From a virus: 64,000 nucleotides of DNA. Within the stretch, counting starts at the first letter, position 1. Each line of letters starts with the position of its first letter. Positions 1 through 64,000 of the stretch are shown piece after piece. The notes beneath the pieces are model-generated. The model was not told the DNA's origin, ran no database searches, and saw nothing but the letters and a program-made list of their open reading frames with translations. A program made the position numbers and the translations under genes. Location of the stretch: the IMG/VR virus record IMGVR_UViG_3300020204_000006; one strand, 5' to 3'.

Positions 1-600
1 ATTGAAGGTATTTGGAACCCTTCTTTAAAAGACTTTGTTGACTCCAGAAATATAAATAATTATTACACTGGCAGATTAAGTACTTTTAATCCAAGAGCAG
101 AAACTGTTGTCGCATCAAATTTTTCAGACGAATTTGCAAAAAAATCCTATGAGTTATTATCTAAGACATTTAATGCAAAAAACTTTTTTATTAATCTTTC
201 ATCATCAGACAGTTCAAAATTTGGATTTTCTAATCTTGCCATCAAAGAAAACGGTATTTCTTTAGACATTTTTTCTGGTTGGACTGGCATAGATTATAAT
301 AAAAATTATAATGTTCTTTTTAGAGACGGATTGTATGAAAAGCCATTTTTTTCATCTATTATAAAATTTAATTCAAATTCTATATCTTCATTAGAAAACT
401 CTTTAATATCAAATTTGCTTAGTGGTGATTTCTCTTTAATAGTTCAGGATGCTAATGGGAAGGAAATAGTTAGAGGTTCAACAAGACAATCTGGACAGTC
501 TTATTCTGTTGTTCCCAAGCCAGATTTATCTGGTGGTATATCTGTTGCCATTAAAAGAGGATCTATTTCTCAAAGGATTTCTATAAGAGGAGTGCAATAA
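1..600 (+). CDS. Hypothetical protein, 5'-truncated by the window (>=199 aa)
   Basis: Frame 1 is open from base 1 (IEGIWNPSLKDFVDSRNINNYYTGRLSTFNP...) through the track's TTG at 331 to TAA at 598-600, so the listed 89-aa ORF is only the C-terminal part. Confidence 0.8.
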   Translation: MEGIWNPSLKDFVDSRNINNYYTGRLSTFNPRAETVVASNFSDEFAKKSYELLSKTFNAKNFFINLSSSDSSKFGFSNLAIKENGISLDIFSGWTGIDYNKNYNVLFRDGLYEKPFFSSIIKFNSNSISSLENSLISNLLSGDFSLIVQDANGKEIVRGSTRQSGQSYSVVPKPDLSGGISVAIKRGSISQRISIRGVQ

Positions 601-606
601 TAAATT

Positions 607-1605
607 ATGGCAATTAGATCTATACCAGATAAAGTTGGAAATTTTTCACAAGGAACTTCCAATGCAATTTTTTTGAAAACATATTCTCCCACTGGAGAAG
701 CTGAGGACATACAGAGTCCAAGTATAACTATAACTGATTCATCTAATGATGAGATAGTTCATGCATCAGCTACAAAAGCTGGTGATGGGTTTTATTTTTA
801 TGAATGGGTAATTGCCAGAGATCAGCAAGAGGGAGAATATTCGATAGAGTGGAGTTATTTAAGTGACGGTAATGTTTCTTATGTTTATCAGACTGCAGTA
901 GTAACAAACGCACCTTCTATATCAAATGCATACTTTGGTTTTGTTGCAGATTTAAAGACTAGCCTAGAATACCATTTAAGGGCTCCCATGAATATACCTG
1001 TTTATAAAGAAGAGGGCAGGCCTGTTGATAATTATACTACTTATAAATTTGCTTTTCCTAGATGGAATCAGTATCAGGGAGTAAAAGTTTATAGGAATCA
1101 AGAATTAATTCAAGATGGATTTTCTATAGATTTTTTTCATGGTAAAATAATATTTGATGTTCCAAATACAGAATATGATATTGTAAACTGTGATTATAAT
1201 TTTAGGTGGTTCTCTGATCCACAACTTATGGTTTTTCTTAATAATGGCGTACAAAGAATGAATATGTATCCGCCTGTTTGTTATCATTCCCTTGAAAGAA
1301 TGCCATCTAGATTTATTCCTATAGTTATATATTCGGCTGTTGTTGATGCTTTGCGCGAAATGATGTTATCGATACAGTTTCAGGAGCCTCAGCTTATTTT
1401 TGGATCTATAGAAAGATCTCAAAGTGTATTTGGTAATTTTGATACTTTAAAGAAAAATTACGAAGAAACCCTTAAGGGTATGTTGGATGCAAAAAAGTTT
1501 GGACCATATACTGGTCTTACTAGAATGGTCGTTGTTCCTGAGTATACTTTGCCAGGTGGTCGAAGTAGATATTTCAGATATTTATTTACAGGGTCTAACG
1601 TATGA
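607..1605 (+). CDS. Probable head-tail neck/adaptor protein with N-terminal Ig-like domain
   Basis: N-terminal beta-rich segment (GDGFYFYEW...GEYSIEWSY). The C-terminal helical part FSDPQLMVFLNNGVQRMNMYPP...YSAVVDALREM resembles neck/adaptor proteins of large phages. Its position precedes the tail genes. Confidence 0.55.
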   Translation: MAIRSIPDKVGNFSQGTSNAIFLKTYSPTGEAEDIQSPSITITDSSNDEIVHASATKAGDGFYFYEWVIARDQQEGEYSIEWSYLSDGNVSYVYQTAVVTNAPSISNAYFGFVADLKTSLEYHLRAPMNIPVYKEEGRPVDNYTTYKFAFPRWNQYQGVKVYRNQELIQDGFSIDFFHGKIIFDVPNTEYDIVNCDYNFRWFSDPQLMVFLNNGVQRMNMYPPVCYHSLERMPSRFIPIVIYSAVVDALREMMLSIQFQEPQLIFGSIERSQSVFGNFDTLKKNYEETLKGMLDAKKFGPYTGLTRMVVVPEYTLPGGRSRYFRYLFTGSNV

Positions 1606-1892
1606 TTGATAAAAATAAATTAAGATTGGCTATTATGGATCCCAAGGTTACTTTTTTTGTTTTACCAAAAAGTTCTTTAATAGAAATGATAGTAAGAGGT
1701 GAAAACAATATAGTAAACAGCTTGCCTCTTGACTTAAAGACTGTTTTCCTTTCTAAAAAAGGTTTGGCAATAGAAAATGCTATGGTCGAAAAATATATTA
1801 ATGATACAATTGACGAAAAGCACAAGCTAATATTAGATAATTGTGAAATTAGAGTATTTCAAAAGACCGTAGAAGTTTCTGGAAAAAAATGA
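1602..1892 (+). CDS. Hypothetical protein (96 aa)
   Basis: ATGA overlaps on both sides and composition like neighbours. No motif recognised. Confidence 0.7.
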   Translation: MIDKNKLRLAIMDPKVTFFVLPKSSLIEMIVRGENNIVNSLPLDLKTVFLSKKGLAIENAMVEKYINDTIDEKHKLILDNCEIRVFQKTVEVSGKK

Positions 1893-2311
1893 CTAATAGA
1901 ACAAAAGAGAATAAAAAATTGGTATTCAAAAATTACGGCGAATATCTTTATATGACAAGAAATTTGAGCAATCATCAAAAGGTTATGATTTTTGACAGTT
2001 TATCTCGAGATGAAAAAAAATCTTTAGAAAAAGCTCTTGTTGAAGAGGGCTGGGATGATTTAATATGGCAGAATGAGATAGACTACAAAATAGATCTTAT
2101 AAAAAAAATATTTGGCAGAGATGTAATAGATCTTAAAATAAAAGTTCTAAAAGGTAAAAAAATTAGAATGAAAACTAGTGTTTGGGAAAGAATAGTTGAA
2201 GAATTCAAGTCGGTCCCAGACTCCATGAAAAATCATATTTTTTCTGGCTTACAGTTCAAGATAGATAGAAATGATTTGCATTTTGGTATACTTCAGAAGG
2301 GAAAAAGATAA
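1889..2311 (+). CDS. Hypothetical basic protein (140 aa)
   Basis: Coupled to both neighbours (ATGA, TAATG). No motif recognised. Confidence 0.75.
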   Translation: MTNRTKENKKLVFKNYGEYLYMTRNLSNHQKVMIFDSLSRDEKKSLEKALVEEGWDDLIWQNEIDYKIDLIKKIFGRDVIDLKIKVLKGKKIRMKTSVWERIVEEFKSVPDSMKNHIFSGLQFKIDRNDLHFGILQKGKR

Positions 2312-3024
2312 TGAGTAAAAAAAATAAAAAGTCCGCGTCCAATTCTGGCAATACTCCTGTAAATGGAAGCGGTTGCTATTCTTTTATAACTCCTAAAACT
2401 CAAGAGCAGGCAGATGCACTTAAAACTATAGATACTAATACAATATCATTTTTATATGGTGTTCCTGGAACTGGAAAAACAACTTTGGCTGTTGGATATG
2501 CTCTAAAAGAGCTTGTAAATTCTAAAATATCTAAAGTTATTATTACAAGACCATACGTTTCTGCTGGAGAAAATCTTGGATATCTTCCTGGAAGTTTAGA
2601 AGAAAAATTTGATCCATTTTTTACTCCAGTCCGTATGTGTATGGAAAAGATAATAGGAAAGTCTCAGTTAAATAAATATTTAAATTTGGGCCACATATTG
2701 GTTCTTCCTGTTGCCTATATGAGAGGTGTTACTTTTGAAAATTGCTGTGTCATCATGGACGAAGCCCAAAATTCGTCAATTGAACAGATGCATCTTGTCC
2801 TTACAAGAGTAGGCCAAAAATGCAAACTTATAATAACTGGAGATGAGTTTCAAACAGATATAAGAACTAAAAAAAATGGCCTTTCTGATGCCATATCTAG
2901 GCTTGGTGGTATTGATAGAATTGGTTTTTATGAATTGTCTGCTATGTCTTGCCAAAGAGATCTTTTGGTCGGAGAGATAGACATTAAATATAAAGGACAG
3001 ATAGATAAAAATAAGAATTTATAA
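2311..3024 (+). CDS. phoH: PhoH-family ATPase/RNA helicase
   Basis: Walker A GVPGTGKT; IITRPYV..GENLGYLPG..EEKFDPF; YMRGVTF....IMDEAQN; LTRVG; ITGD..QTD. This is the full PhoH motif set. Confidence 0.97.
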   Translation: MSKKNKKSASNSGNTPVNGSGCYSFITPKTQEQADALKTIDTNTISFLYGVPGTGKTTLAVGYALKELVNSKISKVIITRPYVSAGENLGYLPGSLEEKFDPFFTPVRMCMEKIIGKSQLNKYLNLGHILVLPVAYMRGVTFENCCVIMDEAQNSSIEQMHLVLTRVGQKCKLIITGDEFQTDIRTKKNGLSDAISRLGGIDRIGFYELSAMSCQRDLLVGEIDIKYKGQIDKNKNL

Positions 3025-3029
3025 GTATT

Positions 3030-5174
3030 ATGAACATAGGTTGTCTATCTAATTCTTTATCAAAAATGGCATCTTTAAATGATGCCCAAAGATTTATATT
3101 TTATAAATATCTTTTAGGTAGCCTATATAGATTTGCTCAGTTTGATGATGATTTTGACGATTCTTCTATCGGTACAGGAACTGTAGATGGTTCTCTTAAA
3201 GGTGATCTTACTCCTGATCTTATAAATAAAGCAGAGCTTATAAAGTCTCTTTCTCTTTCTGGAGATAAGATAGGTTCCGATAGGATTATGAATGAAGTCT
3301 TATCAAGTTCTTTGCTTACAAAAAAACAAAAAAAAGATTTTAAAAAATATGTTATGAGGATTCTTCTTGCTGGTTCTTCTATAGGCGTAGAAGATCAGTC
3401 TAAAGTTCAAGATTCTAACCTTGGATATCAGTCCAAAGATATGTCCAGGTCTTTTTCTTTATTAAAAAGAATAAATAATGAGGTTTCTAGAATTCATCCT
3501 GATATATTTAATATTATTTACAACAAGCAAAATCCATTATATTCAAAATGTAGAAGTGATTTAAGATATGAAAAAAAGCTATCTGAAAAATATTTAGGAA
3601 GTTTGACCGACGTTATCTCGGATGTAGTTTCTGCTCCTGGTTTTACCTATTTTGAGCAGGATCCAAATAGGTTGCAAGAATCTTCTTTTGAGTATTTTTA
3701 TTACAACCCATTCCATATACCCCAAGACGTTAGCAGTACTTTAGCTAACTGTATGGGTTCAAGTAACCCTTCGCCACAAACAGTCTCTAAATGTCTTTGG
3801 AAGAATGCAGACAGGAGATTGATAAGTGACAATTTTACTTCAATAAGAAATGCATGCTTGGAGGAAATGCTTGAAAGAATTATCCGTAAAGAGCCTGCTA
3901 TGATGTGTTTTTTAGTTAGAATGCTTCTTAGGCATACTGATAGAATATTTGCTCAAAAGAAAAGCACTCCAATAAGTTTTGAAACTTTTGAGCAAGTTAA
4001 AAAAAATAAAGAAGATTGTGATTTAATTCATCTTAAATCAGATGTAATAGAAGCATTTACTCCAGATGACAAGGCAGAAGAAGCGAGATTAAATTCAGAA
4101 AAACAAGGTTGTCCTGATTCTTATTTGGTAGAAAAAGGCAAATACGATTCAAGTGAAGACGTCGAGAGAGAAAATAATTTAAAAATAGTTCGTAATTTTT
4201 ATCCTAGTTTCATAGCGCATTTAGAAAGAAAAAAATCAGAACTTGATTTGCTTTTTAGTTACATAATAAACTCAGCTTCTGATGAATCTGTTTACGGAAA
4301 TTTAAAAGATATTTGCAATGATATTAAAAATGATTTAATTGGTGTTATTGATGAAGAGATAGATGCTGTAAAACTAGATATGGATAAGAGTTCATACGGT
4401 ATTGCTGTTTCCATAATAAAGAAGATGCAGATATCTGGTAGTGCAGACTTTATTTCTGAAATTAGAAAAAAGAGCTTTGAATTTAAGGTTAGAATAAAGG
4501 ATCCTGATTCTATTTCAGATCGTGATATTGATATTATATCAGGTATAGATATTTCACTAATGCCATCTTATAATGTTTCTATTGAGGGTGTTCCAGGCTG
4601 GTCAAAAGAAGGTGGTTATGGAAAAATACAGGTTATTAAACAGCAATTTGATATGGCTTACGAAGAATTTTTAAGAGGGTCTATAGCGCGTCTTTCAACA
4701 ATGATGTCCAATCCTGATACTAGAAAAAGAATAATAGGTTGGTATAAAACTGGTACAAGAGGTATAAAGATAAACCCTGTAACTAAAAAAAGATCGATAT
4801 CATCTGATGAAATATATGAGCAATTTTTGAAGGGTTCTTTGACTGGAGATTCACTTAAATCTTATCTTTCAGGCCTTATAACCAGCCGTTCCGGAAATGA
4901 AAATTTAAAACTTTTTCTTGATAAGGTTTCAATTGGTAAGAATTTTGGACAGCAAGTAAAAGAGCTGTCATCTTTTAGGGAAAATTTTAGGTCACTGATA
5001 TCAAAAATATCTAAAGATGCAGAAATGCCACCTTCTGTGGTTGAATCTGGAATGACATTGTTTTCAACTCAAATTTCTTCTGAAGAAAATAAAAAAGAAG
5101 AAAAAACTGCTTGTTTTGATTTTATGTCTCAAGGCTTTTTAATAAAAATGGCTTCATACATAAGGAGCAGGTGA
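3030..5174 (+). CDS. Hypothetical helical protein (714 aa), possibly internal virion protein
   Basis: Long ORF, charged and predicted helical by composition. No catalytic motif recognised. Confidence 0.8.
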   Translation: MNIGCLSNSLSKMASLNDAQRFIFYKYLLGSLYRFAQFDDDFDDSSIGTGTVDGSLKGDLTPDLINKAELIKSLSLSGDKIGSDRIMNEVLSSSLLTKKQKKDFKKYVMRILLAGSSIGVEDQSKVQDSNLGYQSKDMSRSFSLLKRINNEVSRIHPDIFNIIYNKQNPLYSKCRSDLRYEKKLSEKYLGSLTDVISDVVSAPGFTYFEQDPNRLQESSFEYFYYNPFHIPQDVSSTLANCMGSSNPSPQTVSKCLWKNADRRLISDNFTSIRNACLEEMLERIIRKEPAMMCFLVRMLLRHTDRIFAQKKSTPISFETFEQVKKNKEDCDLIHLKSDVIEAFTPDDKAEEARLNSEKQGCPDSYLVEKGKYDSSEDVERENNLKIVRNFYPSFIAHLERKKSELDLLFSYIINSASDESVYGNLKDICNDIKNDLIGVIDEEIDAVKLDMDKSSYGIAVSIIKKMQISGSADFISEIRKKSFEFKVRIKDPDSISDRDIDIISGIDISLMPSYNVSIEGVPGWSKEGGYGKIQVIKQQFDMAYEEFLRGSIARLSTMMSNPDTRKRIIGWYKTGTRGIKINPVTKKRSISSDEIYEQFLKGSLTGDSLKSYLSGLITSRSGNENLKLFLDKVSIGKNFGQQVKELSSFRENFRSLISKISKDAEMPPSVVESGMTLFSTQISSEENKKEEKTACFDFMSQGFLIKMASYIRSR

Positions 5175-5177
5175 TAT

Positions 5178-5354
5178 ATGGTTTTTGTTTGTGTTTGTGA
5201 AAAATGTCATGAACACAGTAGAGATAAAAATCTATCAATAGAGATAAATTTTAGCGACAAGGTAATTTATTTTAAGTGTACTAAATGTGGTCATCTTAAT
5301 TCCATAGAACTAGATAAAAAAAATTTTAAATTACCAAAAGGCAAAGTAATATAA
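5178..5354 (+). CDS. Small Zn-ribbon protein (58 aa), not in the ORF track
   Basis: Manual translation MVFVCVCEKCHEHSRDKNLSIEINFSDKVIYFKCTKCGHLNSIELDKKNFKLPKGKVI has CEKC...CTKCG. It fills the 5175-5353 gap, has AGGAG/GGTGA upstream, and its TAA overlaps the next ATG (TAATG). Confidence 0.85.
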   Translation: MVFVCVCEKCHEHSRDKNLSIEINFSDKVIYFKCTKCGHLNSIELDKKNFKLPKGKVI

Positions 5355-5872
5355 TGTTTTCAATACAAAATAAAAGTGGTAAATACATATCGATAAGCGA
5401 TCTTGGTCTGGTGCTTGCTCCAAAACAGTGCATAGATCTTGATAGAGTTGTTGATAGACATGTTTCTGATTCATCTTCGTGTTTAAAAAAAGCAGTAGAG
5501 ACAAGCATGGTAAAAATATTAAGAAAAGATATTGAGTTAAAAAATATTATAGTTGAAAAAAGAGAAAAGATAGATATAAATTCTGATGAAATTAAAAAAG
5601 AACTAGACTCTTTTAAAAAAGATATAATATCTATTCTTTCAGAAAATCTTAAAAATAATAAAACAGTTGTAATACAACAGGTTTTAGAGAATTCTTCTAA
5701 TTCTGTAGAGACGGATGAAACTCATGCCGATTCTTCTGTTCTCTCTAAACTTCATGAAAAAACCATGGAAAAGATGTTAAAAAATACAGAAATGAACATA
5801 TCCAATTCGTCTAAAGAGGTTAATAATTCTAGTTTGCAAAATAAACTTGATGAGCTTGAGGGCTTGTTGTAA
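5354..5872 (+). CDS. Hypothetical protein with coiled coil, low-complexity linker and C-terminal helix (172 aa)
   Basis: Small N-terminal beta domain (FSIQNKSGKYISISDLGLVL), heptad-like IKKELDSFKKDIISILSENL, S/N/E-rich linker, terminal LQNKLDELEGLL. Confidence 0.8.
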   Translation: MFSIQNKSGKYISISDLGLVLAPKQCIDLDRVVDRHVSDSSSCLKKAVETSMVKILRKDIELKNIIVEKREKIDINSDEIKKELDSFKKDIISILSENLKNNKTVVIQQVLENSSNSVETDETHADSSVLSKLHEKTMEKMLKNTEMNISNSSKEVNNSSLQNKLDELEGLL

Positions 5873-5886
5873 TAAAGGAGAAAATT

Positions 5887-6939
5887 ATGCCATATTCTGG
5901 TTTTGATGTAGGAACAATGTTTTGTCAATGTGCAAAAATAGACAGTAAAAACAAAACTAATATTTCTGTATCAAGAAATTCTTTTGTTGAAATAGAGAAC
6001 GACGGTTCTGATTTAGAAGAAATTTTAAAAAGAAATAGTTGGCAATATGTAAATGATGGTGGAAAGTATTATGTTATAGGAGACGATAGCCTTCAAGTTG
6101 TCAAGCTTTTTCCTAACAAGCTTGATCTTCGTCGTCCCATGCAGGATGGCGTTTTAAATAAGAATGAAGAAAAAAAGAATATAGTTCTTGGAAAAATTAT
6201 TGAAGGCTTACTTGGTAAAGCGCCTAATCAAAATTCTGTTGTTGCTACTTGTATAAGCTCTCCTTGTGTTGATGATTCGCTTAATAGCGAATTTCACGCA
6301 CTTAGATTGAAAAGCATGTTTACTAGACTTGGATGGAAGGTAAAGGTAATAGAGGAAGGTCTAGCTGTAATACTTAATGAAAGACCATCGTGCAAAGATA
6401 ATCTTGGGAATGAGATACCCTATTCTGGAATAGGCATATCTTTTGGTGGAGGAAGAGTTAATTGCGTCTTGGCGTATAAGGGTCTTCAAATAATTGGAAT
6501 GTCTGTTAGTAGATCTGGTGATTGGATTGACAAGCAGGTTTCTTCTCAAACTGGAGCTCCCATTTCTCAAATATTGAGAAAAAAAGAATTTGAGTTAGAT
6601 TTTGAAAACTTGAATGAGGATGATGATATTATATTTGGTCTTTCTACTTATTATGATGTTATGCTAAAGCATGTTTTTGGTCTTTTCGCTAAAAAATTTG
6701 TTGAGGTAAAAACTGAATTTGATATGCCTCTAGATATAGTTGTTGCTGGAGGCACTGCTATGCCAAACGGTTTTGAAACTAGGGTGTCCGATGTTGTGTC
6801 TGGTATGACTCTTCCTTTCAAGATAGGCAATATAAAAAAGAGTCAAGATCCAAGAAATTCAGTTGTTCTTGGATTGCTTGTTCAGGCTGGAATATCTCAA
6901 AGAAAACTTGATAAGGGTCTTTCGGAGGACAGTATCTAA
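5887..6939 (+). CDS. Actin-fold ATPase, volactin-like
   Basis: Phosphate-1 GFDVGT, connect-1 VIEEGLAV, phosphate-2 GISFGGGRVN, adenosine IVVAGGTAMPNGF, connect-2 DPRNSVVLG. Strong RBS AAAGGAG. The motifs RNSFVEIE, VIGDDSL, RRPM..GVL and GDWID match my recollection of haloarchaeal volactin. Confidence 0.9.
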   Translation: MPYSGFDVGTMFCQCAKIDSKNKTNISVSRNSFVEIENDGSDLEEILKRNSWQYVNDGGKYYVIGDDSLQVVKLFPNKLDLRRPMQDGVLNKNEEKKNIVLGKIIEGLLGKAPNQNSVVATCISSPCVDDSLNSEFHALRLKSMFTRLGWKVKVIEEGLAVILNERPSCKDNLGNEIPYSGIGISFGGGRVNCVLAYKGLQIIGMSVSRSGDWIDKQVSSQTGAPISQILRKKEFELDFENLNEDDDIIFGLSTYYDVMLKHVFGLFAKKFVEVKTEFDMPLDIVVAGGTAMPNGFETRVSDVVSGMTLPFKIGNIKKSQDPRNSVVLGLLVQAGISQRKLDKGLSEDSI

Positions 6940-7670
6940 TGGGATATTGCAATAGAACGCTTGTTGAAAGAATAATAGCACAATCTATGACAAGTGCTAC
7001 TATATCCAGCACAAATCATCCTCAAAAAGGCTTGTTGAGAGATTTCGGAAATCAGTTAAATACAAACGTAATATCTCTCGACACACTTAATGAGCACATA
7101 TCCATTGCTGATCAATTTATAAACAGCGTACTTAGTGAAATGTATAAAGTTCCATTAAAAGAGTTTTCTGATTTTGATGTTGATCTTGGTTTAGATATAG
7201 ATGAATACTCTTCTCATATTGTGTTGAGTCGTCCTTGTGCTAATGTATTTAATCCAGGTGACATTATTTTTATAACTAACGGCAATCAGTCGGATAGGTG
7301 TATCGTGTCTTCATATATAAACGAAAACACATTAACTGTTGATCAGCTGCCTTCTGGAAATTATTCTTCATCTGATACAAGAATATTAAGAATAAAATTT
7401 CCTGAACCAATATCAATTACTTCTGCTCGTCTGACTGTATCTTCTATTTATGATAGATATTATTTATCTCAAAGTCAGCTTCAGGGAAATGAATTTTCCA
7501 AAAAAATGAGAGAGCTTGCTAGAGTTGATCTTAATAATATTATTCATGGAAGAGTCATACTTCATGGCCAGCAAAGAATAGGAATGCGCTTTGCTAATCC
7601 AAATCTCAAGGACAGGTATAATCTTCCTTCTGGTGATAGTGATTCAACAAGAGACATTCCAGAAATTTAA
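6939..7670 (+). CDS. Head-tail adaptor, Mu gp36/DUF1320-like, with inserted beta domain
   Basis: MGYC start; ISIADQFINSVLSEMYKVPL; PEPISITSARLTVSSIY; ARVDLNNIIHGRVIL. This is the pattern of gp36-like adaptors. Confidence 0.75.
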   Translation: MGYCNRTLVERIIAQSMTSATISSTNHPQKGLLRDFGNQLNTNVISLDTLNEHISIADQFINSVLSEMYKVPLKEFSDFDVDLGLDIDEYSSHIVLSRPCANVFNPGDIIFITNGNQSDRCIVSSYINENTLTVDQLPSGNYSSSDTRILRIKFPEPISITSARLTVSSIYDRYYLSQSQLQGNEFSKKMRELARVDLNNIIHGRVILHGQQRIGMRFANPNLKDRYNLPSGDSDSTRDIPEI

Positions 7671-7676
7671 TTTTTA

Positions 7677-8573
7677 ATGGAACAAATACTAGATAGCTTA
7701 AAAAAAATTATTTATAGATGGCTTAATACTGAAACTGCAATTACCGAAAATCTGTCATCGGGATCAACTTTAATAAAAGTTGACAGGGCAACCAGATTTA
7801 TGCCTGGTGATGAAATTGCAATTACTGATGGAACAGAATTTGAATTCCCACTTGTAATTCATTCAATAATAGATGAAAATAATATTTTGTTAAAAAGTGA
7901 AACAAAATTTAGTTGGAGTTCTTCAAATGCGTATGTTAAAAAGACAATAGCTGGTCAATTAATCCAGGGTATTTATGTTGGTGACGTTAGCTCAATACCT
8001 AAATTTCCTGCTGTTTTAATAAATGGCGTAAGTAGGTCTAGCGAATGGACTACTCTTGAGAGTACTACAGAAAAATATGAAATTTCTATAACATGTTACG
8101 TTGAAGGCGCAACACAGGAGGACGGTTATAGGTCTCTTTTGAGAATGTCAAATATTATAGATAGGGGTCTTAAGAGGAACGTATTTCCTGTTGTTGGAGA
8201 AATTGGTCCAATCGACGTTATAGATTCTGTTGATATTGGTGATTATTTTATAAGAGTTGATGATACTGATGGTATGGTTAAAAATCAACTTCTAATTATA
8301 GAAGATAAATTCAAAGCTGAGGATGTATCAATAGAAGAAGTAATAGATAGTCAGACAATTAAATTACACAAAAAAGTATTTAATGATTATCCTCTAATAA
8401 ATGATCCCAGGGTTTTAATAGTTAGTAGATTTTTATATAATAGCTGGCCGAAAAATATTAGTTACACTACTGTCCAGAAGGATACACTTCTTAAGGGTGC
8501 AACTATAAACTGGAGCGCAGAGGAGATACAGCTTCAGGGTAGAATCGGATGGGTTGATACTCCTAGGGATTAA
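7677..8573 (+). CDS. Tail terminator / tail completion protein with two inserted beta domains
   Basis: GIYVGDVSSIPKFPAVLI...YEISITCYV......GYRSLLRMSNIIDRGL is typical of lambda gpU/SPP1 gp17-like terminators. Position is between adaptor and tube. Confidence 0.65.
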   Translation: MEQILDSLKKIIYRWLNTETAITENLSSGSTLIKVDRATRFMPGDEIAITDGTEFEFPLVIHSIIDENNILLKSETKFSWSSSNAYVKKTIAGQLIQGIYVGDVSSIPKFPAVLINGVSRSSEWTTLESTTEKYEISITCYVEGATQEDGYRSLLRMSNIIDRGLKRNVFPVVGEIGPIDVIDSVDIGDYFIRVDDTDGMVKNQLLIIEDKFKAEDVSIEEVIDSQTIKLHKKVFNDYPLINDPRVLIVSRFLYNSWPKNISYTTVQKDTLLKGATINWSAEEIQLQGRIGWVDTPRD

Positions 8574-8577
8574 TACT

Positions 8578-9675
8578 ATGAAAACATTGGTAATTGGAGA
8601 GTGTCCTTGGAGAAAAAATCCATTTGGATACTTGGTTAGAAAACTTGTTCATTCTTTAAGTAAGAATTCAGATGTCGTTCTTCTTGCAGAAGGTCATGAT
8701 GCATCTCTTTTTGGTGATGGTCAAAAAAGCCTGATAAAAAATGAAGATTTTCATGAAATAGAAGTAATTGGTATAAATAATGATGTTTCAAAATCTTCTA
8801 TTATTTTGTATGAAATATATAAAGCTTGGAATTTTGATATTATAATTACCGTTGGGCATCTTGCTAAATTTGAATGGGTTGATGCTTTTTTTAATTTTTC
8901 TCAAAGTGATGCAAGATGGGGAGCTATAGTACCAGAAAATTTTCAAAATAATTATGTTATAAGTGAAAATCTGGATTCAATATGTTCTTTTAATGTATCT
9001 ACAAATTTTAATGAAGTTGACAATTTTAGTATATATCCTGAGCTTATTTGGGGCGAAGATTTTTCGTATGAAAATTCCATCAGTTCTAACTCTGTTTATA
9101 AAATAGGACTAATTGGAGAAAATACAATATTGTCAAATTTTCACATATGTGAAAGTTTAAAAAAAGATTTTAATTTTACTTATTTTTCATCCGTTAATCA
9201 AAGAAGTTATTATTCAGAAGAGCAATTAAAAGGAATGGGAGTGTCAATATACCCTGGCTTTAGAATGCATAATTTTTGGGACAATGATAGTGCATTCATA
9301 GATTTTGTAAATTCAAATGACGGTTTTATAATTTTAGATGATGTTCCTGATTTTGGTTATTATTCTTACGTTATATCTAAGACAAATAAGCCATTAATAT
9401 CCTCCTGTTCAAGGTTAAAATGTGGAATAAAACATGCATATGTTTCTGCCATTACTTTGCCATCAAATAACGTTTATCTTGATAAATATCATATATTTAA
9501 TAATACTTCTGAAATAATTCTTAATTTTGATATAAAATATGTAAAATCTGAGTCAGAATTTAGTTTAAAAAAAGGGGATTGTATAAATACTGTTGAATTA
9601 TTTATTGATATGCAGAGTAAATTATTTACAAAAGCTAAAAGGATAAAGGAATTAAGGTTGGAAATACATAAATAA
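8578..9675 (+). CDS. GT-B fold glycosyltransferase-like protein (degenerate GT4)
   Basis: N-terminal MKTLVIGECPW...GYLVRKLVHSL; FDIIITVGH; C-terminal PDFGY.....KTNKPLISS echoing EGFG.P..EA...GKPVI. I prefer ATG 8578 over the track start 8554, which overlaps the previous gene. Confidence 0.55.
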   Translation: MKTLVIGECPWRKNPFGYLVRKLVHSLSKNSDVVLLAEGHDASLFGDGQKSLIKNEDFHEIEVIGINNDVSKSSIILYEIYKAWNFDIIITVGHLAKFEWVDAFFNFSQSDARWGAIVPENFQNNYVISENLDSICSFNVSTNFNEVDNFSIYPELIWGEDFSYENSISSNSVYKIGLIGENTILSNFHICESLKKDFNFTYFSSVNQRSYYSEEQLKGMGVSIYPGFRMHNFWDNDSAFIDFVNSNDGFIILDDVPDFGYYSYVISKTNKPLISSCSRLKCGIKHAYVSAITLPSNNVYLDKYHIFNNTSEIILNFDIKYVKSESEFSLKKGDCINTVELFIDMQSKLFTKAKRIKELRLEIHK

Positions 9676-9692
9676 TTCAACGGGAGAGCAAA

Positions 9693-10061
9693 ATGGCAGT
9701 ATTAGAAGCACAAATTTATCTAACAATAGCAAATAACATAGCGACAGCAAGAGACAATATTGTTTCGGTTGTTGACAATTTTTATAGTAATGTTTATGAG
9801 ATAGTTTTGCTAGACGACATACAGCAGACTCTTGATCTGCTCGAGCCAATGTATAGTGCATATACTGTTTCTGATACAAGCTTGAGAACAATTACTCTTT
9901 ATCAGACTGCTATTTCTGCACTTAATAATCATATTCTGACAAGAGGTGGGTATTCTAATATAAACCAGTATCTTGCTGCAGAGGGTATAGATGTTCCTCA
10001 AACGTTCGCAGATTTGTCAAGTTTAGCTGGGTTCCCCATCGATGCATCTAATATTTCATAA
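9693..10061 (+). CDS. Hypothetical helical protein, probably virion-associated (122 aa)
   Basis: RBS GGAGAG upstream. Lies directly before the tube gene. No motif recognised. Confidence 0.8.
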   Translation: MAVLEAQIYLTIANNIATARDNIVSVVDNFYSNVYEIVLLDDIQQTLDLLEPMYSAYTVSDTSLRTITLYQTAISALNNHILTRGGYSNINQYLAAEGIDVPQTFADLSSLAGFPIDASNIS

Positions 10062-10081
10062 AATCAATTCAGAGGTAAATC

Positions 10082-11125
10082 ATGGCAGGTGATTCATTCG
10101 GCATTCCATCGTCGTTAACATATCCTGGATACGCAGGATTCAGTGGTATTGTTGACTACAATAATACCACATTTAGAGTTGAAAACTGTAGCGTCAAGGC
10201 CCAGCAGAATATAGAGCCCATAGAGGACGTTGACGGTGCAGCTTCTCATGGTCGTTTTTTACTTGCCCCCTTAACCATATCTGGTGATGTAAATTTTAAA
10301 TTTGACATATTCTCAACTGGTAGTGGAGATGGTGGCAATGGATATCAGGCTGCTTTACAATTTTTAGAAGACGCTTATGGAAGAGATGCCGAAACAGGTA
10401 ATTTGCGTGCTCGTCTTATTAATAGAATTTTGAATGTCAGATATCACGGTGGTTTTAATTACGAATATCACGGTATATTAATTAACACTCTAAGAATGAG
10501 CATATCTGCTGGTCAGGCAGTGGAAATAAGTGCTAATCTTAAAGGTATTTCTAGAACAAAAAATAATACTGCTCAATCCAAGAATGTTGAGTCTGCTGGT
10601 ATGCTTGCCCCAGTTCGTGTTGCAACTTACAATGACGTTCAAATGGTTTTAGAGGACAATCAATCAGATTCTCCAAGTCAGATTTTTGATTCTTCTTGTT
10701 TTCTTGTTAGAGACTTTAACATGTCTATAGATAATGGGGTGCAAGATATACATACACTCGGTGGAAGACTTCGTCCATATGATCTTGTTGCTGGTAAAAG
10801 AAAGGTTAGTGGTTCATTTAAGCTTTTAAGTAATCCAGGAACAAACGCTCTAAGACAATACATACAGGACCACGAAAAGAGAGCTGTATCTAGACTTAAA
10901 ATGACATTAAATCTTAACAAGGGAATTACTGGTTTTCAGCCTTTTATGATTTTGCCAGGTGTCGTTCCGTCTCTTGAAGATGTAACAGTAACTCCATCAA
11001 ATGTTGTAGAACTTTCATTTAATTACCAGGCTTTCGGTGCAGACAATCATACAAGCCCATTCCAGAACGTAACTTTTCCTGATGTATCAGAAGAAAAGGG
11101 CTATTTCCCATTCCCAGGAATTTGA
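10082..11125 (+). CDS. Major tail tube protein
   Basis: RBS AGAGGT. FNMSIDNGVQDIHTLGG..RPYDLVAGKRKVSGSFKL is a typical tube-protein segment. Followed by chaperones and tape measure. Confidence 0.8.
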   Translation: MAGDSFGIPSSLTYPGYAGFSGIVDYNNTTFRVENCSVKAQQNIEPIEDVDGAASHGRFLLAPLTISGDVNFKFDIFSTGSGDGGNGYQAALQFLEDAYGRDAETGNLRARLINRILNVRYHGGFNYEYHGILINTLRMSISAGQAVEISANLKGISRTKNNTAQSKNVESAGMLAPVRVATYNDVQMVLEDNQSDSPSQIFDSSCFLVRDFNMSIDNGVQDIHTLGGRLRPYDLVAGKRKVSGSFKLLSNPGTNALRQYIQDHEKRAVSRLKMTLNLNKGITGFQPFMILPGVVPSLEDVTVTPSNVVELSFNYQAFGADNHTSPFQNVTFPDVSEEKGYFPFPGI

Positions 11126-11140
11126 CGACATATACTTTAT

Positions 11141-11719
11141 ATGTCGGATTCCTCTGAAGATGTTATAGTTATCCCTGTACTTATCAACAAAGAAAATGAT
11201 TTTTTTGTTATAAATTGTTATTGGAAAAAAATAGATACAGATATTGTTAGGAAGTATTACTCTAGTAATAAAAAATTTTGTTATATTGAATGTAAGATAA
11301 AAATTGACTCTGAATCTTTTGAATTATTTTGTATCAAAAATTTTTTTGTAAAAGCTATTATAAATGGAGAAGATTCAGAGATAAGCTCTAGTAACTTCTT
11401 AAAATTAGATCCAATGATTGGTAAAAGTATAATGCAATCTTATGTAGATTATTTCAATAGTGTTGATAAAGATCAGAGTGGAAGCAATTATTCTAAATTA
11501 ATAGATTCAATAAAAGGTAAATTTTCTTCTGATGTAGATATATTTACAAAAATATGTTATTTATCTGTCTCTACAGGAATGAGAATTGATTATTTGGAGT
11601 CTCTTGATTCCATACTTGTAGATAAATTATATGATATATCTCTTATAAAAGAAAACTTTAAAAATATAGACATTATAAATGCCATGAGTATCATGGCTGG
11701 TGGTAAATCGGTACTTTAA
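11141..11719 (+). CDS. Probable tail assembly chaperone paralogue with C-terminal extension (GT-like)
   Basis: INGEDSEISSSNFLKLDPMIGKSIM aligns with ENGNPVPVNKENIDKMEPVLANAIL of the next gene. Extra C-terminal helical segment (ICYLSVSTGMRIDYLESLD). Confidence 0.5.
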   Translation: MSDSSEDVIVIPVLINKENDFFVINCYWKKIDTDIVRKYYSSNKKFCYIECKIKIDSESFELFCIKNFFVKAIINGEDSEISSSNFLKLDPMIGKSIMQSYVDYFNSVDKDQSGSNYSKLIDSIKGKFSSDVDIFTKICYLSVSTGMRIDYLESLDSILVDKLYDISLIKENFKNIDIINAMSIMAGGKSVL

Positions 11720-11730
11720 AAGGAGGTAAA

Positions 11731-12114
11731 ATGAAGCTTTTTATTAGTGAAAATGATAATATGGATGCAAGTTTGTATGTGGGCTACAAAGATGGTAAGT
11801 TATTTGTTTTTGATACAGATCAGGAGGCAAAAACTTTCTTTAATAAAGACAAATTCTCAAAAATAGACTTTTCTTTTAAAAAGTTAGATTTTGGTTCTTC
11901 TAGAAAGATACAAGAGAAAAGTATAGTTAATAGAGATGGTAATATGACTTTTGATATACTTTCATTTAGATATGAAAGGCTTATTAGTAGTATTAAATCA
12001 TGGAGTATTGCAGACGAAAATGGCAATCCTGTGCCAGTAAATAAGGAAAATATAGATAAAATGGAGCCTGTTTTGGCAAATGCCATACTAGGTTTATGCG
12101 ACAAATTAATGTAA
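11731..12114 (+). CDS. Tail assembly chaperone
   Basis: IKSWSIADENGNPVPVNKENIDKM is a classic TAC motif. Strong RBS AAGGAGGT. Immediately upstream of the tape measure gene. Confidence 0.8.
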   Translation: MKLFISENDNMDASLYVGYKDGKLFVFDTDQEAKTFFNKDKFSKIDFSFKKLDFGSSRKIQEKSIVNRDGNMTFDILSFRYERLISSIKSWSIADENGNPVPVNKENIDKMEPVLANAILGLCDKLM

Positions 12115-12136
12115 TTAAGTATTAAGGAGTTTTACC

Positions 12137-15031
12137 TTGGCTGAATTCGGAGAAGAATTAATTAAATTCTTAAATAGTATTGGCGTTAATATTACTCAGT
12201 TTGACAAGCTTGTGCAAACTGCTCAGCAATTTAACGTAGTGCTTATAGATTTAGAAAGAACTGGTAATCTATATGGCAAAAGCCTTAAAACAGTAAGAGA
12301 CGAACTAAACGCAATTTCAGTAAATTTTGCAACTACACAAAATGTAGCAAAGCAATATTATCAGCTACTTCACGAGCTTCAGGGTATTGCAATTAAAGAT
12401 TCTAAAGACCAGCTTGCTGTTCTTCAGCTTGTGCGTGATGCATATGGTCCTGATGAGCAGCAAATGCAACAGGGTATTCAACTTCTGCAAAAATTAATAT
12501 CATCTAATTCTGATCAGCAAAATCAAATAGTCAGGATTATACAGCTTAAAAAAATGGCAATGGATGGAGACAAAGGTGCAATAAAGCTTCTTGAGGAGCA
12601 GGGTGATAGACTGGCAAGAAATGCTAGTCTATTTGCATTACTTGGAAATGAATCTGGTAAAACTCGTGAAGAGATAGGTGCAATGATGCAGTTTGCCAAA
12701 GCACAAACTGAAGAAGATCCACTTGGAGAAATTGCAAGAAAATTCAATCAAGCTCAAATGCAAATAAGAAATACTCCAGCAGTTTTTCAGAATATGATTG
12801 CTCAAATAGATAGTGAAAAGGGAAAAATTACTCAAGTAATGCAGGGTATACAGTCCGTTTTTTCCGGCGCTGGTGCCGCAATAAATGAAACCATTTTGAA
12901 TATGTATGGTGAATCTGGTGTTGGAAAAGCAGGAGAAACAGCTGAAGAAAAAGCAGAACGCGAATCAAAGCTTTCGGCATCTCTTATAGGAGGCTCTAAA
13001 AAACTTCAAATGGATGCTGCCTCTAAAGTTTCTGCTTTAGAGACTTCAACTTTAAGTGGTAATTTAGATGAGGCAAAGGCAGCTAAGGATTCCTTGGACG
13101 CTTTCGTTGAAGAGCAAAAAAAATCAATAATAGAACAACTAAAAAATAAATTAACTGCGATTGGTATGGATGAAAAACTTGCTCAAGACCAAGCAGAACA
13201 AGATGCTCAAAAAATAGTTGAGCTTTCTGGTGTACAGAGATCTGCTTCACTTGTCACAAAGTTTGAAGAGCAAAAAAAGTATGCTCAAGAACAACTTCCT
13301 GAGCTCAGCAGACAAATAGAAGAAAAAAAGAAAGAACTGGCTGCCATTCAGGCAAATGTAGAAGAAAATAAAATGGGAGGTTTATATAATCCACAAGCCC
13401 AAGCCCAAATAAATGAAGATCAAGCAAGAATAGCTGCGCTTTCAGCTGCTATTGAGGCTGCAAAGCAGATTGAAGCCGAACTTGATAAGCAAGCAAAAAT
13501 GGATTTTAGGTCATATACTGAAAGATCAAGAAAACTTCAAGTTGACGATTTGATAATTAAATCCATTCAGGATCAAAATAGAGAGCTTGAGAAGCAATTT
13601 GGCACAATGAGAGGGCTGAATTCTGCAACTGCATCAATATTAAAATTACAGGGAGAACTTGGAGGAGCTTCTGCTTACAGTAATGATGCTGCAAGAACTT
13701 TTAATGAACTTCAAAAACAATCTATGGACTATCTAGGTGGACAAATTGAAGCAAGTAGGCGTTCATACGAAGAGATTTCAAGATTTAATAAGTTGGTTTC
13801 TGAGGCAAAAACTGGAAGTCCAGAATCTGCAAAAATGCTTGCTGAGGAGTCAATTAAAGTAGGTCAGTCTCAAATAGCTGAATTACGAAAATCTCTTCCT
13901 GGTGCAAGTGATGAACAGAAACCTCAGATAGAGGCTAGTATTAAGTACATAGAAGAAAGAATGGCAAGAGCAAATGCCGTTATAGCAGGCGGTGGTAAAG
14001 AGGCCATATCTGAAATGCTTAGAGATACTTCTGAGCTTGTCGATGCTGGAATGAAAAAGGCAGCAGAGGCTGTTGCAAATTCAGTTGAAAATATAAGAAA
14101 ATCTATTGAAAATGCAAGGGCTCCTGCAAAAGAAATTACTTCTCAGCTTCAAGCGCAAAAAGAAGTACTTGATGCACAGGTTAGTATAGCTGATAATCTT
14201 GTTACTGGTCTTGGCGCTTCTGCTGAAATGAGGATGGCTCAAGCTGCAAATAGTATGGAGCAGGCAAAATCCATGCAAAATGAGCTTATTTCCATGCAGC
14301 AACAAAGAGCGGAAGTGGAAAAGAAAATAGCTGAAGGCGGAGACACCGATGGCAGATTAAGAAGAGAAGTAATGGACATAAGGAGGCAAGAAAATAGTCT
14401 TGCCGCCCAGATACTTCAGAAGCAAAAGGAAAGTTTAGATTCGGTTAAAATGCTTCGTGAGGGTTATTTGAATGCTATAAGCGCAATGGAGTCTGGAAGT
14501 GGAGTTTTTATGGAAATGGTTGTTACTCAGGAAAAAGGCCTTGGCTCTTTAATTAGAAATATTAGAGAAGTTCCTAGAGTTCTTAATACTGGTACGACCG
14601 TTGGTCCAGGAGCAGAAAAAGGTGTTTTTGGTATTGGTGGTCTCATGGGCGGAACAACTGGAGCCAGAGGTGAGTATGACAATAATCTTATGATAAATTC
14701 TGCCCAAGATTTGTCAAAAACGACTCAAATGCTTTCTGCTGCCGTTGAGCGTTTTTCTTCTGCTCTTCCTAATATGAGTGCTTTAGGTTTTGAGGGCAAT
14801 AAATTCCAGGGTGCTTTCGTGGCTGGTGAAACAGGACCCACAACGGCCCTAGGTGCTCGTCAGGCTTCTTCTGCTATGCAGTCTGCTGATCTGGCTTCCT
14901 CTTTTAAGGATGCCCTTGGAGACCAAATGCGTCCACTTGCTGAAGTATTTAAAAATGGGCTTGAGACTGTGTTTAAAAGTGCTTTTGATGAATTCAGGAA
15001 AGAAATATCGGATATGATAGGGAGCAGATAA
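12137..15031 (+). CDS. Tape measure protein (964 aa, TTG start)
   Basis: A/Q/E/K-rich helical composition throughout. RBS AAGGAG before TTG. Syntenic position after the chaperones. Confidence 0.85.
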   Translation: MAEFGEELIKFLNSIGVNITQFDKLVQTAQQFNVVLIDLERTGNLYGKSLKTVRDELNAISVNFATTQNVAKQYYQLLHELQGIAIKDSKDQLAVLQLVRDAYGPDEQQMQQGIQLLQKLISSNSDQQNQIVRIIQLKKMAMDGDKGAIKLLEEQGDRLARNASLFALLGNESGKTREEIGAMMQFAKAQTEEDPLGEIARKFNQAQMQIRNTPAVFQNMIAQIDSEKGKITQVMQGIQSVFSGAGAAINETILNMYGESGVGKAGETAEEKAERESKLSASLIGGSKKLQMDAASKVSALETSTLSGNLDEAKAAKDSLDAFVEEQKKSIIEQLKNKLTAIGMDEKLAQDQAEQDAQKIVELSGVQRSASLVTKFEEQKKYAQEQLPELSRQIEEKKKELAAIQANVEENKMGGLYNPQAQAQINEDQARIAALSAAIEAAKQIEAELDKQAKMDFRSYTERSRKLQVDDLIIKSIQDQNRELEKQFGTMRGLNSATASILKLQGELGGASAYSNDAARTFNELQKQSMDYLGGQIEASRRSYEEISRFNKLVSEAKTGSPESAKMLAEESIKVGQSQIAELRKSLPGASDEQKPQIEASIKYIEERMARANAVIAGGGKEAISEMLRDTSELVDAGMKKAAEAVANSVENIRKSIENARAPAKEITSQLQAQKEVLDAQVSIADNLVTGLGASAEMRMAQAANSMEQAKSMQNELISMQQQRAEVEKKIAEGGDTDGRLRREVMDIRRQENSLAAQILQKQKESLDSVKMLREGYLNAISAMESGSGVFMEMVVTQEKGLGSLIRNIREVPRVLNTGTTVGPGAEKGVFGIGGLMGGTTGARGEYDNNLMINSAQDLSKTTQMLSAAVERFSSALPNMSALGFEGNKFQGAFVAGETGPTTALGARQASSAMQSADLASSFKDALGDQMRPLAEVFKNGLETVFKSAFDEFRKEISDMIGSR

Positions 15032-18000
15032 TGCCCTCCAACATAAGGTCTGGATATACTGCTTTCAATAATAAAGATGTTTTACCCCAAGGCTTTATAG
15101 ATCAGTATGTTACAAAAAACTTTCAAGACGTTGCACTGAATCCCAAGGGTGCATTTTTTGAAGAGCTTTTTAATGGACCTGTTCCTGCAGAAGGTTATTC
15201 TGGAAATGTTTATGGAAAACCTATGCCATGGTTTAGGATAACTTATATATCTTCTGCTGAAGATATTGGTACGACTGATTTTAATGAAGATGATCCAACA
15301 GATCCTTATCCATACAAACAATATTTTATATTTGTTGATTACGAATATTTCGATTCTCAGGGTGTTGCTTTAGGTAAAAAAGTTACAACAAAATTTACTG
15401 TAAATATTGTTAGGGAAGAAGAAAGACTTCAGCCAAATACGGATACTGTAAAATGGATGCTTGACGATGAAGCTCAGGTTTATTTTGATATTTATCCAGC
15501 TTCTAATTCAAGTATCTCCGTAGAAGATCAATCTAAAGTAATAGGTATAGAATATTTTGATCCTTATTTTACATCAAAAATTGTCAGACTTCTTCCAGCT
15601 TCTTCAATGGGAGTGATAGTTGATTACTATTACAATTTAAATGTCCCGTTGCTTCCACAAAATGATCTTAGTTCTTTTATAGGTAGTCCTTTAGGCGGAG
15701 GATTAATATCTGGCATAGCTTCTGATATAGCATCTTTCAATTCATTGATTGGGGCTAATATGAGTAGGCCCGTAAATTACAAATGGGGTTTGCAATTGGT
15801 TAATGCAAAAACAGTTGTTAATAAAGAAATTACTATAACTCCTCAGGTTTTTTCAACTAGGGGTTCTTTAGTGGATGGAGTTGAAATATTCTATATTCCT
15901 ATTTTAAGCTCAGATAAAGGCATAACTAAAATACTTTGTGCTTCCAAAGATAGAGTAAACTTCAATCAATCTGATTTAAAAGTTCTTGGCAAGGGTTTTA
16001 TTGAAGGAGGTTTGGGAAACGACGGTAATTCACCAGACGGTGTTAATGAGCAAAAATTAAAAGATGCAAAACCGTTAGGTTTTGCCATAGTTCAAAATAG
16101 AGAGTTAAAAAAGAAATATAAATCTGGCTCATCAAGTGAGAATTTTCCACAGACTGGTCCCAATTCTCAGTACATGATTAATTCACCTCTTTTTGTTTTT
16201 AACGAAGATTCTGTTGCTAACGGAATTTATATATTTGCTCCCAAAAATTTCTTAAGGAGCGGTGATACAATATTTGTTACTTATGGGCAAGTTGATAAGC
16301 ATGAGCTTAGGCATGTGGGCCAAAAAAGACATATATATTTTCAGCAAAGTGGAGTAAGTGATTTTGAAATCGTCTCAAGTAATGAGGGTCAGTATGAATT
16401 TAAAAAGTTTTCTTTTGATGTTCTTTCTATTCAATTAGAAAATAACATATTTATTAGAAATATTTCTGGTAAAAATGTAGATCCTGCTGATTCTAGTAGT
16501 TCTAGTAGTTCTAGTTATAATTCAAATTTTAATTATAAGGGCTATGATTCTGCTGATTTTAGTAGAGGAGCGGATTCTTCTGTTGCTACTCATTTAGACT
16601 GGCTTTCCGATAATCCAGAAAATCGCATTTCTTCTTCATCATCTTCATCTAAAAATTTGGCAAAATTTAATTGTTATAGACTTACTAAGGTTAAATTGAA
16701 TCCATCTCTTTATCCATCTTATCTTCCAGCAAATGGGTATTTTGTTGCAAGTTCAATTGGAGTTCGTGCACAGAGTATAGATTATGGTCCGGGTATATAT
16801 CATATTGATTCATTTGGAAATGCTAAACTTCTTTTGTCTGGTTCTCTTGTAAGAGATCAGGAATGGTGGAGATCTAGTTTTGATTCATTGGGAGTTCATG
16901 ATGTTTTTTCTTTTTCCGAAAGAAGTCAACTGGAATTTGTTTACGATGTAAGTCAGCTTACAAATTCATATGTTGTAGATGACAGAAAAATACCTTATGA
17001 AATAAATTTTGCCAAAGCCCTTTCTTCTGTTTCTAAATTTAGTGCAAATTGCGGAGAAAATCAGGGCGCATCTTATTTTTGGATTTCTCCAAATACATCC
17101 AATACTGAATCTAGCAATACTGGAGTTGGTATTTGTATATTAGATTTTATAAACATAAATTCACTTCGTACTAAGATAGCAGGTACTGATGTTTTTTTTA
17201 GTTTAAATTGCAGAAAATATATAGATGCATCTAATTCTGTTTTTGACTTTTCTAGTACTACTAATTTTGTGTGGGGATTTAATCTGATAGAATCTATACC
17301 AGGCCAATTTGGTGGAGCTTCTGCATTTACTTCTCAATTATACTATTTGTATTATAATCCAATAGATCTTAATAAGAACGGCAGGATAATATGGGAGGGC
17401 ATAGGTCCAGGTGTTAGTGAAAATACTATTATAAAAGTAACAACTAGGGGGGCTTTGGCTCCATCCATAGGGGGTCATTTTGAAACTTCAAATTTAATTA
17501 ATGGGGCAGTTATTGTCCCATCTGAATCTGATTCTTCACTAAGATTATTTAAATGCAGATCAATGGTTGCTTCTGATCCAAAGGGTGATACTAAAAATGC
17601 AAGACTTTCTTTTCCGGATTCTTCATACATGGAATCTGACTTTCTAAATTCTTTTTCCGACTCAAGACCATCAATATATAAATGGATGCCCATAGATGAT
17701 GCTCCATTTTACAGCAAAGGAAGAAGAATTATGCCTAAATATTATGAGTATCCCAAGCTGAATCACTCAAATTATATATCAAAAAAAATATATGGAGATT
17801 TAAGAGAATTTTCTTCCTTTAGATCAAAGGCTCAAAAGTACAGATATGGCTTTCTTAGTGGTTCTGATCAATCCGGATGGAATAGCAAAGAATCTACCAT
17901 ACAGACAAAAAATCACTTAGAAATTTTGGTAGAATTTGATAGTAGGATAGAACACATGGAGGCTACGTTAAAATTTTCAAAATTAAATTTAAATATAGGA

Positions 18001-19641
18001 TATGTGCATGTTTATTTTGATGACGATGACGACAAGTCAAACGCACTTTTTGTTCCATGTAAATCTTTAAATTCCATTGACGGATATTTTATTAAATTTG
18101 ATTTTTTTGCAAACTATAATAAAAGAATTAAAATATTGGTTCCCGGAGACGATCTTTCTCCTTCTTCTATAGTAAATATGGAGCATGTAACTTCTTTAAT
18201 TGATGAGTCTAATTACGTTGAGTATAGACCAATATTTCTCACTTCAGAAAATTTTGATATTAGTTTTTCAAAAACCGGATCTTCTATTATGTTTTTTACT
18301 GATACAAAAGAAGCAACTTTGGATGCTTGTGTATTTAACAATCATGATGAAATGCCAAGAATTGTAAGATCTGTTTTTCAGTCTTTTGGAGATGAGAAAG
18401 TTTCTTTTATATGTTGCAGAAATTCACCAAGACAAAATAATATTTTTGTTATGTTTCAGCTTGATGATACCATATTATTGAAAACTTTTGATCCTAATTC
18501 TTTGCTTTATTCTGAATTTGATTTAATGCCAGTAGTGAGTTATAATGCTTTTGCATATGCAGACATATCAATATCTGCTAATTCTGAAAAAAGAATTGTA
18601 TCACTTAGTCCTGAAAATTATTCAAAATTTCAAAATGATTTTGCTGGGATAACTATTAAAAATAAAAACTATTGTAATAGTTTTAGGATATCTCCAGCAC
18701 AATTTGTGCATGGAAATTGTAAAACAGAATTATCTTCTTTTATTTATGCTGAAGCAAATGGCGAATATTCATTTAGGAAATTAGCAAATCAATATTCTGT
18801 TCAGTCTGGGTTGAATCAGGCTTCAGCAGATTATTCTCGATCATCTGATGTAAATGTAAGATACCTTAAAAACAATGATACTTTTTACCCAAGATTTTCT
18901 GATTCTGCTTCTAACATAAAATTTAATAGAATGTTAAATTCTCAAAGATTTTCATTTGAAATACTTAATGATAGTTCAATCGTTCTTTTTATGTGCAATT
19001 CTGGTAGTTTATTTGTTAAAATTGGAAGTCAAGGTGGAGCTTTTAGAGATATAACTTCAGATATTTATAAGTTTTCAGATTCAGTTTTCGATGAATTTGG
19101 TCTTATCCCGTTTAGACCTGTTAAATTCAAAAAATCAGAAAAGGGTTCAAAATACACTCTTGAAAATAATAGTCAAAATGAAATAAAATCTTATTTATTG
19201 CAATCTGCTCCTGAAATAGAATTTGTGTCTTCTGTTTATGATGACTATTCCAATACTTTGTATTTATTTTACATAATAGAAAATAAACTTTTTTATCAGT
19301 ATTTTAGTGGATATTCTTTATTAAATAAAAATTTTATAAATTCTATGACTACAGATAACGATTTTAATGAAAAATCTTTACCGGTATATGTGTGCGGTTC
19401 TTTAGGGGAATTGCAAGACGTAATTTATACAGAAGAATGTTATTTTATAAACCCATATATTGATTATAAAGATTCTATTATAAATTTCCCTATATCAAAT
19501 TCTCCACCTGTAGGGGTTGTTATGCCCAATGGATGGGTAAGAGTTTATGTAAAAGACGAAAATGATTATTTAAGATCTTTCAGTATTAAGGGTAATAGTG
19601 TTATTCCTGATACATTTTTTTCAACAAGTAGTGCTTTATGA
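15031..19641 (+). CDS. Large tail-tip/baseplate-proximal protein (1536 aa)
   Basis: Coupled to the TMP stop (TAATG). Beta-rich, with two short poly-Ser tracts. Function inferred from position only. Confidence 0.55.
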   Translation: MPSNIRSGYTAFNNKDVLPQGFIDQYVTKNFQDVALNPKGAFFEELFNGPVPAEGYSGNVYGKPMPWFRITYISSAEDIGTTDFNEDDPTDPYPYKQYFIFVDYEYFDSQGVALGKKVTTKFTVNIVREEERLQPNTDTVKWMLDDEAQVYFDIYPASNSSISVEDQSKVIGIEYFDPYFTSKIVRLLPASSMGVIVDYYYNLNVPLLPQNDLSSFIGSPLGGGLISGIASDIASFNSLIGANMSRPVNYKWGLQLVNAKTVVNKEITITPQVFSTRGSLVDGVEIFYIPILSSDKGITKILCASKDRVNFNQSDLKVLGKGFIEGGLGNDGNSPDGVNEQKLKDAKPLGFAIVQNRELKKKYKSGSSSENFPQTGPNSQYMINSPLFVFNEDSVANGIYIFAPKNFLRSGDTIFVTYGQVDKHELRHVGQKRHIYFQQSGVSDFEIVSSNEGQYEFKKFSFDVLSIQLENNIFIRNISGKNVDPADSSSSSSSSYNSNFNYKGYDSADFSRGADSSVATHLDWLSDNPENRISSSSSSSKNLAKFNCYRLTKVKLNPSLYPSYLPANGYFVASSIGVRAQSIDYGPGIYHIDSFGNAKLLLSGSLVRDQEWWRSSFDSLGVHDVFSFSERSQLEFVYDVSQLTNSYVVDDRKIPYEINFAKALSSVSKFSANCGENQGASYFWISPNTSNTESSNTGVGICILDFININSLRTKIAGTDVFFSLNCRKYIDASNSVFDFSSTTNFVWGFNLIESIPGQFGGASAFTSQLYYLYYNPIDLNKNGRIIWEGIGPGVSENTIIKVTTRGALAPSIGGHFETSNLINGAVIVPSESDSSLRLFKCRSMVASDPKGDTKNARLSFPDSSYMESDFLNSFSDSRPSIYKWMPIDDAPFYSKGRRIMPKYYEYPKLNHSNYISKKIYGDLREFSSFRSKAQKYRYGFLSGSDQSGWNSKESTIQTKNHLEILVEFDSRIEHMEATLKFSKLNLNIGYVHVYFDDDDDKSNALFVPCKSLNSIDGYFIKFDFFANYNKRIKILVPGDDLSPSSIVNMEHVTSLIDESNYVEYRPIFLTSENFDISFSKTGSSIMFFTDTKEATLDACVFNNHDEMPRIVRSVFQSFGDEKVSFICCRNSPRQNNIFVMFQLDDTILLKTFDPNSLLYSEFDLMPVVSYNAFAYADISISANSEKRIVSLSPENYSKFQNDFAGITIKNKNYCNSFRISPAQFVHGNCKTELSSFIYAEANGEYSFRKLANQYSVQSGLNQASADYSRSSDVNVRYLKNNDTFYPRFSDSASNIKFNRMLNSQRFSFEILNDSSIVLFMCNSGSLFVKIGSQGGAFRDITSDIYKFSDSVFDEFGLIPFRPVKFKKSEKGSKYTLENNSQNEIKSYLLQSAPEIEFVSSVYDDYSNTLYLFYIIENKLFYQYFSGYSLLNKNFINSMTTDNDFNEKSLPVYVCGSLGELQDVIYTEECYFINPYIDYKDSIINFPISNSPPVGVVMPNGWVRVYVKDENDYLRSFSIKGNSVIPDTFFSTSSAL

Positions 19642-22600
19642 GTAAATCTTCAAGAGAAAAGTCAGCTCCATTCAATTTTGGATATGTAACTTCTGAGGTA
19701 GTGATTTTTCCCACTGCCTATAGTTCATATCCTTTGAAATCTAGAAATAGGCAATTTAACGAAATGTTTTTTAATGAAGTAACCATTAAAAACATGAACG
19801 CCGTTTCTGGTAAAGAAAATTTAGAAATGGTGTCAGATGGAATTGCTGGTTCTTCATATGGAGTTACTTTAAGTCCTAAATTTTCATTTGTTGATACAAA
19901 TTTTAATATAAATCGCAATTATACTGAATGGAATAGTTCTCAGGGTAAAAATAGTGTTTTACCTGCATCTGGCAATTTATCTACTAACTTGACTGCAAAG
20001 TATTGGCATAATTCCTGGATGCCCACTAATTCTATATTTACCAGTTCTGCTCAGGATCCAAATTCTAAAAATATTCCTTGGTCAAATATTCCTGAATACT
20101 ACTATGGAACTAATGAAAAAACCATAATAAAAGATAGTCCGGTTGTAAACAATTTTTTAAGGTCTTTAAATCCAAAATTTTTAATTTTTCCTAAAAAAAT
20201 AGTAAGTCCAGATCCTGAAAAAGAGAATACCGCTCATTTGGATGTAACTTTCATAGGAAATGACAATACATACTTTGGAGATTTTATTAAGAATATTCCT
20301 GAAAAAATATTAAATGTAGTTTCTTCTTCTGGTGAGGAAACTGTAGGACCAGAAAAACAATTCCCTGGAGCTAAAAATGGGTCTAAATTTAAGGTTGTAA
20401 AAAATTTACCACCTGGTGTTCACTGTGGTCTTAGAAAACAATTCGAAAATTTTCATGGGCAAGATTTTGTTTATACCTTTGAAAAGCTTTCTTTTGATCA
20501 TTCTTTACCTAATAACAGTGTAAAAGACAGTATAAACTTTTATTTTAATTTGAGTAGCGAACATTCTGCTTTAGATCCAATTGGCATTTCAGGTGCAGAT
20601 GTGCTATCTGGAGAAGATGTTAATGTAAGTAACAATTATGGCATGCTGAACACGTATGATAAAAAGTCTGAAACTTGGAGTAATAATGGCTTTTATCTTG
20701 GCAGCCAGCCATATATAGTTTTAGAGCTTCCAAATCAAAGCCCAAATAATGTAAATGAATATGATAGTTTGTATATTATAGTTCCTAAAAACGGCAATGT
20801 AGTTGCAGTAAATTGCTCTAAAAAAATCAGGCAAATAACTGTTCCCTCTAAAGACAATTCAGATAATTTTTCAAAATACATAATAAAGCCGCCTTTTCGT
20901 ATGTCAAAAATTATATATGATTTCGGTTTTTCTGGTAGCGAATTGTTGTCTCAGCAAAATTTTTCAATAAAGATTCAGCATTTAATGGGTTCTTTACAGA
21001 TTTCTTTTAGTGGTGGGAGATCTTATATTGTAAGTGAAGAATCGTATAACATGAAAGCTCTTAATCAAGAAATTTTTGAGCAACTTGAAGATAGTGGAGG
21101 TTTCATATATAAAATAGACCAAACAAATGAATCGTCTTTTATTCCTGAAAAAGATGGAATTATGTTACATGGTAGACCTAGAGTTTTTTGGGGTAATTCA
21201 CAGTATGCAGTTAATGTGTCTCCAATAGAATATCATTCTCAGGCAAAAATAAAACCCAACTATCCTATTTCAATTTTAGGCAGATTTGGATCTACTCAAG
21301 TAGATGATGGCAATGGTGGCAAGACTGATGATGGCGGATTGCAAGAAGCTGAAAAAAATCTTTTTCTTTTACTTAGAAATAGGATAGAGCCGACCTCCGA
21401 AGAGGATGGATTTTCAGATGATCTTATAACTCAGTATTTTGACGATTTTAGAAGATTTGTTTTTAAAAATCAATCTTTACTCTATGGTGAAATATTAAGT
21501 GGTAAATTAGTGGAAACAAAAGCAACTATCATGCCAGCAAGGTTTAGCAATTATATTCCTGGATGCTGTCTTGGAGAAACTGACGGCAGAAGTGGATCTG
21601 GACAGTTTAGATTTAAATATAAATATTTCAATAGTTTATCTAAAAATGCCAGTCTTTCTGGCGGTATATCTATATCCAAAAATGAAGTTAAAAAAAGGGG
21701 TACCAATTCAGAATCTAATTTAGACAATTTCTCATTTGGAGTTTTTGTGGAATTCACATTAAAAAGTGGCCCCATAGAGCTTTTGCATCCTTTCTTTCCT
21801 AATCAAAGTCCGTATTTTGGTTCGTTTATAAGGCCTGTTATGTTTGGGTATTCTTCTTTGGTAAGAGAAGACAACAATCCTGCTGTTAATGTTTCCCCAA
21901 AAAACATATCAAACTTGGTCCAATCTTATAAAGAAACTTGGTCAAAAGAAGGTAACAGCTTTATAAGGCATAATGCAAGCCTTATTCTTTATGTTCCAAA
22001 AAATCTCTCCATGAGAGATCTTGTTTCTGGAAGAAGAGTTAATTCTTCTGCATCTAGGACTACCAGATTTGGAGATGCAGTCAGTTTTGATAACGATGTT
22101 AGAAAATTTATTATGTCTCTTCAGGATAAAGCATTTTATGTTCGCGTATACCTTGGAAGATGTTTAAATAACCCTGAAGATGATGACTCTTCTTCAGTTT
22201 ATGATATATTACATCCAGATTTTGACGGTGGAGCAACTAATTTAATAGGAGGTCAATCTTCTTCAAATAAGTTTAAATATCTTGCCTTTACAGGCATTTG
22301 CAATCAAGTTAATTTCACCATGAAGCCTAGTCACATAGAAGTTACTATGGAACTTGAAGATTATTCTAGAATACTAGACGATACAAAATTTTTAAACCCT
22401 CCTTTTTATGACGCTGTACGTGACTATGATGCTATATACGACGTATTATCGTGTGCTGGATTAAGAGAAGGCTCTGGTGCTTCTAATGGATTTCTTCCAA
22501 TGGATTTTTTAAAGTACATGACTTCTCAAGATACTACAAGTGGTGATAGAAAATATATGTTTTTCAATGATAGAACTGTTGTTTACGCAAATTATGTTTT

Positions 22601-23477
22601 ACCTGGAAATTATGATCCTTTAAACAATCCTAGATTTAAGCCTAATTTTGGTGATAGTCATTTACAATTTATTAAAAAAATAGCTGATGTATCAGGTAAA
22701 ACATTTTATTTTGATAATGCTGGCATAGCTAGATTTGAAATTTCTCCAGATGAAATAGAGTACTTTTCTAATAATAATTCTACTTCTAGTGGTGACTCTT
22801 CTGGCTCTCCATCTAGTTCTGATCCTGCAATAAAATTTCAACACTTAGACGCATTAAACGAAATTCACGATTTTTACACATCGGTTGATTACAATAAATT
22901 TTCAGATACTGGTAAATTTAAAATATGGAATGTGATTGATACTGATAGCTTTCAATTTAATAAGAAAGTGTCTGATATATACAATGAAATACGAGTTGTT
23001 ACTACAACTCCAGACATGAAGCTTCTTTTAGCTGGTCATTTAAATGTAAACTCGATATATGACCCTTCTTCTCCTGGATTCCTAGGCTACAGGAAAATGT
23101 TTTTACAAAAAGATGGTGTTTTTGGTTCGAAGGAAGCTTTGCAGAAAATAGTCAATAGATACACCATGTTTTTTAATCCACCTTTGTTTTGTAGCTTTAG
23201 TATTCCTGGTAGAAATGGAGTAATGCCAAATCAGTATTTTAGACTGCATTATGGATCTAGTTTTAAAAGGGGAGAAAACGGGAAAGTTGAAAATGGAGAT
23301 AATGGCAAGCCGATAATTGAGCCATTGTATATACTTGGTATAATAACCGAGGTTAGTAATGAAATAGATAAAAAATCAAACAGGTGGAGTACTAGAATAT
23401 CTGGTAGATATATGTATCCTGGTGAAATAATAACGTTCAACAATGGAGAAGATACAACATTGCCAGTTCCAGTTTAA
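19638..23477 (+). CDS. Baseplate hub / Tal-like (gp27-like) tail protein with large N-terminal extension
   Basis: The C-terminal third reads VRVYLG...FTG...EVTMELEDYSRIL...IKKIAD..G..FYFDNAGIARF...YNEIRV...CSFSIPG...ITEVSNEI....WSTRISG, the gp27/late-control-D hub pattern. Confidence 0.7.
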   Translation: MSKSSREKSAPFNFGYVTSEVVIFPTAYSSYPLKSRNRQFNEMFFNEVTIKNMNAVSGKENLEMVSDGIAGSSYGVTLSPKFSFVDTNFNINRNYTEWNSSQGKNSVLPASGNLSTNLTAKYWHNSWMPTNSIFTSSAQDPNSKNIPWSNIPEYYYGTNEKTIIKDSPVVNNFLRSLNPKFLIFPKKIVSPDPEKENTAHLDVTFIGNDNTYFGDFIKNIPEKILNVVSSSGEETVGPEKQFPGAKNGSKFKVVKNLPPGVHCGLRKQFENFHGQDFVYTFEKLSFDHSLPNNSVKDSINFYFNLSSEHSALDPIGISGADVLSGEDVNVSNNYGMLNTYDKKSETWSNNGFYLGSQPYIVLELPNQSPNNVNEYDSLYIIVPKNGNVVAVNCSKKIRQITVPSKDNSDNFSKYIIKPPFRMSKIIYDFGFSGSELLSQQNFSIKIQHLMGSLQISFSGGRSYIVSEESYNMKALNQEIFEQLEDSGGFIYKIDQTNESSFIPEKDGIMLHGRPRVFWGNSQYAVNVSPIEYHSQAKIKPNYPISILGRFGSTQVDDGNGGKTDDGGLQEAEKNLFLLLRNRIEPTSEEDGFSDDLITQYFDDFRRFVFKNQSLLYGEILSGKLVETKATIMPARFSNYIPGCCLGETDGRSGSGQFRFKYKYFNSLSKNASLSGGISISKNEVKKRGTNSESNLDNFSFGVFVEFTLKSGPIELLHPFFPNQSPYFGSFIRPVMFGYSSLVREDNNPAVNVSPKNISNLVQSYKETWSKEGNSFIRHNASLILYVPKNLSMRDLVSGRRVNSSASRTTRFGDAVSFDNDVRKFIMSLQDKAFYVRVYLGRCLNNPEDDDSSSVYDILHPDFDGGATNLIGGQSSSNKFKYLAFTGICNQVNFTMKPSHIEVTMELEDYSRILDDTKFLNPPFYDAVRDYDAIYDVLSCAGLREGSGASNGFLPMDFLKYMTSQDTTSGDRKYMFFNDRTVVYANYVLPGNYDPLNNPRFKPNFGDSHLQFIKKIADVSGKTFYFDNAGIARFEISPDEIEYFSNNNSTSSGDSSGSPSSSDPAIKFQHLDALNEIHDFYTSVDYNKFSDTGKFKIWNVIDTDSFQFNKKVSDIYNEIRVVTTTPDMKLLLAGHLNVNSIYDPSSPGFLGYRKMFLQKDGVFGSKEALQKIVNRYTMFFNPPLFCSFSIPGRNGVMPNQYFRLHYGSSFKRGENGKVENGDNGKPIIEPLYILGIITEVSNEIDKKSNRWSTRISGRYMYPGEIITFNNGEDTTLPVPV

Positions 23478-23492
23478 TAGAATTTATAATTT

Positions 23493-23708
23493 ATGAATGA
23501 GCAACAAAAAAATCAAAGCAATTTGCTTCAAAAAAGAATATCAGATGTAATTGACCAGGAAATAACATCTCGTTTGACTGGATCTGATTTTTTTAAGAGA
23601 AAGCAAGAAGGTTTTATGGGAAATGCAGGAGAGAGTTTTGGAGATTTACCGGAGGCAACAAGAACCAGCGCTGTTTTTGGCATGAGGTCTGGTTATGTTG
23701 ACAAATAA
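23493..23708 (+). CDS. Small hypothetical tail-region protein (71 aa)
   Basis: Fills the gap between hub and next gene with 15- and 2-nt spacers. No motif recognised. Confidence 0.65.
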   Translation: MNEQQKNQSNLLQKRISDVIDQEITSRLTGSDFFKRKQEGFMGNAGESFGDLPEATRTSAVFGMRSGYVDK

Positions 23709-23710
23709 AA

Positions 23711-26700
23711 ATGGCAGGAAGAACACCTAATTTTGGGCTTGGTTATTTCGATTTTAAGGACTCTTTGGATTCCTCTTTGTCTGTTGATCTTGAAGTTGAT
23801 AGATTTTCTACAATTGATTCTCAGCTTTTTGGACTTTATTCAATATTTGGTAATGGCATAGTTGAGGGCCTTATAGTATCCATATCTAGTGATTCTCAAA
23901 ATCCGTTTTCTTTGAATGTTTCTCCTGGAATTTATTTTATAAATGGTAAATCAACACAATTAGATTTTGTAAAAAATATTCCTGAAATTTCATCTAATTC
24001 TATATTCTATGTGTATGCTGGTTTTACAAGAACATTAAATTCTCCGATAGTCGCAAGTGTATTTACTAGTAATTTTTCCTCCGTAGAGGGTGCTGTTAGG
24101 CTTGCTCAGGTTAAAACTGGCAATAGTACAATTACGTCAATAGATTTATCATATAGGCAAGAAATTAGCTTTAGGCAGCTAATTATAGAAGAAATAGCAA
24201 AGCACAAGCACAGAGGGGATCCTGACAAAATAGACCTTCTTAGAGAAGTCAAGAATTCATTGCCTGGTGCTAGAATTTCTGATTTGGACACTGCAAAAAT
24301 CAAAAGAGGCGTCTTCAAAAAAGAAAGAATTCCAAAGCTTGATCACAATGATCTAATGAATAAGGGATTTATAAATCACGCAGGACTAGAAACTTTTGTT
24401 AGAACTATGCCAGATAGGAATAGGCAATTGCTTGGAGAGGTTGCTGCAGTTAATTTAATGAGACAAAGTTTTGTTTCAGTGAAAAATGATAGAAGTATTG
24501 CTAATGAAATGGTTAATAGTATTATTGTTTCTCCTGGTCATACAGATAATTCGATAATTGATCTTGAAAATTCTACAGCTGTAATAAATTTTGATAGTGG
24601 TTGTATAACAGGTATACCAGAGGAAGTAAATACGATAAGCTCAATAAAGTATACTACTCTTGGTGCCTTACAGTCCTACACTCAAATAAACAATATAACT
24701 TTTTCCAGGGGCAGTCCAATACCGCCAGTTGGGTCTGGAGATATATCTCCTCCTCCTCTTGATGATTCTTCTTCTGAGGTAGAGGCATACATAACTCCAA
24801 TAAGTTCATCTTCAAACTTTTTTGGAGGTACATCTGGAGATGGCGATGGTTCTGGTGGTTCTGGTGGCGGAGGTGTAAGATTTAAAGATAGTTTTGAAAA
24901 TGCTAATTCTGATGGCACTGCATATCCTGGACTATTCGTGGAAACTCAAGCGATACCATCATCTACAACTTTTGGAGCTTCTCCAGACAATACTTTAAGA
25001 ACTGATGGTATTTATTCAGTTAAATTTAGAGGAGGCAAAAAAGAAAAACTTATTTTCAAAAGAAGTGTTCTTATTAATAAAAACTGGTCAAATTATGCAT
25101 CAATAAACATTGATGTTCGTTGCAAATCCGTAGAACATCCTGCAGTGTATTTTTACTTTTATAATAAAAATGAAGCTGGCCAATTAGAGCAAAGTGATAC
25201 GTATGTTTTACTTTCTCAAAATGAAATAACTTCAAACGGAAACTCTTCTATGCAAGATTTTGCAGAAAAAAGTTTTGAAATAGCATCTTCTGATAGAAAC
25301 AATGTTGACTCTATTGTTTTTGAAGTCGCAGACATAGAAACTGATTTTGTTTTTAATATAGATGATATATTCGTTAGCGGTTTCTTATCTGGTGGCGGTC
25401 CTGATGGTGGTACTACTATTGTAACACAGAGTTACAATAGTGATGGTCTTCTCATATATAGATATGAATCACCAAATCTTATAAATTTAAATTCTATATC
25501 TTTTGATACAGTAGTGCCAGATGGTACTTCTATAGAGTTTAGATGGAGAGCTGGCAATAATGTTCTTTCTATTGCATCTGAGCAATTTTCTGATCCAGTT
25601 TTGTCAGAGCAAAGTATTCTTGCCGTTGGAAGAGTCTTTGATATACAAATATCTTTTAAGGCAAAAGAAGATACCGAAAATCAAGATGTTTTTATAGACA
25701 CTCCCGTCTTAAAGGGATTCACTCTTCAAATATCAAGCTCTGGTGAATTTGCAGGTTTTAATGTTGCAAAAGTTAATCAGTGGATGAATGGTAAGGGTGA
25801 TAACGTAAAAATAGAGCCTACTTTATTTGATTTGGGTGATTTGACAATAAAAACTCCACTTGAAATTAATAACTTTTTTTATGCAACAGAAAACTCAGTG
25901 CAAAAATCATTGCCCAATTTTATGTCATATTTTGGCTATAGTGGAACTAATTTGCCAATTAGCCCCATTCAAGCTTTAGAAATAGACGCTACTGATGGAA
26001 GAGTCGGATTAGATACTCCGACTTCTGCAGTCAGACTTTCAAACAAAAACATGATTATATGCGATACCTATAATGATAGAGTAATTGAGATAGATAAATC
26101 AGGAAATCTTATTAGGGGTTTTGGGTCTCACAATGTTGCTTCCAGCGCCAGTAACGTTGGTTTTTTCCCGATGTCTGCAATTTTTAATCCAAGAACAAAA
26201 ATACTTCAAATAGTATTTAATTCAGATTTTAATGTAGATCCAAATACTTTTGAATTAAACTCAATTAAACTATATTCAAATAATATTACTTCTAGTCTTT
26301 CTGCTCTTGATTCTGTAGAAGCAACTGGTATTACTAAAAAAATATTAAGTATAAAGCTTAGTCCTGGAAAAATCGACTTTATAAATAGTACTACTTCTGA
26401 TGTTTTTGTAAAATTAACACCTGCTGGTTTTGGGCAAACTGGTGGCTTTTCCAACAATGAGACTTTTAGGAGGCTTTATTCTTTGGATGGTCTTAAGCTT
26501 TTTGTTGGAGATTTTACCTATGTTAGCAACATAAGGCATCCTATAAATGCAATAAAAAGTTATAATAATAAAATTTGGATTTGCAATTCTAATATTCTTT
26601 TTGATAGAATCAGAGCTGGTTTAAGAAATGACAATGATGAATTTTTTGTTGCAAGAAATTCTCAGTTAAAATTTAACTTAGTAGTTTCAGTTGATCCTTC

Positions 26701-27547
26701 TTTGGCTGGTCAAGATTATCAAATCACTTTTATAAATGATCAGTCTGCTGCTGGTTCTTCTTATCAGCCTGTGTTAATAACAGGACCGATTGTGTATAAT
26801 GAACAGGTTTCTGTCGCAACTAAATCCAGAACAATAGCAGAAGTTACTACAACTCCTACCAATGCAGCTTATGTTATAAATCCAGAAGGAACAACATTTC
26901 TTTTTACTTTTAAAATTAAAGTAGAAGTCAGGAATCAACAAACTAATCAATATGAAGAGATCGCACAAAGTCCATTTTTTGTACAGAAAAGAATAACAGT
27001 TCTTGAAAATGTTCAAGCTGGATCTGACGCTGTTCCGTCCGTGCCTTCTGTAATACTATTAAATCCAGAAACAAACCAAATTGATTTTAACTATGGCAAT
27101 CAGACAAGTTTTACTTTTTCTGATTATACCTTGGGGTCAATACAAGAAATAGATAGGGAGTTAATACTCATAGGGGGTTTGCAGAGATTTTCTTCAGATC
27201 AATCTCCACCAGTTGAAATAGATGACCCTGATTCTTTTAAGGGTCAGGCTATAGAAAAACTTAAAGATTATCGTGGCAGGGTTGGTATATACAATCTTTC
27301 AACAAATTCTTTTGTATATAGTTATGATTCGTCTGATGGTGTTTATGTTAGTGACGTATCTAGAATAAATGGAGGTCAGCTTTCTGGATCTTATTTAATA
27401 GTAGAAAGCTCCATAATGTCTAATGGCGGTAGAGTTATAGTTATAGATCCATTTAACAATATTATAAGAGAAATAAACACCGGAGAATATACGATAATAA
27501 ATGATGCAAGGCTGCTTGCTAATGGCAATTTCTTGCTCAGTACATGA
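23711..27547 (+). CDS. Tail fibre/appendage protein (1278 aa): shared N-terminal anchor, HxH motif, CBM-like jelly roll, NHL-like propeller
   Basis: N-terminus paralogous to 52529. KHKHRG. NWSNYASINIDV...FNIDDIFVS resembles CBM11-type domains. TPTSAVRLSNKNMIICDTYNDRVIEIDKSGNLI is an NHL-type blade. Confidence 0.6.
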   Translation: MAGRTPNFGLGYFDFKDSLDSSLSVDLEVDRFSTIDSQLFGLYSIFGNGIVEGLIVSISSDSQNPFSLNVSPGIYFINGKSTQLDFVKNIPEISSNSIFYVYAGFTRTLNSPIVASVFTSNFSSVEGAVRLAQVKTGNSTITSIDLSYRQEISFRQLIIEEIAKHKHRGDPDKIDLLREVKNSLPGARISDLDTAKIKRGVFKKERIPKLDHNDLMNKGFINHAGLETFVRTMPDRNRQLLGEVAAVNLMRQSFVSVKNDRSIANEMVNSIIVSPGHTDNSIIDLENSTAVINFDSGCITGIPEEVNTISSIKYTTLGALQSYTQINNITFSRGSPIPPVGSGDISPPPLDDSSSEVEAYITPISSSSNFFGGTSGDGDGSGGSGGGGVRFKDSFENANSDGTAYPGLFVETQAIPSSTTFGASPDNTLRTDGIYSVKFRGGKKEKLIFKRSVLINKNWSNYASINIDVRCKSVEHPAVYFYFYNKNEAGQLEQSDTYVLLSQNEITSNGNSSMQDFAEKSFEIASSDRNNVDSIVFEVADIETDFVFNIDDIFVSGFLSGGGPDGGTTIVTQSYNSDGLLIYRYESPNLINLNSISFDTVVPDGTSIEFRWRAGNNVLSIASEQFSDPVLSEQSILAVGRVFDIQISFKAKEDTENQDVFIDTPVLKGFTLQISSSGEFAGFNVAKVNQWMNGKGDNVKIEPTLFDLGDLTIKTPLEINNFFYATENSVQKSLPNFMSYFGYSGTNLPISPIQALEIDATDGRVGLDTPTSAVRLSNKNMIICDTYNDRVIEIDKSGNLIRGFGSHNVASSASNVGFFPMSAIFNPRTKILQIVFNSDFNVDPNTFELNSIKLYSNNITSSLSALDSVEATGITKKILSIKLSPGKIDFINSTTSDVFVKLTPAGFGQTGGFSNNETFRRLYSLDGLKLFVGDFTYVSNIRHPINAIKSYNNKIWICNSNILFDRIRAGLRNDNDEFFVARNSQLKFNLVVSVDPSLAGQDYQITFINDQSAAGSSYQPVLITGPIVYNEQVSVATKSRTIAEVTTTPTNAAYVINPEGTTFLFTFKIKVEVRNQQTNQYEEIAQSPFFVQKRITVLENVQAGSDAVPSVPSVILLNPETNQIDFNYGNQTSFTFSDYTLGSIQEIDRELILIGGLQRFSSDQSPPVEIDDPDSFKGQAIEKLKDYRGRVGIYNLSTNSFVYSYDSSDGVYVSDVSRINGGQLSGSYLIVESSIMSNGGRVIVIDPFNNIIREINTGEYTIINDARLLANGNFLLST

Positions 27548-28623
27548 AAACAAATCTAGATATTATATATTCTTGTTTCTTAACTAATTCTGGTTACACT
27601 CGAGCATCTTTGGGTTACATAAGATCTCTTGGATTACTTGGCAATAATGTTTATATAAATTGTGTACATAAATATCCTCAGGGTAATTCTTTTACAAAAG
27701 ATGAATTGTTTATTATAAACAAAACTTGTAGTATAGGCAAAATGGAGGGAGATGTTCTTATAGAACACGTAATCCCCAACAGATGGAGAAAATTATTAAA
27801 TGGTACCAGAAGGTATTGCGTGGCTGTATTTGAGAACGAAAAAGTAGATGATTTTTGGGTTGAATCTATAAACAGAGTTATGCATGGAGTAATATATCCC
27901 TGCAGTTGGAATAAAAAAATATTTGAAAATTGTGGTGTTAATAAGCCTGGTTTTGTAGTACCTCATTTTTTAGATGAACTTGTTTGGAAAAAACAAATTA
28001 TTACAGATTCTTTTTTTAACAAATTTTCTTTTTGTGCTATTGCGACTTGGAGAGAAAGAAAAAATTGGTCTACTTTATTTAAATCCTTTGAATTATTAAA
28101 AAATAAGCATGATTTTGTTTTAGGTATAAAAACAGATAAGTATTTTGAGCTTATTAATTATGTAAAAGAAAATCATCCAAGTATATTTTCCAATATTATT
28201 TTAGAGACTAATGAACTTGACGACCACGGTATGGTAAAAATGATGTCTAAATTTGACGTTATAGTGAATTTTTCTTTAGGAGAGGCATTTTGTATGCCTC
28301 TACTTCAGGGTTTATTCCTTGGTAAGCCATTTATTTCTACTGACATAGAGGGAGTGAAAGATTTTGCATCGCCCGAATATGGGGTTTTTATACCTTCTAA
28401 TGGAGATTTAAGAAAAGACAGACTTGATAGCTATGGTCAGTTTAGAAATAAAATTTGGCCATATTTTGATCCAGAGTCTTCTTGCAGGGCATTATTAGAA
28501 ATAATTGAAAAATATAATTACTATAAATCAAATATAGAGAAAGATCAAGATAGGTTTTTTAAAAAATTTGGTTTAAACAATAGTATAAGTAACAATTACT
28601 GGGACCCGGTTTTTAATACATGA
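27544..28623 (+). CDS. Glycosyltransferase family 4 (GT-B)
   Basis: SGYTRASLGYIRSL; FSFCAIATWRERKNW; FDVIVNFSLGEAFCMPLLQGLFLGKPFISTD, which is the GT4 EX7E motif with the second E replaced by Q. Confidence 0.85.
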   Translation: MKTNLDIIYSCFLTNSGYTRASLGYIRSLGLLGNNVYINCVHKYPQGNSFTKDELFIINKTCSIGKMEGDVLIEHVIPNRWRKLLNGTRRYCVAVFENEKVDDFWVESINRVMHGVIYPCSWNKKIFENCGVNKPGFVVPHFLDELVWKKQIITDSFFNKFSFCAIATWRERKNWSTLFKSFELLKNKHDFVLGIKTDKYFELINYVKENHPSIFSNIILETNELDDHGMVKMMSKFDVIVNFSLGEAFCMPLLQGLFLGKPFISTDIEGVKDFASPEYGVFIPSNGDLRKDRLDSYGQFRNKIWPYFDPESSCRALLEIIEKYNYYKSNIEKDQDRFFKKFGLNNSISNNYWDPVFNT

Positions 28624-31600
28624 TAAAAGCACAATTTGTCCTTAAAAATTATTCCATAAAAAATGATTCAATTCATTTAAGTTTTGAATTGAATGATTGT
28701 ATTATTGACGGGAATTATTCTGTTTCTTTTGAAGATGCTGAATCTAGTGAATCAATAAATTTTGTTGATTTTGATGGCAATAAAAAAAATATTGTTAATT
28801 TATTAAGAAATCAAAATGCTTTTCAGGGTACCATTCTTTATCCCATATCAAAAATGGGCAAAAAGAGTAATATAACATTATTCTGTAAAATACTATCAGA
28901 TAGTGGACAAAGCTTAGTTCTTGGTTCGAATATTGATGTAGTTAAAAATTCATCAAAAAATAGATCTATATATCTTGATCCTCCATTTGTTCAAGATCAT
29001 TCAAATATAAATATTTATGCAGATGGTATTCCTGATGGCAATGCTATTATAGAAATAGCAAATAAAAAATTTAAATCTAAAGTTTCTAATGGTCAATTAA
29101 ATTTTAATATTGATACTAGAACAATTCTTAAAGATAGTGACTTCTATGGTAAGACTTTAAGAAAAATGCCATTAGAAGTAAAAATTGGTGCTAATAATTT
29201 TTATGGTGAACTTGGTGTTGTCCCTAAAAGTCTTAGATCACTACAGGCAACAAATGATCCTCAAAGACCAGAGTGTGTAATAATCGATACTAGACCTGCT
29301 CAGGATCAAAGTTTTAAGTTTGAACCTATAAGCTTAGACTGTTTTCAGGAGCCAATAATAGGTCCTCTATATCAGACTGATACACAAAAATTTTCTCCTC
29401 AACTGACATCTCTTGATTCTAATTTTAAAAATTGTCATCAGGGTTTTATATCTGATTCTTCAACTCTTCTTTCTGCAATAAAAATAATTGGTACTCACGC
29501 TTCTTCAAACGTAGACAAAGAAATAGTTGATTCTGGTTTTGATTTTTACACTGTGGCCTCTGTTATTGTTTCTGATGATTCGGTACCAGTTGATGTCGCT
29601 TCTACAGTTCCAGTAGTTAAATTAGTTAAGCATCATAGCTCTACAAATTTTGATTTAACTTTTAAATTAAGAGGCGTTATAGAAAAGCCTTATTTTTATT
29701 ATCATTCTATTTATGTACCTAATAATTCTACTTTAGCGGCAACAGATAGGGGTAGCGTAGTTTTTAGGTTTCCTAATGGCAACGAGATAGCTAAAAACTT
29801 TGTATTCGGCTCTACTGATATATATTCAGTGCTAAACAAGATTAAAAATTTGATTGAAACTGATGCAGCTCTTATAAAAAATGAAATAGTTTCTGAAATA
29901 ATAAATACTGGATCTAGACAGGAATTGATAGTAAAATCAAATTTAGAATTTTCTATATACAAGGGTCAGGTTTCGTCTGAATCTAATTCTAATAAAATAC
30001 AAGTTGAGCTTAATACGAATAGGGCCCTGAGGTTATTCGTTACTGACTGCGCAGACAGAGATGTTTTGCAGTCTATATCCAAAGTTGTATTTAATACCGA
30101 GCCTTTTAAGGGCGCTATAGCGAATGTCATATCTGCTGATTCAAATTATATATCAATTGATTTCAACCCTGGATTTAATAAGCCTAATGGTTTCTTTATT
30201 TCTGACACTACATATTGCGTAGAGTTTTTTGGGGTAAAATCTACAGAAAGAAATCTTGTTCCTGAAACTTTGACATTTAACAGGATGATTTCCAAAGATG
30301 GCAGCTACATACCGACTATAAATCCTGTTGTTTCTCAAAATGGTAGAGTTTTTTGTCAGGCTGAGATAAACGGCAAATATCAAATATTTATTGATAATTA
30401 TCCCAATTGGACACAGATTACTTTTGATGGGGAGAATAGAAATCCTCATGTTATAAGTGATAAAAATGGAAACATTCATTTGTTTTTTGAGAGTGACAGA
30501 ACCGGTGAGTCTCAAATATATTATTCATGCATAGGATATGGAAGCTTCCAGTATAATGATTCTGCTCTAAATAGTTTTAGTGTAGAGCTTTCAAAAGTTT
30601 CCGAAACAGATAAATATTTCACAAGAATTGCAAAAGACATTAGGCCATTTTTTATTCTTAATGAAAGTTTTGGTATTGAAATTTTTCCTTCCGGTATTCT
30701 TTCTATAAACTCTCCTCAGCTAATACAAAATTTATATTCAGTATATTGTTTAAATGAGTTTTCCGGTCTAAGTCCAGACAATTTTCAAATAAATTATCCA
30801 GAGGGTGTTATTGCTGGTCTATCTAGTATTGTTACAATAGGCCTTGGTCAGCAAATATCAGTTCAAACTATTGTTGTATCTAAGGGTATCTCAAATCAGG
30901 GTGCAACATCTTTTGATGTTGATTTTTCTGCAAGTTTTAACGGAAAGATAAAAGCAGTTATTTATAATATAGATGATTCTATTTCTGGTCAAAATAAATT
31001 TAAGGTATTTGGTAGATCTGATTTTGTAAATTACAATCAGGATGGTCTTGGTTTTGATATCCCGAGTATGAATGATATTGCTTTTGAGGTTGTAAATAAT
31101 GACTCTTCTAATACTTCAAAAATTAATATAGCAGGAACATTTGAGGGATTATCAAGCGATATAGATATATTTATAATTAAGGTAATATTGGAAAATGTTG
31201 GTAGTGAAAATACTGCTACCTCTGCAAATTTAGTTGCCAGTCAAAACTCCTTAGGCAATCAAATATCCAATACAAATTGCATAGTTGCAGTTAACCCAAG
31301 TGAAGATTTTGGTGCTTTTAGATACCCTGTATATAGAGATACAAATGATACTTTGTTTGATGGGATTTATAGTAGTCTAAATTTGGGATACGAGTTTAAT
31401 TTTTCTCTTATTGGCAACTCATCTTCAAATGGATATAATATATCTGGTTTTGAAGAGTTTACCCAGATAAGTTTTTCTCTGTCTAATTTCTTTTCTTCTC
31501 CATCTTCATTTGATGATTTTGTTTTTGGTACTAAGCTTTTAAGTAGGTCTTTTGGTACTTTTAAAGTAAATCCCAAAAATGTTGATTACTTAAATTCTGA

Positions 31601-34600
31601 AATATCTCCAGTTTTTGAATTTTCAGGTAAGAAAAAGTTTGTTTCTGGATATTCAGTTGGCGACGGATTAAGATCTTACGGTATTTTAATAAATTGTAAA
31701 AACATAGATCAGTCAAGTGGTTTAGTAGTGCAGGGAACAATAGAATTCGACGAACCAATAGTAGACATAATTTTTGATAAACAAGAAATTGAAACTTTTG
31801 AGCAAGATGGTTTTTACGGAGAGACCATAGACCAAGATTACAATTATGATAATTCTTGTCTTGTAAAAGTTGTATTTTCGGAAGATAAAAAATCTATAAG
31901 GATCCTTGCCAAGTTTAGTGAAAACCCATGTTTCTTTGTTGTTAAAATTGGAGATATAGATGCAAAAAGCAAATTCCTCATAAAAACAAATAATCAAATA
32001 TCCGATATCGAAAATTATTTTAAATCTAAATTTAATATAGGTTCAGATTTTAAAGGAACATTTAATAACAACAGGCTTTACTACATATCATCAGATTTTA
32101 GTTTTAATAGTTTCTTGCCAGTTTTTGGCAATTTACGTTTTGATGATGATTTATTAAATCCAAATTCTCTTCTTGAGTATTCTAGTTTTAATGCTGGTTT
32201 TTCTTCTCCCTTAAATGATGTTTCTGGTATTTATAGGCTAGAAGACTATAATCATTCGGGTAGCAATATAGTATACGAAGTTATAAAAAATTTAAATATA
32301 GATGCACCTAAATCGGATCTTTATGAATTTTCTTTATTTTTGATATTTGAAAAGAAAACAGTTTTAGTAAGAAATCAAGAGACATTAGAAGATTACTGCT
32401 ACAGAGTTGGAGGTGCATTGCCAGGTTCAAGTAGCAGTAGCAGTATAGGCAGCATCAGTAGTAGTAGCAGCAGTAGTAGTAGTTCTTTTGTTCCTCTTCC
32501 ATGCATTGATGGTAATTCACCAGGTGGCTGTATGGATTTAGATGGAGATGGATTTATTGGCGGAGGCGATTTGGGCGTTTTGCTTGGTAATTGGAATAAT
32601 CCCGGAAATGGTGATTTGGATGGTGATGGCGCAGTAGGCGGTAGTGATCTTGGAATTCTTCTTGGTAATTGGGGTAGATGTGTTGAGTGTCAGTCTTCAT
32701 CTTCCTCATCTGGGGACATTTCTTCTTCAAGTTCTAGTAGTAGCGGGACTGGTCCAGGTACCTTATGTTCTTTTATAGAGGTTGAGGCTGGTGAAAAGAT
32801 CACTGGAGCCATAAAAAGTGATGGTACGCTTGTTATATGGGGAGATGTGAATAGTGAAGTTATAACTTCTTTGCCGTCTTCTCTTCCTCAAATAACTAAA
32901 ATTTCATTTGGAACTGCCCAAAGTAATGCTCATGCGGTGGCAATTTCATCTGATGGTTCAGCATTATGCTGGGGAAATAATTCACAAGGAGAATGCAACG
33001 TACCAGGTGATCTAGGAAATGTTATTTCTGTTTCTGCTGGTGCAAATCATACTTGTGCTGTAAAAGAAAATGGCGATGTTGTTTGTTGGGGCTTTAATAA
33101 TTCTGGTCAAACAAATGTTCCATCCGGTCTTAGTGGCGTTTCTAAAATTCACTCTCATGCTTCTCATAATATTGCCCTTAAAACAGATGGTACTGTATCT
33201 TGCTGGGGTTCTAATTTGCATGGTCAATGCAATGTTCCATCTGGTCTCGATGATGTAATAGAAATTTCCACTGGTAGTGGCCATTGCGTTGCGCTTAAGC
33301 GAGATGGAACTGTTGTTTGTTGGGGTTTAAATTCAAGTGGTCAGTGCAACGTTCCCTCTTTTGATGGATTGTCTGCAATCGCTATATCTGCTGGCGGTAG
33401 CTTTACCTCTGCTGTCCTGTTAGACGGAACAGTTGTTTCTTGGGGTATGAACACTTTTGGTCAAACTGATGTTCCATCTGGAATGGGATTTGTTATTAAA
33501 ATAGAATCAGGAGATGATCATACTGTAGTTCTTTTTTCTAATAATACGGTTTCTTGCTGGGGCAGGAATGATAAAAATCAATGTGATGTTCCAGATTCAT
33601 GCTTGACTCAAACTGAAATATCTAGATCTCTATCTATTAATCAATGTGATTCTTACATTGAGGGCCATGCAGAAAATGTATATTCTGGAAGATACAAAAT
33701 AGGGATTATAACAAGATCAAAGTCTTTGCCAACATTGTCTAGGGATTTGTATCCAGGTGGAACAGAGCTTCACATTTTTGATAAAATTTTTGAAAACAAA
33801 GGTTCAAATAGGATATCTATAGATGTTAATTACAGAAAGCTTGTTATTGAAGAAATGGAGCACTTGCTTTCAATAAGTAGTAAGGAAATTTTCTTCACAA
33901 ATCCATTAAAAGAAATCGACGAAAAGTATCCAAGGTTTATAAGAAATATAAGAGTTTTTTCTGACGGAGATATAGCTGGCTCCGTAACAAGATTTGCTAA
34001 TATAGAGGATAAAAGAAGACAATTTGACGCCTTCTTCGGTTCTTGCTCTAGAAGTCAAGATATACCATCTTATCTTGGCGTTCATATGATGAACGAGAAT
34101 ATAATTTTGGAACAGTCAAATATAAGAATAGGTAAACTTTCATATAAGCCTAATTCCAATATTACTCTTGATCCAAGGATATATGATTTTGAGAATATGC
34201 AATCTGTTGGGCTTTTGGAAACCCTGTCAAGAAATGAAAGTTTTGAATTTACAACTGAAGATCCCGGTGATTTTTACAATGTTTCTGAAATGTCTAGTTC
34301 TGTAGATGAGTGGTTTTCAGATAGATCTGGCTTTACTCATGTGGGTTCATATCTTGACGGTAAGCACGGCAGTAAATCAATAATTCTTCAGGACAACATT
34401 GATAGTATATCATCTGCAAATCCTGTTTTGCAAAATGACTCATATCATGCAAAGACATATTCTGAAATAAGAAACTATCAATTATCTTCTGGTTATAATG
34501 GTAAAATTTCACAAAATCTTGGTAGATCTGATTCAAGTGATTATACTTTCTTGGTTGATGCTGCAGTTATAGCGCCAAATCAGTTTATTAAAACGTATAG

Positions 34601-37600
34601 AACAATTGGACTTTTGAATGATGGAGTTATAAAATTTAATAACGTCTATTCTAAAAAATCAACATTTGATCAAAACAATAAGACTCTACAGTATGATACT
34701 TTAAAATTTTATTTTGAATCATCTTCTGCTCAAGATTATAGTCTTTTTAATCTTTCTTACCCGGCTAAGGCTGTACTGGACTCTGGAAATGAATATTTAG
34801 TGTATATAGACAACAATCATATCGCTAGATTTGTAAATTATCGCATGTCTATACCCCCAGATATCCAATTAAGAAAAGTTGCTGGTGCTACTCTCACCGT
34901 ACCTAGCAGTGACACAGGCACAACTTTCACCTTTCCTAGCAGTAGCAGTAGCAGTAGTAGTAGTAGTGATTCTTCTAGTAGTAGTAGTGATTCTTCTAGT
35001 AGTAGTAGTGAATCTAGCAGTAGTAGTAGTGAATCTAGCAGTAGTAGTAGTGAATCTAGCAGTAGTAGTAGTGAATCTAGCAGTAGTAGTAGTGAATCTA
35101 GCAGTAGTAGTAGTGAATCTAGCAGTAGTAGCCAGTCAAGTAGTAGCAGTCAGTCCAGCAGTTCTAGCAACTCCAGCAGTAGTAGCCAGTCAAGTAGTAG
35201 CAGTCAGTCCAGCAGTAGCAGCCAGTCCAGTAGTAGTAGTCAGTCAAGTAGTAGCAGTCAGTCCAGCAGTAGCAGCGGTTCCAGCAGCAGCAGCAGCGGT
35301 TCCAGCAGCAGCAGCGATTCCAGCAGTAGCAGTGGTTCCAGCAGCAGCAGCAGCGGTTCCAGCAGCAGCAGCGGTTCCAGCAGTAGCAGCGGTTCCAGCA
35401 GCAGCAGCGGTTCCAGCAGTAGCAGCGGTTCCAGCAGTAGCAGCAGCGGTTCCAGCAGCAGCAGCGATTCCAGCAGCAGCAGCGATTCCAGCAGTAGTAG
35501 CAGTTCCAGCAGTTCTAGTAGTTATTTTGAAGATATGCCTTTTGGAAATACGAAAGTTTTGATGGTTGCTTCTGGTATCGGTTTTGTAGTCGCTATTGAC
35601 GAAAATTATAAATTAATAGGAAACTATGATCCTGGTCTTGCTAGTGCACAAATTCAGTCTGACATTAATACTATTAATGCATTGTATACAAGTGATGACG
35701 ATGCAATATACGCAGAATACGTATCTGCTGGATCTGATTTCTTTGCAATTAAAACATTAAATGGATACTGCGAGGTTTATGGAAATACTTATTCTTCCTC
35801 TCTACTTCCACCTTCTGGACTTAAAATCATAACATTTTCTTGTGGAGGTGATTTTATAGTTGCGATTAGTAGTACCGGTTCATTGGAAGCTTGGGGAAAT
35901 GATAGCAATATAAATAACAATGTCCCATCTGGTTTGTTTACGTCAGTTTCTTGTGGGTCTTCTCACGCATTAGCTATAGACGTTGATGGTTCTGTGTATG
36001 CATGGGGCGACAACTCTTTTAACCAATCTAATGTTCCATCAGGATTAAAAGCCGTTGAAATTTCTGCTGGTTCAAAGTTCTCATTTGCAATAGATTCTGA
36101 ATTTAAAGTTGTTTATTGGGGAGAAATTGATTTTCAGTATAATTCTGGGACCATACCTACCTTTGCTTGTTCTGTTTGGTGCAGAAACGATACTGTTTTA
36201 ATAGGCGGATTTGCAAATGAATGGAACCTTTTTACCGATATTTCTACGCACAAATATGAATCGTTTTTGTATTATTTGATAGAGCATCCTATTAGATATA
36301 GAAGTAATTCTGATATATGGGCTCCTGGTCCAGTTATAGATCTTTTTAGGCTTTATGATTCTAATGCATCAGTTGAGACAAATCTTAATAGATATTGTAG
36401 GTTGTTAGGATACAAAGACAATATTTGTTCTAGTGATTTTAAGATAAATGATCCATTAGTGCTATCGCAAATACCTGTTTCTGTTTCTGCAAACTCTTTA
36501 TCAAAGAATATAGATGCAAAAAGATTTGAAGAGGATAGAATAGGGCTATGCTATCAGTCAAATATAAAAAATTATAGATCGGACATATATTATAGGGGCT
36601 ACCTAAACCATTTTTCTATATTTGGAAAAAATTATTATCTTTCAAAAGATATTCAAAATCAAATATCTTCTTTCGAACCTTCAATTGGAAATGACTACTA
36701 TGGAAATTCTATAGTAGCATGGAGATCTCAAGATTCTACAGCTTCAAAAGAAAACAATTACATATACTCTTCTTTTATATATAATGGATCTTCTGACATT
36801 AACAAATGCCTTCTTGATGAAATGCTTTATAAGTTAAAAGATTTCTTTATTTACGATCCATACGATCCATATTCATTTAAAATATTGCCGCAAGTTTGTG
36901 AGGTTGAATTTACTTTTAAGGCACCAGCTTCTAATACATTTAATTTCTTTGTAGATTTTTATTATGACGATGAATTTAAGAATAAGGCTTATTCTTATTC
37001 CTCTTCTGTAGATCCTTCTATTTGGTCTGTTGATGGAGTAAATGCATATGCTGATGGCCATTATGCTCAAGCTGGTGATGAATTACTTGTAAGATTCCAT
37101 GCTTCTGATATTGAAGAATTGTCAAATAAAGTTTTATTTGTTAAAATAGGTTTTAATTCTCAGTCTTCATCACTCAAACATGGCCTTGTCTCTCAAAATA
37201 ATAATGAAATTAAGGACCCACTTGCTGTTTCATCAGATATATCTGGAAATAATCCAAATTTAAATTCAAACTCTAAGATTTGGGTAATGCCAGAAATTAT
37301 ATCTTCTGATATAAATTTGCCAAAACAGGAATTTATAAATTACAAGTCAGAAGATGGCATACTGAGATTTAATTTTTATGATAATAGCAGGTCGTCATTA
37401 GATGGCATTTCAATAGGAGAAACAGCTAAATCTTTTTATGTCCATATACAAAGAGGTAGTGGGAACTCTGAATTCTCAGATTTTGTTTTACGTTTTGGTG
37501 GCACTGTATCCTATGTTGGTTTTACCAAAGAAGATTTAGATATATCTTCTTCTTACTCAATTGGTGAAGGTGTTGCATATCCTCAATCAAATTCATCAGT

Positions 37601-39740
37601 TTCTAATGGACTGGTAGATGGAGAATTTATATCTATAGATTCTTCAGGAAGAAAAATAATGTTTAGGTTAAAAACAAAACAAAATGGTCTCAGATCTTTA
37701 AGAGTCGTAATTAAGGAGAATAAATTTATTTCCGGCAATTTTAATTCTGTATTTTTATGCAACTCAAAAGAATCAGCAGAATGTATTACTCAAATTCCTT
37801 TTATAAATAAAACTTCAAATTCTTCTTTATTTAAAATTAAAATGGATATTTATTCAGACGAGGATTGCCTAAATTACGTTGGATCTTTTGATTCAAGTGT
37901 AAACGTAAATTGCTTTACAAATGGGATAATGGGATATTATCAGTGTCCTTCTAAAAATATTATATACGTTAACTTTATTCCTCCCGTTATGGAATACATA
38001 AATATGTCTGGTTTTGAACTATCAAATAGTAGCATAGTTTCAATTGAAAAAGCTGATCTAATTTCAGAAAACATATCTAGAAAGTATTTACAGCCAGACA
38101 TAAAATATCATTTTAAGGCTTATGCGGTTTTTGACAGTGGAGAATCTACGTTTGTCACAAAATCTAATTTTAAATGTGAGAGTAATTCAAAGAGATCTTT
38201 AGAATATACTTCTCCAGTTCTTGTTTCTTCTGGTAAAAATGTATTGAACAATAATTTGGAAATATGCTCTCTTGCTGGAGGAGAGTCGGTACTATCATGG
38301 TCTGACACAAGATTTAATAAGCAGAGAGGAACAAGTCTATCTTTCTCTTCTAGTCAATTTAGTTGCATGTTTGCGACCGTTGATATGTCAAATAGATTTG
38401 TAAATTCTTCTTCTCAGGGTGGATATGATAGACATTTTAAATTTGTTTCTGGAGACACAGAACAAACATTTATATCAGAGTATAAATTTATTGCAGACAA
38501 TTTGGGTAATTTCTCTTCAATAGGTAGAACGGGTGAAAAAATATTATCTTCTCATATGGCACTTGGAACACAAAGAACGCCAAGGGCATTTGTGCCAATA
38601 TATAATGAGGGTAATGGTAGAACATTTTTTGATCAAACAAATAAATTTGAAACAATAACAAATTATGATGAATTTAGAAGAATAAGGGTAGTTAAAGATT
38701 TCGTTGATTATTTTTCTACAATTTCTGAGGACATAATATATCCAGTAGTTTCTGACTGTTTTGTGCATCTTGATGTTATAGGTGTTCCTGGAACGCAAGC
38801 TGTAAGAATAAAAAATGAAAATGATCAAGATTTCTCTTCATGGCTTCACATACAGGAACCTAATTCTGTTTATATTCAAAATAAATCTCAGCCAGAAAAA
38901 GATTTTATATCGGAATTTTCTCCTTTCTTTTTAGAAAGAGAAAGATTTGTTGTTCCATGGGTTTTAAGCTCTGGAAATGGCATCAAAAAAGTATGCATAC
39001 AGATACTAACGGCATTTGGTGTAACTAATACATTCTGTATAGATATAGTTGTAAATTATAAAAAATTAGATTACGAAGTAGAATTTTATTATGGGGTTGA
39101 TGATGCGCCTAGTTCTTCTAGCTCCTCTAGTTCTTCTGGTGGCTTTAGAATACCTTCCTCTTTCTATAGAAGATATCCTGTCTTGAATAATAAAACCATA
39201 TACGATCCAGAAACAGGAACAAGAATTTTTGAAAATGACTTAAGATCATTGAACATAAATGAAACATATGATATATCAAAAATAATAGCAGTCATTACTT
39301 TTAAAGACAAAAATAGAGTCGAAAGAATAAATAATCTTATGAGATATCCATTCTTCTCATCTAGGTCAAATAATCAGGTAATTGGCGCTAAATTGTATCA
39401 GCAGGGTATAGAGATAATAGATGTTCCGCTAACTAAAATATCTGATGGTGTTTATGAAGGAGAATTCCAAATAAAACAAAGTGATGGAATTGCTTATAAC
39501 GATGGTTTGGCATCTTTGCAGATTACTATTCCTGGTGAGTGTTTTATGCCAAACATATTTGATTTATTTTCTGAATTTAGGCAGTATAGATCTGCAAACT
39601 TGAATACAGAAATTAAAGTAGTTAATTATGCTAGCTATATACTTGATTTCTATAACAAAGATGATATTAAAAACAGTTTTGGTTCATCTGGTTATTATTC
39701 TGGAACTTTTAATTTTTTGAAAAATAATTCTGAAAGATGA
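28620..39740 (+). CDS. Giant mosaic tail-associated protein (3706 aa): BNR-like blades, dockerin-like domain, two RCC1 modules, poly-Ser linkers, Ig-like C-terminus
   Basis: NPHVISDKNGNIHLFFESDRTGESQIYYS (BNR-like); DLDGDG x2; seven WG-containing RCC1 repeats; 195-aa Ser tract; second degenerate RCC1 set. Confidence 0.8.
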   Translation: MIKAQFVLKNYSIKNDSIHLSFELNDCIIDGNYSVSFEDAESSESINFVDFDGNKKNIVNLLRNQNAFQGTILYPISKMGKKSNITLFCKILSDSGQSLVLGSNIDVVKNSSKNRSIYLDPPFVQDHSNINIYADGIPDGNAIIEIANKKFKSKVSNGQLNFNIDTRTILKDSDFYGKTLRKMPLEVKIGANNFYGELGVVPKSLRSLQATNDPQRPECVIIDTRPAQDQSFKFEPISLDCFQEPIIGPLYQTDTQKFSPQLTSLDSNFKNCHQGFISDSSTLLSAIKIIGTHASSNVDKEIVDSGFDFYTVASVIVSDDSVPVDVASTVPVVKLVKHHSSTNFDLTFKLRGVIEKPYFYYHSIYVPNNSTLAATDRGSVVFRFPNGNEIAKNFVFGSTDIYSVLNKIKNLIETDAALIKNEIVSEIINTGSRQELIVKSNLEFSIYKGQVSSESNSNKIQVELNTNRALRLFVTDCADRDVLQSISKVVFNTEPFKGAIANVISADSNYISIDFNPGFNKPNGFFISDTTYCVEFFGVKSTERNLVPETLTFNRMISKDGSYIPTINPVVSQNGRVFCQAEINGKYQIFIDNYPNWTQITFDGENRNPHVISDKNGNIHLFFESDRTGESQIYYSCIGYGSFQYNDSALNSFSVELSKVSETDKYFTRIAKDIRPFFILNESFGIEIFPSGILSINSPQLIQNLYSVYCLNEFSGLSPDNFQINYPEGVIAGLSSIVTIGLGQQISVQTIVVSKGISNQGATSFDVDFSASFNGKIKAVIYNIDDSISGQNKFKVFGRSDFVNYNQDGLGFDIPSMNDIAFEVVNNDSSNTSKINIAGTFEGLSSDIDIFIIKVILENVGSENTATSANLVASQNSLGNQISNTNCIVAVNPSEDFGAFRYPVYRDTNDTLFDGIYSSLNLGYEFNFSLIGNSSSNGYNISGFEEFTQISFSLSNFFSSPSSFDDFVFGTKLLSRSFGTFKVNPKNVDYLNSEISPVFEFSGKKKFVSGYSVGDGLRSYGILINCKNIDQSSGLVVQGTIEFDEPIVDIIFDKQEIETFEQDGFYGETIDQDYNYDNSCLVKVVFSEDKKSIRILAKFSENPCFFVVKIGDIDAKSKFLIKTNNQISDIENYFKSKFNIGSDFKGTFNNNRLYYISSDFSFNSFLPVFGNLRFDDDLLNPNSLLEYSSFNAGFSSPLNDVSGIYRLEDYNHSGSNIVYEVIKNLNIDAPKSDLYEFSLFLIFEKKTVLVRNQETLEDYCYRVGGALPGSSSSSSIGSISSSSSSSSSSFVPLPCIDGNSPGGCMDLDGDGFIGGGDLGVLLGNWNNPGNGDLDGDGAVGGSDLGILLGNWGRCVECQSSSSSSGDISSSSSSSSGTGPGTLCSFIEVEAGEKITGAIKSDGTLVIWGDVNSEVITSLPSSLPQITKISFGTAQSNAHAVAISSDGSALCWGNNSQGECNVPGDLGNVISVSAGANHTCAVKENGDVVCWGFNNSGQTNVPSGLSGVSKIHSHASHNIALKTDGTVSCWGSNLHGQCNVPSGLDDVIEISTGSGHCVALKRDGTVVCWGLNSSGQCNVPSFDGLSAIAISAGGSFTSAVLLDGTVVSWGMNTFGQTDVPSGMGFVIKIESGDDHTVVLFSNNTVSCWGRNDKNQCDVPDSCLTQTEISRSLSINQCDSYIEGHAENVYSGRYKIGIITRSKSLPTLSRDLYPGGTELHIFDKIFENKGSNRISIDVNYRKLVIEEMEHLLSISSKEIFFTNPLKEIDEKYPRFIRNIRVFSDGDIAGSVTRFANIEDKRRQFDAFFGSCSRSQDIPSYLGVHMMNENIILEQSNIRIGKLSYKPNSNITLDPRIYDFENMQSVGLLETLSRNESFEFTTEDPGDFYNVSEMSSSVDEWFSDRSGFTHVGSYLDGKHGSKSIILQDNIDSISSANPVLQNDSYHAKTYSEIRNYQLSSGYNGKISQNLGRSDSSDYTFLVDAAVIAPNQFIKTYRTIGLLNDGVIKFNNVYSKKSTFDQNNKTLQYDTLKFYFESSSAQDYSLFNLSYPAKAVLDSGNEYLVYIDNNHIARFVNYRMSIPPDIQLRKVAGATLTVPSSDTGTTFTFPSSSSSSSSSSDSSSSSSDSSSSSSESSSSSSESSSSSSESSSSSSESSSSSSESSSSSSESSSSSQSSSSSQSSSSSNSSSSSQSSSSSQSSSSSQSSSSSQSSSSSQSSSSSGSSSSSSGSSSSSDSSSSSGSSSSSSGSSSSSGSSSSSGSSSSSGSSSSSGSSSSSSGSSSSSDSSSSSDSSSSSSSSSSSSYFEDMPFGNTKVLMVASGIGFVVAIDENYKLIGNYDPGLASAQIQSDINTINALYTSDDDAIYAEYVSAGSDFFAIKTLNGYCEVYGNTYSSSLLPPSGLKIITFSCGGDFIVAISSTGSLEAWGNDSNINNNVPSGLFTSVSCGSSHALAIDVDGSVYAWGDNSFNQSNVPSGLKAVEISAGSKFSFAIDSEFKVVYWGEIDFQYNSGTIPTFACSVWCRNDTVLIGGFANEWNLFTDISTHKYESFLYYLIEHPIRYRSNSDIWAPGPVIDLFRLYDSNASVETNLNRYCRLLGYKDNICSSDFKINDPLVLSQIPVSVSANSLSKNIDAKRFEEDRIGLCYQSNIKNYRSDIYYRGYLNHFSIFGKNYYLSKDIQNQISSFEPSIGNDYYGNSIVAWRSQDSTASKENNYIYSSFIYNGSSDINKCLLDEMLYKLKDFFIYDPYDPYSFKILPQVCEVEFTFKAPASNTFNFFVDFYYDDEFKNKAYSYSSSVDPSIWSVDGVNAYADGHYAQAGDELLVRFHASDIEELSNKVLFVKIGFNSQSSSLKHGLVSQNNNEIKDPLAVSSDISGNNPNLNSNSKIWVMPEIISSDINLPKQEFINYKSEDGILRFNFYDNSRSSLDGISIGETAKSFYVHIQRGSGNSEFSDFVLRFGGTVSYVGFTKEDLDISSSYSIGEGVAYPQSNSSVSNGLVDGEFISIDSSGRKIMFRLKTKQNGLRSLRVVIKENKFISGNFNSVFLCNSKESAECITQIPFINKTSNSSLFKIKMDIYSDEDCLNYVGSFDSSVNVNCFTNGIMGYYQCPSKNIIYVNFIPPVMEYINMSGFELSNSSIVSIEKADLISENISRKYLQPDIKYHFKAYAVFDSGESTFVTKSNFKCESNSKRSLEYTSPVLVSSGKNVLNNNLEICSLAGGESVLSWSDTRFNKQRGTSLSFSSSQFSCMFATVDMSNRFVNSSSQGGYDRHFKFVSGDTEQTFISEYKFIADNLGNFSSIGRTGEKILSSHMALGTQRTPRAFVPIYNEGNGRTFFDQTNKFETITNYDEFRRIRVVKDFVDYFSTISEDIIYPVVSDCFVHLDVIGVPGTQAVRIKNENDQDFSSWLHIQEPNSVYIQNKSQPEKDFISEFSPFFLERERFVVPWVLSSGNGIKKVCIQILTAFGVTNTFCIDIVVNYKKLDYEVEFYYGVDDAPSSSSSSSSSGGFRIPSSFYRRYPVLNNKTIYDPETGTRIFENDLRSLNINETYDISKIIAVITFKDKNRVERINNLMRYPFFSSRSNNQVIGAKLYQQGIEIIDVPLTKISDGVYEGEFQIKQSDGIAYNDGLASLQITIPGECFMPNIFDLFSEFRQYRSANLNTEIKVVNYASYILDFYNKDDIKNSFGSSGYYSGTFNFLKNNSER
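32529..32681 (+). repeat. Duplicated Ca-binding dockerin-like motif (2 x 26 aa) inside the giant protein
   Basis: DLDGDGFIGGGDLGVLLGNW at 32535 and DLDGDGAVGGSDLGILLGNWG at 32613, spaced 78 nt apart, flanked by Cys. Confidence 0.9.
32763..33600 (+). repeat. Seven RCC1/BLIP-II repeats (one complete beta-propeller)
   Basis: Seven units of the form V..ISAG..H..A...DG.V.CWG.N..GQ.NVP: LVIWG, ALCWG, VVCWG, VSCWG, VVCWG, VVSWG, VSCWG. Confidence 0.9.
34938..35522 (+). repeat. In-frame tandem repeat encoding a 195-aa poly-Ser tract
   Basis: GATTCTTCTAGTAGTAGTAGT x2 (34968-35009), GAATCTAGCAGTAGTAGTAGT x5 perfect (35010-35114) plus one shorter copy, then 18-nt QS5 units and 18/21-nt GS5/DS5 units. 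Confidence 0.97.
35550..36210 (+). repeat. Second, degenerate RCC1-like repeat set (about 5 blades)
   Basis: FSCGGDFIVAISSTGSLEAWG; VSCGSSHALAIDVDGSVYAWGDNSFNQSNVPSGL; EISAGSKFSFAIDSEFKVVYWG; plus two weaker upstream blades. Confidence 0.75.
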
Positions 39741-39782
39741 GTTCATGTATTTTTTTTGTAATTATACTCTAATGGAGATATT

Positions 39783-41288
39783 ATGGCAGATTTAGTTGCA
39801 AAAAACATATTGTCGCCTTCGGGTGGTGAGGAGTTTTTTCCTGATCAATCTGTTTTAGTAACTTTTGATAACATAAGCTATCCGGACGACCAATTTTATT
39901 TTGATCTTTTTGTAACTTTAAATTATGATGGGATAGATAATTCCAATTGGGATTTTATAGCAAGACTTCCAATAGGTGTTCGCGAATATGAACTTTTTTT
40001 TAAAAAACCTATTTTTGGTAATAATATTAGACTGGCTACATGTGGTGTTTCTAGAAAGGGCATAAGATCAATTAAAAATGTTATGCCAAGGTCTTTTTCT
40101 TTTCGTCCTAGATTAGTAAAGGATCCAGTGCTAATCAATCCTGTTTCCAACAAATCATATTCAAATACTATAGAAATTTTGATAGACAATTCTTATTTAA
40201 ATTATTCTGAAAAAAGTAACATAAGATTTTATTCTTATTTTTCTTCTAACTTTTTAGGCATATTAAATTCCCCAATAGCCGAGAGGGTTGATTCTAGTAT
40301 TTCTCAAATAAAATGGAACATAGCAGATCTTCCCAACTCTGATGATTATGAAATTTTATGCTATTATTCGGACGATTTAGGGAACAGATCTTCGGATGTT
40401 GTAATTAAAAATTTAAACATAACAAATCCTGGACTTTGCATAATTGACACGGAACCTCCACAAACTGCTATAAAAATACAAAATGATTCTGAATACATAT
40501 CAGATCCAAATGTATCAATAAAGCTTTATAGTTATGATGACACAACTGGAATAAATGGATTTGTTTTTAAAGAACTTAGATTTAATGAAGAAAATGAAAT
40601 ACAAGAAGTAAAAAAGTCTGAACCAAGAAATTATGATATTAACAATTTTTATACTGTTTTAGATGAAGATGGTAAAACCTACATAGGTGCTTTGGTTGAA
40701 GATGTAGCTGGTAATAGAACTGATTATTCACTGGAGTATAATTCTTCACTTACTTATAACATAAATTATTTTAGATCAAGTAACCTTAATATAGAAAATT
40801 TTAATGTAACTGCTTCATCTTCAGATGGTGTTTCGGCGTATTTTGCAGTAGAAAAAAATGGTTTATATTATTTGTATAGGAAAACTGAAATATTTACTAT
40901 GGTAAAGGAGCTACCTTTGCCCTGTATCGCCATAAAAAACTCTGCAGACGACGTTGTAATGTCTTTTGAGAACTCTAATAGGTCACTTGAAATAAAAAGA
41001 TTTAGTAATAATACTTTATTTGAAATATTTAAAAGTAGCTCAAAAAACACCATGTGCAATTCAATTGAATTTTATAAAAATAGTTATTATCTTGGTTGTG
41101 ATGATGGCTCACTTTACAGGCTTAACGCATCGTCTGTTTCTATTGTCGCAGACATTAGTACATTTAAAAAGCCAATAAGGCTTATTGAAAAAACAAAAAA
41201 TAATGTAATGAATATATACGTTAATTTAGGGGCAGAAATATATTCTTTTGATGGACAAAACATAGTCAGGAGCGATATATTAATATGA
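39783..41288 (+). CDS. Tail-associated protein with FN3/Ig-like domains and C-terminal propeller-like region (501 aa)
   Basis: RBS GGAG. YEILCYYSDDLGNRS; DTEPPQTAIKIQND....DPNVSIKL.SYDDTTGI...VEDVAGN are Ig-like signatures. Confidence 0.6.
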   Translation: MADLVAKNILSPSGGEEFFPDQSVLVTFDNISYPDDQFYFDLFVTLNYDGIDNSNWDFIARLPIGVREYELFFKKPIFGNNIRLATCGVSRKGIRSIKNVMPRSFSFRPRLVKDPVLINPVSNKSYSNTIEILIDNSYLNYSEKSNIRFYSYFSSNFLGILNSPIAERVDSSISQIKWNIADLPNSDDYEILCYYSDDLGNRSSDVVIKNLNITNPGLCIIDTEPPQTAIKIQNDSEYISDPNVSIKLYSYDDTTGINGFVFKELRFNEENEIQEVKKSEPRNYDINNFYTVLDEDGKTYIGALVEDVAGNRTDYSLEYNSSLTYNINYFRSSNLNIENFNVTASSSDGVSAYFAVEKNGLYYLYRKTEIFTMVKELPLPCIAIKNSADDVVMSFENSNRSLEIKRFSNNTLFEIFKSSSKNTMCNSIEFYKNSYYLGCDDGSLYRLNASSVSIVADISTFKKPIRLIEKTKNNVMNIYVNLGAEIYSFDGQNIVRSDILI

Positions 41289-42832
41289 CAAATGAAGAAA
41301 ACTATTTAAATTTAGAAATATATGGCAAAAAAAATGAATATTCTTCTACTATAGAGGGTAAAAATCCTATTTTTAGAATAAGGTACGATAAAGAAAATGT
41401 AAACTCTTTTTCAAGCAATATTTCTGGGTATATAAAAGCAAAGTTTTTAGTAGAAAATTCTAATAATTTTATATATTTAAATGGATATTTTTATGATAAA
41501 AATGGAAATGAATTTAAAAAAGTTGAATATTTATTAAGTGGTAATAATATATACAACATGTACTCTTACTTTAAGAGTACTCCTGGCATAGGAATCAGAA
41601 TAGAAACTTCAAATCTTAGTTTTCTTTTTAGTGACTTTAAGCAGTATGAATCTGTTTATTATAATGGTTGGTATTATATATGTGCTTCTAAAGGATCCTT
41701 CCAAAAAAATTCTTATAGATCTGCTTTTTTAGGATCTTCTACATTTGATAGTTCTTTATATTATGACATGTTCTACACTATGTCTGACATTAATTCTCAG
41801 ACATATCTTCCAAGCGAATTTAAAAATAGTATTGGCGGTTACCTTTCTGATGGAAATGTTTTTGGAAATAGTTTTTTAATAGAAAACATGTACCCAGATT
41901 CTATAAATATAAGTATTCATGATCATGGTATATCTGATGGCCTTCAGCAAGGTAGTGTTATTGAAATAACAATAGATGAAGAAATAATGTCTGTTGAATT
42001 TATGAGAGCTGAGCAGCAGGGTAATATTGCTTTTTTTAAGATAATAGAAAGAGGCCTTTATTTTACTCCTATTCAGGGCCATATTATAAATTCTAAAGTA
42101 AAAAGAAATGATAAAACAGATATATTTAATTTTACATTTGATGAGTCTGGTCAGTATTTTACTCAGTTTAGATGTCTTGGTTTAAATATTAATGCTCAAC
42201 AGGGTGATTTCGTATGCTCAAACATATCTGCAAGATTTTCATGGGAGTCATCTCCATATTATACATATGATTTTGCTTTTGAAATACCATTATTTGAGAG
42301 AGTTATTTCAAGTAGTATATCAGGAAACAATTTTTCAATTAATGTTAACGAACTCTTGAAGGATTTATTGCTTTCAAGGTTTAATTCTAATTCAGTTTTT
42401 TCTCCATCACTTCTTGTTGGTATGCCTATAGTTGTTAATTCTACTGATGGCTCTTCTCATAAAAGATATATATCTAGTTATAACTCATCAACAAATCAAA
42501 TTATTTTTAATGAACCACTTCCATTTTCAATATCAATTAGTGATCAGGTTATTTTTGGTCCATCTCCCTCTAGGTCTTCAGTAAAAGGTATATCTATGGA
42601 TGAAAGCTCAGATCCTAGATTTAGTGGCTTCCTGGGTGTTGTTAGATATCAGGCAATAGGTGCATTGCAAAATATTTTATTACCAATACCTCCAATATTT
42701 ACACAAAGGTATTCATCAACCATAAAATCAATGGATACAATTTATATTTGGATTAAACGAGTTATTAAAAATAATAATATAAATAATTTCGACCAAAGAC
42801 TTTTTATGAATTTTGATTGCGAGGTAAATTAA
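41285..42832 (+). CDS. Hypothetical tail-region protein (515 aa)
   Basis: ATGA overlap with the previous gene. Beta-rich. No family recognised. Confidence 0.7.
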   Translation: MTNEENYLNLEIYGKKNEYSSTIEGKNPIFRIRYDKENVNSFSSNISGYIKAKFLVENSNNFIYLNGYFYDKNGNEFKKVEYLLSGNNIYNMYSYFKSTPGIGIRIETSNLSFLFSDFKQYESVYYNGWYYICASKGSFQKNSYRSAFLGSSTFDSSLYYDMFYTMSDINSQTYLPSEFKNSIGGYLSDGNVFGNSFLIENMYPDSINISIHDHGISDGLQQGSVIEITIDEEIMSVEFMRAEQQGNIAFFKIIERGLYFTPIQGHIINSKVKRNDKTDIFNFTFDESGQYFTQFRCLGLNINAQQGDFVCSNISARFSWESSPYYTYDFAFEIPLFERVISSSISGNNFSINVNELLKDLLLSRFNSNSVFSPSLLVGMPIVVNSTDGSSHKRYISSYNSSTNQIIFNEPLPFSISISDQVIFGPSPSRSSVKGISMDESSDPRFSGFLGVVRYQAIGALQNILLPIPPIFTQRYSSTIKSMDTIYIWIKRVIKNNNINNFDQRLFMNFDCEVN

Positions 42833-42833
42833 T

Positions 42834-44033
42834 ATGCCATATTCATTTGACAGGACATTTGCATATCAATTTGATCAGAGTCTTAGTCCATATTCTTATT
42901 TTATAAATTCCATACCAAATATTACTGCTTTTAATGCGGATAGTTCTTCAATTGTAACAGATATTGAATATGTTTCTAGCTCAAATAATAAAAATAGTAT
43001 TTCTATGAAGAACGGGGTTGAGTACAAGATTATTGTTGATTCTTTGAGCAAAAAATATTTTGGTCCTTATCCAAATAGTTCTTCCGGTACCGATTGGGTT
43101 TTTTGTATTGACTATTTTTCCACATCTTTTGGTTCTATAGTTGCCAATCAGCAGTCTGTTACAAGAAGAAGAATGCTTGCTTGTCAAGCTAGGGTTTCTC
43201 TTGATGCTTCAACAAACGAGTATGTGATATTTAATGATGCATCTTCAAATAAGTTTAGTGAATTTTTTATATTTGAAGAATCAACTGACAATCCAGATAT
43301 AAGCTCCATTCATTTTTGGATTAGAAAAAACAATTCATCAGAATATTACAAATTTAAAACAGAAAATTTTTCCGTCAACAAATGGACAAATCTTGTTATA
43401 TCTATGGGTCAGCCTGCAATTCCAGAGCCAGGTAATAGCGATCCTACAGAGTCTTATTTTTTAAAAATTTATGTTAATTGCCAAGAATTGACATACTCTA
43501 TATATGGAGAGGCTCCTTCTCAGTATTCAAATACAGTAGAATATTTTTCCTTACCATCTCCCGAAAACTGCTTTGACTTTGTTCTAAACTCAAGATGTTT
43601 TGGTGATTCTTTTAGGAGTGTACGTCTTTCTAGTCTTATTAATGAGGTTTCTTGTTTTAATAGAAGATCTGATGATTTTGAAGACAGACCATATTTTACA
43701 GAAAAAGACGTTTTTGATATTTACAATTATGGGATAGTTACTAATATGTTTGACACATATAAAGTTACTGGTGGTAAATTTTTAATTAAAAGTTCTATAC
43801 CTTCAACTGTTAGGGTATTGTGCGCTGAAGGGTCTTCAGAAGGTCAATATTTGGGTTTAAGTGATGGAAGATTATTGGAGTCAAAGGAGTCGGTATGGCA
43901 ATATTCGAAATTACTTAATAGCCAAGAGTCTTTAAATAGTATAAATGTTATTGGCATAACAAATAACTTTTCTACTGTTATTGTTCCTGGTTCTGGAATT
44001 AAATTTACTGGATCAATAGTTGAATTAGAATAA
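42834..44033 (+). CDS. LamG/concanavalin A-like domain tail protein
   Basis: SIHFWIR...NKWTNLVISM...LKIYVNCQE...INEVSCFNR.....EKDVFDIYNYG follows the LamG pattern. Confidence 0.65.
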   Translation: MPYSFDRTFAYQFDQSLSPYSYFINSIPNITAFNADSSSIVTDIEYVSSSNNKNSISMKNGVEYKIIVDSLSKKYFGPYPNSSSGTDWVFCIDYFSTSFGSIVANQQSVTRRRMLACQARVSLDASTNEYVIFNDASSNKFSEFFIFEESTDNPDISSIHFWIRKNNSSEYYKFKTENFSVNKWTNLVISMGQPAIPEPGNSDPTESYFLKIYVNCQELTYSIYGEAPSQYSNTVEYFSLPSPENCFDFVLNSRCFGDSFRSVRLSSLINEVSCFNRRSDDFEDRPYFTEKDVFDIYNYGIVTNMFDTYKVTGGKFLIKSSIPSTVRVLCAEGSSEGQYLGLSDGRLLESKESVWQYSKLLNSQESLNSINVIGITNNFSTVIVPGSGIKFTGSIVELE

Positions 44034-44034
44034 A

Positions 44035-47000
44035 ATGATACCTATAGTCAAAATAAACGGTTCTTCTGATATATTAAGTGGGGTTAGGTGTAGGCCTAAT
44101 GATGTTCATATTAGTTGGTCTTTTTCAGATTACGCTAGCATAAATTTTGAATCTTTAAAATTTGATTTAAGGATTAGTGGATCTAGCGATAATCACGGAA
44201 CTAATAGTTTTGAAGGAGACAGGTTTAGTATATCTAATTTTTCAGCCTCAGTTGGTAGCTATATATTCTCTCCATCTTTACCTTTAGGCAGAAATCTTCA
44301 ATACTTTGGTCAAATAAAGTTTTATGACAATAATTCTTCTTCTAATTGGGTTTCTTTTATACTAAAAGTTAATCACACTCCATTTGTCATAGATGCAAAA
44401 TATTTAAATTCTACGTTTAGTATTGATAATGATTTAGTTATTGATTTCCAAAAAAGCAGAGAAGAAATTTCTGTTGAAATAAGTTGGTTTAGAAATAATG
44501 TTTTGCAAACTAATTTGAAAAATTCAAAAATTGTTCCATCCGGTAGAATATCATATAATGATATATGGTATGCTCAGATACTGGCTTTTGATGATCTTGA
44601 AGCAGGAATAGCTGTAAGTCTACCAGCTGTTCAGATTAAGGCAGAGACTCCTGTAGTAAGTTACTTGCAAATACTTCCTCCTGATCCAGTTGAAGAAGAC
44701 ATACTTGAGGGATCATATTCTCTTATAGAAGGATTGCCTTCTGGTTCTTTTGGAGATGTAATTTTTAATGATGCAAGTGAAATTAAATGGTATGTTAATG
44801 ACGAGCTTATAGAGACGGTAAATAACAGAAAATTTGTAAGATTAAATTTAAGACAAGATGATGTTGTCTACTTTACTGTGAGACCTGAAAATTTTTCTAA
44901 CTTTGGTTCAGTTGTAAAAAGTGAATCAAAAATAATACAATCTTCTGGTTATTTTGTTTTTGACATGTCAATAGATGGCAAATTCTCTAATCCAGTGGTT
45001 TCTAGTGACCAGCCTGTGATAAGATGGAAGTTAAAAAAACCAGGAAATAAAAATCCTAACTTTTTTAAAATTATAATAGGTACAAGAGATGGATCTAATG
45101 ATATCTTGTCATTTATAGGTAAATATGAAAATGATTATTATACCATTCCTGCCCAAGCTCTAAAGCCTGGTGCAAGATATTTTGTATCTATTTCTGTTTC
45201 TTATGATGATAAAAATTTTAGAAATTTTGGAAAAATAAATTTCTATTTCTCAGGTAAATTTTGGAAAGAAAATGTTTCAAACCAAGTAGGGTATACTCTC
45301 TTATTAAAATCAAAAATTCACAATGTCGGTTCTGATGAGCCAAGTCAATTAGCTGGATATTCTATGCAATTTTCAGACGGTGTATTTTATTATGAAGTTA
45401 TAGAATATTTGAATAAGACTTTGGTTATATTTGACACTTCTTCAAAAATAGAATTTACCAATAATAACGCTCAGTATCACGAAACTTTAATTGGAGTAAT
45501 TGGTAATAGATTCTTTCTTTTTGTTAATGGCGTTAAAAAAATGGATTCAACATATTTGGTTTCTTCTTCTACGCAAAAGTTCATTACTTTAAGATCAAGA
45601 CCAGATGGAGAAAAAGAAGTTGCACTAGAGGTTGAAAAATTAAATATAAATGTTGATGGCATATTTGAGCCTGGAGTTTCATCCATATATGCCGCTCAAA
45701 GTTTTGAAGAAAGAGCATTTTTTCCAGAAGGCTTTATATCTTCGATGGCTGCCAAAGATAATCACTTTATAGTTTCCGTAAATTCTTTTAACTTTAAAGA
45801 GTCTTCTAAGCTTTACAAATTTACTCCTGATCAAAATTTTATAGATTTTAATCTTAATTCGACACAAAATCAGTACTCTAATATATCAGTTGACAATTTT
45901 ACGTTTAATGGTATAGAGTTGTCTCCCAATGGTAAAAAACTGTCTATATATCATAGTAGGGGTATAAGTATATTTAACGACTTACCAGTATTCGGATGGG
46001 ACATAAATACTCCGTGTAGCTCTGTTGTTGATTTAGAAAAAGATGGATGGAATCTTGTCTCTTCTTCTCCAAGGTCCTTTAGAGTTGAATCTAGCTGCTT
46101 TGAGTTTGATACCAGTTTCGCAAATAATGGTAAAACTTCATTTAACATATTTTCTGGTTCTGTTTCTGTAGCAAAAATTGAAAAAAACAATTTTTTTAAT
46201 ATTGTTGATTACTCAATGTCTTATCAAAACAATATTTTGTCCATAACAAAAATTTCTGGTTCTGATGAATATATAGATTCTGTATCGATTGATCTTTCTG
46301 GTAAGAATATATCAGACATGGTTAGTATATTAAAGAACATAAACATAAGTTCTTTACCCGATAATAATATCCCATTTGGTGTTTTTTATGAAATATTTTT
46401 AGTTGAAAAATATTCTGGTATACCTTGTAGCAGGATAGCTTCTTTTAATGATTCTATTTTTGATTTTATAGATATATTGATATCTGATTTTGAAGATTCT
46501 TTCGATCCATACGCTGCAAATGCATATTCCAGTATAAATAATTCCTATTCCTATCTGTCTCAAAATTTTGCTGGAGATCAATGGGATACACTTGCTTCTA
46601 ATAAAATCGGATATACATTTAAATTTGATGTTCAATCTCTTTTGGCAGAAGATGGTTTGAGTCCAAATAAGCTAAACCATGATGGATCTTTTGGTATATA
46701 TTTAAATGATGGAAGTTATAAACTTAAAATAGATACTTTGCCTGATTCATTAATTGTAAATGGAATAAAGTCATCAAATATTGATCTTTCTTCAAACTTT
46801 TCATCATTTCATGTTGCTGTAAAAGATGGCAAATATAGACTTTTTAATAAGAATGTTGACGGATGGATTGCCATTGACGAAGGAGACATGGAATCTGTTA
46901 ATGTTTCTGGAATAGATAAGGACAATATATCTTGCAGTGCAAGATCTGGTAAAAAAGTAATATTTTGGGAAGAATCAAATTCAGATGGCAAATTAATAAA

Positions 47001-50000
47001 ATTTATAATTAAAATACCAGGTGGACCATGGTCTAGTCCCGCTATAGCTGTTGGTCCTGACTACTACGCATCAAAACCTTCTAGTTGTATAGATAGTTTT
47101 GGAAACGTTCATTTGGTGTTTGAGATATACGCTAATAGTAAATCTGACATAGGTTACTCTGTGTATAAAAATGGTAAATGGTCAACTCCAGTAAAAATAG
47201 TTGATCAGTCTGGATCTAGTATTGGCCCCAAAATACTTGTAGATGAATATAATAATATGTATATGTCTTGGATTGATAAAAAATTTGGAAAGTCAGATAT
47301 ATTCTTTTGCCAGTATAATTTCTCTCAGTCTAGATGGCTAAGTTCTGGTTTTTCTGGTTTTGATTCACAGGTTTCCAGTTCGGAAGTAGAAGTTTCTAAT
47401 ATAGATCATGCTTATAAGGCTGGAAATTATTTTGTTGTTTGGAGTGAAAAGAATATATTTGGAAGAAAGAAAATAAAACTTGCTAGATACAATTCTGGAT
47501 CAAAGTCTTGGAACAGTGCCCACTCTGGAGGAACAGATTTTGATGTAAGTAATATTGATAGCAAACAGGCAGATTTTCCAAGTATCTGTATAGATTTTGA
47601 CAATAATGTTCACATTGTATGGCAAGACATTTTGAATGGATTTAATAGAATTTATTACAGACAGATATCACCTGGTCTTTCTTCTCTTACTGTACCAAAA
47701 ATTATAACTTCCGTTTCTTACAATTTTGATTGTGTAAGGCCATATTTGTCTCTTATTGATGATATAACGGATCCATATACATCAAAAAATGGAGATTTGG
47801 TATTAAATTTTTACAAACCAAGAAATTACAGTGTTGATCCGTATAATCAAGAAATAAATTCTTCGTCAATAGAAAATTCAATTCAAGAAATATATACCGC
47901 AAGATGGTCTAGAGAATATAGAAATTGGCTTTCTTCTGGAAGTAAAGTAGAAGAAGAGGGAGGGTATGACACTAGAATAGTTCTTCCTGAAACAAGGTAT
48001 GTGAATTTATTTACAAGTCCAAAATCGATTGAGGATATACAGGACATATTTTATCTTGGTATTGATTCCAACATAGAAAATTCGTCAATATATTTATATA
48101 ATATAAAATATGATTTATCTTTTAATCCAGGTGCTTATTCTGTAGGTATTGATTCTTATTCTGGTTTTGATCCAGACGAAATTCTAGTTGCAGATTTGAA
48201 TAGAAAATCTTTAATATTTGGTTCCTCTTCAAACTCAATTTCTGGAAAATTGAGATTTAAAAACATAAAGTTTAGTTTTTCTGAAAGTAGGGATCCATTT
48301 TATATTGATCTAATTGGTCCCACTACATATAATTTACCAGACATAAATTATGTATATGCAAGGCCTAATAACTATGGTGATGTTTGGACAAAAACACTTA
48401 AAAATATAATATTTGTTTCTGCAAGAAAAAATTTAGTTTTTGATTCTTCTGATATTAAAAACGACAACATAACGCATTTTGTTTCTTCTTCTGGATTTAC
48501 AAAATCTGACAATATTAATTGTTTAAAGTTTGATTCATTTGGAAATATGATTGTTAGTGTAAAGCAAAAATTACTTTTTTCAAATGATCATTTTAGATTC
48601 TTTGTATTAAATGTTACAGGAGAAGGCTCTAGTGTACTAAGTAAAAATTTCAACTATATACTTGAATTTAATGATAATTTAGTTTTAATAAGTGATTCTG
48701 ATATTATTGTAATTAAAAACTATAAAAATTCAATAATACAAAAAATACCTTTTATTGATCCATACGAATCAGATAATATATTTTCTATAAATTTGACTTT
48801 AGGAGAAAATTTAGAGATAGTTAGATATCCACTTTCTTCAATTTCAGCTAGTATAAATAAAATTTATTCTGCTTCTTCTGATCAAAACTATTTATGGATA
48901 TGCACAAATGCTGGGGTCTATCAAATAGATTCTAAGTTAAATTCAAATTCTTATGTTCAGCAATTTTCTGATGAGCTAAACTTTAGTTATCCTGCGATCT
49001 CGGTAGAATGTGTCGATGACAATCTTAGATTTTTTGCAACAAGCAATAAAATATTTCTATCAAGTGGTTCTTCTATAAAATCAGTTGATACAATCGCAAG
49101 ATATGTTGGAATACAGGGATCTGACAAAGATTTCTTGCAGGACGCAGAACTATTTAATATTAATGACATAAAATCCGTAAAGTACATAGATAGTAAAAAT
49201 TTATTAATTGTTTCTTCTAACTATATATATAGACTTATATTTAAAGACATATATTCTTATCAGACAGAATACATACAAATTTTTGATAGATCAAATATAA
49301 ATATAGTTTTTGATACAAATGTTGAACAAGTTCAAAATTCACAATCCCTATCTGAGCCAAGACAAAAATTTGTTTTTCCTCCCGTTCAGGATGACGGTGA
49401 AGGTAAATATTATGTTGAGGTTTATTTGAATAAAAAGAGAATAACCAGAGGTTATAGAATTAGCACTAAATATGGAATTATATATTTTGAAGATAAAATA
49501 CTGCCAAATGATGAGGTATATATAAAGGTAAGAAAAGATATAAGAATTTACAATGATTATTCTCAAAATAGAGCTGAGATAGAGGCATTCGGACCAAAGA
49601 CATTTAGTGTGGAAAATCTTATAACTCAAAATAATTCTATATATTCAGTAATAAGTGATGGGGTGACCGACGCGATTACTACAAGAAATGAAATAATTAA
49701 ATTGCCATACGATGAGGTCACTATTGATAAGGAGCCCCCTATTGCTAAACTTAGATACGTCGAACAGGTTGGTCCTAATACAATTAAACTTCAGTTTATA
49801 AAGCTAGAGGATGTAGATGGTAATTTGGTTGATTATGATAAGGTCAGTGGTATATCTGGAATGGTTATATCTAATTATGATAATTTTACCTCAGACGGAA
49901 CAAACAATAAGCCATTCGTTCCTTTCCAGGAAGAGTTTTTATTTGATGTAGATCTAGGCTCTTCTTCTGGATCTGTGTCCGCTAATCTTCCTCAGGGTGT

Positions 50001-52527
50001 TATTGGCAGATGTGGCAATTATTTTACAAGAACTACTGATGGCAAAGTAGTTACTCTTATAGGAACTTCTAATTTAGCAAGAATATATTACTTAAACTCA
50101 AATAATGAATTTGAAGAAAATTTTGTATCATTGGATGAAGAGGCTGGATCTAGAGTTGAATTTATTTATAGATTTAATAATGGACTAATTGTTGGTGTAT
50201 CTAAGGCAAATGGTTTTGCAAAAATATTTATGTCTACTAATGGGGCTTCATTTTCTCCAGTGGCAACTTTAGATTCAAATGGCGTAAGTCATCCTCATTA
50301 TAATTCAAATACCAGAAAGCTTTATTTTGGCACATACAGGATTTCTTCCAGTGAGTCAACAGGTAGCTTATATTCATTTGATGGTACTAACCTGGAAAGG
50401 TCAATATCTAATATTGACAACGGAATAATGAGTGTGACTGGTTTTGAAAATTTTGTAATATTTGGCACTAAGCAGCCTAATTCTGCAGATTCTAGAATAT
50501 TTAAAGTTCCAGTTGCTCCTACTGTTGGCAACCCAACAATTATACATAATGCTGAAACTTCTGTTATGTCTATAACGTCTATAGGAACTTCTATATATGC
50601 TGGTTTGCAGAGTAGAGGTAAAATAATAAGGTCTCTAAATACTGGTGTTCCATTTATAACTTCTTTCCAAACTTTGAGAAATTTAGATGTAAACAGAATG
50701 GCTACTTTGCAATTCAACAATACAAATAGAATTTTTGCTGCAGTTGATAAAGGTTTGTATGTATTTCAGGGAACTTGGAATCTTAAAGGAAGCTCTTCTC
50801 ATAAAATTATGGATATATTCAAGGACGTAAATGGCAACATAGTGTACGTTACAGAGGGTGATGTTAGAAAAATAATACAGAATGTTCAAAATGAAGTTAG
50901 AATATTTGCAAAACTAATTGATAATGCTGGCAATCAGACTGACATTAATGGTGATCCTGATTCTGATCCAGAGGATGGTTATAATGATAACTTATTCGTA
51001 AAAATAACTCAAGAAACAGAAAATTTTGATTTTGATTCATTTTCAATATCAAATAAAATAATAGAAATAGACGGAGCAAATGGTCAAAAATTAAAAGTTA
51101 TAGATGGAGATGCTCCATTCTATTCTGCTGATAAAATTATGGTAGAAGTTGGAATTTATGAAACAGAAATATTTAATAACACCTCTGGTCACATAACTTG
51201 GGGTAGTATATCATGGGATGTTATAGAGCCGCCCAATACCAGTGTGTATTTTGAAGTAAGAAGTGGTGTTTCCAAGAATGCACTTCTTGCATCCGACTAT
51301 ACTGTAGTTCTTAGTTCTTCTAGTAATAATTATGACCTAAGTTTTATGGAGGGTCAGTATCTCCAGGTTAGAATAGTTTTGAGAAGCGCGTCTCAAGATA
51401 ATCTTGCGCCATCTGTTAGGAGTTTAAGAGTAGTTTCACTTGGAAGTTCAAGTTCAGAGGTATTCACTGTTAATTTTAGTTTACCATCAAAAATTAAGAG
51501 AGGTATTTTAACAAGTCAGAAAGAGCTTCCATTCGGTTCTAGTATTTTATTTGGAATAAATACCACAGATGAGACTTCATTTAGTTCTTATCAGATTATA
51601 CCAGAAAATAGAATATTTTCAACAGATGAATCTCAGTTTGGTAGTAATCTAAGAATAGGAGTTAGGCTATTGACTTCTCAAATCGTTGGTCAAATTGCAA
51701 ATCCTATACCTGACAATGATCCATATTCTTCAGCAATATTTGCAAATTCTATAATATGGTCATATCTAAACGAAGATCCAATTTCTGTGTCTGTTGATTT
51801 TAGGGTTGAGGTATATGAAGACCCAGCTCAATCAAACCTTTTATTTAGTGTTAGTACAATTTCTAGTCCTAATTATTTTAAGGTAGACGGTGAAAATTTC
51901 CCCGTAGGTTCTTCTGCAATAGTAAGGACTGGACAGACTAGATACTTCTCATTTATACCTTATGGTTTGCCTCTTACTTGCGATGAAAATTATTACTGTA
52001 AGATATACATGATATCTCAAAACGATTCTGAACCAACTGAAATAGAATCAAATATTCTACTTAGAAAACAGTGTGGCACTAATTTCTTTAACGTGGTCAC
52101 TTTTGACTTTGTTAATGAATTAGATTTTGCAAATTTTCATTTTAGAGTAAGATTCTTTGCTGATGAGGCAAGAAATAATTTGCTGTATAGTCTTTTCAGC
52201 CAAGTTGATACAAATGGCTGGTCTTACAATGGTTCTTCTTTTCCTCAGAATGGTGTGCCATTGCAAGCTGGAGAAAGAGCAACTATAGAAGTAACTCCAA
52301 ATTTTGAGCAATTCGAATTTGAAGTAAACAAGAGATATTTCCTTTCAATAGATGCAAATGATGGTGAAAAATTTTCATGGAACAATAATAGCTATGTCTA
52401 TCAAGTTTCTCAGACCGGAACTGGTCCTTCTTGCGGTATCTATGAGAATGTACCTGTATTAAGAAGTTTCGCTATGATGTTTGAGCTTGAAAATGGAGAG
52501 CTTATAAAACTTAGACTAGATAATTAA
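44035..52527 (+). CDS. Giant tail fibre/adhesin-like protein (2830 aa): Ig/FN3 domains, BNR-like and other beta-propellers
   Basis: TPVVSYLQILPPDP...IKWYVND...VYFTVRPEN (Ig repeat); repeated P.I.ID...NVH.VW.D.......I.Y blades; DKEPP...DNAGN Ig halves. Confidence 0.7.
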   Translation: MIPIVKINGSSDILSGVRCRPNDVHISWSFSDYASINFESLKFDLRISGSSDNHGTNSFEGDRFSISNFSASVGSYIFSPSLPLGRNLQYFGQIKFYDNNSSSNWVSFILKVNHTPFVIDAKYLNSTFSIDNDLVIDFQKSREEISVEISWFRNNVLQTNLKNSKIVPSGRISYNDIWYAQILAFDDLEAGIAVSLPAVQIKAETPVVSYLQILPPDPVEEDILEGSYSLIEGLPSGSFGDVIFNDASEIKWYVNDELIETVNNRKFVRLNLRQDDVVYFTVRPENFSNFGSVVKSESKIIQSSGYFVFDMSIDGKFSNPVVSSDQPVIRWKLKKPGNKNPNFFKIIIGTRDGSNDILSFIGKYENDYYTIPAQALKPGARYFVSISVSYDDKNFRNFGKINFYFSGKFWKENVSNQVGYTLLLKSKIHNVGSDEPSQLAGYSMQFSDGVFYYEVIEYLNKTLVIFDTSSKIEFTNNNAQYHETLIGVIGNRFFLFVNGVKKMDSTYLVSSSTQKFITLRSRPDGEKEVALEVEKLNINVDGIFEPGVSSIYAAQSFEERAFFPEGFISSMAAKDNHFIVSVNSFNFKESSKLYKFTPDQNFIDFNLNSTQNQYSNISVDNFTFNGIELSPNGKKLSIYHSRGISIFNDLPVFGWDINTPCSSVVDLEKDGWNLVSSSPRSFRVESSCFEFDTSFANNGKTSFNIFSGSVSVAKIEKNNFFNIVDYSMSYQNNILSITKISGSDEYIDSVSIDLSGKNISDMVSILKNINISSLPDNNIPFGVFYEIFLVEKYSGIPCSRIASFNDSIFDFIDILISDFEDSFDPYAANAYSSINNSYSYLSQNFAGDQWDTLASNKIGYTFKFDVQSLLAEDGLSPNKLNHDGSFGIYLNDGSYKLKIDTLPDSLIVNGIKSSNIDLSSNFSSFHVAVKDGKYRLFNKNVDGWIAIDEGDMESVNVSGIDKDNISCSARSGKKVIFWEESNSDGKLIKFIIKIPGGPWSSPAIAVGPDYYASKPSSCIDSFGNVHLVFEIYANSKSDIGYSVYKNGKWSTPVKIVDQSGSSIGPKILVDEYNNMYMSWIDKKFGKSDIFFCQYNFSQSRWLSSGFSGFDSQVSSSEVEVSNIDHAYKAGNYFVVWSEKNIFGRKKIKLARYNSGSKSWNSAHSGGTDFDVSNIDSKQADFPSICIDFDNNVHIVWQDILNGFNRIYYRQISPGLSSLTVPKIITSVSYNFDCVRPYLSLIDDITDPYTSKNGDLVLNFYKPRNYSVDPYNQEINSSSIENSIQEIYTARWSREYRNWLSSGSKVEEEGGYDTRIVLPETRYVNLFTSPKSIEDIQDIFYLGIDSNIENSSIYLYNIKYDLSFNPGAYSVGIDSYSGFDPDEILVADLNRKSLIFGSSSNSISGKLRFKNIKFSFSESRDPFYIDLIGPTTYNLPDINYVYARPNNYGDVWTKTLKNIIFVSARKNLVFDSSDIKNDNITHFVSSSGFTKSDNINCLKFDSFGNMIVSVKQKLLFSNDHFRFFVLNVTGEGSSVLSKNFNYILEFNDNLVLISDSDIIVIKNYKNSIIQKIPFIDPYESDNIFSINLTLGENLEIVRYPLSSISASINKIYSASSDQNYLWICTNAGVYQIDSKLNSNSYVQQFSDELNFSYPAISVECVDDNLRFFATSNKIFLSSGSSIKSVDTIARYVGIQGSDKDFLQDAELFNINDIKSVKYIDSKNLLIVSSNYIYRLIFKDIYSYQTEYIQIFDRSNINIVFDTNVEQVQNSQSLSEPRQKFVFPPVQDDGEGKYYVEVYLNKKRITRGYRISTKYGIIYFEDKILPNDEVYIKVRKDIRIYNDYSQNRAEIEAFGPKTFSVENLITQNNSIYSVISDGVTDAITTRNEIIKLPYDEVTIDKEPPIAKLRYVEQVGPNTIKLQFIKLEDVDGNLVDYDKVSGISGMVISNYDNFTSDGTNNKPFVPFQEEFLFDVDLGSSSGSVSANLPQGVIGRCGNYFTRTTDGKVVTLIGTSNLARIYYLNSNNEFEENFVSLDEEAGSRVEFIYRFNNGLIVGVSKANGFAKIFMSTNGASFSPVATLDSNGVSHPHYNSNTRKLYFGTYRISSSESTGSLYSFDGTNLERSISNIDNGIMSVTGFENFVIFGTKQPNSADSRIFKVPVAPTVGNPTIIHNAETSVMSITSIGTSIYAGLQSRGKIIRSLNTGVPFITSFQTLRNLDVNRMATLQFNNTNRIFAAVDKGLYVFQGTWNLKGSSSHKIMDIFKDVNGNIVYVTEGDVRKIIQNVQNEVRIFAKLIDNAGNQTDINGDPDSDPEDGYNDNLFVKITQETENFDFDSFSISNKIIEIDGANGQKLKVIDGDAPFYSADKIMVEVGIYETEIFNNTSGHITWGSISWDVIEPPNTSVYFEVRSGVSKNALLASDYTVVLSSSSNNYDLSFMEGQYLQVRIVLRSASQDNLAPSVRSLRVVSLGSSSSEVFTVNFSLPSKIKRGILTSQKELPFGSSILFGINTTDETSFSSYQIIPENRIFSTDESQFGSNLRIGVRLLTSQIVGQIANPIPDNDPYSSAIFANSIIWSYLNEDPISVSVDFRVEVYEDPAQSNLLFSVSTISSPNYFKVDGENFPVGSSAIVRTGQTRYFSFIPYGLPLTCDENYYCKIYMISQNDSEPTEIESNILLRKQCGTNFFNVVTFDFVNELDFANFHFRVRFFADEARNNLLYSLFSQVDTNGWSYNGSSFPQNGVPLQAGERATIEVTPNFEQFEFEVNKRYFLSIDANDGEKFSWNNNSYVYQVSQTGTGPSCGIYENVPVLRSFAMMFELENGELIKLRLDN

Positions 52528-52528
52528 A

Positions 52529-55500
52529 ATGCCAAAATTTACAAAAAATCTTCAGCTCCCATATTTTTATTACGGCGATAGTTATTCTGCTTATTTTGAC
52601 AGACTTAGATTCACATCTATGGATTTGTATTTTAACGGACTTTCTAATTCAATTAAAGATGGCGTTATAGATGGATTTGGTGTTAAAATAAAAGATGATA
52701 ATACTTTGTTTGTTTCTGCTGGTAGTGCATTTATAGATAAAAAATTTAGAGAACTAAAAACAGATAGTGAAATAGCTTTTACAAAAATTGAAGATGCATC
52801 TATTAAGGTTAGATCTAAATACAAGCCTAGTTTTAATACAAATTTGGTACAAAATATAAAGCAGCTATCATTTAAGGATGACATAAATCCTGATCCTCCA
52901 TCAAATGTGTCAGTTAAATTTATTGATTATTTTAGGATAAAGATATCTTGGGAAATTAAAAACAAAGATGTTTCTTATGTAAATGTCTATAGAGATAGTT
53001 ATGATGACGGAGTTGAAGATTTTTCCAGATCTGTTCTTATTCAAACTTCAAATGAAAATATATTTACTGATGATGATGTCGAACCTGGTAAAAAATATAT
53101 TTATTATTTTGAAAGTGTTGATATAAATGGAAATTATTCTAATTCTTATTCCACTACAGACATAGTTGTACCAGATGAAAGCATAACTCCTGATCCACCA
53201 AAATTTATGTCTGTTGTAGTTGGCAATACAAGGGTTCAGGTTATATGGAGTAGACCTTCTTATAAAAATATATCTGGTTATAATATAAAAATAGTAGAGA
53301 TAGATTCATCCTATTCTTCAATAGGAGATGAGATCAGCTATATTGCAGATGACTCGATAAATAATTTTGTTATTAAAAATTTAAAGAAAAACACCAGATA
53401 TAAAATTAAAATATATTCTATATCTAGATCGGGTAAATATAGTGCTTCTCAAGAAAAATTAATAACTACGAAAGAGTTTTCTTTAGAAGATGAGATTTCA
53501 TATATCTATCAAAGTGCTTTAGTTCTTAATGGGTTATTGAGTTTTAACATTAATTGGCAAACATCTTTTGATGAGTATGATGATTCTGATTACGATCCTT
53601 CTGCTACTTATAAATGCAGAATAATAGAACTTGAGCTTTTGACAAACGCTATAAAGTCCACAAGTGATTTTATTCAAATTTTTAACGGTCAAAATTCAAT
53701 ATATCTTACTGGTCTCCCTTTTACTCAATCCGATGGAGCTACTTCAACTGTACCTTTTTCTGAAAAAAGCAGATACTTATTCGGAATATTTAAGATTAAA
53801 GATGGAGTTGTGTCTCCTGGTGTTTTTACTTACCTTGGAGTAATTGACATATTTCCTCCAGAAAAACCCTCTGGTGTTTTTATTGGTTCAAAAGAAAATG
53901 GTTCAATTGATGTATCTATTTCAACCAATAATCCTTCTGATATTAAATTCTTTGATATAGAAATATATGAAGCAAAAATAAACAGTATAATTGAAGACTT
54001 TTCAAATGTTCAGTTAAATAAGTCTATAGAATTTTATTCTATAGAAGGTGGTTCGGGCGCTAATGCAGATTTTGACTCAATAATATCTGAAATATTCAAA
54101 GAGTATTTTGTATTTTCTCTTTCTGATAATGAATTAACAGTAGAGCTTGACACTTCATTTTTACAGACTTTTCAAACTTCTGGACTTGATGTTAATATAA
54201 ATGGCGCAAGTCTGGCAAATCCTGAAATTTATTGGCCGTCAAATGGTATAAAAATAAAATTTTCTCCTAGCGACTCGATAGAATCTTTGTTTTCAAAAAT
54301 AGTTCAAAAGCTTACAACTACTCCTGTTTTAGGAATAGCTTCAGCTTCTTCTATGACCGGGCGTAGAACTGTTTTGTTTTCTCAAATCATTAATATTAAA
54401 AATTTGTTAAATGCCCCATCTGGCATAAACTGTTCATATCTTTATAAATTTTCTAAAAAAAGATTATCAATAAATTCTTCTGCTGTTCCTGCAATTTATG
54501 GAGATCCTAATGTAACTATTTATTCTTTATTTTTAAGTTGGCTTCAACCCGATCAATTAAATAATATAAAAATAAATTACGATCTTTCTAAATTTTCTAT
54601 TGTTGCAAAAAGAAAAGTTAGAGATATAAGTTTAGTAAACTTTAATTCTTCCATAGTTAGACCTGGGTATGCTTACAGGGCTGACGTATATTCAATAGAC
54701 GATTTTAATAACAAGAGTGAAAAGCAAAGCGGTTTTATATATTTAAGTTCATTTGAAGACCTTTTGCCTCCTGAATCTCCCAGATCTCAGTCTGCATATT
54801 TTGTTGCAAACAGAGTTGTTTTTTCTTGGATATATCCATTCACACAGAGAGATATTTCTTATTTTAAAATATATAGATCAACTCAGGAATCTTCTTCATT
54901 TTACTTACTTTCAACGGTAAAAAATAATATTTTTGTTTATGAAGATTATGAGATTGAATCAGGCAAATCATATTACTATAGAGTTTCTGCTGTTGACAGC
55001 TGGGGGAAAGAAAGTCTGAGTGAAAGTATTAATATATCTGGTTTAATATTCATACCAAATTTAAATATTGAGACCAGGTTTGATTTTAATTGTGCAAGAT
55101 TTGGTCAAGATTTGGTTTTTTCTTGGGATAGGATTGATGACTTTGGTGGTGATGGAGTCGAAATTTTATGTAGGTATCCCAATAGTTCTGAATTTATTCC
55201 AATATATAATTCTCAATTCGATAGCGGCGATTTTTCATTGTCAAATATATTTTTAGAAAATGGAAACTATTCTTTTGGCATAAGGAGTATATCAAATCAA
55301 GTTGAGATATTTGTTGATTATTCTGGAGACAGTTCCGGTATAGAAATAGCTAGAGTGGCTAAAAATTTTAATAATTATTACATTGAAGATTCTAGAAGAA
55401 TTTTAAAAAATATGGAAAGCCCTGTTCTAGAAGAAACCGATCTGTTTTTAACTGGTCACGACCATTTATTGACTGATTCATCTGATAAAAGAATTGATCT

Positions 55501-58108
55501 TTCAGAAATATATAGAATATCTGATTGGTCTCCCGTAGACGAAGAAAACTATAAATTTTCCACCAGCACAGATTTTCCAATAAGGTATTCTGGAGTTGAT
55601 TTATATCTTAATGTATTAAAAAATGTAGTTCTATATGAAATAGATTATAATAAAAAAATAATTACTTTTTCTAAGTCGTTATGGCCTAATCAGGGTTCTA
55701 CTTTTAATCCTAACGTACATGTATTTTCTTCTCCCGTATCTGTAGATTTAGTGTTTTTGGGATTTTCTGAAGCATCAGGAGATCTTTCTTACGATAAATT
55801 TGGTCCACTTTTTGCTGAACAATTTGATAGGGGAATTTTAGAAAAAACAAAATTTGATACAGTTGATCACTCTGGAAGAATAAATGAAGAGCTTGTTCCA
55901 CTTCAGTGTATTTGTAGTTCAGAAGATGGATATAAATATATAATATCAAGCAACGAACAGGGCAAAAAACTTTTTGTAAAAGACGGTATTCAGTATTTAG
56001 TTGACGATTCTGGTAGTTCTTCTGATATTTTACAGGATGTTCCAGAGGATGCAGAGCCTTCAAGTTTTAACGTTTATGACAATCCTTTTATATGCTATGA
56101 TGTTTTTGTTGTACCTAATTTTTTCAAATCTTTAATAATATATGCTACAAGTAGGGGAATTTATTATAGTTATAGTTATGATAGTTTTAGTACTAATACT
56201 ATTTTGGCATCAAATCCTCCGTTCGATTTTGGTCCACCAATAAAAATAAAGTACACTCCATTCGGTGGCAGAAACATATTTTCGGTTATACATGCAAGAG
56301 GATTAACCGTGTTTGAGGTTAGTTCAAATGGTAATTTGTCAGAACCTCCATCTATAAATTCAATACATACTGAATTCATAAGTGGTGTAAGTTTTGTTCA
56401 TGACATTGTATTTGAAGATAATGTTTTATATTTGTCAACAAATATTGGTATATATAAATTTGTTGTACAGGTTGTGCAAAATTCAGGATACATACCAATA
56501 TTGACTCAAATGCCAGTTATTTCACTTAGATCCAATGAGGTATTTTCTTGTTTCTTAATAGATGAGCAGTTATTTGCTGTTATGTCATCCGGAGTTTATA
56601 TTTATGATAAATCTGGTATATGGATTATACATTTTAATTTGTATCAAAACGATATTATACAGCAAGTTATTAAAAAATACCAAGAAGGTAAATTGTATTA
56701 TTTTCTTATAGGAAGGCGTAACTTATATAGAATAAGTAAGAGTGACTTGAGTTCTAATGGTGACTTGTTCTATGGAGAATACGGAGTTTCAACAATTTAC
56801 TCTTTTGTTTCAGAGAATATACAATCAGCATGTATATATAAAGAATTTTTAATAGTTGCTACAGACAAAAATTGTTTTATTACCTCGTCATCTACATCCA
56901 TATATGGAAGTCCATCTCTTAAATTTAAAAAATTTGCTCATGGGTTAAAGTATCAGGGAGCGTTTACAAACATTTATTCAATAAAAACTGATACTGGAGA
57001 TACTGGAATTGGTGAACTATATTTTGCTCAAGAGGGCAGGATTATTAGGGCAAAATCTCTATCTAGATTTTCTACATATATTGATTTCCATAATGATAAA
57101 ATTGGAAGATATAAATTCAGCGTGCCATCTTATTACTTAAATGGTTCTTCTTATGAGGACAAAATTTATTTAGAAAATAGTTCTGAACAGTCTAGTTCTC
57201 AATGTGCTATTTACAGTAAATATAAAATAGATTTAACTGACAGATTTTCTTGTGTTAGAGATTATAGTGTTTACTCTTGCAAAAATGGTGGTTGGGCATA
57301 TCATGATTTTGCTTCATCCGTTCAAATAAAACTTAATGGGCGTGTAATAAATGATGGAAGTAGGGCTAAAAAACCATATGAAGAAATATTTAATATGCTT
57401 GATATTTCTCTTGCAAATTTTGATGATAAAATAAGTAATTATATTGTACTTGAAAAGAATTTTGATTCTTTGCAAAAGCATGTTGACTATATGACAACAA
57501 ATAATACCAACGCTCTTAATCAGGTTACCGAAAGAGGCATACACAGGTTCACTAGAAATAATATTAGAAAACTTTTATTTTATATAAATAAAGTTAATGG
57601 CTCAATATATTCTCCTGAAGTTTCTCGAGAAATGGGAATATACAATTCTCTTTTTCTATCATATCCAAATTTTGAAGTTGACATATTGGCAAATGTTTAT
57701 AAAGGAACAGATGGTGATCAGGGAGTTACAGATCAGTTTCTTTCTGATCTTGGAATATCTTTTGAAAATTACTCTGTACCTATAAGGCCCGGTTCTTTGT
57801 GTACATATGATCCAGAAGACAAATCATATTACTTGCCACCAAATGTTCCAATATCTGCTGTATGTGAAAGTTCTATTTCTCCAAATTATCAAATATTGGT
57901 TTCTGATATAGCATTTGGTCTTTCTGATGACATATCTGGCTTGTCTAATTTCTTCACTGGTATTATACCTGGTGGTATTGGTTTGTCTGCTATTGTCGGT
58001 AGGAATAGGGGAGTTGTTGGTGGTACTGATGCTCCAAATTTTGGTGGGATATTAGGTAGTGGTGGTCCAGGAGGAGGAATAGGCGGAGGCGGAGGAGGAA
58101 TATCTTAA
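52529..58108 (+). CDS. Tail fibre-like protein (1859 aa): shared N-terminal anchor, fibronectin type III repeats, propeller, Gly-rich tail
   Basis: FN3 units e.g. DPPSNVSV....IKISW...VYR...FTDDDVEPGKKYIYYFESVDINGNYS and YEDYEIESGKSYYYRVSAVDSWGKES. N-terminus paralogous to 23711. Confidence 0.75.
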   Translation: MPKFTKNLQLPYFYYGDSYSAYFDRLRFTSMDLYFNGLSNSIKDGVIDGFGVKIKDDNTLFVSAGSAFIDKKFRELKTDSEIAFTKIEDASIKVRSKYKPSFNTNLVQNIKQLSFKDDINPDPPSNVSVKFIDYFRIKISWEIKNKDVSYVNVYRDSYDDGVEDFSRSVLIQTSNENIFTDDDVEPGKKYIYYFESVDINGNYSNSYSTTDIVVPDESITPDPPKFMSVVVGNTRVQVIWSRPSYKNISGYNIKIVEIDSSYSSIGDEISYIADDSINNFVIKNLKKNTRYKIKIYSISRSGKYSASQEKLITTKEFSLEDEISYIYQSALVLNGLLSFNINWQTSFDEYDDSDYDPSATYKCRIIELELLTNAIKSTSDFIQIFNGQNSIYLTGLPFTQSDGATSTVPFSEKSRYLFGIFKIKDGVVSPGVFTYLGVIDIFPPEKPSGVFIGSKENGSIDVSISTNNPSDIKFFDIEIYEAKINSIIEDFSNVQLNKSIEFYSIEGGSGANADFDSIISEIFKEYFVFSLSDNELTVELDTSFLQTFQTSGLDVNINGASLANPEIYWPSNGIKIKFSPSDSIESLFSKIVQKLTTTPVLGIASASSMTGRRTVLFSQIINIKNLLNAPSGINCSYLYKFSKKRLSINSSAVPAIYGDPNVTIYSLFLSWLQPDQLNNIKINYDLSKFSIVAKRKVRDISLVNFNSSIVRPGYAYRADVYSIDDFNNKSEKQSGFIYLSSFEDLLPPESPRSQSAYFVANRVVFSWIYPFTQRDISYFKIYRSTQESSSFYLLSTVKNNIFVYEDYEIESGKSYYYRVSAVDSWGKESLSESINISGLIFIPNLNIETRFDFNCARFGQDLVFSWDRIDDFGGDGVEILCRYPNSSEFIPIYNSQFDSGDFSLSNIFLENGNYSFGIRSISNQVEIFVDYSGDSSGIEIARVAKNFNNYYIEDSRRILKNMESPVLEETDLFLTGHDHLLTDSSDKRIDLSEIYRISDWSPVDEENYKFSTSTDFPIRYSGVDLYLNVLKNVVLYEIDYNKKIITFSKSLWPNQGSTFNPNVHVFSSPVSVDLVFLGFSEASGDLSYDKFGPLFAEQFDRGILEKTKFDTVDHSGRINEELVPLQCICSSEDGYKYIISSNEQGKKLFVKDGIQYLVDDSGSSSDILQDVPEDAEPSSFNVYDNPFICYDVFVVPNFFKSLIIYATSRGIYYSYSYDSFSTNTILASNPPFDFGPPIKIKYTPFGGRNIFSVIHARGLTVFEVSSNGNLSEPPSINSIHTEFISGVSFVHDIVFEDNVLYLSTNIGIYKFVVQVVQNSGYIPILTQMPVISLRSNEVFSCFLIDEQLFAVMSSGVYIYDKSGIWIIHFNLYQNDIIQQVIKKYQEGKLYYFLIGRRNLYRISKSDLSSNGDLFYGEYGVSTIYSFVSENIQSACIYKEFLIVATDKNCFITSSSTSIYGSPSLKFKKFAHGLKYQGAFTNIYSIKTDTGDTGIGELYFAQEGRIIRAKSLSRFSTYIDFHNDKIGRYKFSVPSYYLNGSSYEDKIYLENSSEQSSSQCAIYSKYKIDLTDRFSCVRDYSVYSCKNGGWAYHDFASSVQIKLNGRVINDGSRAKKPYEEIFNMLDISLANFDDKISNYIVLEKNFDSLQKHVDYMTTNNTNALNQVTERGIHRFTRNNIRKLLFYINKVNGSIYSPEVSREMGIYNSLFLSYPNFEVDILANVYKGTDGDQGVTDQFLSDLGISFENYSVPIRPGSLCTYDPEDKSYYLPPNVPISAVCESSISPNYQILVSDIAFGLSDDISGLSNFFTGIIPGGIGLSAIVGRNRGVVGGTDAPNFGGILGSGGPGGGIGGGGGGIS

Positions 58109-58109
58109 T

Positions 58110-58562
58110 ATGTCATACAGTAATTCTCAATACCTTGATATGTTTAACACTCTTCTTAGATCTGGTTATTCTAATATGTTTTTTCCTTGGAAATCTGATT
58201 ACCGAGCAAATATATCTGAAAATTTATCTAACATAATAAAAGAATGGGATTCTTTATCTATTCCTGAAAGAAAAGAATTGATTAAAAATATTATAAGAAA
58301 CGACCCAACTTTTAGTTGTTTTAGGCTTTCAACTTGTGTTGACCTTGGAAGTGAATCTTTTGATCCAACCGATGAATCTTTTGATGATTGCGATTTCGAT
58401 GGATATGATGATTGTGTCAAAAAATCTTTTTATCTAAATCGCCTTATTAAATTTATGAATTCTTCAGTTTTTACTAACATAAATGACAGAATAAGTGTAA
58501 ACTATTTTTATCAAAATAAAAATTTTAATTATTCAAAAAAACCTAGAGATTTAAGAAAATAA
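58110..58562 (+). CDS. Hypothetical protein (150 aa) with acidic Cys-containing segment
   Basis: 1-nt gaps to both neighbours. DPTDESFDDCDFDGYDDC. Confidence 0.7.
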   Translation: MSYSNSQYLDMFNTLLRSGYSNMFFPWKSDYRANISENLSNIIKEWDSLSIPERKELIKNIIRNDPTFSCFRLSTCVDLGSESFDPTDESFDDCDFDGYDDCVKKSFYLNRLIKFMNSSVFTNINDRISVNYFYQNKNFNYSKKPRDLRK

Positions 58563-58563
58563 C

Positions 58564-61500
58564 ATGACAATATATAAAACAAATTCTAAAAAGTCTAGAT
58601 CTCTAAGCTCTGAGCAAAAAACTTTTTATGACAATCAGATAAAAGATGATTTTTATATAGCTAGCAGTACAAGTGACCAGTCTTCTTTTGAAGAAATTTA
58701 TATTAAAATTAAAGAAGATGGTTTTTATGATGGTATGGAAAAACTTTTCTTTAAAAGCTGCTTAACTAACCAGAAGCTTTTATTTGTATCGGATTCAAAA
58801 TACCAAAAAGTATATGCAAGTATGCCTCTTCCAGAAAAGGTTCAAAGATTTTTTGTTTCTTATAAAGATGGAAAAGTTTTTATAAATGAAAAAGATCGTC
58901 CAGAAATAAATCTTTTTTCAGGATATCTATACGAATTTATTATCCCAAAAAGTATTTATGAAAGTGGTATGTTTAAATTTTTTGGTGATGCTAATTTTGA
59001 TTATGATATAATGGATTTCCTAAGACATGATTTGTCATTACTTGATTCAGAATCTATAAAAGTTGTTTTTCAAAAAACATCCCTTGGGGAAAGAATTAGT
59101 TTTTTAAACTACAATTACAATATACTAAATCTAAAAAGAAATAATATATATGAATTGGATTTAAGTGATGCTTCAAATGTGGGCAAGAATATACAAATAT
59201 CATATGACTATATAGCTTCAAAGTCTTGTGATGGAGTGTCTTTTCTGGGAGTACCAGGCTACTACGGCGCAAAAATGTTTATAAATACTTCTGAATCTAA
59301 ATCAGAATATCTTTATATATCAGATAAAAACGATTTTACTTCTGGAGACAATGTAAGAATAAAAATAAATGATGGTAAATACATTACAGAAAAAGATGGA
59401 TTTTACATTATAAAAATTTTACCCAATGACAAATATACAAAATTTTATTACGGAAGCTTTAAGGAAAATAAATCTGGTGGAAAAGTAAATGTATTGAATT
59501 TAAAAGAATATAATTTTTTTCCTCAGACTCCATATAATGACGAGTACGGTGGTTTTAATTATAGGTATTTAAATGGCTCATGGAGGTCACATTTTCCATA
59601 CAACTTTAACATAAAAACTAAAGAGAAAAAAAATAGTAGTTTTATGGGAACTGGTTCAAAAAATGCATTTTATTTTGATCAATTGGAGCAGCCAGAAATA
59701 ATAATAACATATGGCAAAACTTATAAATTTACAAATTACAATGAGGCCGAATACCCATTCCATATTTCAAAAAAAATAGATTCTTTAGTTTCTCCGTCTA
59801 AAAATGATGGAATTTTTATTGATAAAAAAGATTACGGAGATTATTCAATTACTTTTTTAAGAGTAGATAATAAAAACATTGATCCCTATCAGGGTTATTT
59901 TGATCCATATGACCCGTACTCTAAAGTGCAGTCAAAATTAGATCTTTATTACATTTCTACTGGTGGTAGAAGTATGGGTAATGCTATTTATTTAGATAAT
60001 GATGGCATGTCTTTTGATGAACAAAAAAACTATAATAAAAAAAATATTGCGTATCCTTATGTTTTCATGATACCATATTCTGGAAAATACGTTGTGTTTA
60101 ATTATGGAGAAGAGAATTTTTCAAATTATTTGATTATTGATTGTACTGAAAGTAAAAGCAGTAAAAATATAACATTAAAAAACTATGATTTATTTTCTTT
60201 TTATCAAAATAACAAATTTTCTCCATTAAAATCAATAAGAGAAAATGAGTATTTTGTGGTGGACATTTTTTATGATTATGTTGATGAATTGATATGTAAT
60301 ATGAAAATTACAGAAGAACTTGGAGAAAGATTAAGTATAAAGGGTGAAAAATTTTCTTTTGGAAATGTTTCTGATTCTTCAGATACGTATTTATACACTG
60401 ATGTAATTAAAAAGATAATAAAAGAAATATCTGAATACTACGTGAATTCTATGTTTTCAATAAACATCGATGGAGAGCCATATGTAAATGAAATTTTAAC
60501 GTGTAGAAAAAATATGTTAAAAACAATACCTTCTGTTAAAAATGTATCAGCTTATGTTTACGATCAGCGTGGATATTCTTTATATGTAGATGAATTTGTA
60601 AAAAATGTAATTAATACTAAGAAAAATAATTTTTTCCCATCTTCTTCATCAAATGTTTTTAGTTTGTCATCAAGAGATATATCTTATTTAGACTGCTCTG
60701 GCTATATATATGATACTTCATATAAGTCTGTTTATTTTATTAAGCTTTATAGCATTGAATCTGGTTTTTTGAACTATAGATTTAATATTGAAGATTATAT
60801 AAATGGTATTAATTTTGATTATTCTTTTTACAATCAAGATAAAATTCTTATTGGGCCTTTAGTTCCTAAAAATATTTCTAATTTTAATTTTAGTAAAAAT
60901 ATTTTATATCAAAATTCGCAAATTAAAAACGCTATTAAGTCTTTTGTTAATTCTATTTTAAGTAATTCTAATAAATCAGAAAAAATAGTTTTTATAAATG
61001 ATAGTGTTTACGAATCTGTTTCTGAAATAGAAAGGCTGTTTTTGCAATATTCTAGTTTTGGATTTAATTCATTATGTATTTATTTAAATACAATAGTTGA
61101 TGTTAAAAGTATTCCATTGTTTAAATCTGTTTCTGAAAGATTTAACATGAATTTTTATATATATCTAGAAAATGAAAATGATTTATTTAAGCTGGAAAAT
61201 CCCTGTCAGTATTACTACCTAGGCAATTTCTCTGTTTCAGATAATTTAAAAATAAAATATACAAAAGTTCAAGGTTCTGATTATGTTGATTTAAATAATA
61301 AAAATACAAGACACGACAACTCTTTCCTTGAAAATCCAAATAATGTAAACAAAAAATCGTCCCCTGTAGTACAGCAGTCTTTGTCTTCTTTTCAGTTAAG
61401 TGATAGGGGTGCAATTTCGGTTGATCCGTCCTCATGGTGGAATCAATCTTTGCAAAAAATACTTTTTCAATGGTATAGAATTAGTGGAAGTAAATTTGTA

Positions 61501-62226
61501 CTGTATCCCAATAATTCAGGATATACTATTTGGAATGAAAGCATAAACGGACCTCTTTCTAATTCTGCTGGTTCACCAACTGTTGTAACTTTAAATAACG
61601 GTAACGGCCTAGTTAGGGCATCTGTAGGTGGAAATAGTGATTATTTTACCTTCCTTGTAGGGGAAAATCAGATATTAGATAAGATTTTTCTTAGAAGTTA
61701 CAGTTCTTCTGACAATATTGCTTGGTTAGGCATACAAGCTGGTAGTGCATGGACTTCGGGAAACAATCCTAATTTAATGTTAGCACAACAACATTTTGGA
61801 CCTGGAAATGTAGATAAAGCAATTTTGAGCGGAGCATCTCCTTATAATTCTGGCAATTATACAGTGAGGGTACAGCAGTTAGGTTCCAACACTAATTATA
61901 CTTTAGAATTTCAGGTTTTAACTACCTCGCCATCACCACCGCCACCACCACCGCCGCCACCGCCCTCGACACGACCACCACTGCCGTCACGGCCCTCGCC
62001 ACCACCACCGCCACCACCACCGCCATCGCCACCGCCATCGCCACCGCCGTCGCCACCGCCATCGCCACCGCCATCACCACCGCCATCACCACCGCCATCA
62101 CCACCGCCATCACCACCGCCGCCACCACCGCCGCCACCACCGCCGCCACCGCCGCCGCCACCGCCGCCGCCGTACTCTCCGCCGCCGAGTCCACCGTCAG
62201 GGGGTGGAGGATACGGATATTATTAA
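58564..62226 (+). CDS. Virion-associated mosaic protein (1220 aa) with cyanophage-type repeats and extensin-like Pro-rich tail
   Basis: QPEIIITYGKTYKF......YPFHIS...LYYIS.....MGNAI and similar units. Ends (SPPP)n...GGGGYGYY. Confidence 0.7.
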   Translation: MTIYKTNSKKSRSLSSEQKTFYDNQIKDDFYIASSTSDQSSFEEIYIKIKEDGFYDGMEKLFFKSCLTNQKLLFVSDSKYQKVYASMPLPEKVQRFFVSYKDGKVFINEKDRPEINLFSGYLYEFIIPKSIYESGMFKFFGDANFDYDIMDFLRHDLSLLDSESIKVVFQKTSLGERISFLNYNYNILNLKRNNIYELDLSDASNVGKNIQISYDYIASKSCDGVSFLGVPGYYGAKMFINTSESKSEYLYISDKNDFTSGDNVRIKINDGKYITEKDGFYIIKILPNDKYTKFYYGSFKENKSGGKVNVLNLKEYNFFPQTPYNDEYGGFNYRYLNGSWRSHFPYNFNIKTKEKKNSSFMGTGSKNAFYFDQLEQPEIIITYGKTYKFTNYNEAEYPFHISKKIDSLVSPSKNDGIFIDKKDYGDYSITFLRVDNKNIDPYQGYFDPYDPYSKVQSKLDLYYISTGGRSMGNAIYLDNDGMSFDEQKNYNKKNIAYPYVFMIPYSGKYVVFNYGEENFSNYLIIDCTESKSSKNITLKNYDLFSFYQNNKFSPLKSIRENEYFVVDIFYDYVDELICNMKITEELGERLSIKGEKFSFGNVSDSSDTYLYTDVIKKIIKEISEYYVNSMFSINIDGEPYVNEILTCRKNMLKTIPSVKNVSAYVYDQRGYSLYVDEFVKNVINTKKNNFFPSSSSNVFSLSSRDISYLDCSGYIYDTSYKSVYFIKLYSIESGFLNYRFNIEDYINGINFDYSFYNQDKILIGPLVPKNISNFNFSKNILYQNSQIKNAIKSFVNSILSNSNKSEKIVFINDSVYESVSEIERLFLQYSSFGFNSLCIYLNTIVDVKSIPLFKSVSERFNMNFYIYLENENDLFKLENPCQYYYLGNFSVSDNLKIKYTKVQGSDYVDLNNKNTRHDNSFLENPNNVNKKSSPVVQQSLSSFQLSDRGAISVDPSSWWNQSLQKILFQWYRISGSKFVLYPNNSGYTIWNESINGPLSNSAGSPTVVTLNNGNGLVRASVGGNSDYFTFLVGENQILDKIFLRSYSSSDNIAWLGIQAGSAWTSGNNPNLMLAQQHFGPGNVDKAILSGASPYNSGNYTVRVQQLGSNTNYTLEFQVLTTSPSPPPPPPPPPPSTRPPLPSRPSPPPPPPPPPSPPPSPPPSPPPSPPPSPPPSPPPSPPPSPPPPPPPPPPPPPPPPPPPPYSPPPSPPSGGGGYGYY
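61926..62196 (+). repeat. GC-rich in-frame 12-nt/3-nt tandem repeat encoding poly-Pro/(SPPP)n
   Basis: Runs of TCGCCACCGCCA / TCACCACCGCCA then CCGCCGCCA. Very high GC relative to the window. Confidence 0.95.
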
Positions 62227-62242
62227 TTTGTAACTTTTATGA

Positions 62243-62665
62243 ATGGATAACAGCATGAGTCATCCTCAATATAAATTAGGAATCGATAACAATATATTAT
62301 AATCAAACCAACCAACAATTAAAATTGGTTTACGAAAAACAGGTGGTGTAAATTCCGAAAACGAAACACTTCGTGGAGTAATAATTGTTGATATCGCATC
62401 CGATATTGCCACGGCACTGACTGCAACTCCTGAATACATCGCAGACAGTCCGTATTCTGTATTGCACTGTTGTCTTACCTTAAGTCCAGCAAACGGGAAA
62501 ACGGGAGGATATCTTTGTGTTTCAATGCTTCCCCTTGACACCAATATAAACGATTCCGTTTCTTGGAACAAGCCATCTCAAAACTCAAATTATATTACTG
62601 CTTCTTGGACTCCTGGTGGTTCATCAGGGCCACTTGCCCAAGAAATTATTCAAAAAAGTTCATAA
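62243..62665 (+). pseudogene. DNRLRE (CBM96-like) domain gene interrupted by one in-frame TAA at 62300-62302
   Basis: Manual translation MDNSMSHPQYKLGIDNNIL*SNQPTIKIGLRKTGGVNSENETLRGVIIVDIASDI...LHCCLTLS...VSWNKP...SWTPGG. The single frame continues into the track's 62462..62665 ORF. Confidence 0.6.
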
Positions 62666-62700
62666 AATATAACTACAAGTTATTATTTTGTTATTTTTGT
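62664..62700 (+). terminator. Weak AT-rich hairpin followed by T-rich tract; possible end of the structural operon
   Basis: AAAATATAACT-ACA-AGTTATTATTTT (one bulge, one GC pair) then GTTATTTTTGT, at the start of the only non-coding gap over 100 nt. Confidence 0.3.
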
Positions 62701-62734
62701 ATGGACGATACATAGTTTAAGTATAAATATCGTT

Positions 62735-62766
62735 TTTAACAGGTTAATGTTAAATTTTTATATAAT
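62735..62766 (+). promoter_or_regulatory. Candidate sigma70-like promoter overlapped by an inverted repeat
   Basis: TTAACA (62736) - 19 nt - TATAAT (62761), 11 nt before ATG 62778. Inverted repeat TTTAACA-N6-TGTTAAA at 62735-62754. The spacer is long and the DNA AT-rich, so chance is possible. Confidence 0.3.
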
Positions 62767-62777
62767 AAAAATATAAA

Positions 62778-64000
62778 ATGTCAGTACTGTGCCGTCCAGA
62801 TGGTTCAATATCTTTTTCTGTTTCTGAGTCACTACTAAATACTAGTTTGACTCAAGGCGATATTATTATATTTAATAATAGGCCAGAAGGTCTTGAATTT
62901 ATCAAAGAATATGATTGTGACGGATTTTTAGAATCTAATTTTTTAAATTTATTGTCCAGCATAAATATTAGTGCCATAATAAAAGAAATTCATTTTGATT
63001 CCAATCATTTAGAAGTTATATTTATATCTGGCTTGGAAAAAGTTTCCTCTTTGTTGGGAATTAATAATTTATCTTTTTTCTGTCCAAGATTAAACCATGT
63101 TTATTATCTTTCTTCTACTTTGAAAGAAACATGTTTTTTGTCTTCTCGTAATAATATATGGGAAAAAAGATCAATATACGGCTCTCCGATATCTCCAAAT
63201 TTTAAAGTAGGAAGTGGCAAATACAATTTTGACAACTGCAACTTTTATTCTTTTGGATTTGAGAGTCACGAAAATCAATCAAAATCACATAACAATAAAT
63301 ATGTTCTTATATCAAATCAGCATGTCGTATATTCTTCTTTGGATCCTATTTCTTTTTTAGACGGGAATTTGTTTAAAGATCAATTTACTTGTGAATATGA
63401 TGAAATATACAGTAATTCTAAAAGAGAAAATATATTAAAAAAGGGAATTTACTTTGGTCAGTTTGTGTTTCCTTTTGAGGAATATTCTGATTCAAATATA
63501 AGAAGTTTCTTAAACCATATAAAAAAATATCAACCGTCTTTATATCAAAATGTTTACGATAACAATACTACTTTATCTGACAGGATTGATTTTTTCAAAA
63601 AACTTTTTGCTCCTAAAATTGTAAAGTTTTATTCTCCTAAGCTTAAAAGATACATAACAAGAAAAATTGTTATGTCTTTACCAGCTGAAAATTATTATAG
63701 AGAAAAATATGGGATTGATCATGGCATTTCTGGAGTTTGCGTTGGCCTTCTTGACAATCCTATAAGTATTTATGAAACTGGTATTAAACCAGTTGCCTTC
63801 CACTCTGAAGAATCTTCTTATCTAAACTTTTCTGAAAACAGAGAAGTATTTTACTTTGACAATCATTTGCGTTTAAGTTTTGCTGTGCCATCGAATAATT
63901 TTGGTGTATTCAAAACAAAAAATGATATGTCTTTAATGAAATCAAAGTATGTTGACATGTATGACGAATTTGGTTCATCTTATTTTGGTGAACTTGATAT
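62778..64000 (+). CDS. Hypothetical protein, 3'-truncated by the window (>=407 aa), not in the ORF track
   Basis: ATG at 62778 (MSVLCRPDGSISFSVSESLLNTSLTQGDII...) with no in-frame stop to base 64000 on manual translation. Confidence 0.85.
   Translation, partial: MSVLCRPDGSISFSVSESLLNTSLTQGDIIIFNNRPEGLEFIKEYDCDGFLESNFLNLLSSINISAIIKEIHFDSNHLEVIFISGLEKVSSLLGINNLSFFCPRLNHVYYLSSTLKETCFLSSRNNIWEKRSIYGSPISPNFKVGSGKYNFDNCNFYSFGFESHENQSKSHNNKYVLISNQHVVYSSLDPISFLDGNLFKDQFTCEYDEIYSNSKRENILKKGIYFGQFVFPFEEYSDSNIRSFLNHIKKYQPSLYQNVYDNNTTLSDRIDFFKKLFAPKIVKFYSPKLKRYITRKIVMSLPAENYYREKYGIDHGISGVCVGLLDNPISIYETGIKPVAFHSEESSYLNFSENREVFYFDNHLRLSFAVPSNNFGVFKTKNDMSLMKSKYVDMYDEFGSSYFGELD

Follow-up and report, generated by a model that had tools for sequence, protein, structure and literature searches.

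The phage whose DNA we have analysed probably builds actin filaments which hold or move some phage component. The window, the whole stretch of 64,000 nucleotides, contains in positions 5178–6939 three coupled genes. As read from the open reading frames, they code for a predicted zinc ribbon of 58 amino acids, a protein of 172 amino acids which we call the adaptor and an actin of 350 amino acids. The actin belongs to the volactin family and is a core gene of a whole clade of huge phages, found beside their structural genes. The cassette and its surroundings contain the following features:

2311..3024, plus strand: PhoH-like ATPase (Pfam PhoH, E=4e-62), a conserved upstream landmark which is syntenic in related loci.
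3030..5174, plus strand: ORF of 714 aa, kept in position and not in sequence, with no match in Pfam or PHROG.
5178..5354, plus strand: zinc ribbon gene (CxxC...CxxC, 58 aa), an ORF with the ribosome binding site AAGGAG at 5162–5167.
5354..5872, plus strand: adaptor gene (172 aa), an ORF whose ATG overlaps the zinc ribbon stop codon (TAATG, 5352–5356).
5354..5527, plus strand: beta-rich N-terminal domain of the adaptor (residues 1–58), its putative cargo-binding end (pLDDT about 85; 2.2 bits per column).
5582..5659, plus strand: helix 77–102 of the adaptor in the AF2 model, a possible dimerising coiled coil with spacing I80-L84-F87-I91-I94-L99.
5846..5869, plus strand: tail LDELEGLL (residues 165–172), a putative actin-docking peptide and the best conserved segment of the adaptor.
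5887..6939, plus strand: actin gene of the volactin family (350 aa), an ORF with the ribosome binding site AAGGAG at 5875–5880.
6939..7670, plus strand: gene of 243 aa which overlaps the actin stop codon, a putative head-tail joining protein (Phage_Mu_Gp36, E=0.006, below the cut-off).
10082..11125, plus strand: tail tube protein (Pfam Phage_tube_2, E=1e-13; minor tail protein in PHROG).
12137–15031: ORF of 964 aa, a tape-measure candidate by its size and its place after the tail tube gene.

The three ORFs are found as they had been described in the original prediction: the 58 aa CxxC protein is joined to the 172 aa protein by TAATG and the actin starts 14 nt after the adaptor stop codon. On the upstream side the 714 aa ORF ends 3 nt before the cassette; on the downstream side the 243 aa ORF shares 1 nt with the actin gene. 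No promoter or terminator signal belonging to the cassette itself was found. The number of promoters is that expected by chance; terminator-like sites are 8 against 3.6 expected, and all of them lie within genes or on the opposite strand; the gaps of the cassette have none. A centromere-like repeat array had been reported as absent from the neighbourhood, and our search agrees: within positions 1–12200 there are no repeat families or tandem arrays beyond chance, and none of the type which serves as centromere in ParMRC.

By its sequence, ORF 5887..6939 encodes a real actin-fold protein. Residues 4–334 of its 350 match the Pfam family Volactin (PF25216) with 194.9 bits against a cut-off of 35 (E=3.2e-57). 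This result goes against a ParM/AlfA type for the actin: no match to the ParM family was found in Pfam, those to MreB_Mbl and Actin are below threshold, and a profile comparison with the PDB gives only MamK (E=6e-7) and MreB as closest solved relatives. The volactin family was first named in 2024. None of the motifs DxGT, SFGxG, GGT and GDWID varies among the 149 members compared, that of the window included. The phosphate-2 loop has a serine in place of the canonical aspartate in all 149, whether the locus is archaeal, bacterial or viral. Identity with the actins of the archaeal cellular volactin loci which we found is 32–38%. In Haloferax volcanii, volactin (VolA, HVO_2015) forms dynamic filaments in vivo (PMC10869688). 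It is for this distant homologue only that filament formation is known within the family.

The cassette is kept in all 33 distinct loci of related huge phages which form the close clade. It occupies a fixed slot in them, with PhoH and a large variable ORF upstream and putative neck and tail genes downstream. The order in loci L001–L013 is PhoH, large ORF, zinc ribbon, adaptor, actin, 243 aa protein, 298 aa protein and, further on, tail tube. The order of the cassette is the same in each of the related loci, which puts it far outside what chance would produce. Where an insertion separates adaptor and actin, it is a LAGLIDADG homing endonuclease, a selfish element which leaves the cassette itself intact. 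The association is also found in the reverse direction: when adaptor homologues were picked blind, a volactin gene came next in the three informative cases, and the zinc ribbon homologues sampled were followed by adaptor and actin in four out of four. Gene neighbourhood had been suggested as a check of the three-gene association, and both small genes do occur together with the actin in all phage loci of the close clade. These are huge phages from lake water, with contigs of up to about 0.5 Mb. A search of known phages with the DNA gave no match; with proteins, only two uncultured phages of 485–595 kb were matched, with 26–29% identity. We found no paper describing a zinc ribbon–adaptor–actin cassette in our literature search.

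The tail tube gene in 10082..11125 places the cassette within a virion-structural gene array. Giant ORFs also come after the tail tube gene. The 243 aa protein is syntenic in all close loci, with 38–52% identity. Neither this protein nor the 298 aa protein further downstream has a match in PHROG or a solved relative; from position and the sub-threshold Pfam match the downstream genes are putative neck genes. Upstream, the slot of the 714 aa ORF contains ORFs of 783–1185 aa in other loci and is vacant in L186. A jackhmmer search across the loci gave no homologue of the 714 aa protein in any of them.

The 58 aa protein is a predicted zinc ribbon, with two CxxC knuckles which flank a three-stranded sheet. 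The strands of the AF2 model are in positions 21–24, 29–33 and 40–44, with a pLDDT of 78; the fold matches are only generic (Elf1, Rpb9, Rpp21 and ZPR1, all with E>0.1). Its cysteines C7/C10 and C34/C37 are invariant in 10 aligned homologues and the homologues form 61 clusters, which indicates that the ORF is a real gene. Within the phage clade the zinc ribbon strictly accompanies the adaptor–actin pair, and it is found only there. A search for fused zinc ribbon/adaptor proteins found none, which is weak evidence.

For the 172 aa protein the AF2 model agrees with the anatomy first proposed, namely an N-terminal domain, a coiled coil, a linker and a terminal helix. The N-domain is folded in residues 1–57 (pLDDT about 85); a region of low confidence (60–74) leads to helix 77–102, and a second one (103–124) to a long helix in 127–171 which ends in LDELEGLL. 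As read from the sequence, helix 77–102 has a heptad-like hydrophobic spacing of 3–4 residues. Conservation is 3.1 bits per column in the tail, 2.2 in the N-domain and 1.15 in the middle. The tail motif is found in 141 of 149 adaptor representatives, and E167, L168 and E169 are invariant in adaptor alignment A1. The best conserved motif of the N-domain in the alignments is acidic (DLD). The family is large, with 555 representative clusters, and has no annotation. The adaptor has no Pfam match. ParR and AlfB bind DNA by a ribbon-helix-helix, which the model of our adaptor does not show; its N-domain is beta-rich. In the PDB the fold of the adaptor has only long-helix matches of a generic type and a weak one to YqbF (E=0.18), and the fold of the N-domain gives no pointer to its function.

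The N-domain module is found in gp158 of Bacillus phage G (HMM E=2.7e-6; Foldseek against BFVD E=3.6e-5); gp163 of this cultured phage has it too. In gp158 it comes without the tail, and no actin was found. This situation fits a tail which serves the actin and an N-domain which serves something else. A literature search on gp158 found nothing relevant. The module is also present in other viral proteins; a second copy was not found within the window.

The proposal that the actin has the 172 aa protein as its dedicated partner is borne out: the adaptor gene immediately precedes that of the actin in all phage loci of the close clade, and members of the adaptor family hold the same position in 11 loci of Planctomycetota. 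The two Planctomycetota loci which we checked (L099 and L122) are cellular, with a TPR protein, a histidine kinase and a molybdopterin enzyme as neighbours. The adaptor–actin pair is an older two-gene module, common to phages and cellular Planctomycetota. The actins of both groups cluster in the FastTree tree with an SH-like support of 97, a grouping which joins two long branches and is flagged as unreliable. The original view of the two small genes as partners of the filament stands in part: position and tail support it for the adaptor and co-occurrence for the zinc ribbon.

Other volactin subclades have different partners directly upstream: MarR-like winged helix proteins in Patescibacteria, DUF7139 membrane proteins and others, and the type of partner follows the actin subclade in the tree. 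In the volactin loci of Archaeoglobaceae a CdpA-like DUF7139 membrane protein is found directly upstream of the actin, which makes an adjacent partner gene a habit of the family. The CdpA-like HVO_2016 is also a neighbour of the volactin gene in H. volcanii (PMC12126565). The actin of the window shares with H. volcanii volactin the Pfam family PF25216 and the SFGxG phosphate-2 loop. However, the latter is a cellular protein involved in a cell-shape transition, whereas here we have a gene of a huge phage amid virion genes; instead of a CdpA-like partner it has a soluble two-ended adaptor of another family, plus a zinc ribbon. When the profile of the window-type adaptor was compared with those of two further partner classes, no significant homology emerged; only the tails align, with E=0.14. 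The tail motif, defined post hoc, is enriched in upstream ORFs, with 41% against 15%; the loci are not independent and the figure is a lead only. The phage tail is acidic and those of the other partner classes are basic, so that one common docking mode is not assured.

We lean, though only slightly, towards the following reading: the cassette is a volactin filament system of the phage, located in its virion-morphogenesis array, with an adaptor whose tail docks on the actin and whose N-domain binds a cargo. The actin would polymerise in an ATP-dependent way, like H. volcanii volactin. The end of the adaptor (...LDELEGLL) would plug into it, most likely in the hydrophobic groove between subdomains IA and IIA; this docking is proposed by analogy with ParR:ParM and arcadin-2:crenactin. 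The adaptor may form dimers by its central helix, and the beta-rich N-terminal domain would grip the cargo. The zinc ribbon, whose synthesis the stop/start overlap ties to that of the adaptor, may take part in cargo binding. A protein structure of the phage (capsid, neck or another virion part) appears a likelier cargo than DNA, given the location in the structural array, the absence of a repeat array nearby and the lack of a recognisable DNA-binding fold.

The 172 aa protein might instead regulate the filaments by sequestering, depolymerising, capping or nucleating, like arcadin-2 or thymosin-beta4, and carry no cargo: its C-terminal helix would compete for the actin groove and the N-domain would merely tune or localise it. 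The conservation of the tail fits this role equally well, and the layout is that of arcadin-2, in which a linker without conservation also precedes a conserved C-terminal helix; clustering of the genes is shared too (PMC5173319). The C-terminus of arcadin-2, like that of ParR, docks in the hydrophobic groove of the actin, and arcadin-2 depolymerises crenactin (PMC5173319). However, arcadin-2 belongs to a cellular archaeal cluster, our adaptor has an acidic tail without the key Trp, and no sequence relationship between the two proteins was detected. We consider a pure regulator unlikely: the N-domain is also well conserved (2.2 bits per column), it occurs as an autonomous module in phage proteins such as gp158, for which no actin was found, and this implies that the adaptor binds something besides the actin, and other volactin partners bear evident anchoring modules, a winged helix or a membrane domain.

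A role in DNA positioning or partition, of the ParMRC/AlpAC type, seems to us more doubtful still. The zinc ribbon, the N-domain or both would bind phage DNA, and the filaments would move or anchor phage genomes which replicate or are in a plasmid state. A parallel is prophage CGP3 of Corynebacterium, which also has a phage actin (AlpC) with a co-oriented and co-transcribed adaptor gene (alpA) upstream; AlpA links a phage component, the phage DNA, to AlpC filaments (PMC4446434). Zinc ribbons often bind nucleic acids and the volactin partners of Patescibacteria carry a MarR-like winged helix, which also speak for DNA. On the other hand, AlpA binds alpS repeats in its own promoter and its operon is early, whereas the cassette has no repeats, belongs to a structural module and uses another actin family. 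No repeat array or inverted-repeat cluster was found within 6 kb of it, neither small protein matches a DNA-binding family in Pfam or PHROG, the best conserved motif of the N-domain is acidic, and the cassette lies among structural genes, to which it is coupled, and not at an early or replication locus. With ParMRC and AlfAB it would share an actin filament with a small adaptor whose C-terminal tail enters the actin groove, as that of ParR does on ParM (cited in PMC5173319), but in ParMRC parM precedes parR and a centromere array is required; here the order is reversed and the array absent. The ParMRC order was rejected for the cassette, since the adaptor precedes the actin, as in AlpAC. Finally, it is highly improbable that the actin-fold protein forms no filaments and is instead an ATPase which, like Hsp70 or an assembly chaperone, acts on giant virion proteins and has the two small proteins for co-chaperones. 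Hsp70 does share the actin fold, very large structural ORFs adjoin the cassette and the usual Asp of the phosphate-2 loop is Ser; yet this variant is present in the whole family, cellular and viral, the member which has been studied forms dynamic filaments in vivo (PMC10869688), and among solved structures the actin is closest to MamK and MreB, which form filaments, and not to Hsp70.

Known phage cytoskeletons are the tubulins PhuZ and TubZ, together with a few ParM-like or AlpC-like actins which act on DNA. PhuZ is not known to have a docking adaptor dedicated to it in this way. A wider reading, which we consider less likely than not, is that virion assembly in huge phages makes use of an actin cytoskeleton of their own and that a plug-in rule for cargo modules applies to volactins as a whole. 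In the phage this would be the equivalent, made of actin, of the PhuZ spindle, and capsids or neck complexes would be held by the N-domain together with the zinc ribbon. In the family, a short C-terminal helix would be placed on interchangeable modules (DNA-binding, membrane or virion-binding) whose genes immediately precede that of the actin, and the rule would span the volactins of archaea, bacteria and phages. Our system would resemble the spindle of nucleus-forming jumbo phages as a polymer of a large phage which organises virion production (PMC8314001, PMC9067925), but PhuZ has a tubulin fold and belongs to Chimalliviridae, and the window has no sign of that lineage.

The presence of the pair in Planctomycetota, bacteria with complex cell plans, suggests that genes may have passed between them and these phages. 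If the docking of the tail is true, a peptide of 8–17 residues would be a testable handle on volactin filaments in general. The model would also provide candidates for the volactin-binding factors, which the work on Haloferax called unknown, and a route to understanding the intracellular organisation of giant virions.

The original prediction had placed a three-gene cassette at positions 5178–6939 of the window, and there we can read its ORFs, their overlaps and ribosome-binding-type AAGGAG sequences:

5178–5354, + strand: zinc ribbon (58 aa); AAGGAG 10 nt 5' of it, start 3 nt past the stop of a 714-aa ORF
5354–5872, + strand: adaptor (172 aa); start overlaps the zinc-ribbon stop as TAATG
5887–6939, + strand: actin (350 aa); 14 nt past the adaptor, with an AAGGAG of its own
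Start sharing one base with the actin stop, + strand: 243-aa ORF, from ORF reading

No terminator-like site is found in the intergenic gaps of the cassette, and promoter-like sites are not more frequent in the window than in shuffled sequence. The absence of centromere-like repeats, noted originally, also holds: no repeat arrays were found near the cassette.

The actin query gave 17 viral loci, and their alignment gave 259, of which 80 were kept. In the close clade, formed by related huge phages, the adaptor lies 5' of the actin in all 33 distinct relatives (actin identity 52–65%). The zinc ribbon lies 5' of the adaptor in 31 of the 31 loci which contain that DNA; the other two end at a contig edge before its position. 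The three genes co-occur throughout this clade. The conserved order is PhoH, a large ORF, zinc ribbon, adaptor, actin, 243 aa, 298 aa and then the tail tube. The large ORF (714 aa, window 3030–5174) keeps its position, with 783–1185 aa in related phages, and is absent from one locus. It matches no family, and no sequence similarity is detectable between phages: either it evolves unusually fast or it has been replaced.

In some relatives the adaptor and actin are 0.7–0.8 kb apart. Both inserts scanned are LAGLIDADG homing endonucleases, and the other inserts are similar to them in sequence. In L007 (5169–5993) and L010 (5166–5981) a 270-aa gene sits precisely between adaptor and actin (Pfam LAGLIDADG_2, E=6e-18); L005 and L011 have similar ORFs, L028 and L032 have gaps of 726–836 nt, and L185 shows fainter LAGLIDADG signals in ORFs on either side of the cassette. 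In a 187-kb viral contig (L054:3270–4561) frameshifts split adaptor and actin into several short ORFs, which is either an assembly error or a decaying copy.

Searches in the reverse direction lead back to the same genes. Out of 1.84 billion representative clusters the adaptor profile picks 555, and 373 of these reach E<=1e-10; the matches are almost all full-length (135–344 aa, the majority 165–260 aa). Five homologues were looked up: in the three informative contigs a volactin gene comes directly after the adaptor, and one of the other two has a zinc ribbon 5' of it. The zinc-ribbon profile finds 61 clusters of 57–87 aa, and the four homologues looked up are all followed by an adaptor-family gene and an actin. 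A search for a fused zinc-ribbon/adaptor form found none.

The actin itself belongs to the volactins (194.9 bits against Pfam Volactin, cut-off 35). Among solved structures its profile matches MamK (E=6e-7) and MreB, with nothing nearer. DxGT, GGT, GDWID and E157 are invariant in 149 non-identical family members. The phosphate-2 loop (residues 181–189 of the protein encoded at 5887–6939) reads GISFGGG, the family form being SFGxG. The serine, which replaces the usual actin aspartate, is present in all 149 sequences, cellular and viral: it characterises the family as a whole and is not peculiar to phage copies.

The adaptor agrees with the anatomy originally proposed. Its AlphaFold2 model has a folded N-domain (1–57), a helix with heptad-like spacing (77–102), two linkers of low confidence and a long C-terminal helix. 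When 149 representatives are aligned, the last eight positions are the most conserved (3.1 bits per column, versus 2.2 in the N-domain and 1.15 in the middle), and 141 of them have (E/D)L-x-x-L(L/I) or DLL-x-x-L inside the final ten residues.

Outside the phages, the adaptor family is found directly 5' of the actin in 11 loci from Planctomycetota MAGs, with the same N-domain, a coiled coil and the tail ...ADLLSNL. In the two examined further (L099:3380–7138 and L122:2455–6148) the pair is followed by a TPR protein of 626–668 aa, with a histidine kinase or molybdopterin-domain gene close by, so that their context is cellular; the TPR protein may be a third component of the system there. When 149 actins are placed on a FastTree tree, a single split with support 97 unites the phage clade with these Planctomycetota; it joins two long branches, for which the program advises caution. 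The shared adaptor family supports the link independently of the tree. Among the loci compared, the zinc ribbon is found in the phage clade only.

Other volactins have other partners directly upstream. It is a MarR-like winged-helix protein in Patescibacteria (L129, L146, L161), and Nitrospirota (L138, L144, L147) have partners with similar N-terminal sequences. Archaeoglobaceae (L112–L119, L135–L137) have a DUF7139 membrane protein, a type already published as neighbour of H. volcanii volactin (PMC12126565). Other Planctomycetota (L156–L177) have a long coiled-coil protein of 250–400 aa ending in ...NLARLKKLKGGG, and there are two further viral classes. A separate viral clade (L059, L064, L069, L074, L076, L091, L097 and others) has an 80-aa partner just upstream of position 4001, whose conserved end is a different one, W-x-I-P-x-F ... 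F-G-K-K; a GT9-like glycosyltransferase is encoded close by. Partner type follows actin subclade, with 17 changes on the tree versus 96.5 when labels are shuffled. Many partners end in an amphipathic helix; the stretch in which they resemble the tail of the phage adaptor is too short for significance, so a docking rule common to volactin partners is put forward as a hypothesis.

All long ORFs of the window are on the + strand (G+C about 31%). They code for a PhoH-like ATPase and for a tail tube protein; one of 964 aa is the probable tape-measure gene, and the giant ones reach 3706 aa. These giants, at 15031–62226 (1536, 1279, 1278, 3706, 2830, 1859 and 1220 aa, co-directional), come after the probable tape-measure gene and presumably encode exceptionally large baseplate or fibre proteins. 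Identical DNA was found in a 48.8-kb lake-water metagenome contig and in 18 more lake-water runs, possibly from a single campaign. The window is part of a huge uncultured phage, since its adaptor cluster occurs on contigs up to 196 kb and its relatives on viral contigs reaching 494–498 kb.

The most likely reading is that the phage builds actin filaments of its own, served by a docking adaptor and by an accessory zinc ribbon specific to the phages. The position of the cassette next to structural genes suggests that it acts along with virion assembly. The C-terminus of arcadin-2 docks in the hydrophobic groove of its actin, as does that of ParR (PMC5173319), and arcadin-2 has the same layout as the phage adaptor; a filament regulator of this type is a rival reading. 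Another is a chaperone which forms no filaments; against it, H. volcanii volactin makes dynamic filaments in vivo (PMC10869688). The authors of that work noted that its binding factors were unknown. Positioning of DNA by an AlpAC-type system (PMC4446434) is the remaining rival; as in the original prediction, protein is favoured over DNA as cargo, the one argument being the absence of DNA-type signals. Two jumbo-phage reviews, of 2021 and 2026, do not mention phage actins, and our literature search found no description of a zinc ribbon-adaptor-actin system.

The adaptor N-domain is a module which recurs in other viral proteins. In gp158 of Bacillus phage G the match is seen at E=3.6e-5 in a structural comparison and at E=2.7e-6 with a sequence profile; in that protein a basic, low-complexity C-terminus takes the place of the tail. 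This cultured 498-kb phage has two N-domain proteins, gp158 and gp163 (L183:4298–4810 and 8372–8830); one adjoins the PhoH gene and neither has the tail. No actin was found in the 50 kb examined. Since gp158 has the N-domain with neither tail nor nearby actin, a division of roles is suggested: the N-domain would bind something common to large phages, the tail being the actin-specific part. Phage G thus offers a culturable handle on the function of the N-domain.

What the first reader, a model, noticed from the sequence alone, without database searches (positions are those of the whole stretch)
32529..32681. Planctomycete-type dockerin inside a phage tail protein: possible docking mimic
Seen: C-x-DLDGDGFIGGGDLGVLLGNW...DLDGDGAVGGSDLGILLGNWG-x-C, a duplicated EF-hand-like Ca loop, isolated between two poly-Ser spacers. 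Recalled: the DLxGDG.V.G.DLG.LLG.WG form is the C-terminal signature of many secreted Phycisphaerales (Planctomycetota) proteins, thought to anchor them at the cell surface. Inference: the virion carries the host's own anchoring tag on a flexible tether and may dock on the host scaffold that normally captures dockerin-tagged proteins, giving a receptor strategy by mimicry.
Basis: partly seen in the sequence, partly recalled or inferred. Interest (0 to 1): 0.85.

Follow-up and report, generated by a model that had tools for sequence, protein, structure and literature searches.

The report
Phycisphaerales-type dockerin in jumbo-phage protein
A 51-residue calcium-loop "dockerin" module, otherwise the C-terminal tag on 100 or more secreted proteins per genome in some freshwater Phycisphaerales, sits on serine tethers inside a 3,706-residue protein of an AT-rich jumbo phage, which points to a possible host and a possible, untested, attachment trick.

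Summary
Window 32529-32681 (+) encodes a Cys-bracketed, duplicated Ca-loop/helix module between two poly-Ser runs, at aa 1304-1354 of the 3,706-aa ORF 28620-39740.

It is a real dockerin-family module:
- It scores 67.7 bits (E 3e-21) against an HMM built only from bacterial copies.
- The AlphaFold model (pLDDT 83) superposes on dockerin 2y3n_B (TM 0.72-0.79, rmsd 1.5 A).

- The 80 best genome matches are almost all Phycisphaerales/Planctomycetota MAGs (55-73% identity).
- There the module lies within 15 aa of the stop in 99 of 107 ORFs.
- It occurs 97-172 times per genome, but only in a subset of the order.

The module and the following RCC1 propeller form a roughly 460-aa cassette that orthologous phage proteins lack. 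Phycisphaerales carry RCC1 + C-terminal dockerin proteins. Related AT-rich jumbo phages carry the same module type in a neighbouring gene.

The mimicry mechanism is untested:
- The host is unknown, and GC is 32% in the phage against 51-74% in the bacteria.
- No consistent cohesin partner was found.

The scan also noted this stretch in an overlapping window of the same genome, not on other DNA.

Verdict: real, unusual, partly supported. Interest 0.62.

The parts
28620..39740 (+). Giant ORF, 3,706 aa. The N-terminal (aa 28-1262), middle (1728-1968) and C-terminal (2368-3688) parts are conserved in related jumbo phages. No signal peptide at the N-terminus, by inspection.
32406..33800 (+). Lineage-specific cassette, aa about 1263-1727: Ser tract, dockerin, Ser tract, RCC1 propeller 1. 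It is absent from the orthologues of 3,279 aa (G007) and 3,295 aa (ERZ contigs).
   Evidence: blastp segment map
32427..32486 (+). Poly-Ser tether 1
32529..32681 (+). Dockerin module from Cys1304 to Cys1354. GC3 is 0.235, against 0.212 for the whole gene.
32535..32570 (+). Ca loop 1 (DLDGDGFIGGGD), followed by helix LGVLLGNW
32613..32648 (+). Ca loop 2 (DLDGDGAVGGSD), followed by helix LGILLGNWG
32694..32744 (+). Poly-Ser tether 2
32757..33569 (+). RCC1 beta-propeller 1 (Pfam RCC1_2 E 9e-64). It is 40-44% identical over its full length, and up to 54-55% locally, to Phycisphaerales RCC1 proteins that end in the dockerin tag. It is only 35-38% identical to the phage's own RCC1 2.
34938..35522 (+). 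Long Ser array (aa 2107-2301), a second insertion relative to the orthologues
35742..36419 (+). RCC1 region 2, the copy shared with the orthologous phage proteins
10082..11125 (+). Tail-tube gene that marks the structural module upstream (context)
   Evidence: Pfam PF18906 E 1e-13; phrog_290
41285..42832 (+). 515-aa gene in the slot where related phages carry dockerin-bearing proteins of 651-1,656 aa. It has no dockerin here.

Best explanation
SHOWN. The segment is a compact dockerin module: two EF-hand-like Ca loops, two helices and a Cys-Cys bracket. It belongs to the subfamily that a subset of Phycisphaerales uses as the extreme C-terminal tag of about 100-170 mostly secreted proteins per genome. 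Together with an RCC1 propeller of the kind fused to that tag in those bacteria, it forms a roughly 460-aa cassette. The cassette is inserted through poly-Ser linkers between conserved domains of a giant protein in the tail-gene block of an AT-rich jumbo phage. Its codon usage is fully adapted to the phage, so the capture is old or has long been maintained. Sister phages keep the same module type in a neighbouring gene. INFERRED. The protein is part of the virion. The tethered module binds, with Ca2+, the same still-unidentified cell-surface acceptor that holds the bacterium's own tagged exoproteins. That would give first, reversible adsorption to Phycisphaerales cells, with the RCC1 propeller adding a second binding face.
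For: - Module identity.
- Taxonomic source: (79 loci, 55-73% identity, almost all Phycisphaerales/Planctomycetota).
- Narrow range: 26 of 81 genomes of the order hit, with a bimodal copy number; 0 of 120 other genomes sampled evenly across the phylum at E<=1e-8.
- C-terminal tag present in high copy.
- Insertion of the cassette relative to orthologues.
- Seven of the 8 best Phycisphaerales RCC1 matches end in the tag.
- Phage copies stay close to the bacterial consensus. The window's copy is 73% identical to its best bacterial copy against 61% to the best copy in another phage. Copies in sister phages reach 76-83% to bacterial ones. GC3 is nonetheless that of the phage. This fits selection for the same binding surface.
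- Because the module is kept at internal and N-terminal positions in phages, it acts as a binding domain there, not as a C-terminal sorting signal.
- Recurrence on phage structural proteins: a gene in the T4-like gp7 slot, between Gp6-like and Gp8-like genes, carries 19 tandem modules.
- A fragment of a sister phage is deposited inside a 'Planctomycetaceae bacterium' MAG.
- A 494-kb relative carries at least 71 tRNAs. From general knowledge, phiKZ (about 37% GC) infects Pseudomonas (about 66% GC), so a large GC gap is possible for jumbo phages.
Against: - GC is 0.317 in the phage against 0.51-0.74 in the bacterial loci.
- There is no direct host link. DNA searches of 40 kb of the window against 301 genomes of the order gave only chance or low-complexity matches. 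No tail-tube homologue was found in 251 genomes.
- No acceptor is known. Pfam cohesin exceeds its cut-off in 1 of 5 dockerin-rich genomes, and that cohesin has no homologue in the other four.
- Virion location is inferred from gene order only.
- Five more distant relatives of the phage gave no dockerin hit.
- The window's copy falls below the Pfam Dockerin_1 cut-off (14.0 against 22.9 bits).
- A consensus-like short domain will look close to many family members regardless of function.
Confidence: 0.4

Rival explanations
1. Generic adhesion or decoration cassette. The RCC1 propeller is the real binder, of glycan or protein on cells or particles. The dockerin is only a Ca-stabilised connector that came along with it, and no host tag system is mimicked.
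For: RCC1 repeats occur in a PHROG 'tail protein' family, and the orthologues already carry an RCC1 domain. RCC1 propellers are widespread surface modules in many phyla. No cohesin partner was found.
Against: Sister phages keep dockerin modules without an adjacent RCC1, some of them N-terminal or in tandem. A T4-like phage carries 19 dockerins in one baseplate-slot protein. Phage copies remain 60-83% identical to bacterial copies.
Confidence: 0.25
2. The host is a low-GC bacterium. The module reached this phage clade indirectly, from phage to phage in the same lakes, and now binds something unrelated to Phycisphaerales.
For: GC is 0.31-0.37 in all jumbo-phage carriers. There is no spacer or prophage link to the order. 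The cassette's codon usage is fully ameliorated.
Against: This module subtype is confined to part of one order. Among the best 150 representatives, each low-GC-looking carrier that was traced (P0003, P0004/P0157, P0009) sits on a phage contig, not in a low-GC bacterium. RCC1 1 also points to the same bacteria.
Confidence: 0.13
3. Virion self-assembly. The dockerin plugs into a cohesin-like module on another phage protein and clips accessory giant proteins onto the tail, as in a cellulosome.
For: In sister phages the module is at the very N-terminus of the neighbouring large protein, a place where an attachment domain would sit. The block encodes many multi-domain proteins on linkers.
Against: Pfam finds no cohesin in the window's proteins at E<=0.001, nor in five related phage records at E<=0.1. 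The search is by sequence only, so divergent cohesins would be missed.
Confidence: 0.12
4. Neutral passenger: a relic of a horizontal capture with no present function.
For: It is a single copy. It is absent from the orthologues and from five more distant relatives.
Against: All Ca-ligand positions, both Trp residues and both Cys residues are intact, even though codon usage is fully ameliorated. The model is confident. The same module type persists in several sister phages.
Confidence: 0.1

Closest known systems
Cellulosomal type I dockerins (Pfam PF00404), e.g. PDB 2y3n chain B, Bacteroides cellulosolvens dockerin in complex with cohesin
   Same: Duplicated 12-residue Ca loop plus helix. It is the best PDB sequence hit (E 0.009, both repeats aligned). 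It is also the best structural hit (TM 0.72/0.79, rmsd 1.5 A over 54 columns).
   Different: The module is shorter: 51 aa, with loop starts 26 residues apart. It has a Trp after each helix and a Cys-Cys bracket. Its own Pfam score is below the cut-off. No cohesin is seen nearby, and there is no link to cellulose degradation.
C-terminal dockerin tag of freshwater Phycisphaerales (weakly hits NCBIfam NF041540 'GC-type dockerin domain-anchored protein'; 'planctosome' hypothesis of Andrei et al. 2019, PMC6461901)
   Same: Same subfamily consensus (CP-DLNGDG-V-DGADLGLLLG-WG ... WG-CP). Scores 67.7 bits against the bacterial-only HMM and reaches 73% identity. It is partnered with RCC1, as in the bacterial proteins.
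   Different: In the bacteria the tag is the last 50-55 residues of secreted proteins. Here it is internal, between Ser linkers, in a leaderless 3,706-aa phage protein, and it comes before rather than after the RCC1 domain. The score is just under the bacterial range (5th percentile 75 bits). NF041540 gives no hit on the window's copy and only sub-threshold hits on bacterial copies.
Accessory adhesion domains displayed on phage particles (Ig-like/Hoc-type decoration, carbohydrate-binding modules on tail fibres); general knowledge
   Same: A small, autonomous, host-derived binding fold grafted on flexible linkers into structural-module proteins.
   Different: The fold is a dockerin, which is known as a protein-protein plug. 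It is homologous to a mass-used tag of one bacterial group, which would make the target a host protein-anchoring system rather than a glycan.
Uncharacterised viral dockerin-like proteins in BFVD, e.g. A0A516MFS6 and 'Dockerin type 1 [Myoviridae sp. ctagO6]'
   Same: Same predicted fold in uncultivated viruses (TM 0.71, 41% identity for the best).
   Different: No function or host link has been described for them. None was found discussed in the paper searches.

Membership tests
Dockerin type I domain (Pfam PF00404) | Two tandem segments, each a 12-residue EF-hand-like loop with Asp/Asn at positions 1, 3, 5 and Asp at 12, followed by a helix | tested here: met
   Loops are DLDGDGFIGGGD and DLDGDGAVGGSD. 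The model places helices at residues 21-29 and 47-55 of the 67-aa query.
Dockerin type I domain (Pfam PF00404) | Score at or above the Pfam gathering threshold | tested here: inconclusive
   The window's own score is 14.0 bits against a 22.9 cut-off, E 0.06. Bacterial homologues at 55-73% identity pass, with 24.7-30.2 bits. Atlas neighbours carry PF00404 in 36-63% of members.
Dockerin type I domain (Pfam PF00404) | Dockerin fold | tested here: met
   AlphaFold2 model: pLDDT 83, core above 90. Top Foldseek PDB hits are dockerins: 2y3n_B (TM 0.72/0.79, rmsd 1.5 A) and 2ozn_B (rmsd 1.3 A). This rests on a predicted model, not a solved structure.
Dockerin type I domain (Pfam PF00404) | Ca2+-dependent folding and binding to a cohesin | not testable with these tools
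This needs a biochemical assay.
Phycisphaerales C-terminal dockerin tag | Match to a profile built from the bacterial copies only | tested here: met
   67.7 bits, E 3e-21. Bacterial members have median 88.5 and 5th percentile 75.1 bits; other phage copies score 21-56 bits.
Phycisphaerales C-terminal dockerin tag | Trp after each helix (LL-x-x-WG) and a Cys at each end | tested here: met
   Direct comparison with the HMM consensus.
Phycisphaerales C-terminal dockerin tag | Position at the extreme C-terminus of the carrier protein | tested here: not met
   In bacteria, 99 of 107 ORFs have it within 15 aa of the stop. In the window it is at aa 1304-1354 of 3,706.
Phycisphaerales C-terminal dockerin tag | Carrier has an N-terminal signal peptide | tested here: not met
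   58 of 87 bacterial carriers have signal-like N-termini by a crude hydrophobicity test. The phage protein starts MIKAQFVLKNYSIKND, with no hydrophobic leader (by inspection).
Cohesin-dockerin assembly system (cellulosome-like) | A cohesin partner encoded by the same genome | tested here: not met
   No Pfam cohesin at E<=0.001 in the window's large proteins. None at E<=0.1 in five related phage records. The test is by sequence only.
Cohesin-dockerin assembly system (cellulosome-like) | Cohesin partners present in the candidate host genomes | tested here: inconclusive
   PF00963 is over its cut-off in 1 of 5 dockerin-rich genomes: a secreted protein in G013 with a cohesin-like module followed by a domain that looked HYR-like by eye (L115). 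There are two sub-threshold hits in G012 and none in three genomes. The G013 module has no homologue in the other four.

The most novel reading that the evidence does not exclude
A clade of about 31-37% GC jumbo phages infects 51-74% GC freshwater Phycisphaerales. These phages adsorb by presenting the host's own exoprotein-anchoring tag on serine tethers. The receptor would then be the still-unknown acceptor that holds more than 100 tagged surface proteins, a target the host could hardly lose. The phage module could serve as a probe to find that acceptor.
Probability: 0.3. Interest if true: 0.85.

Novelty: new variant of a known kind. Interest (0 to 1): 0.62.

Why it matters
- Very few phages of Planctomycetota are described, and none was found in the paper searches here. 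A domain subtype confined to part of one order gives a concrete, testable host hypothesis for a clade of uncultivated jumbo phages, despite a GC gap of about 35 points.
- The C-terminal dockerin tag marks roughly 100-170 proteins per genome in these lake bacteria, yet it has no demonstrated partner. That phages keep the module at internal and N-terminal positions argues it is a binding domain rather than a sorting signal. A phage-derived module would make a ready affinity probe.
- If the mimicry holds, it would be a receptor strategy aimed at a host protein-anchoring hub rather than a glycan or porin.

Tried and rejected
- **CRISPR or DNA link to the order.** Window 1-20000 and 20001-40000 were each searched against 301 genomes.
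  - The first search gave two chance-level hits. One was 32 nt at 91% identity, in a locus with no repeat array.
  - The second gave hits in 57 genomes. Nearly all fall on the Ser array, and the top hit (L185), the only one inspected, is a (QQQQD)n low-complexity repeat read in another frame.
  - Two short hits inside the dockerin and RCC1 coding regions only echo the protein homology.
- **Tail-tube protein against 251 genomes of the order:** no match, which is uninformative.
- **Host flank in the 'provirus' relative G001:** none was seen in the first 400 kb. There is only an internal stretch at 49-51% GC.
- **Broken DNRLRE-like ORF (62243-62665) as a host clue:** no match in 5 Phycisphaerales genomes.
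- **Global search with RCC1 1:** 4,123 hits, ranked by repeat number and spread over several phyla. It was not useful for taxonomy.
- **Near-identical copies for a selection test:** none found in IMG/VR or JGI metagenomes.
- **Volactin-like gene in five other dockerin-bearing viral records:** no match, so their relation to this clade is unknown.
  - The first alignment was too diverse for the genome scan.
  - PMC3035643 is not held.
- **E. coli phage paper that mentions 'dockerin'** (PMC5967307): it refers to a carbohydrate-binding-module template, so it is not a precedent.
Full report
**1. Observation**

Window 32400-32810 (+) translates to a poly-Ser run, a short Cys-containing stretch, then C-M-DLDGDGFIGGGDLGVLLGNW-NNPGNG-DLDGDGAVGGSDLGILLGNWG-R-C, followed by a second poly-Ser run. 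The stretch is aa 1304-1354 of the single 3,706-aa ORF 28620-39740. Both loops have Asp at positions 1, 3, 5 and 12.

A six-frame HMM scan finds no second copy in the 64 kb.

**2. What the module is**

Curated libraries see it only weakly:
- Pfam Dockerin_1 gives 14.0 bits against a cut-off of 22.9, alongside EF-hand models at similar E-values.
- NCBIfam gives nothing.
- The best PDB sequence hit is a cellulosomal dockerin, 2y3n_B, with both repeats aligned (E 0.009).

An exhaustive phmmer search of 1.84 billion cluster representatives shows a large family: 6,960 hits at E<=1e-3 and 132 at E<=1e-10. Many hits are 60-70% identical short fragments ending in WG-x-CP.

An AlphaFold2 model built on 17 aligned sequences is confident (mean pLDDT 83, core above 90) and shows two loop-helix units. 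Its top structural neighbours in the PDB are dockerins:
- 2y3n_B: TM 0.72/0.79, rmsd 1.5 A over 54 columns.
- 2ozn_B: rmsd 1.3 A.
- Several type II X-dockerins.

Foldseek E-values are weak, as expected for about 50 residues.

**3. Who else has it**

A scan of one genome per prokaryote species returned 409 confirmed matches. The best 80 (79 distinct loci, 55-73% identical to the window's copy) are almost all MAGs labelled Phycisphaerales, Phycisphaerae, Phycisphaera or Planctomycetota, largely from lakes. A few are labelled Limnohabitans or Chitinophaga, and those loci are equally GC-rich. The nearest ESM Atlas clusters are Dockerin_1 clusters with Planctomycetota commonest.

In these loci:
- 99 of 107 ORFs carry the module within 15 aa of the stop codon, mostly 0-2 aa from it.
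- 58 of 87 ORFs with a visible N-terminus have a signal-peptide-like start by a crude test.
- Carriers hold varied domains, including galactose-binding-like, pre-peptidase C-terminal, FG-GAP and CBM56. Some of their dockerins pass the Pfam cut-off. Two give sub-threshold hits to NCBIfam NF041540, 'GC-type dockerin domain-anchored protein'.

Copy number and range:
- Five genomes of 2.7-4.4 Mb hold 97-172 copies each.
- In an even sample of the order, 26 of 81 genomes match the window's copy, bimodally: 17 genomes have 34 or more copies, and most others have none.
- In an even sample of the phylum, none of 120 other genomes matches at E<=1e-8.

It marks a subset of one order.

Andrei et al. 2019 (PMC6461901) reported cohesin/dockerin modules in freshwater Phycisphaerae (Nemodlikiaceae) and proposed a hypothetical 'planctosome'. 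No experimental follow-up was found.

**4. The phage and the host protein**

The window is 31.7% GC and has no tRNA genes. It carries a tail-tube gene followed by a run of co-oriented giant ORFs. Relatives in IMG/VR reach 494 kb, and that 494-kb relative has at least 71 tRNA genes. No whole genome is held for the window.

The giant protein has orthologues in all relatives tested. Segment mapping shows that aa about 1263-1727 (Ser, dockerin, Ser, RCC1 propeller 1) and the Ser array at aa 2107-2301 are insertions. They are absent from the 3,279-aa and 3,295-aa orthologues, which have no dockerin and no Ser tracts.

RCC1 propeller 1 is 40-44% identical over about 270 aa, and up to 54-55% locally, to RCC1 proteins of the dockerin-rich Phycisphaerales genomes. 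Seven of the eight best matches end in the tag. It is only 35-38% identical to the phage's own second RCC1 region. This tests and supports an earlier scan note, e1-5829836. The order of parts is reversed here (dockerin then RCC1), so the capture was not a simple copy of one gene end.

GC3 of the module is 0.235, against 0.212 for the gene. The capture is therefore not recent.

**5. Other phages**

The low-GC-looking top hits that were traced turn out to be phage proteins.
- P0009 (1,656 aa, three modules, one N-terminal) lies on 245-250-kb contigs syntenic with the window, two genes downstream of the giant orthologue.
- The P0004/P0157 cluster occupies the same slot on a 138-kb contig. Its modules sit between Ser linkers.
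- One member of that cluster sits on a 5.2-kb contig deposited as part of a 'Planctomycetaceae bacterium' MAG. This is a weak co-binning hint.
- The closest IMG/VR relative with enough sequence (G007) has an N-terminal and a later module in the same slot.
- A 224-kb viral contig at 35% GC has two giant ORFs with 2-3 internal, Cys-bracketed modules.
- A T4-like contig (49% GC) has 19 tandem modules in the gene between Gp6-like and Gp8-like baseplate genes.
- Five more distant relatives gave no hit.
- BFVD holds a few uncharacterised viral proteins with the same fold.

Most full-length phage copies are at least as close to bacterial copies (59-83% identity) as to copies in other phages.

**6. 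Mechanism**

*Shown:*
- what the module is;
- its bacterial source group;
- its arrival as part of an inserted cassette;
- its recurrence in structural-module proteins of several phages.

*Inferred:*
- that it is displayed on the virion on flexible Ser tethers;
- that it binds, with Ca2+, the acceptor used by the bacterial tag.

Phages retain the module where it cannot act as a C-terminal signal. That argues the module is a binding domain.

*Against the mimicry reading:*
- The GC gap is 0.32 against 0.51-0.74. From general knowledge, phiKZ on Pseudomonas shows that such gaps occur in jumbo phages, and the large tRNA set of the relative fits a phage that translates independently of host codon bias.
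- No spacer or prophage link was found.
- No consistent cohesin was found. One Pfam hit exceeds the cut-off, in a secreted protein of G013 whose cohesin-like module is followed by a domain that looked HYR-like by eye. It has no homologue in four other tag-rich genomes. No cohesin was found in the phages.

**7. Verdict**

The docking-mimic mechanism remains an attractive, untested inference, which I put at about 0.4 as stated.

The module is a known kind (a dockerin) in a new setting. It is internal, Ser-tethered, in giant structural-module proteins of AT-rich jumbo phages, and matches a tag confined to part of the Phycisphaerales.

Noticed in passing
window 5887-6939 (+): A 350-aa protein matches Pfam PF25216 'Volactin' (an actin-fold family) over its full length, E 3e-57. 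It lies between head/neck-region genes and the tail tube. It is conserved at 54-65% identity in 13 IMG/VR contigs of up to 494 kb.
   Followed up: partly
window 61930-62190 (+), 3' end of ORF 58564-62226: The 1,220-aa protein ends in a poly-Pro/(SPPP)n tail of about 90 aa, encoded by CCG/CCA codons. Local GC reaches 0.76, with strong C skew, in a 32% GC genome.
   Followed up: partly
G001 (IMGVR_UViG_3300005681_000225), loci L126-L145: This 494-kb relative carries at least 71 tRNA genes, including one with a CTA anticodon. It also has a stretch of about 40 kb (about 290-330 kb) at 49-51% GC; the one 20-kb segment listed (300-320 kb, L141) has few long ORFs under code 11.
   Followed up: no
L113 10001-16447: On a T4-like contig (GC 0.49), the 2,148-aa gene between Gp6-like and Gp8-like baseplate genes carries 19 tandem dockerin modules of the same subtype.
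   Followed up: partly
L148 3-10865 and L150 2655-10697 (IMGVR_UViG_3300042326_002445, 224 kb, GC 0.35): Two giant ORFs (at least 3,621 and 2,681 aa) carry 2-3 internal, Cys-bracketed dockerin modules. The relation to the window's clade is unknown, since no volactin-like match was found in the part held.
   Followed up: partly
NCBI PHX63393.1 (P0153), 5.2-kb contig: A fragment syntenic with the window's phage clade (dockerin protein, 355-aa gene, start of a giant gene) is deposited inside a 'Planctomycetaceae bacterium' MAG. This is either a binning artefact or a weak host hint.
   Followed up: partly
L115 1-1296 (-), genome G013: A Lake Mendota Phycisphaerales MAG encodes a secreted protein with a Pfam cohesin-like module (25.3 bits) followed by a domain that looked HYR-like by eye. 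It resembles the 'adaptor' of the published planctosome model.
   Followed up: partly
window 62243-62665 (+): An ORF is interrupted by one in-frame TAA at 62300; an earlier scan note calls it DNRLRE-like. Local GC is 0.40-0.43. No match was found in five Phycisphaerales genomes.
   Followed up: partly
L018-L023, L149, L152, L153: Mid-GC viral contigs (0.42-0.56) encode small proteins (192-339 aa) that end in the same dockerin tag, as bacterial carriers do. They may be phage or prophage genes that use the host's tag system.
   Followed up: no
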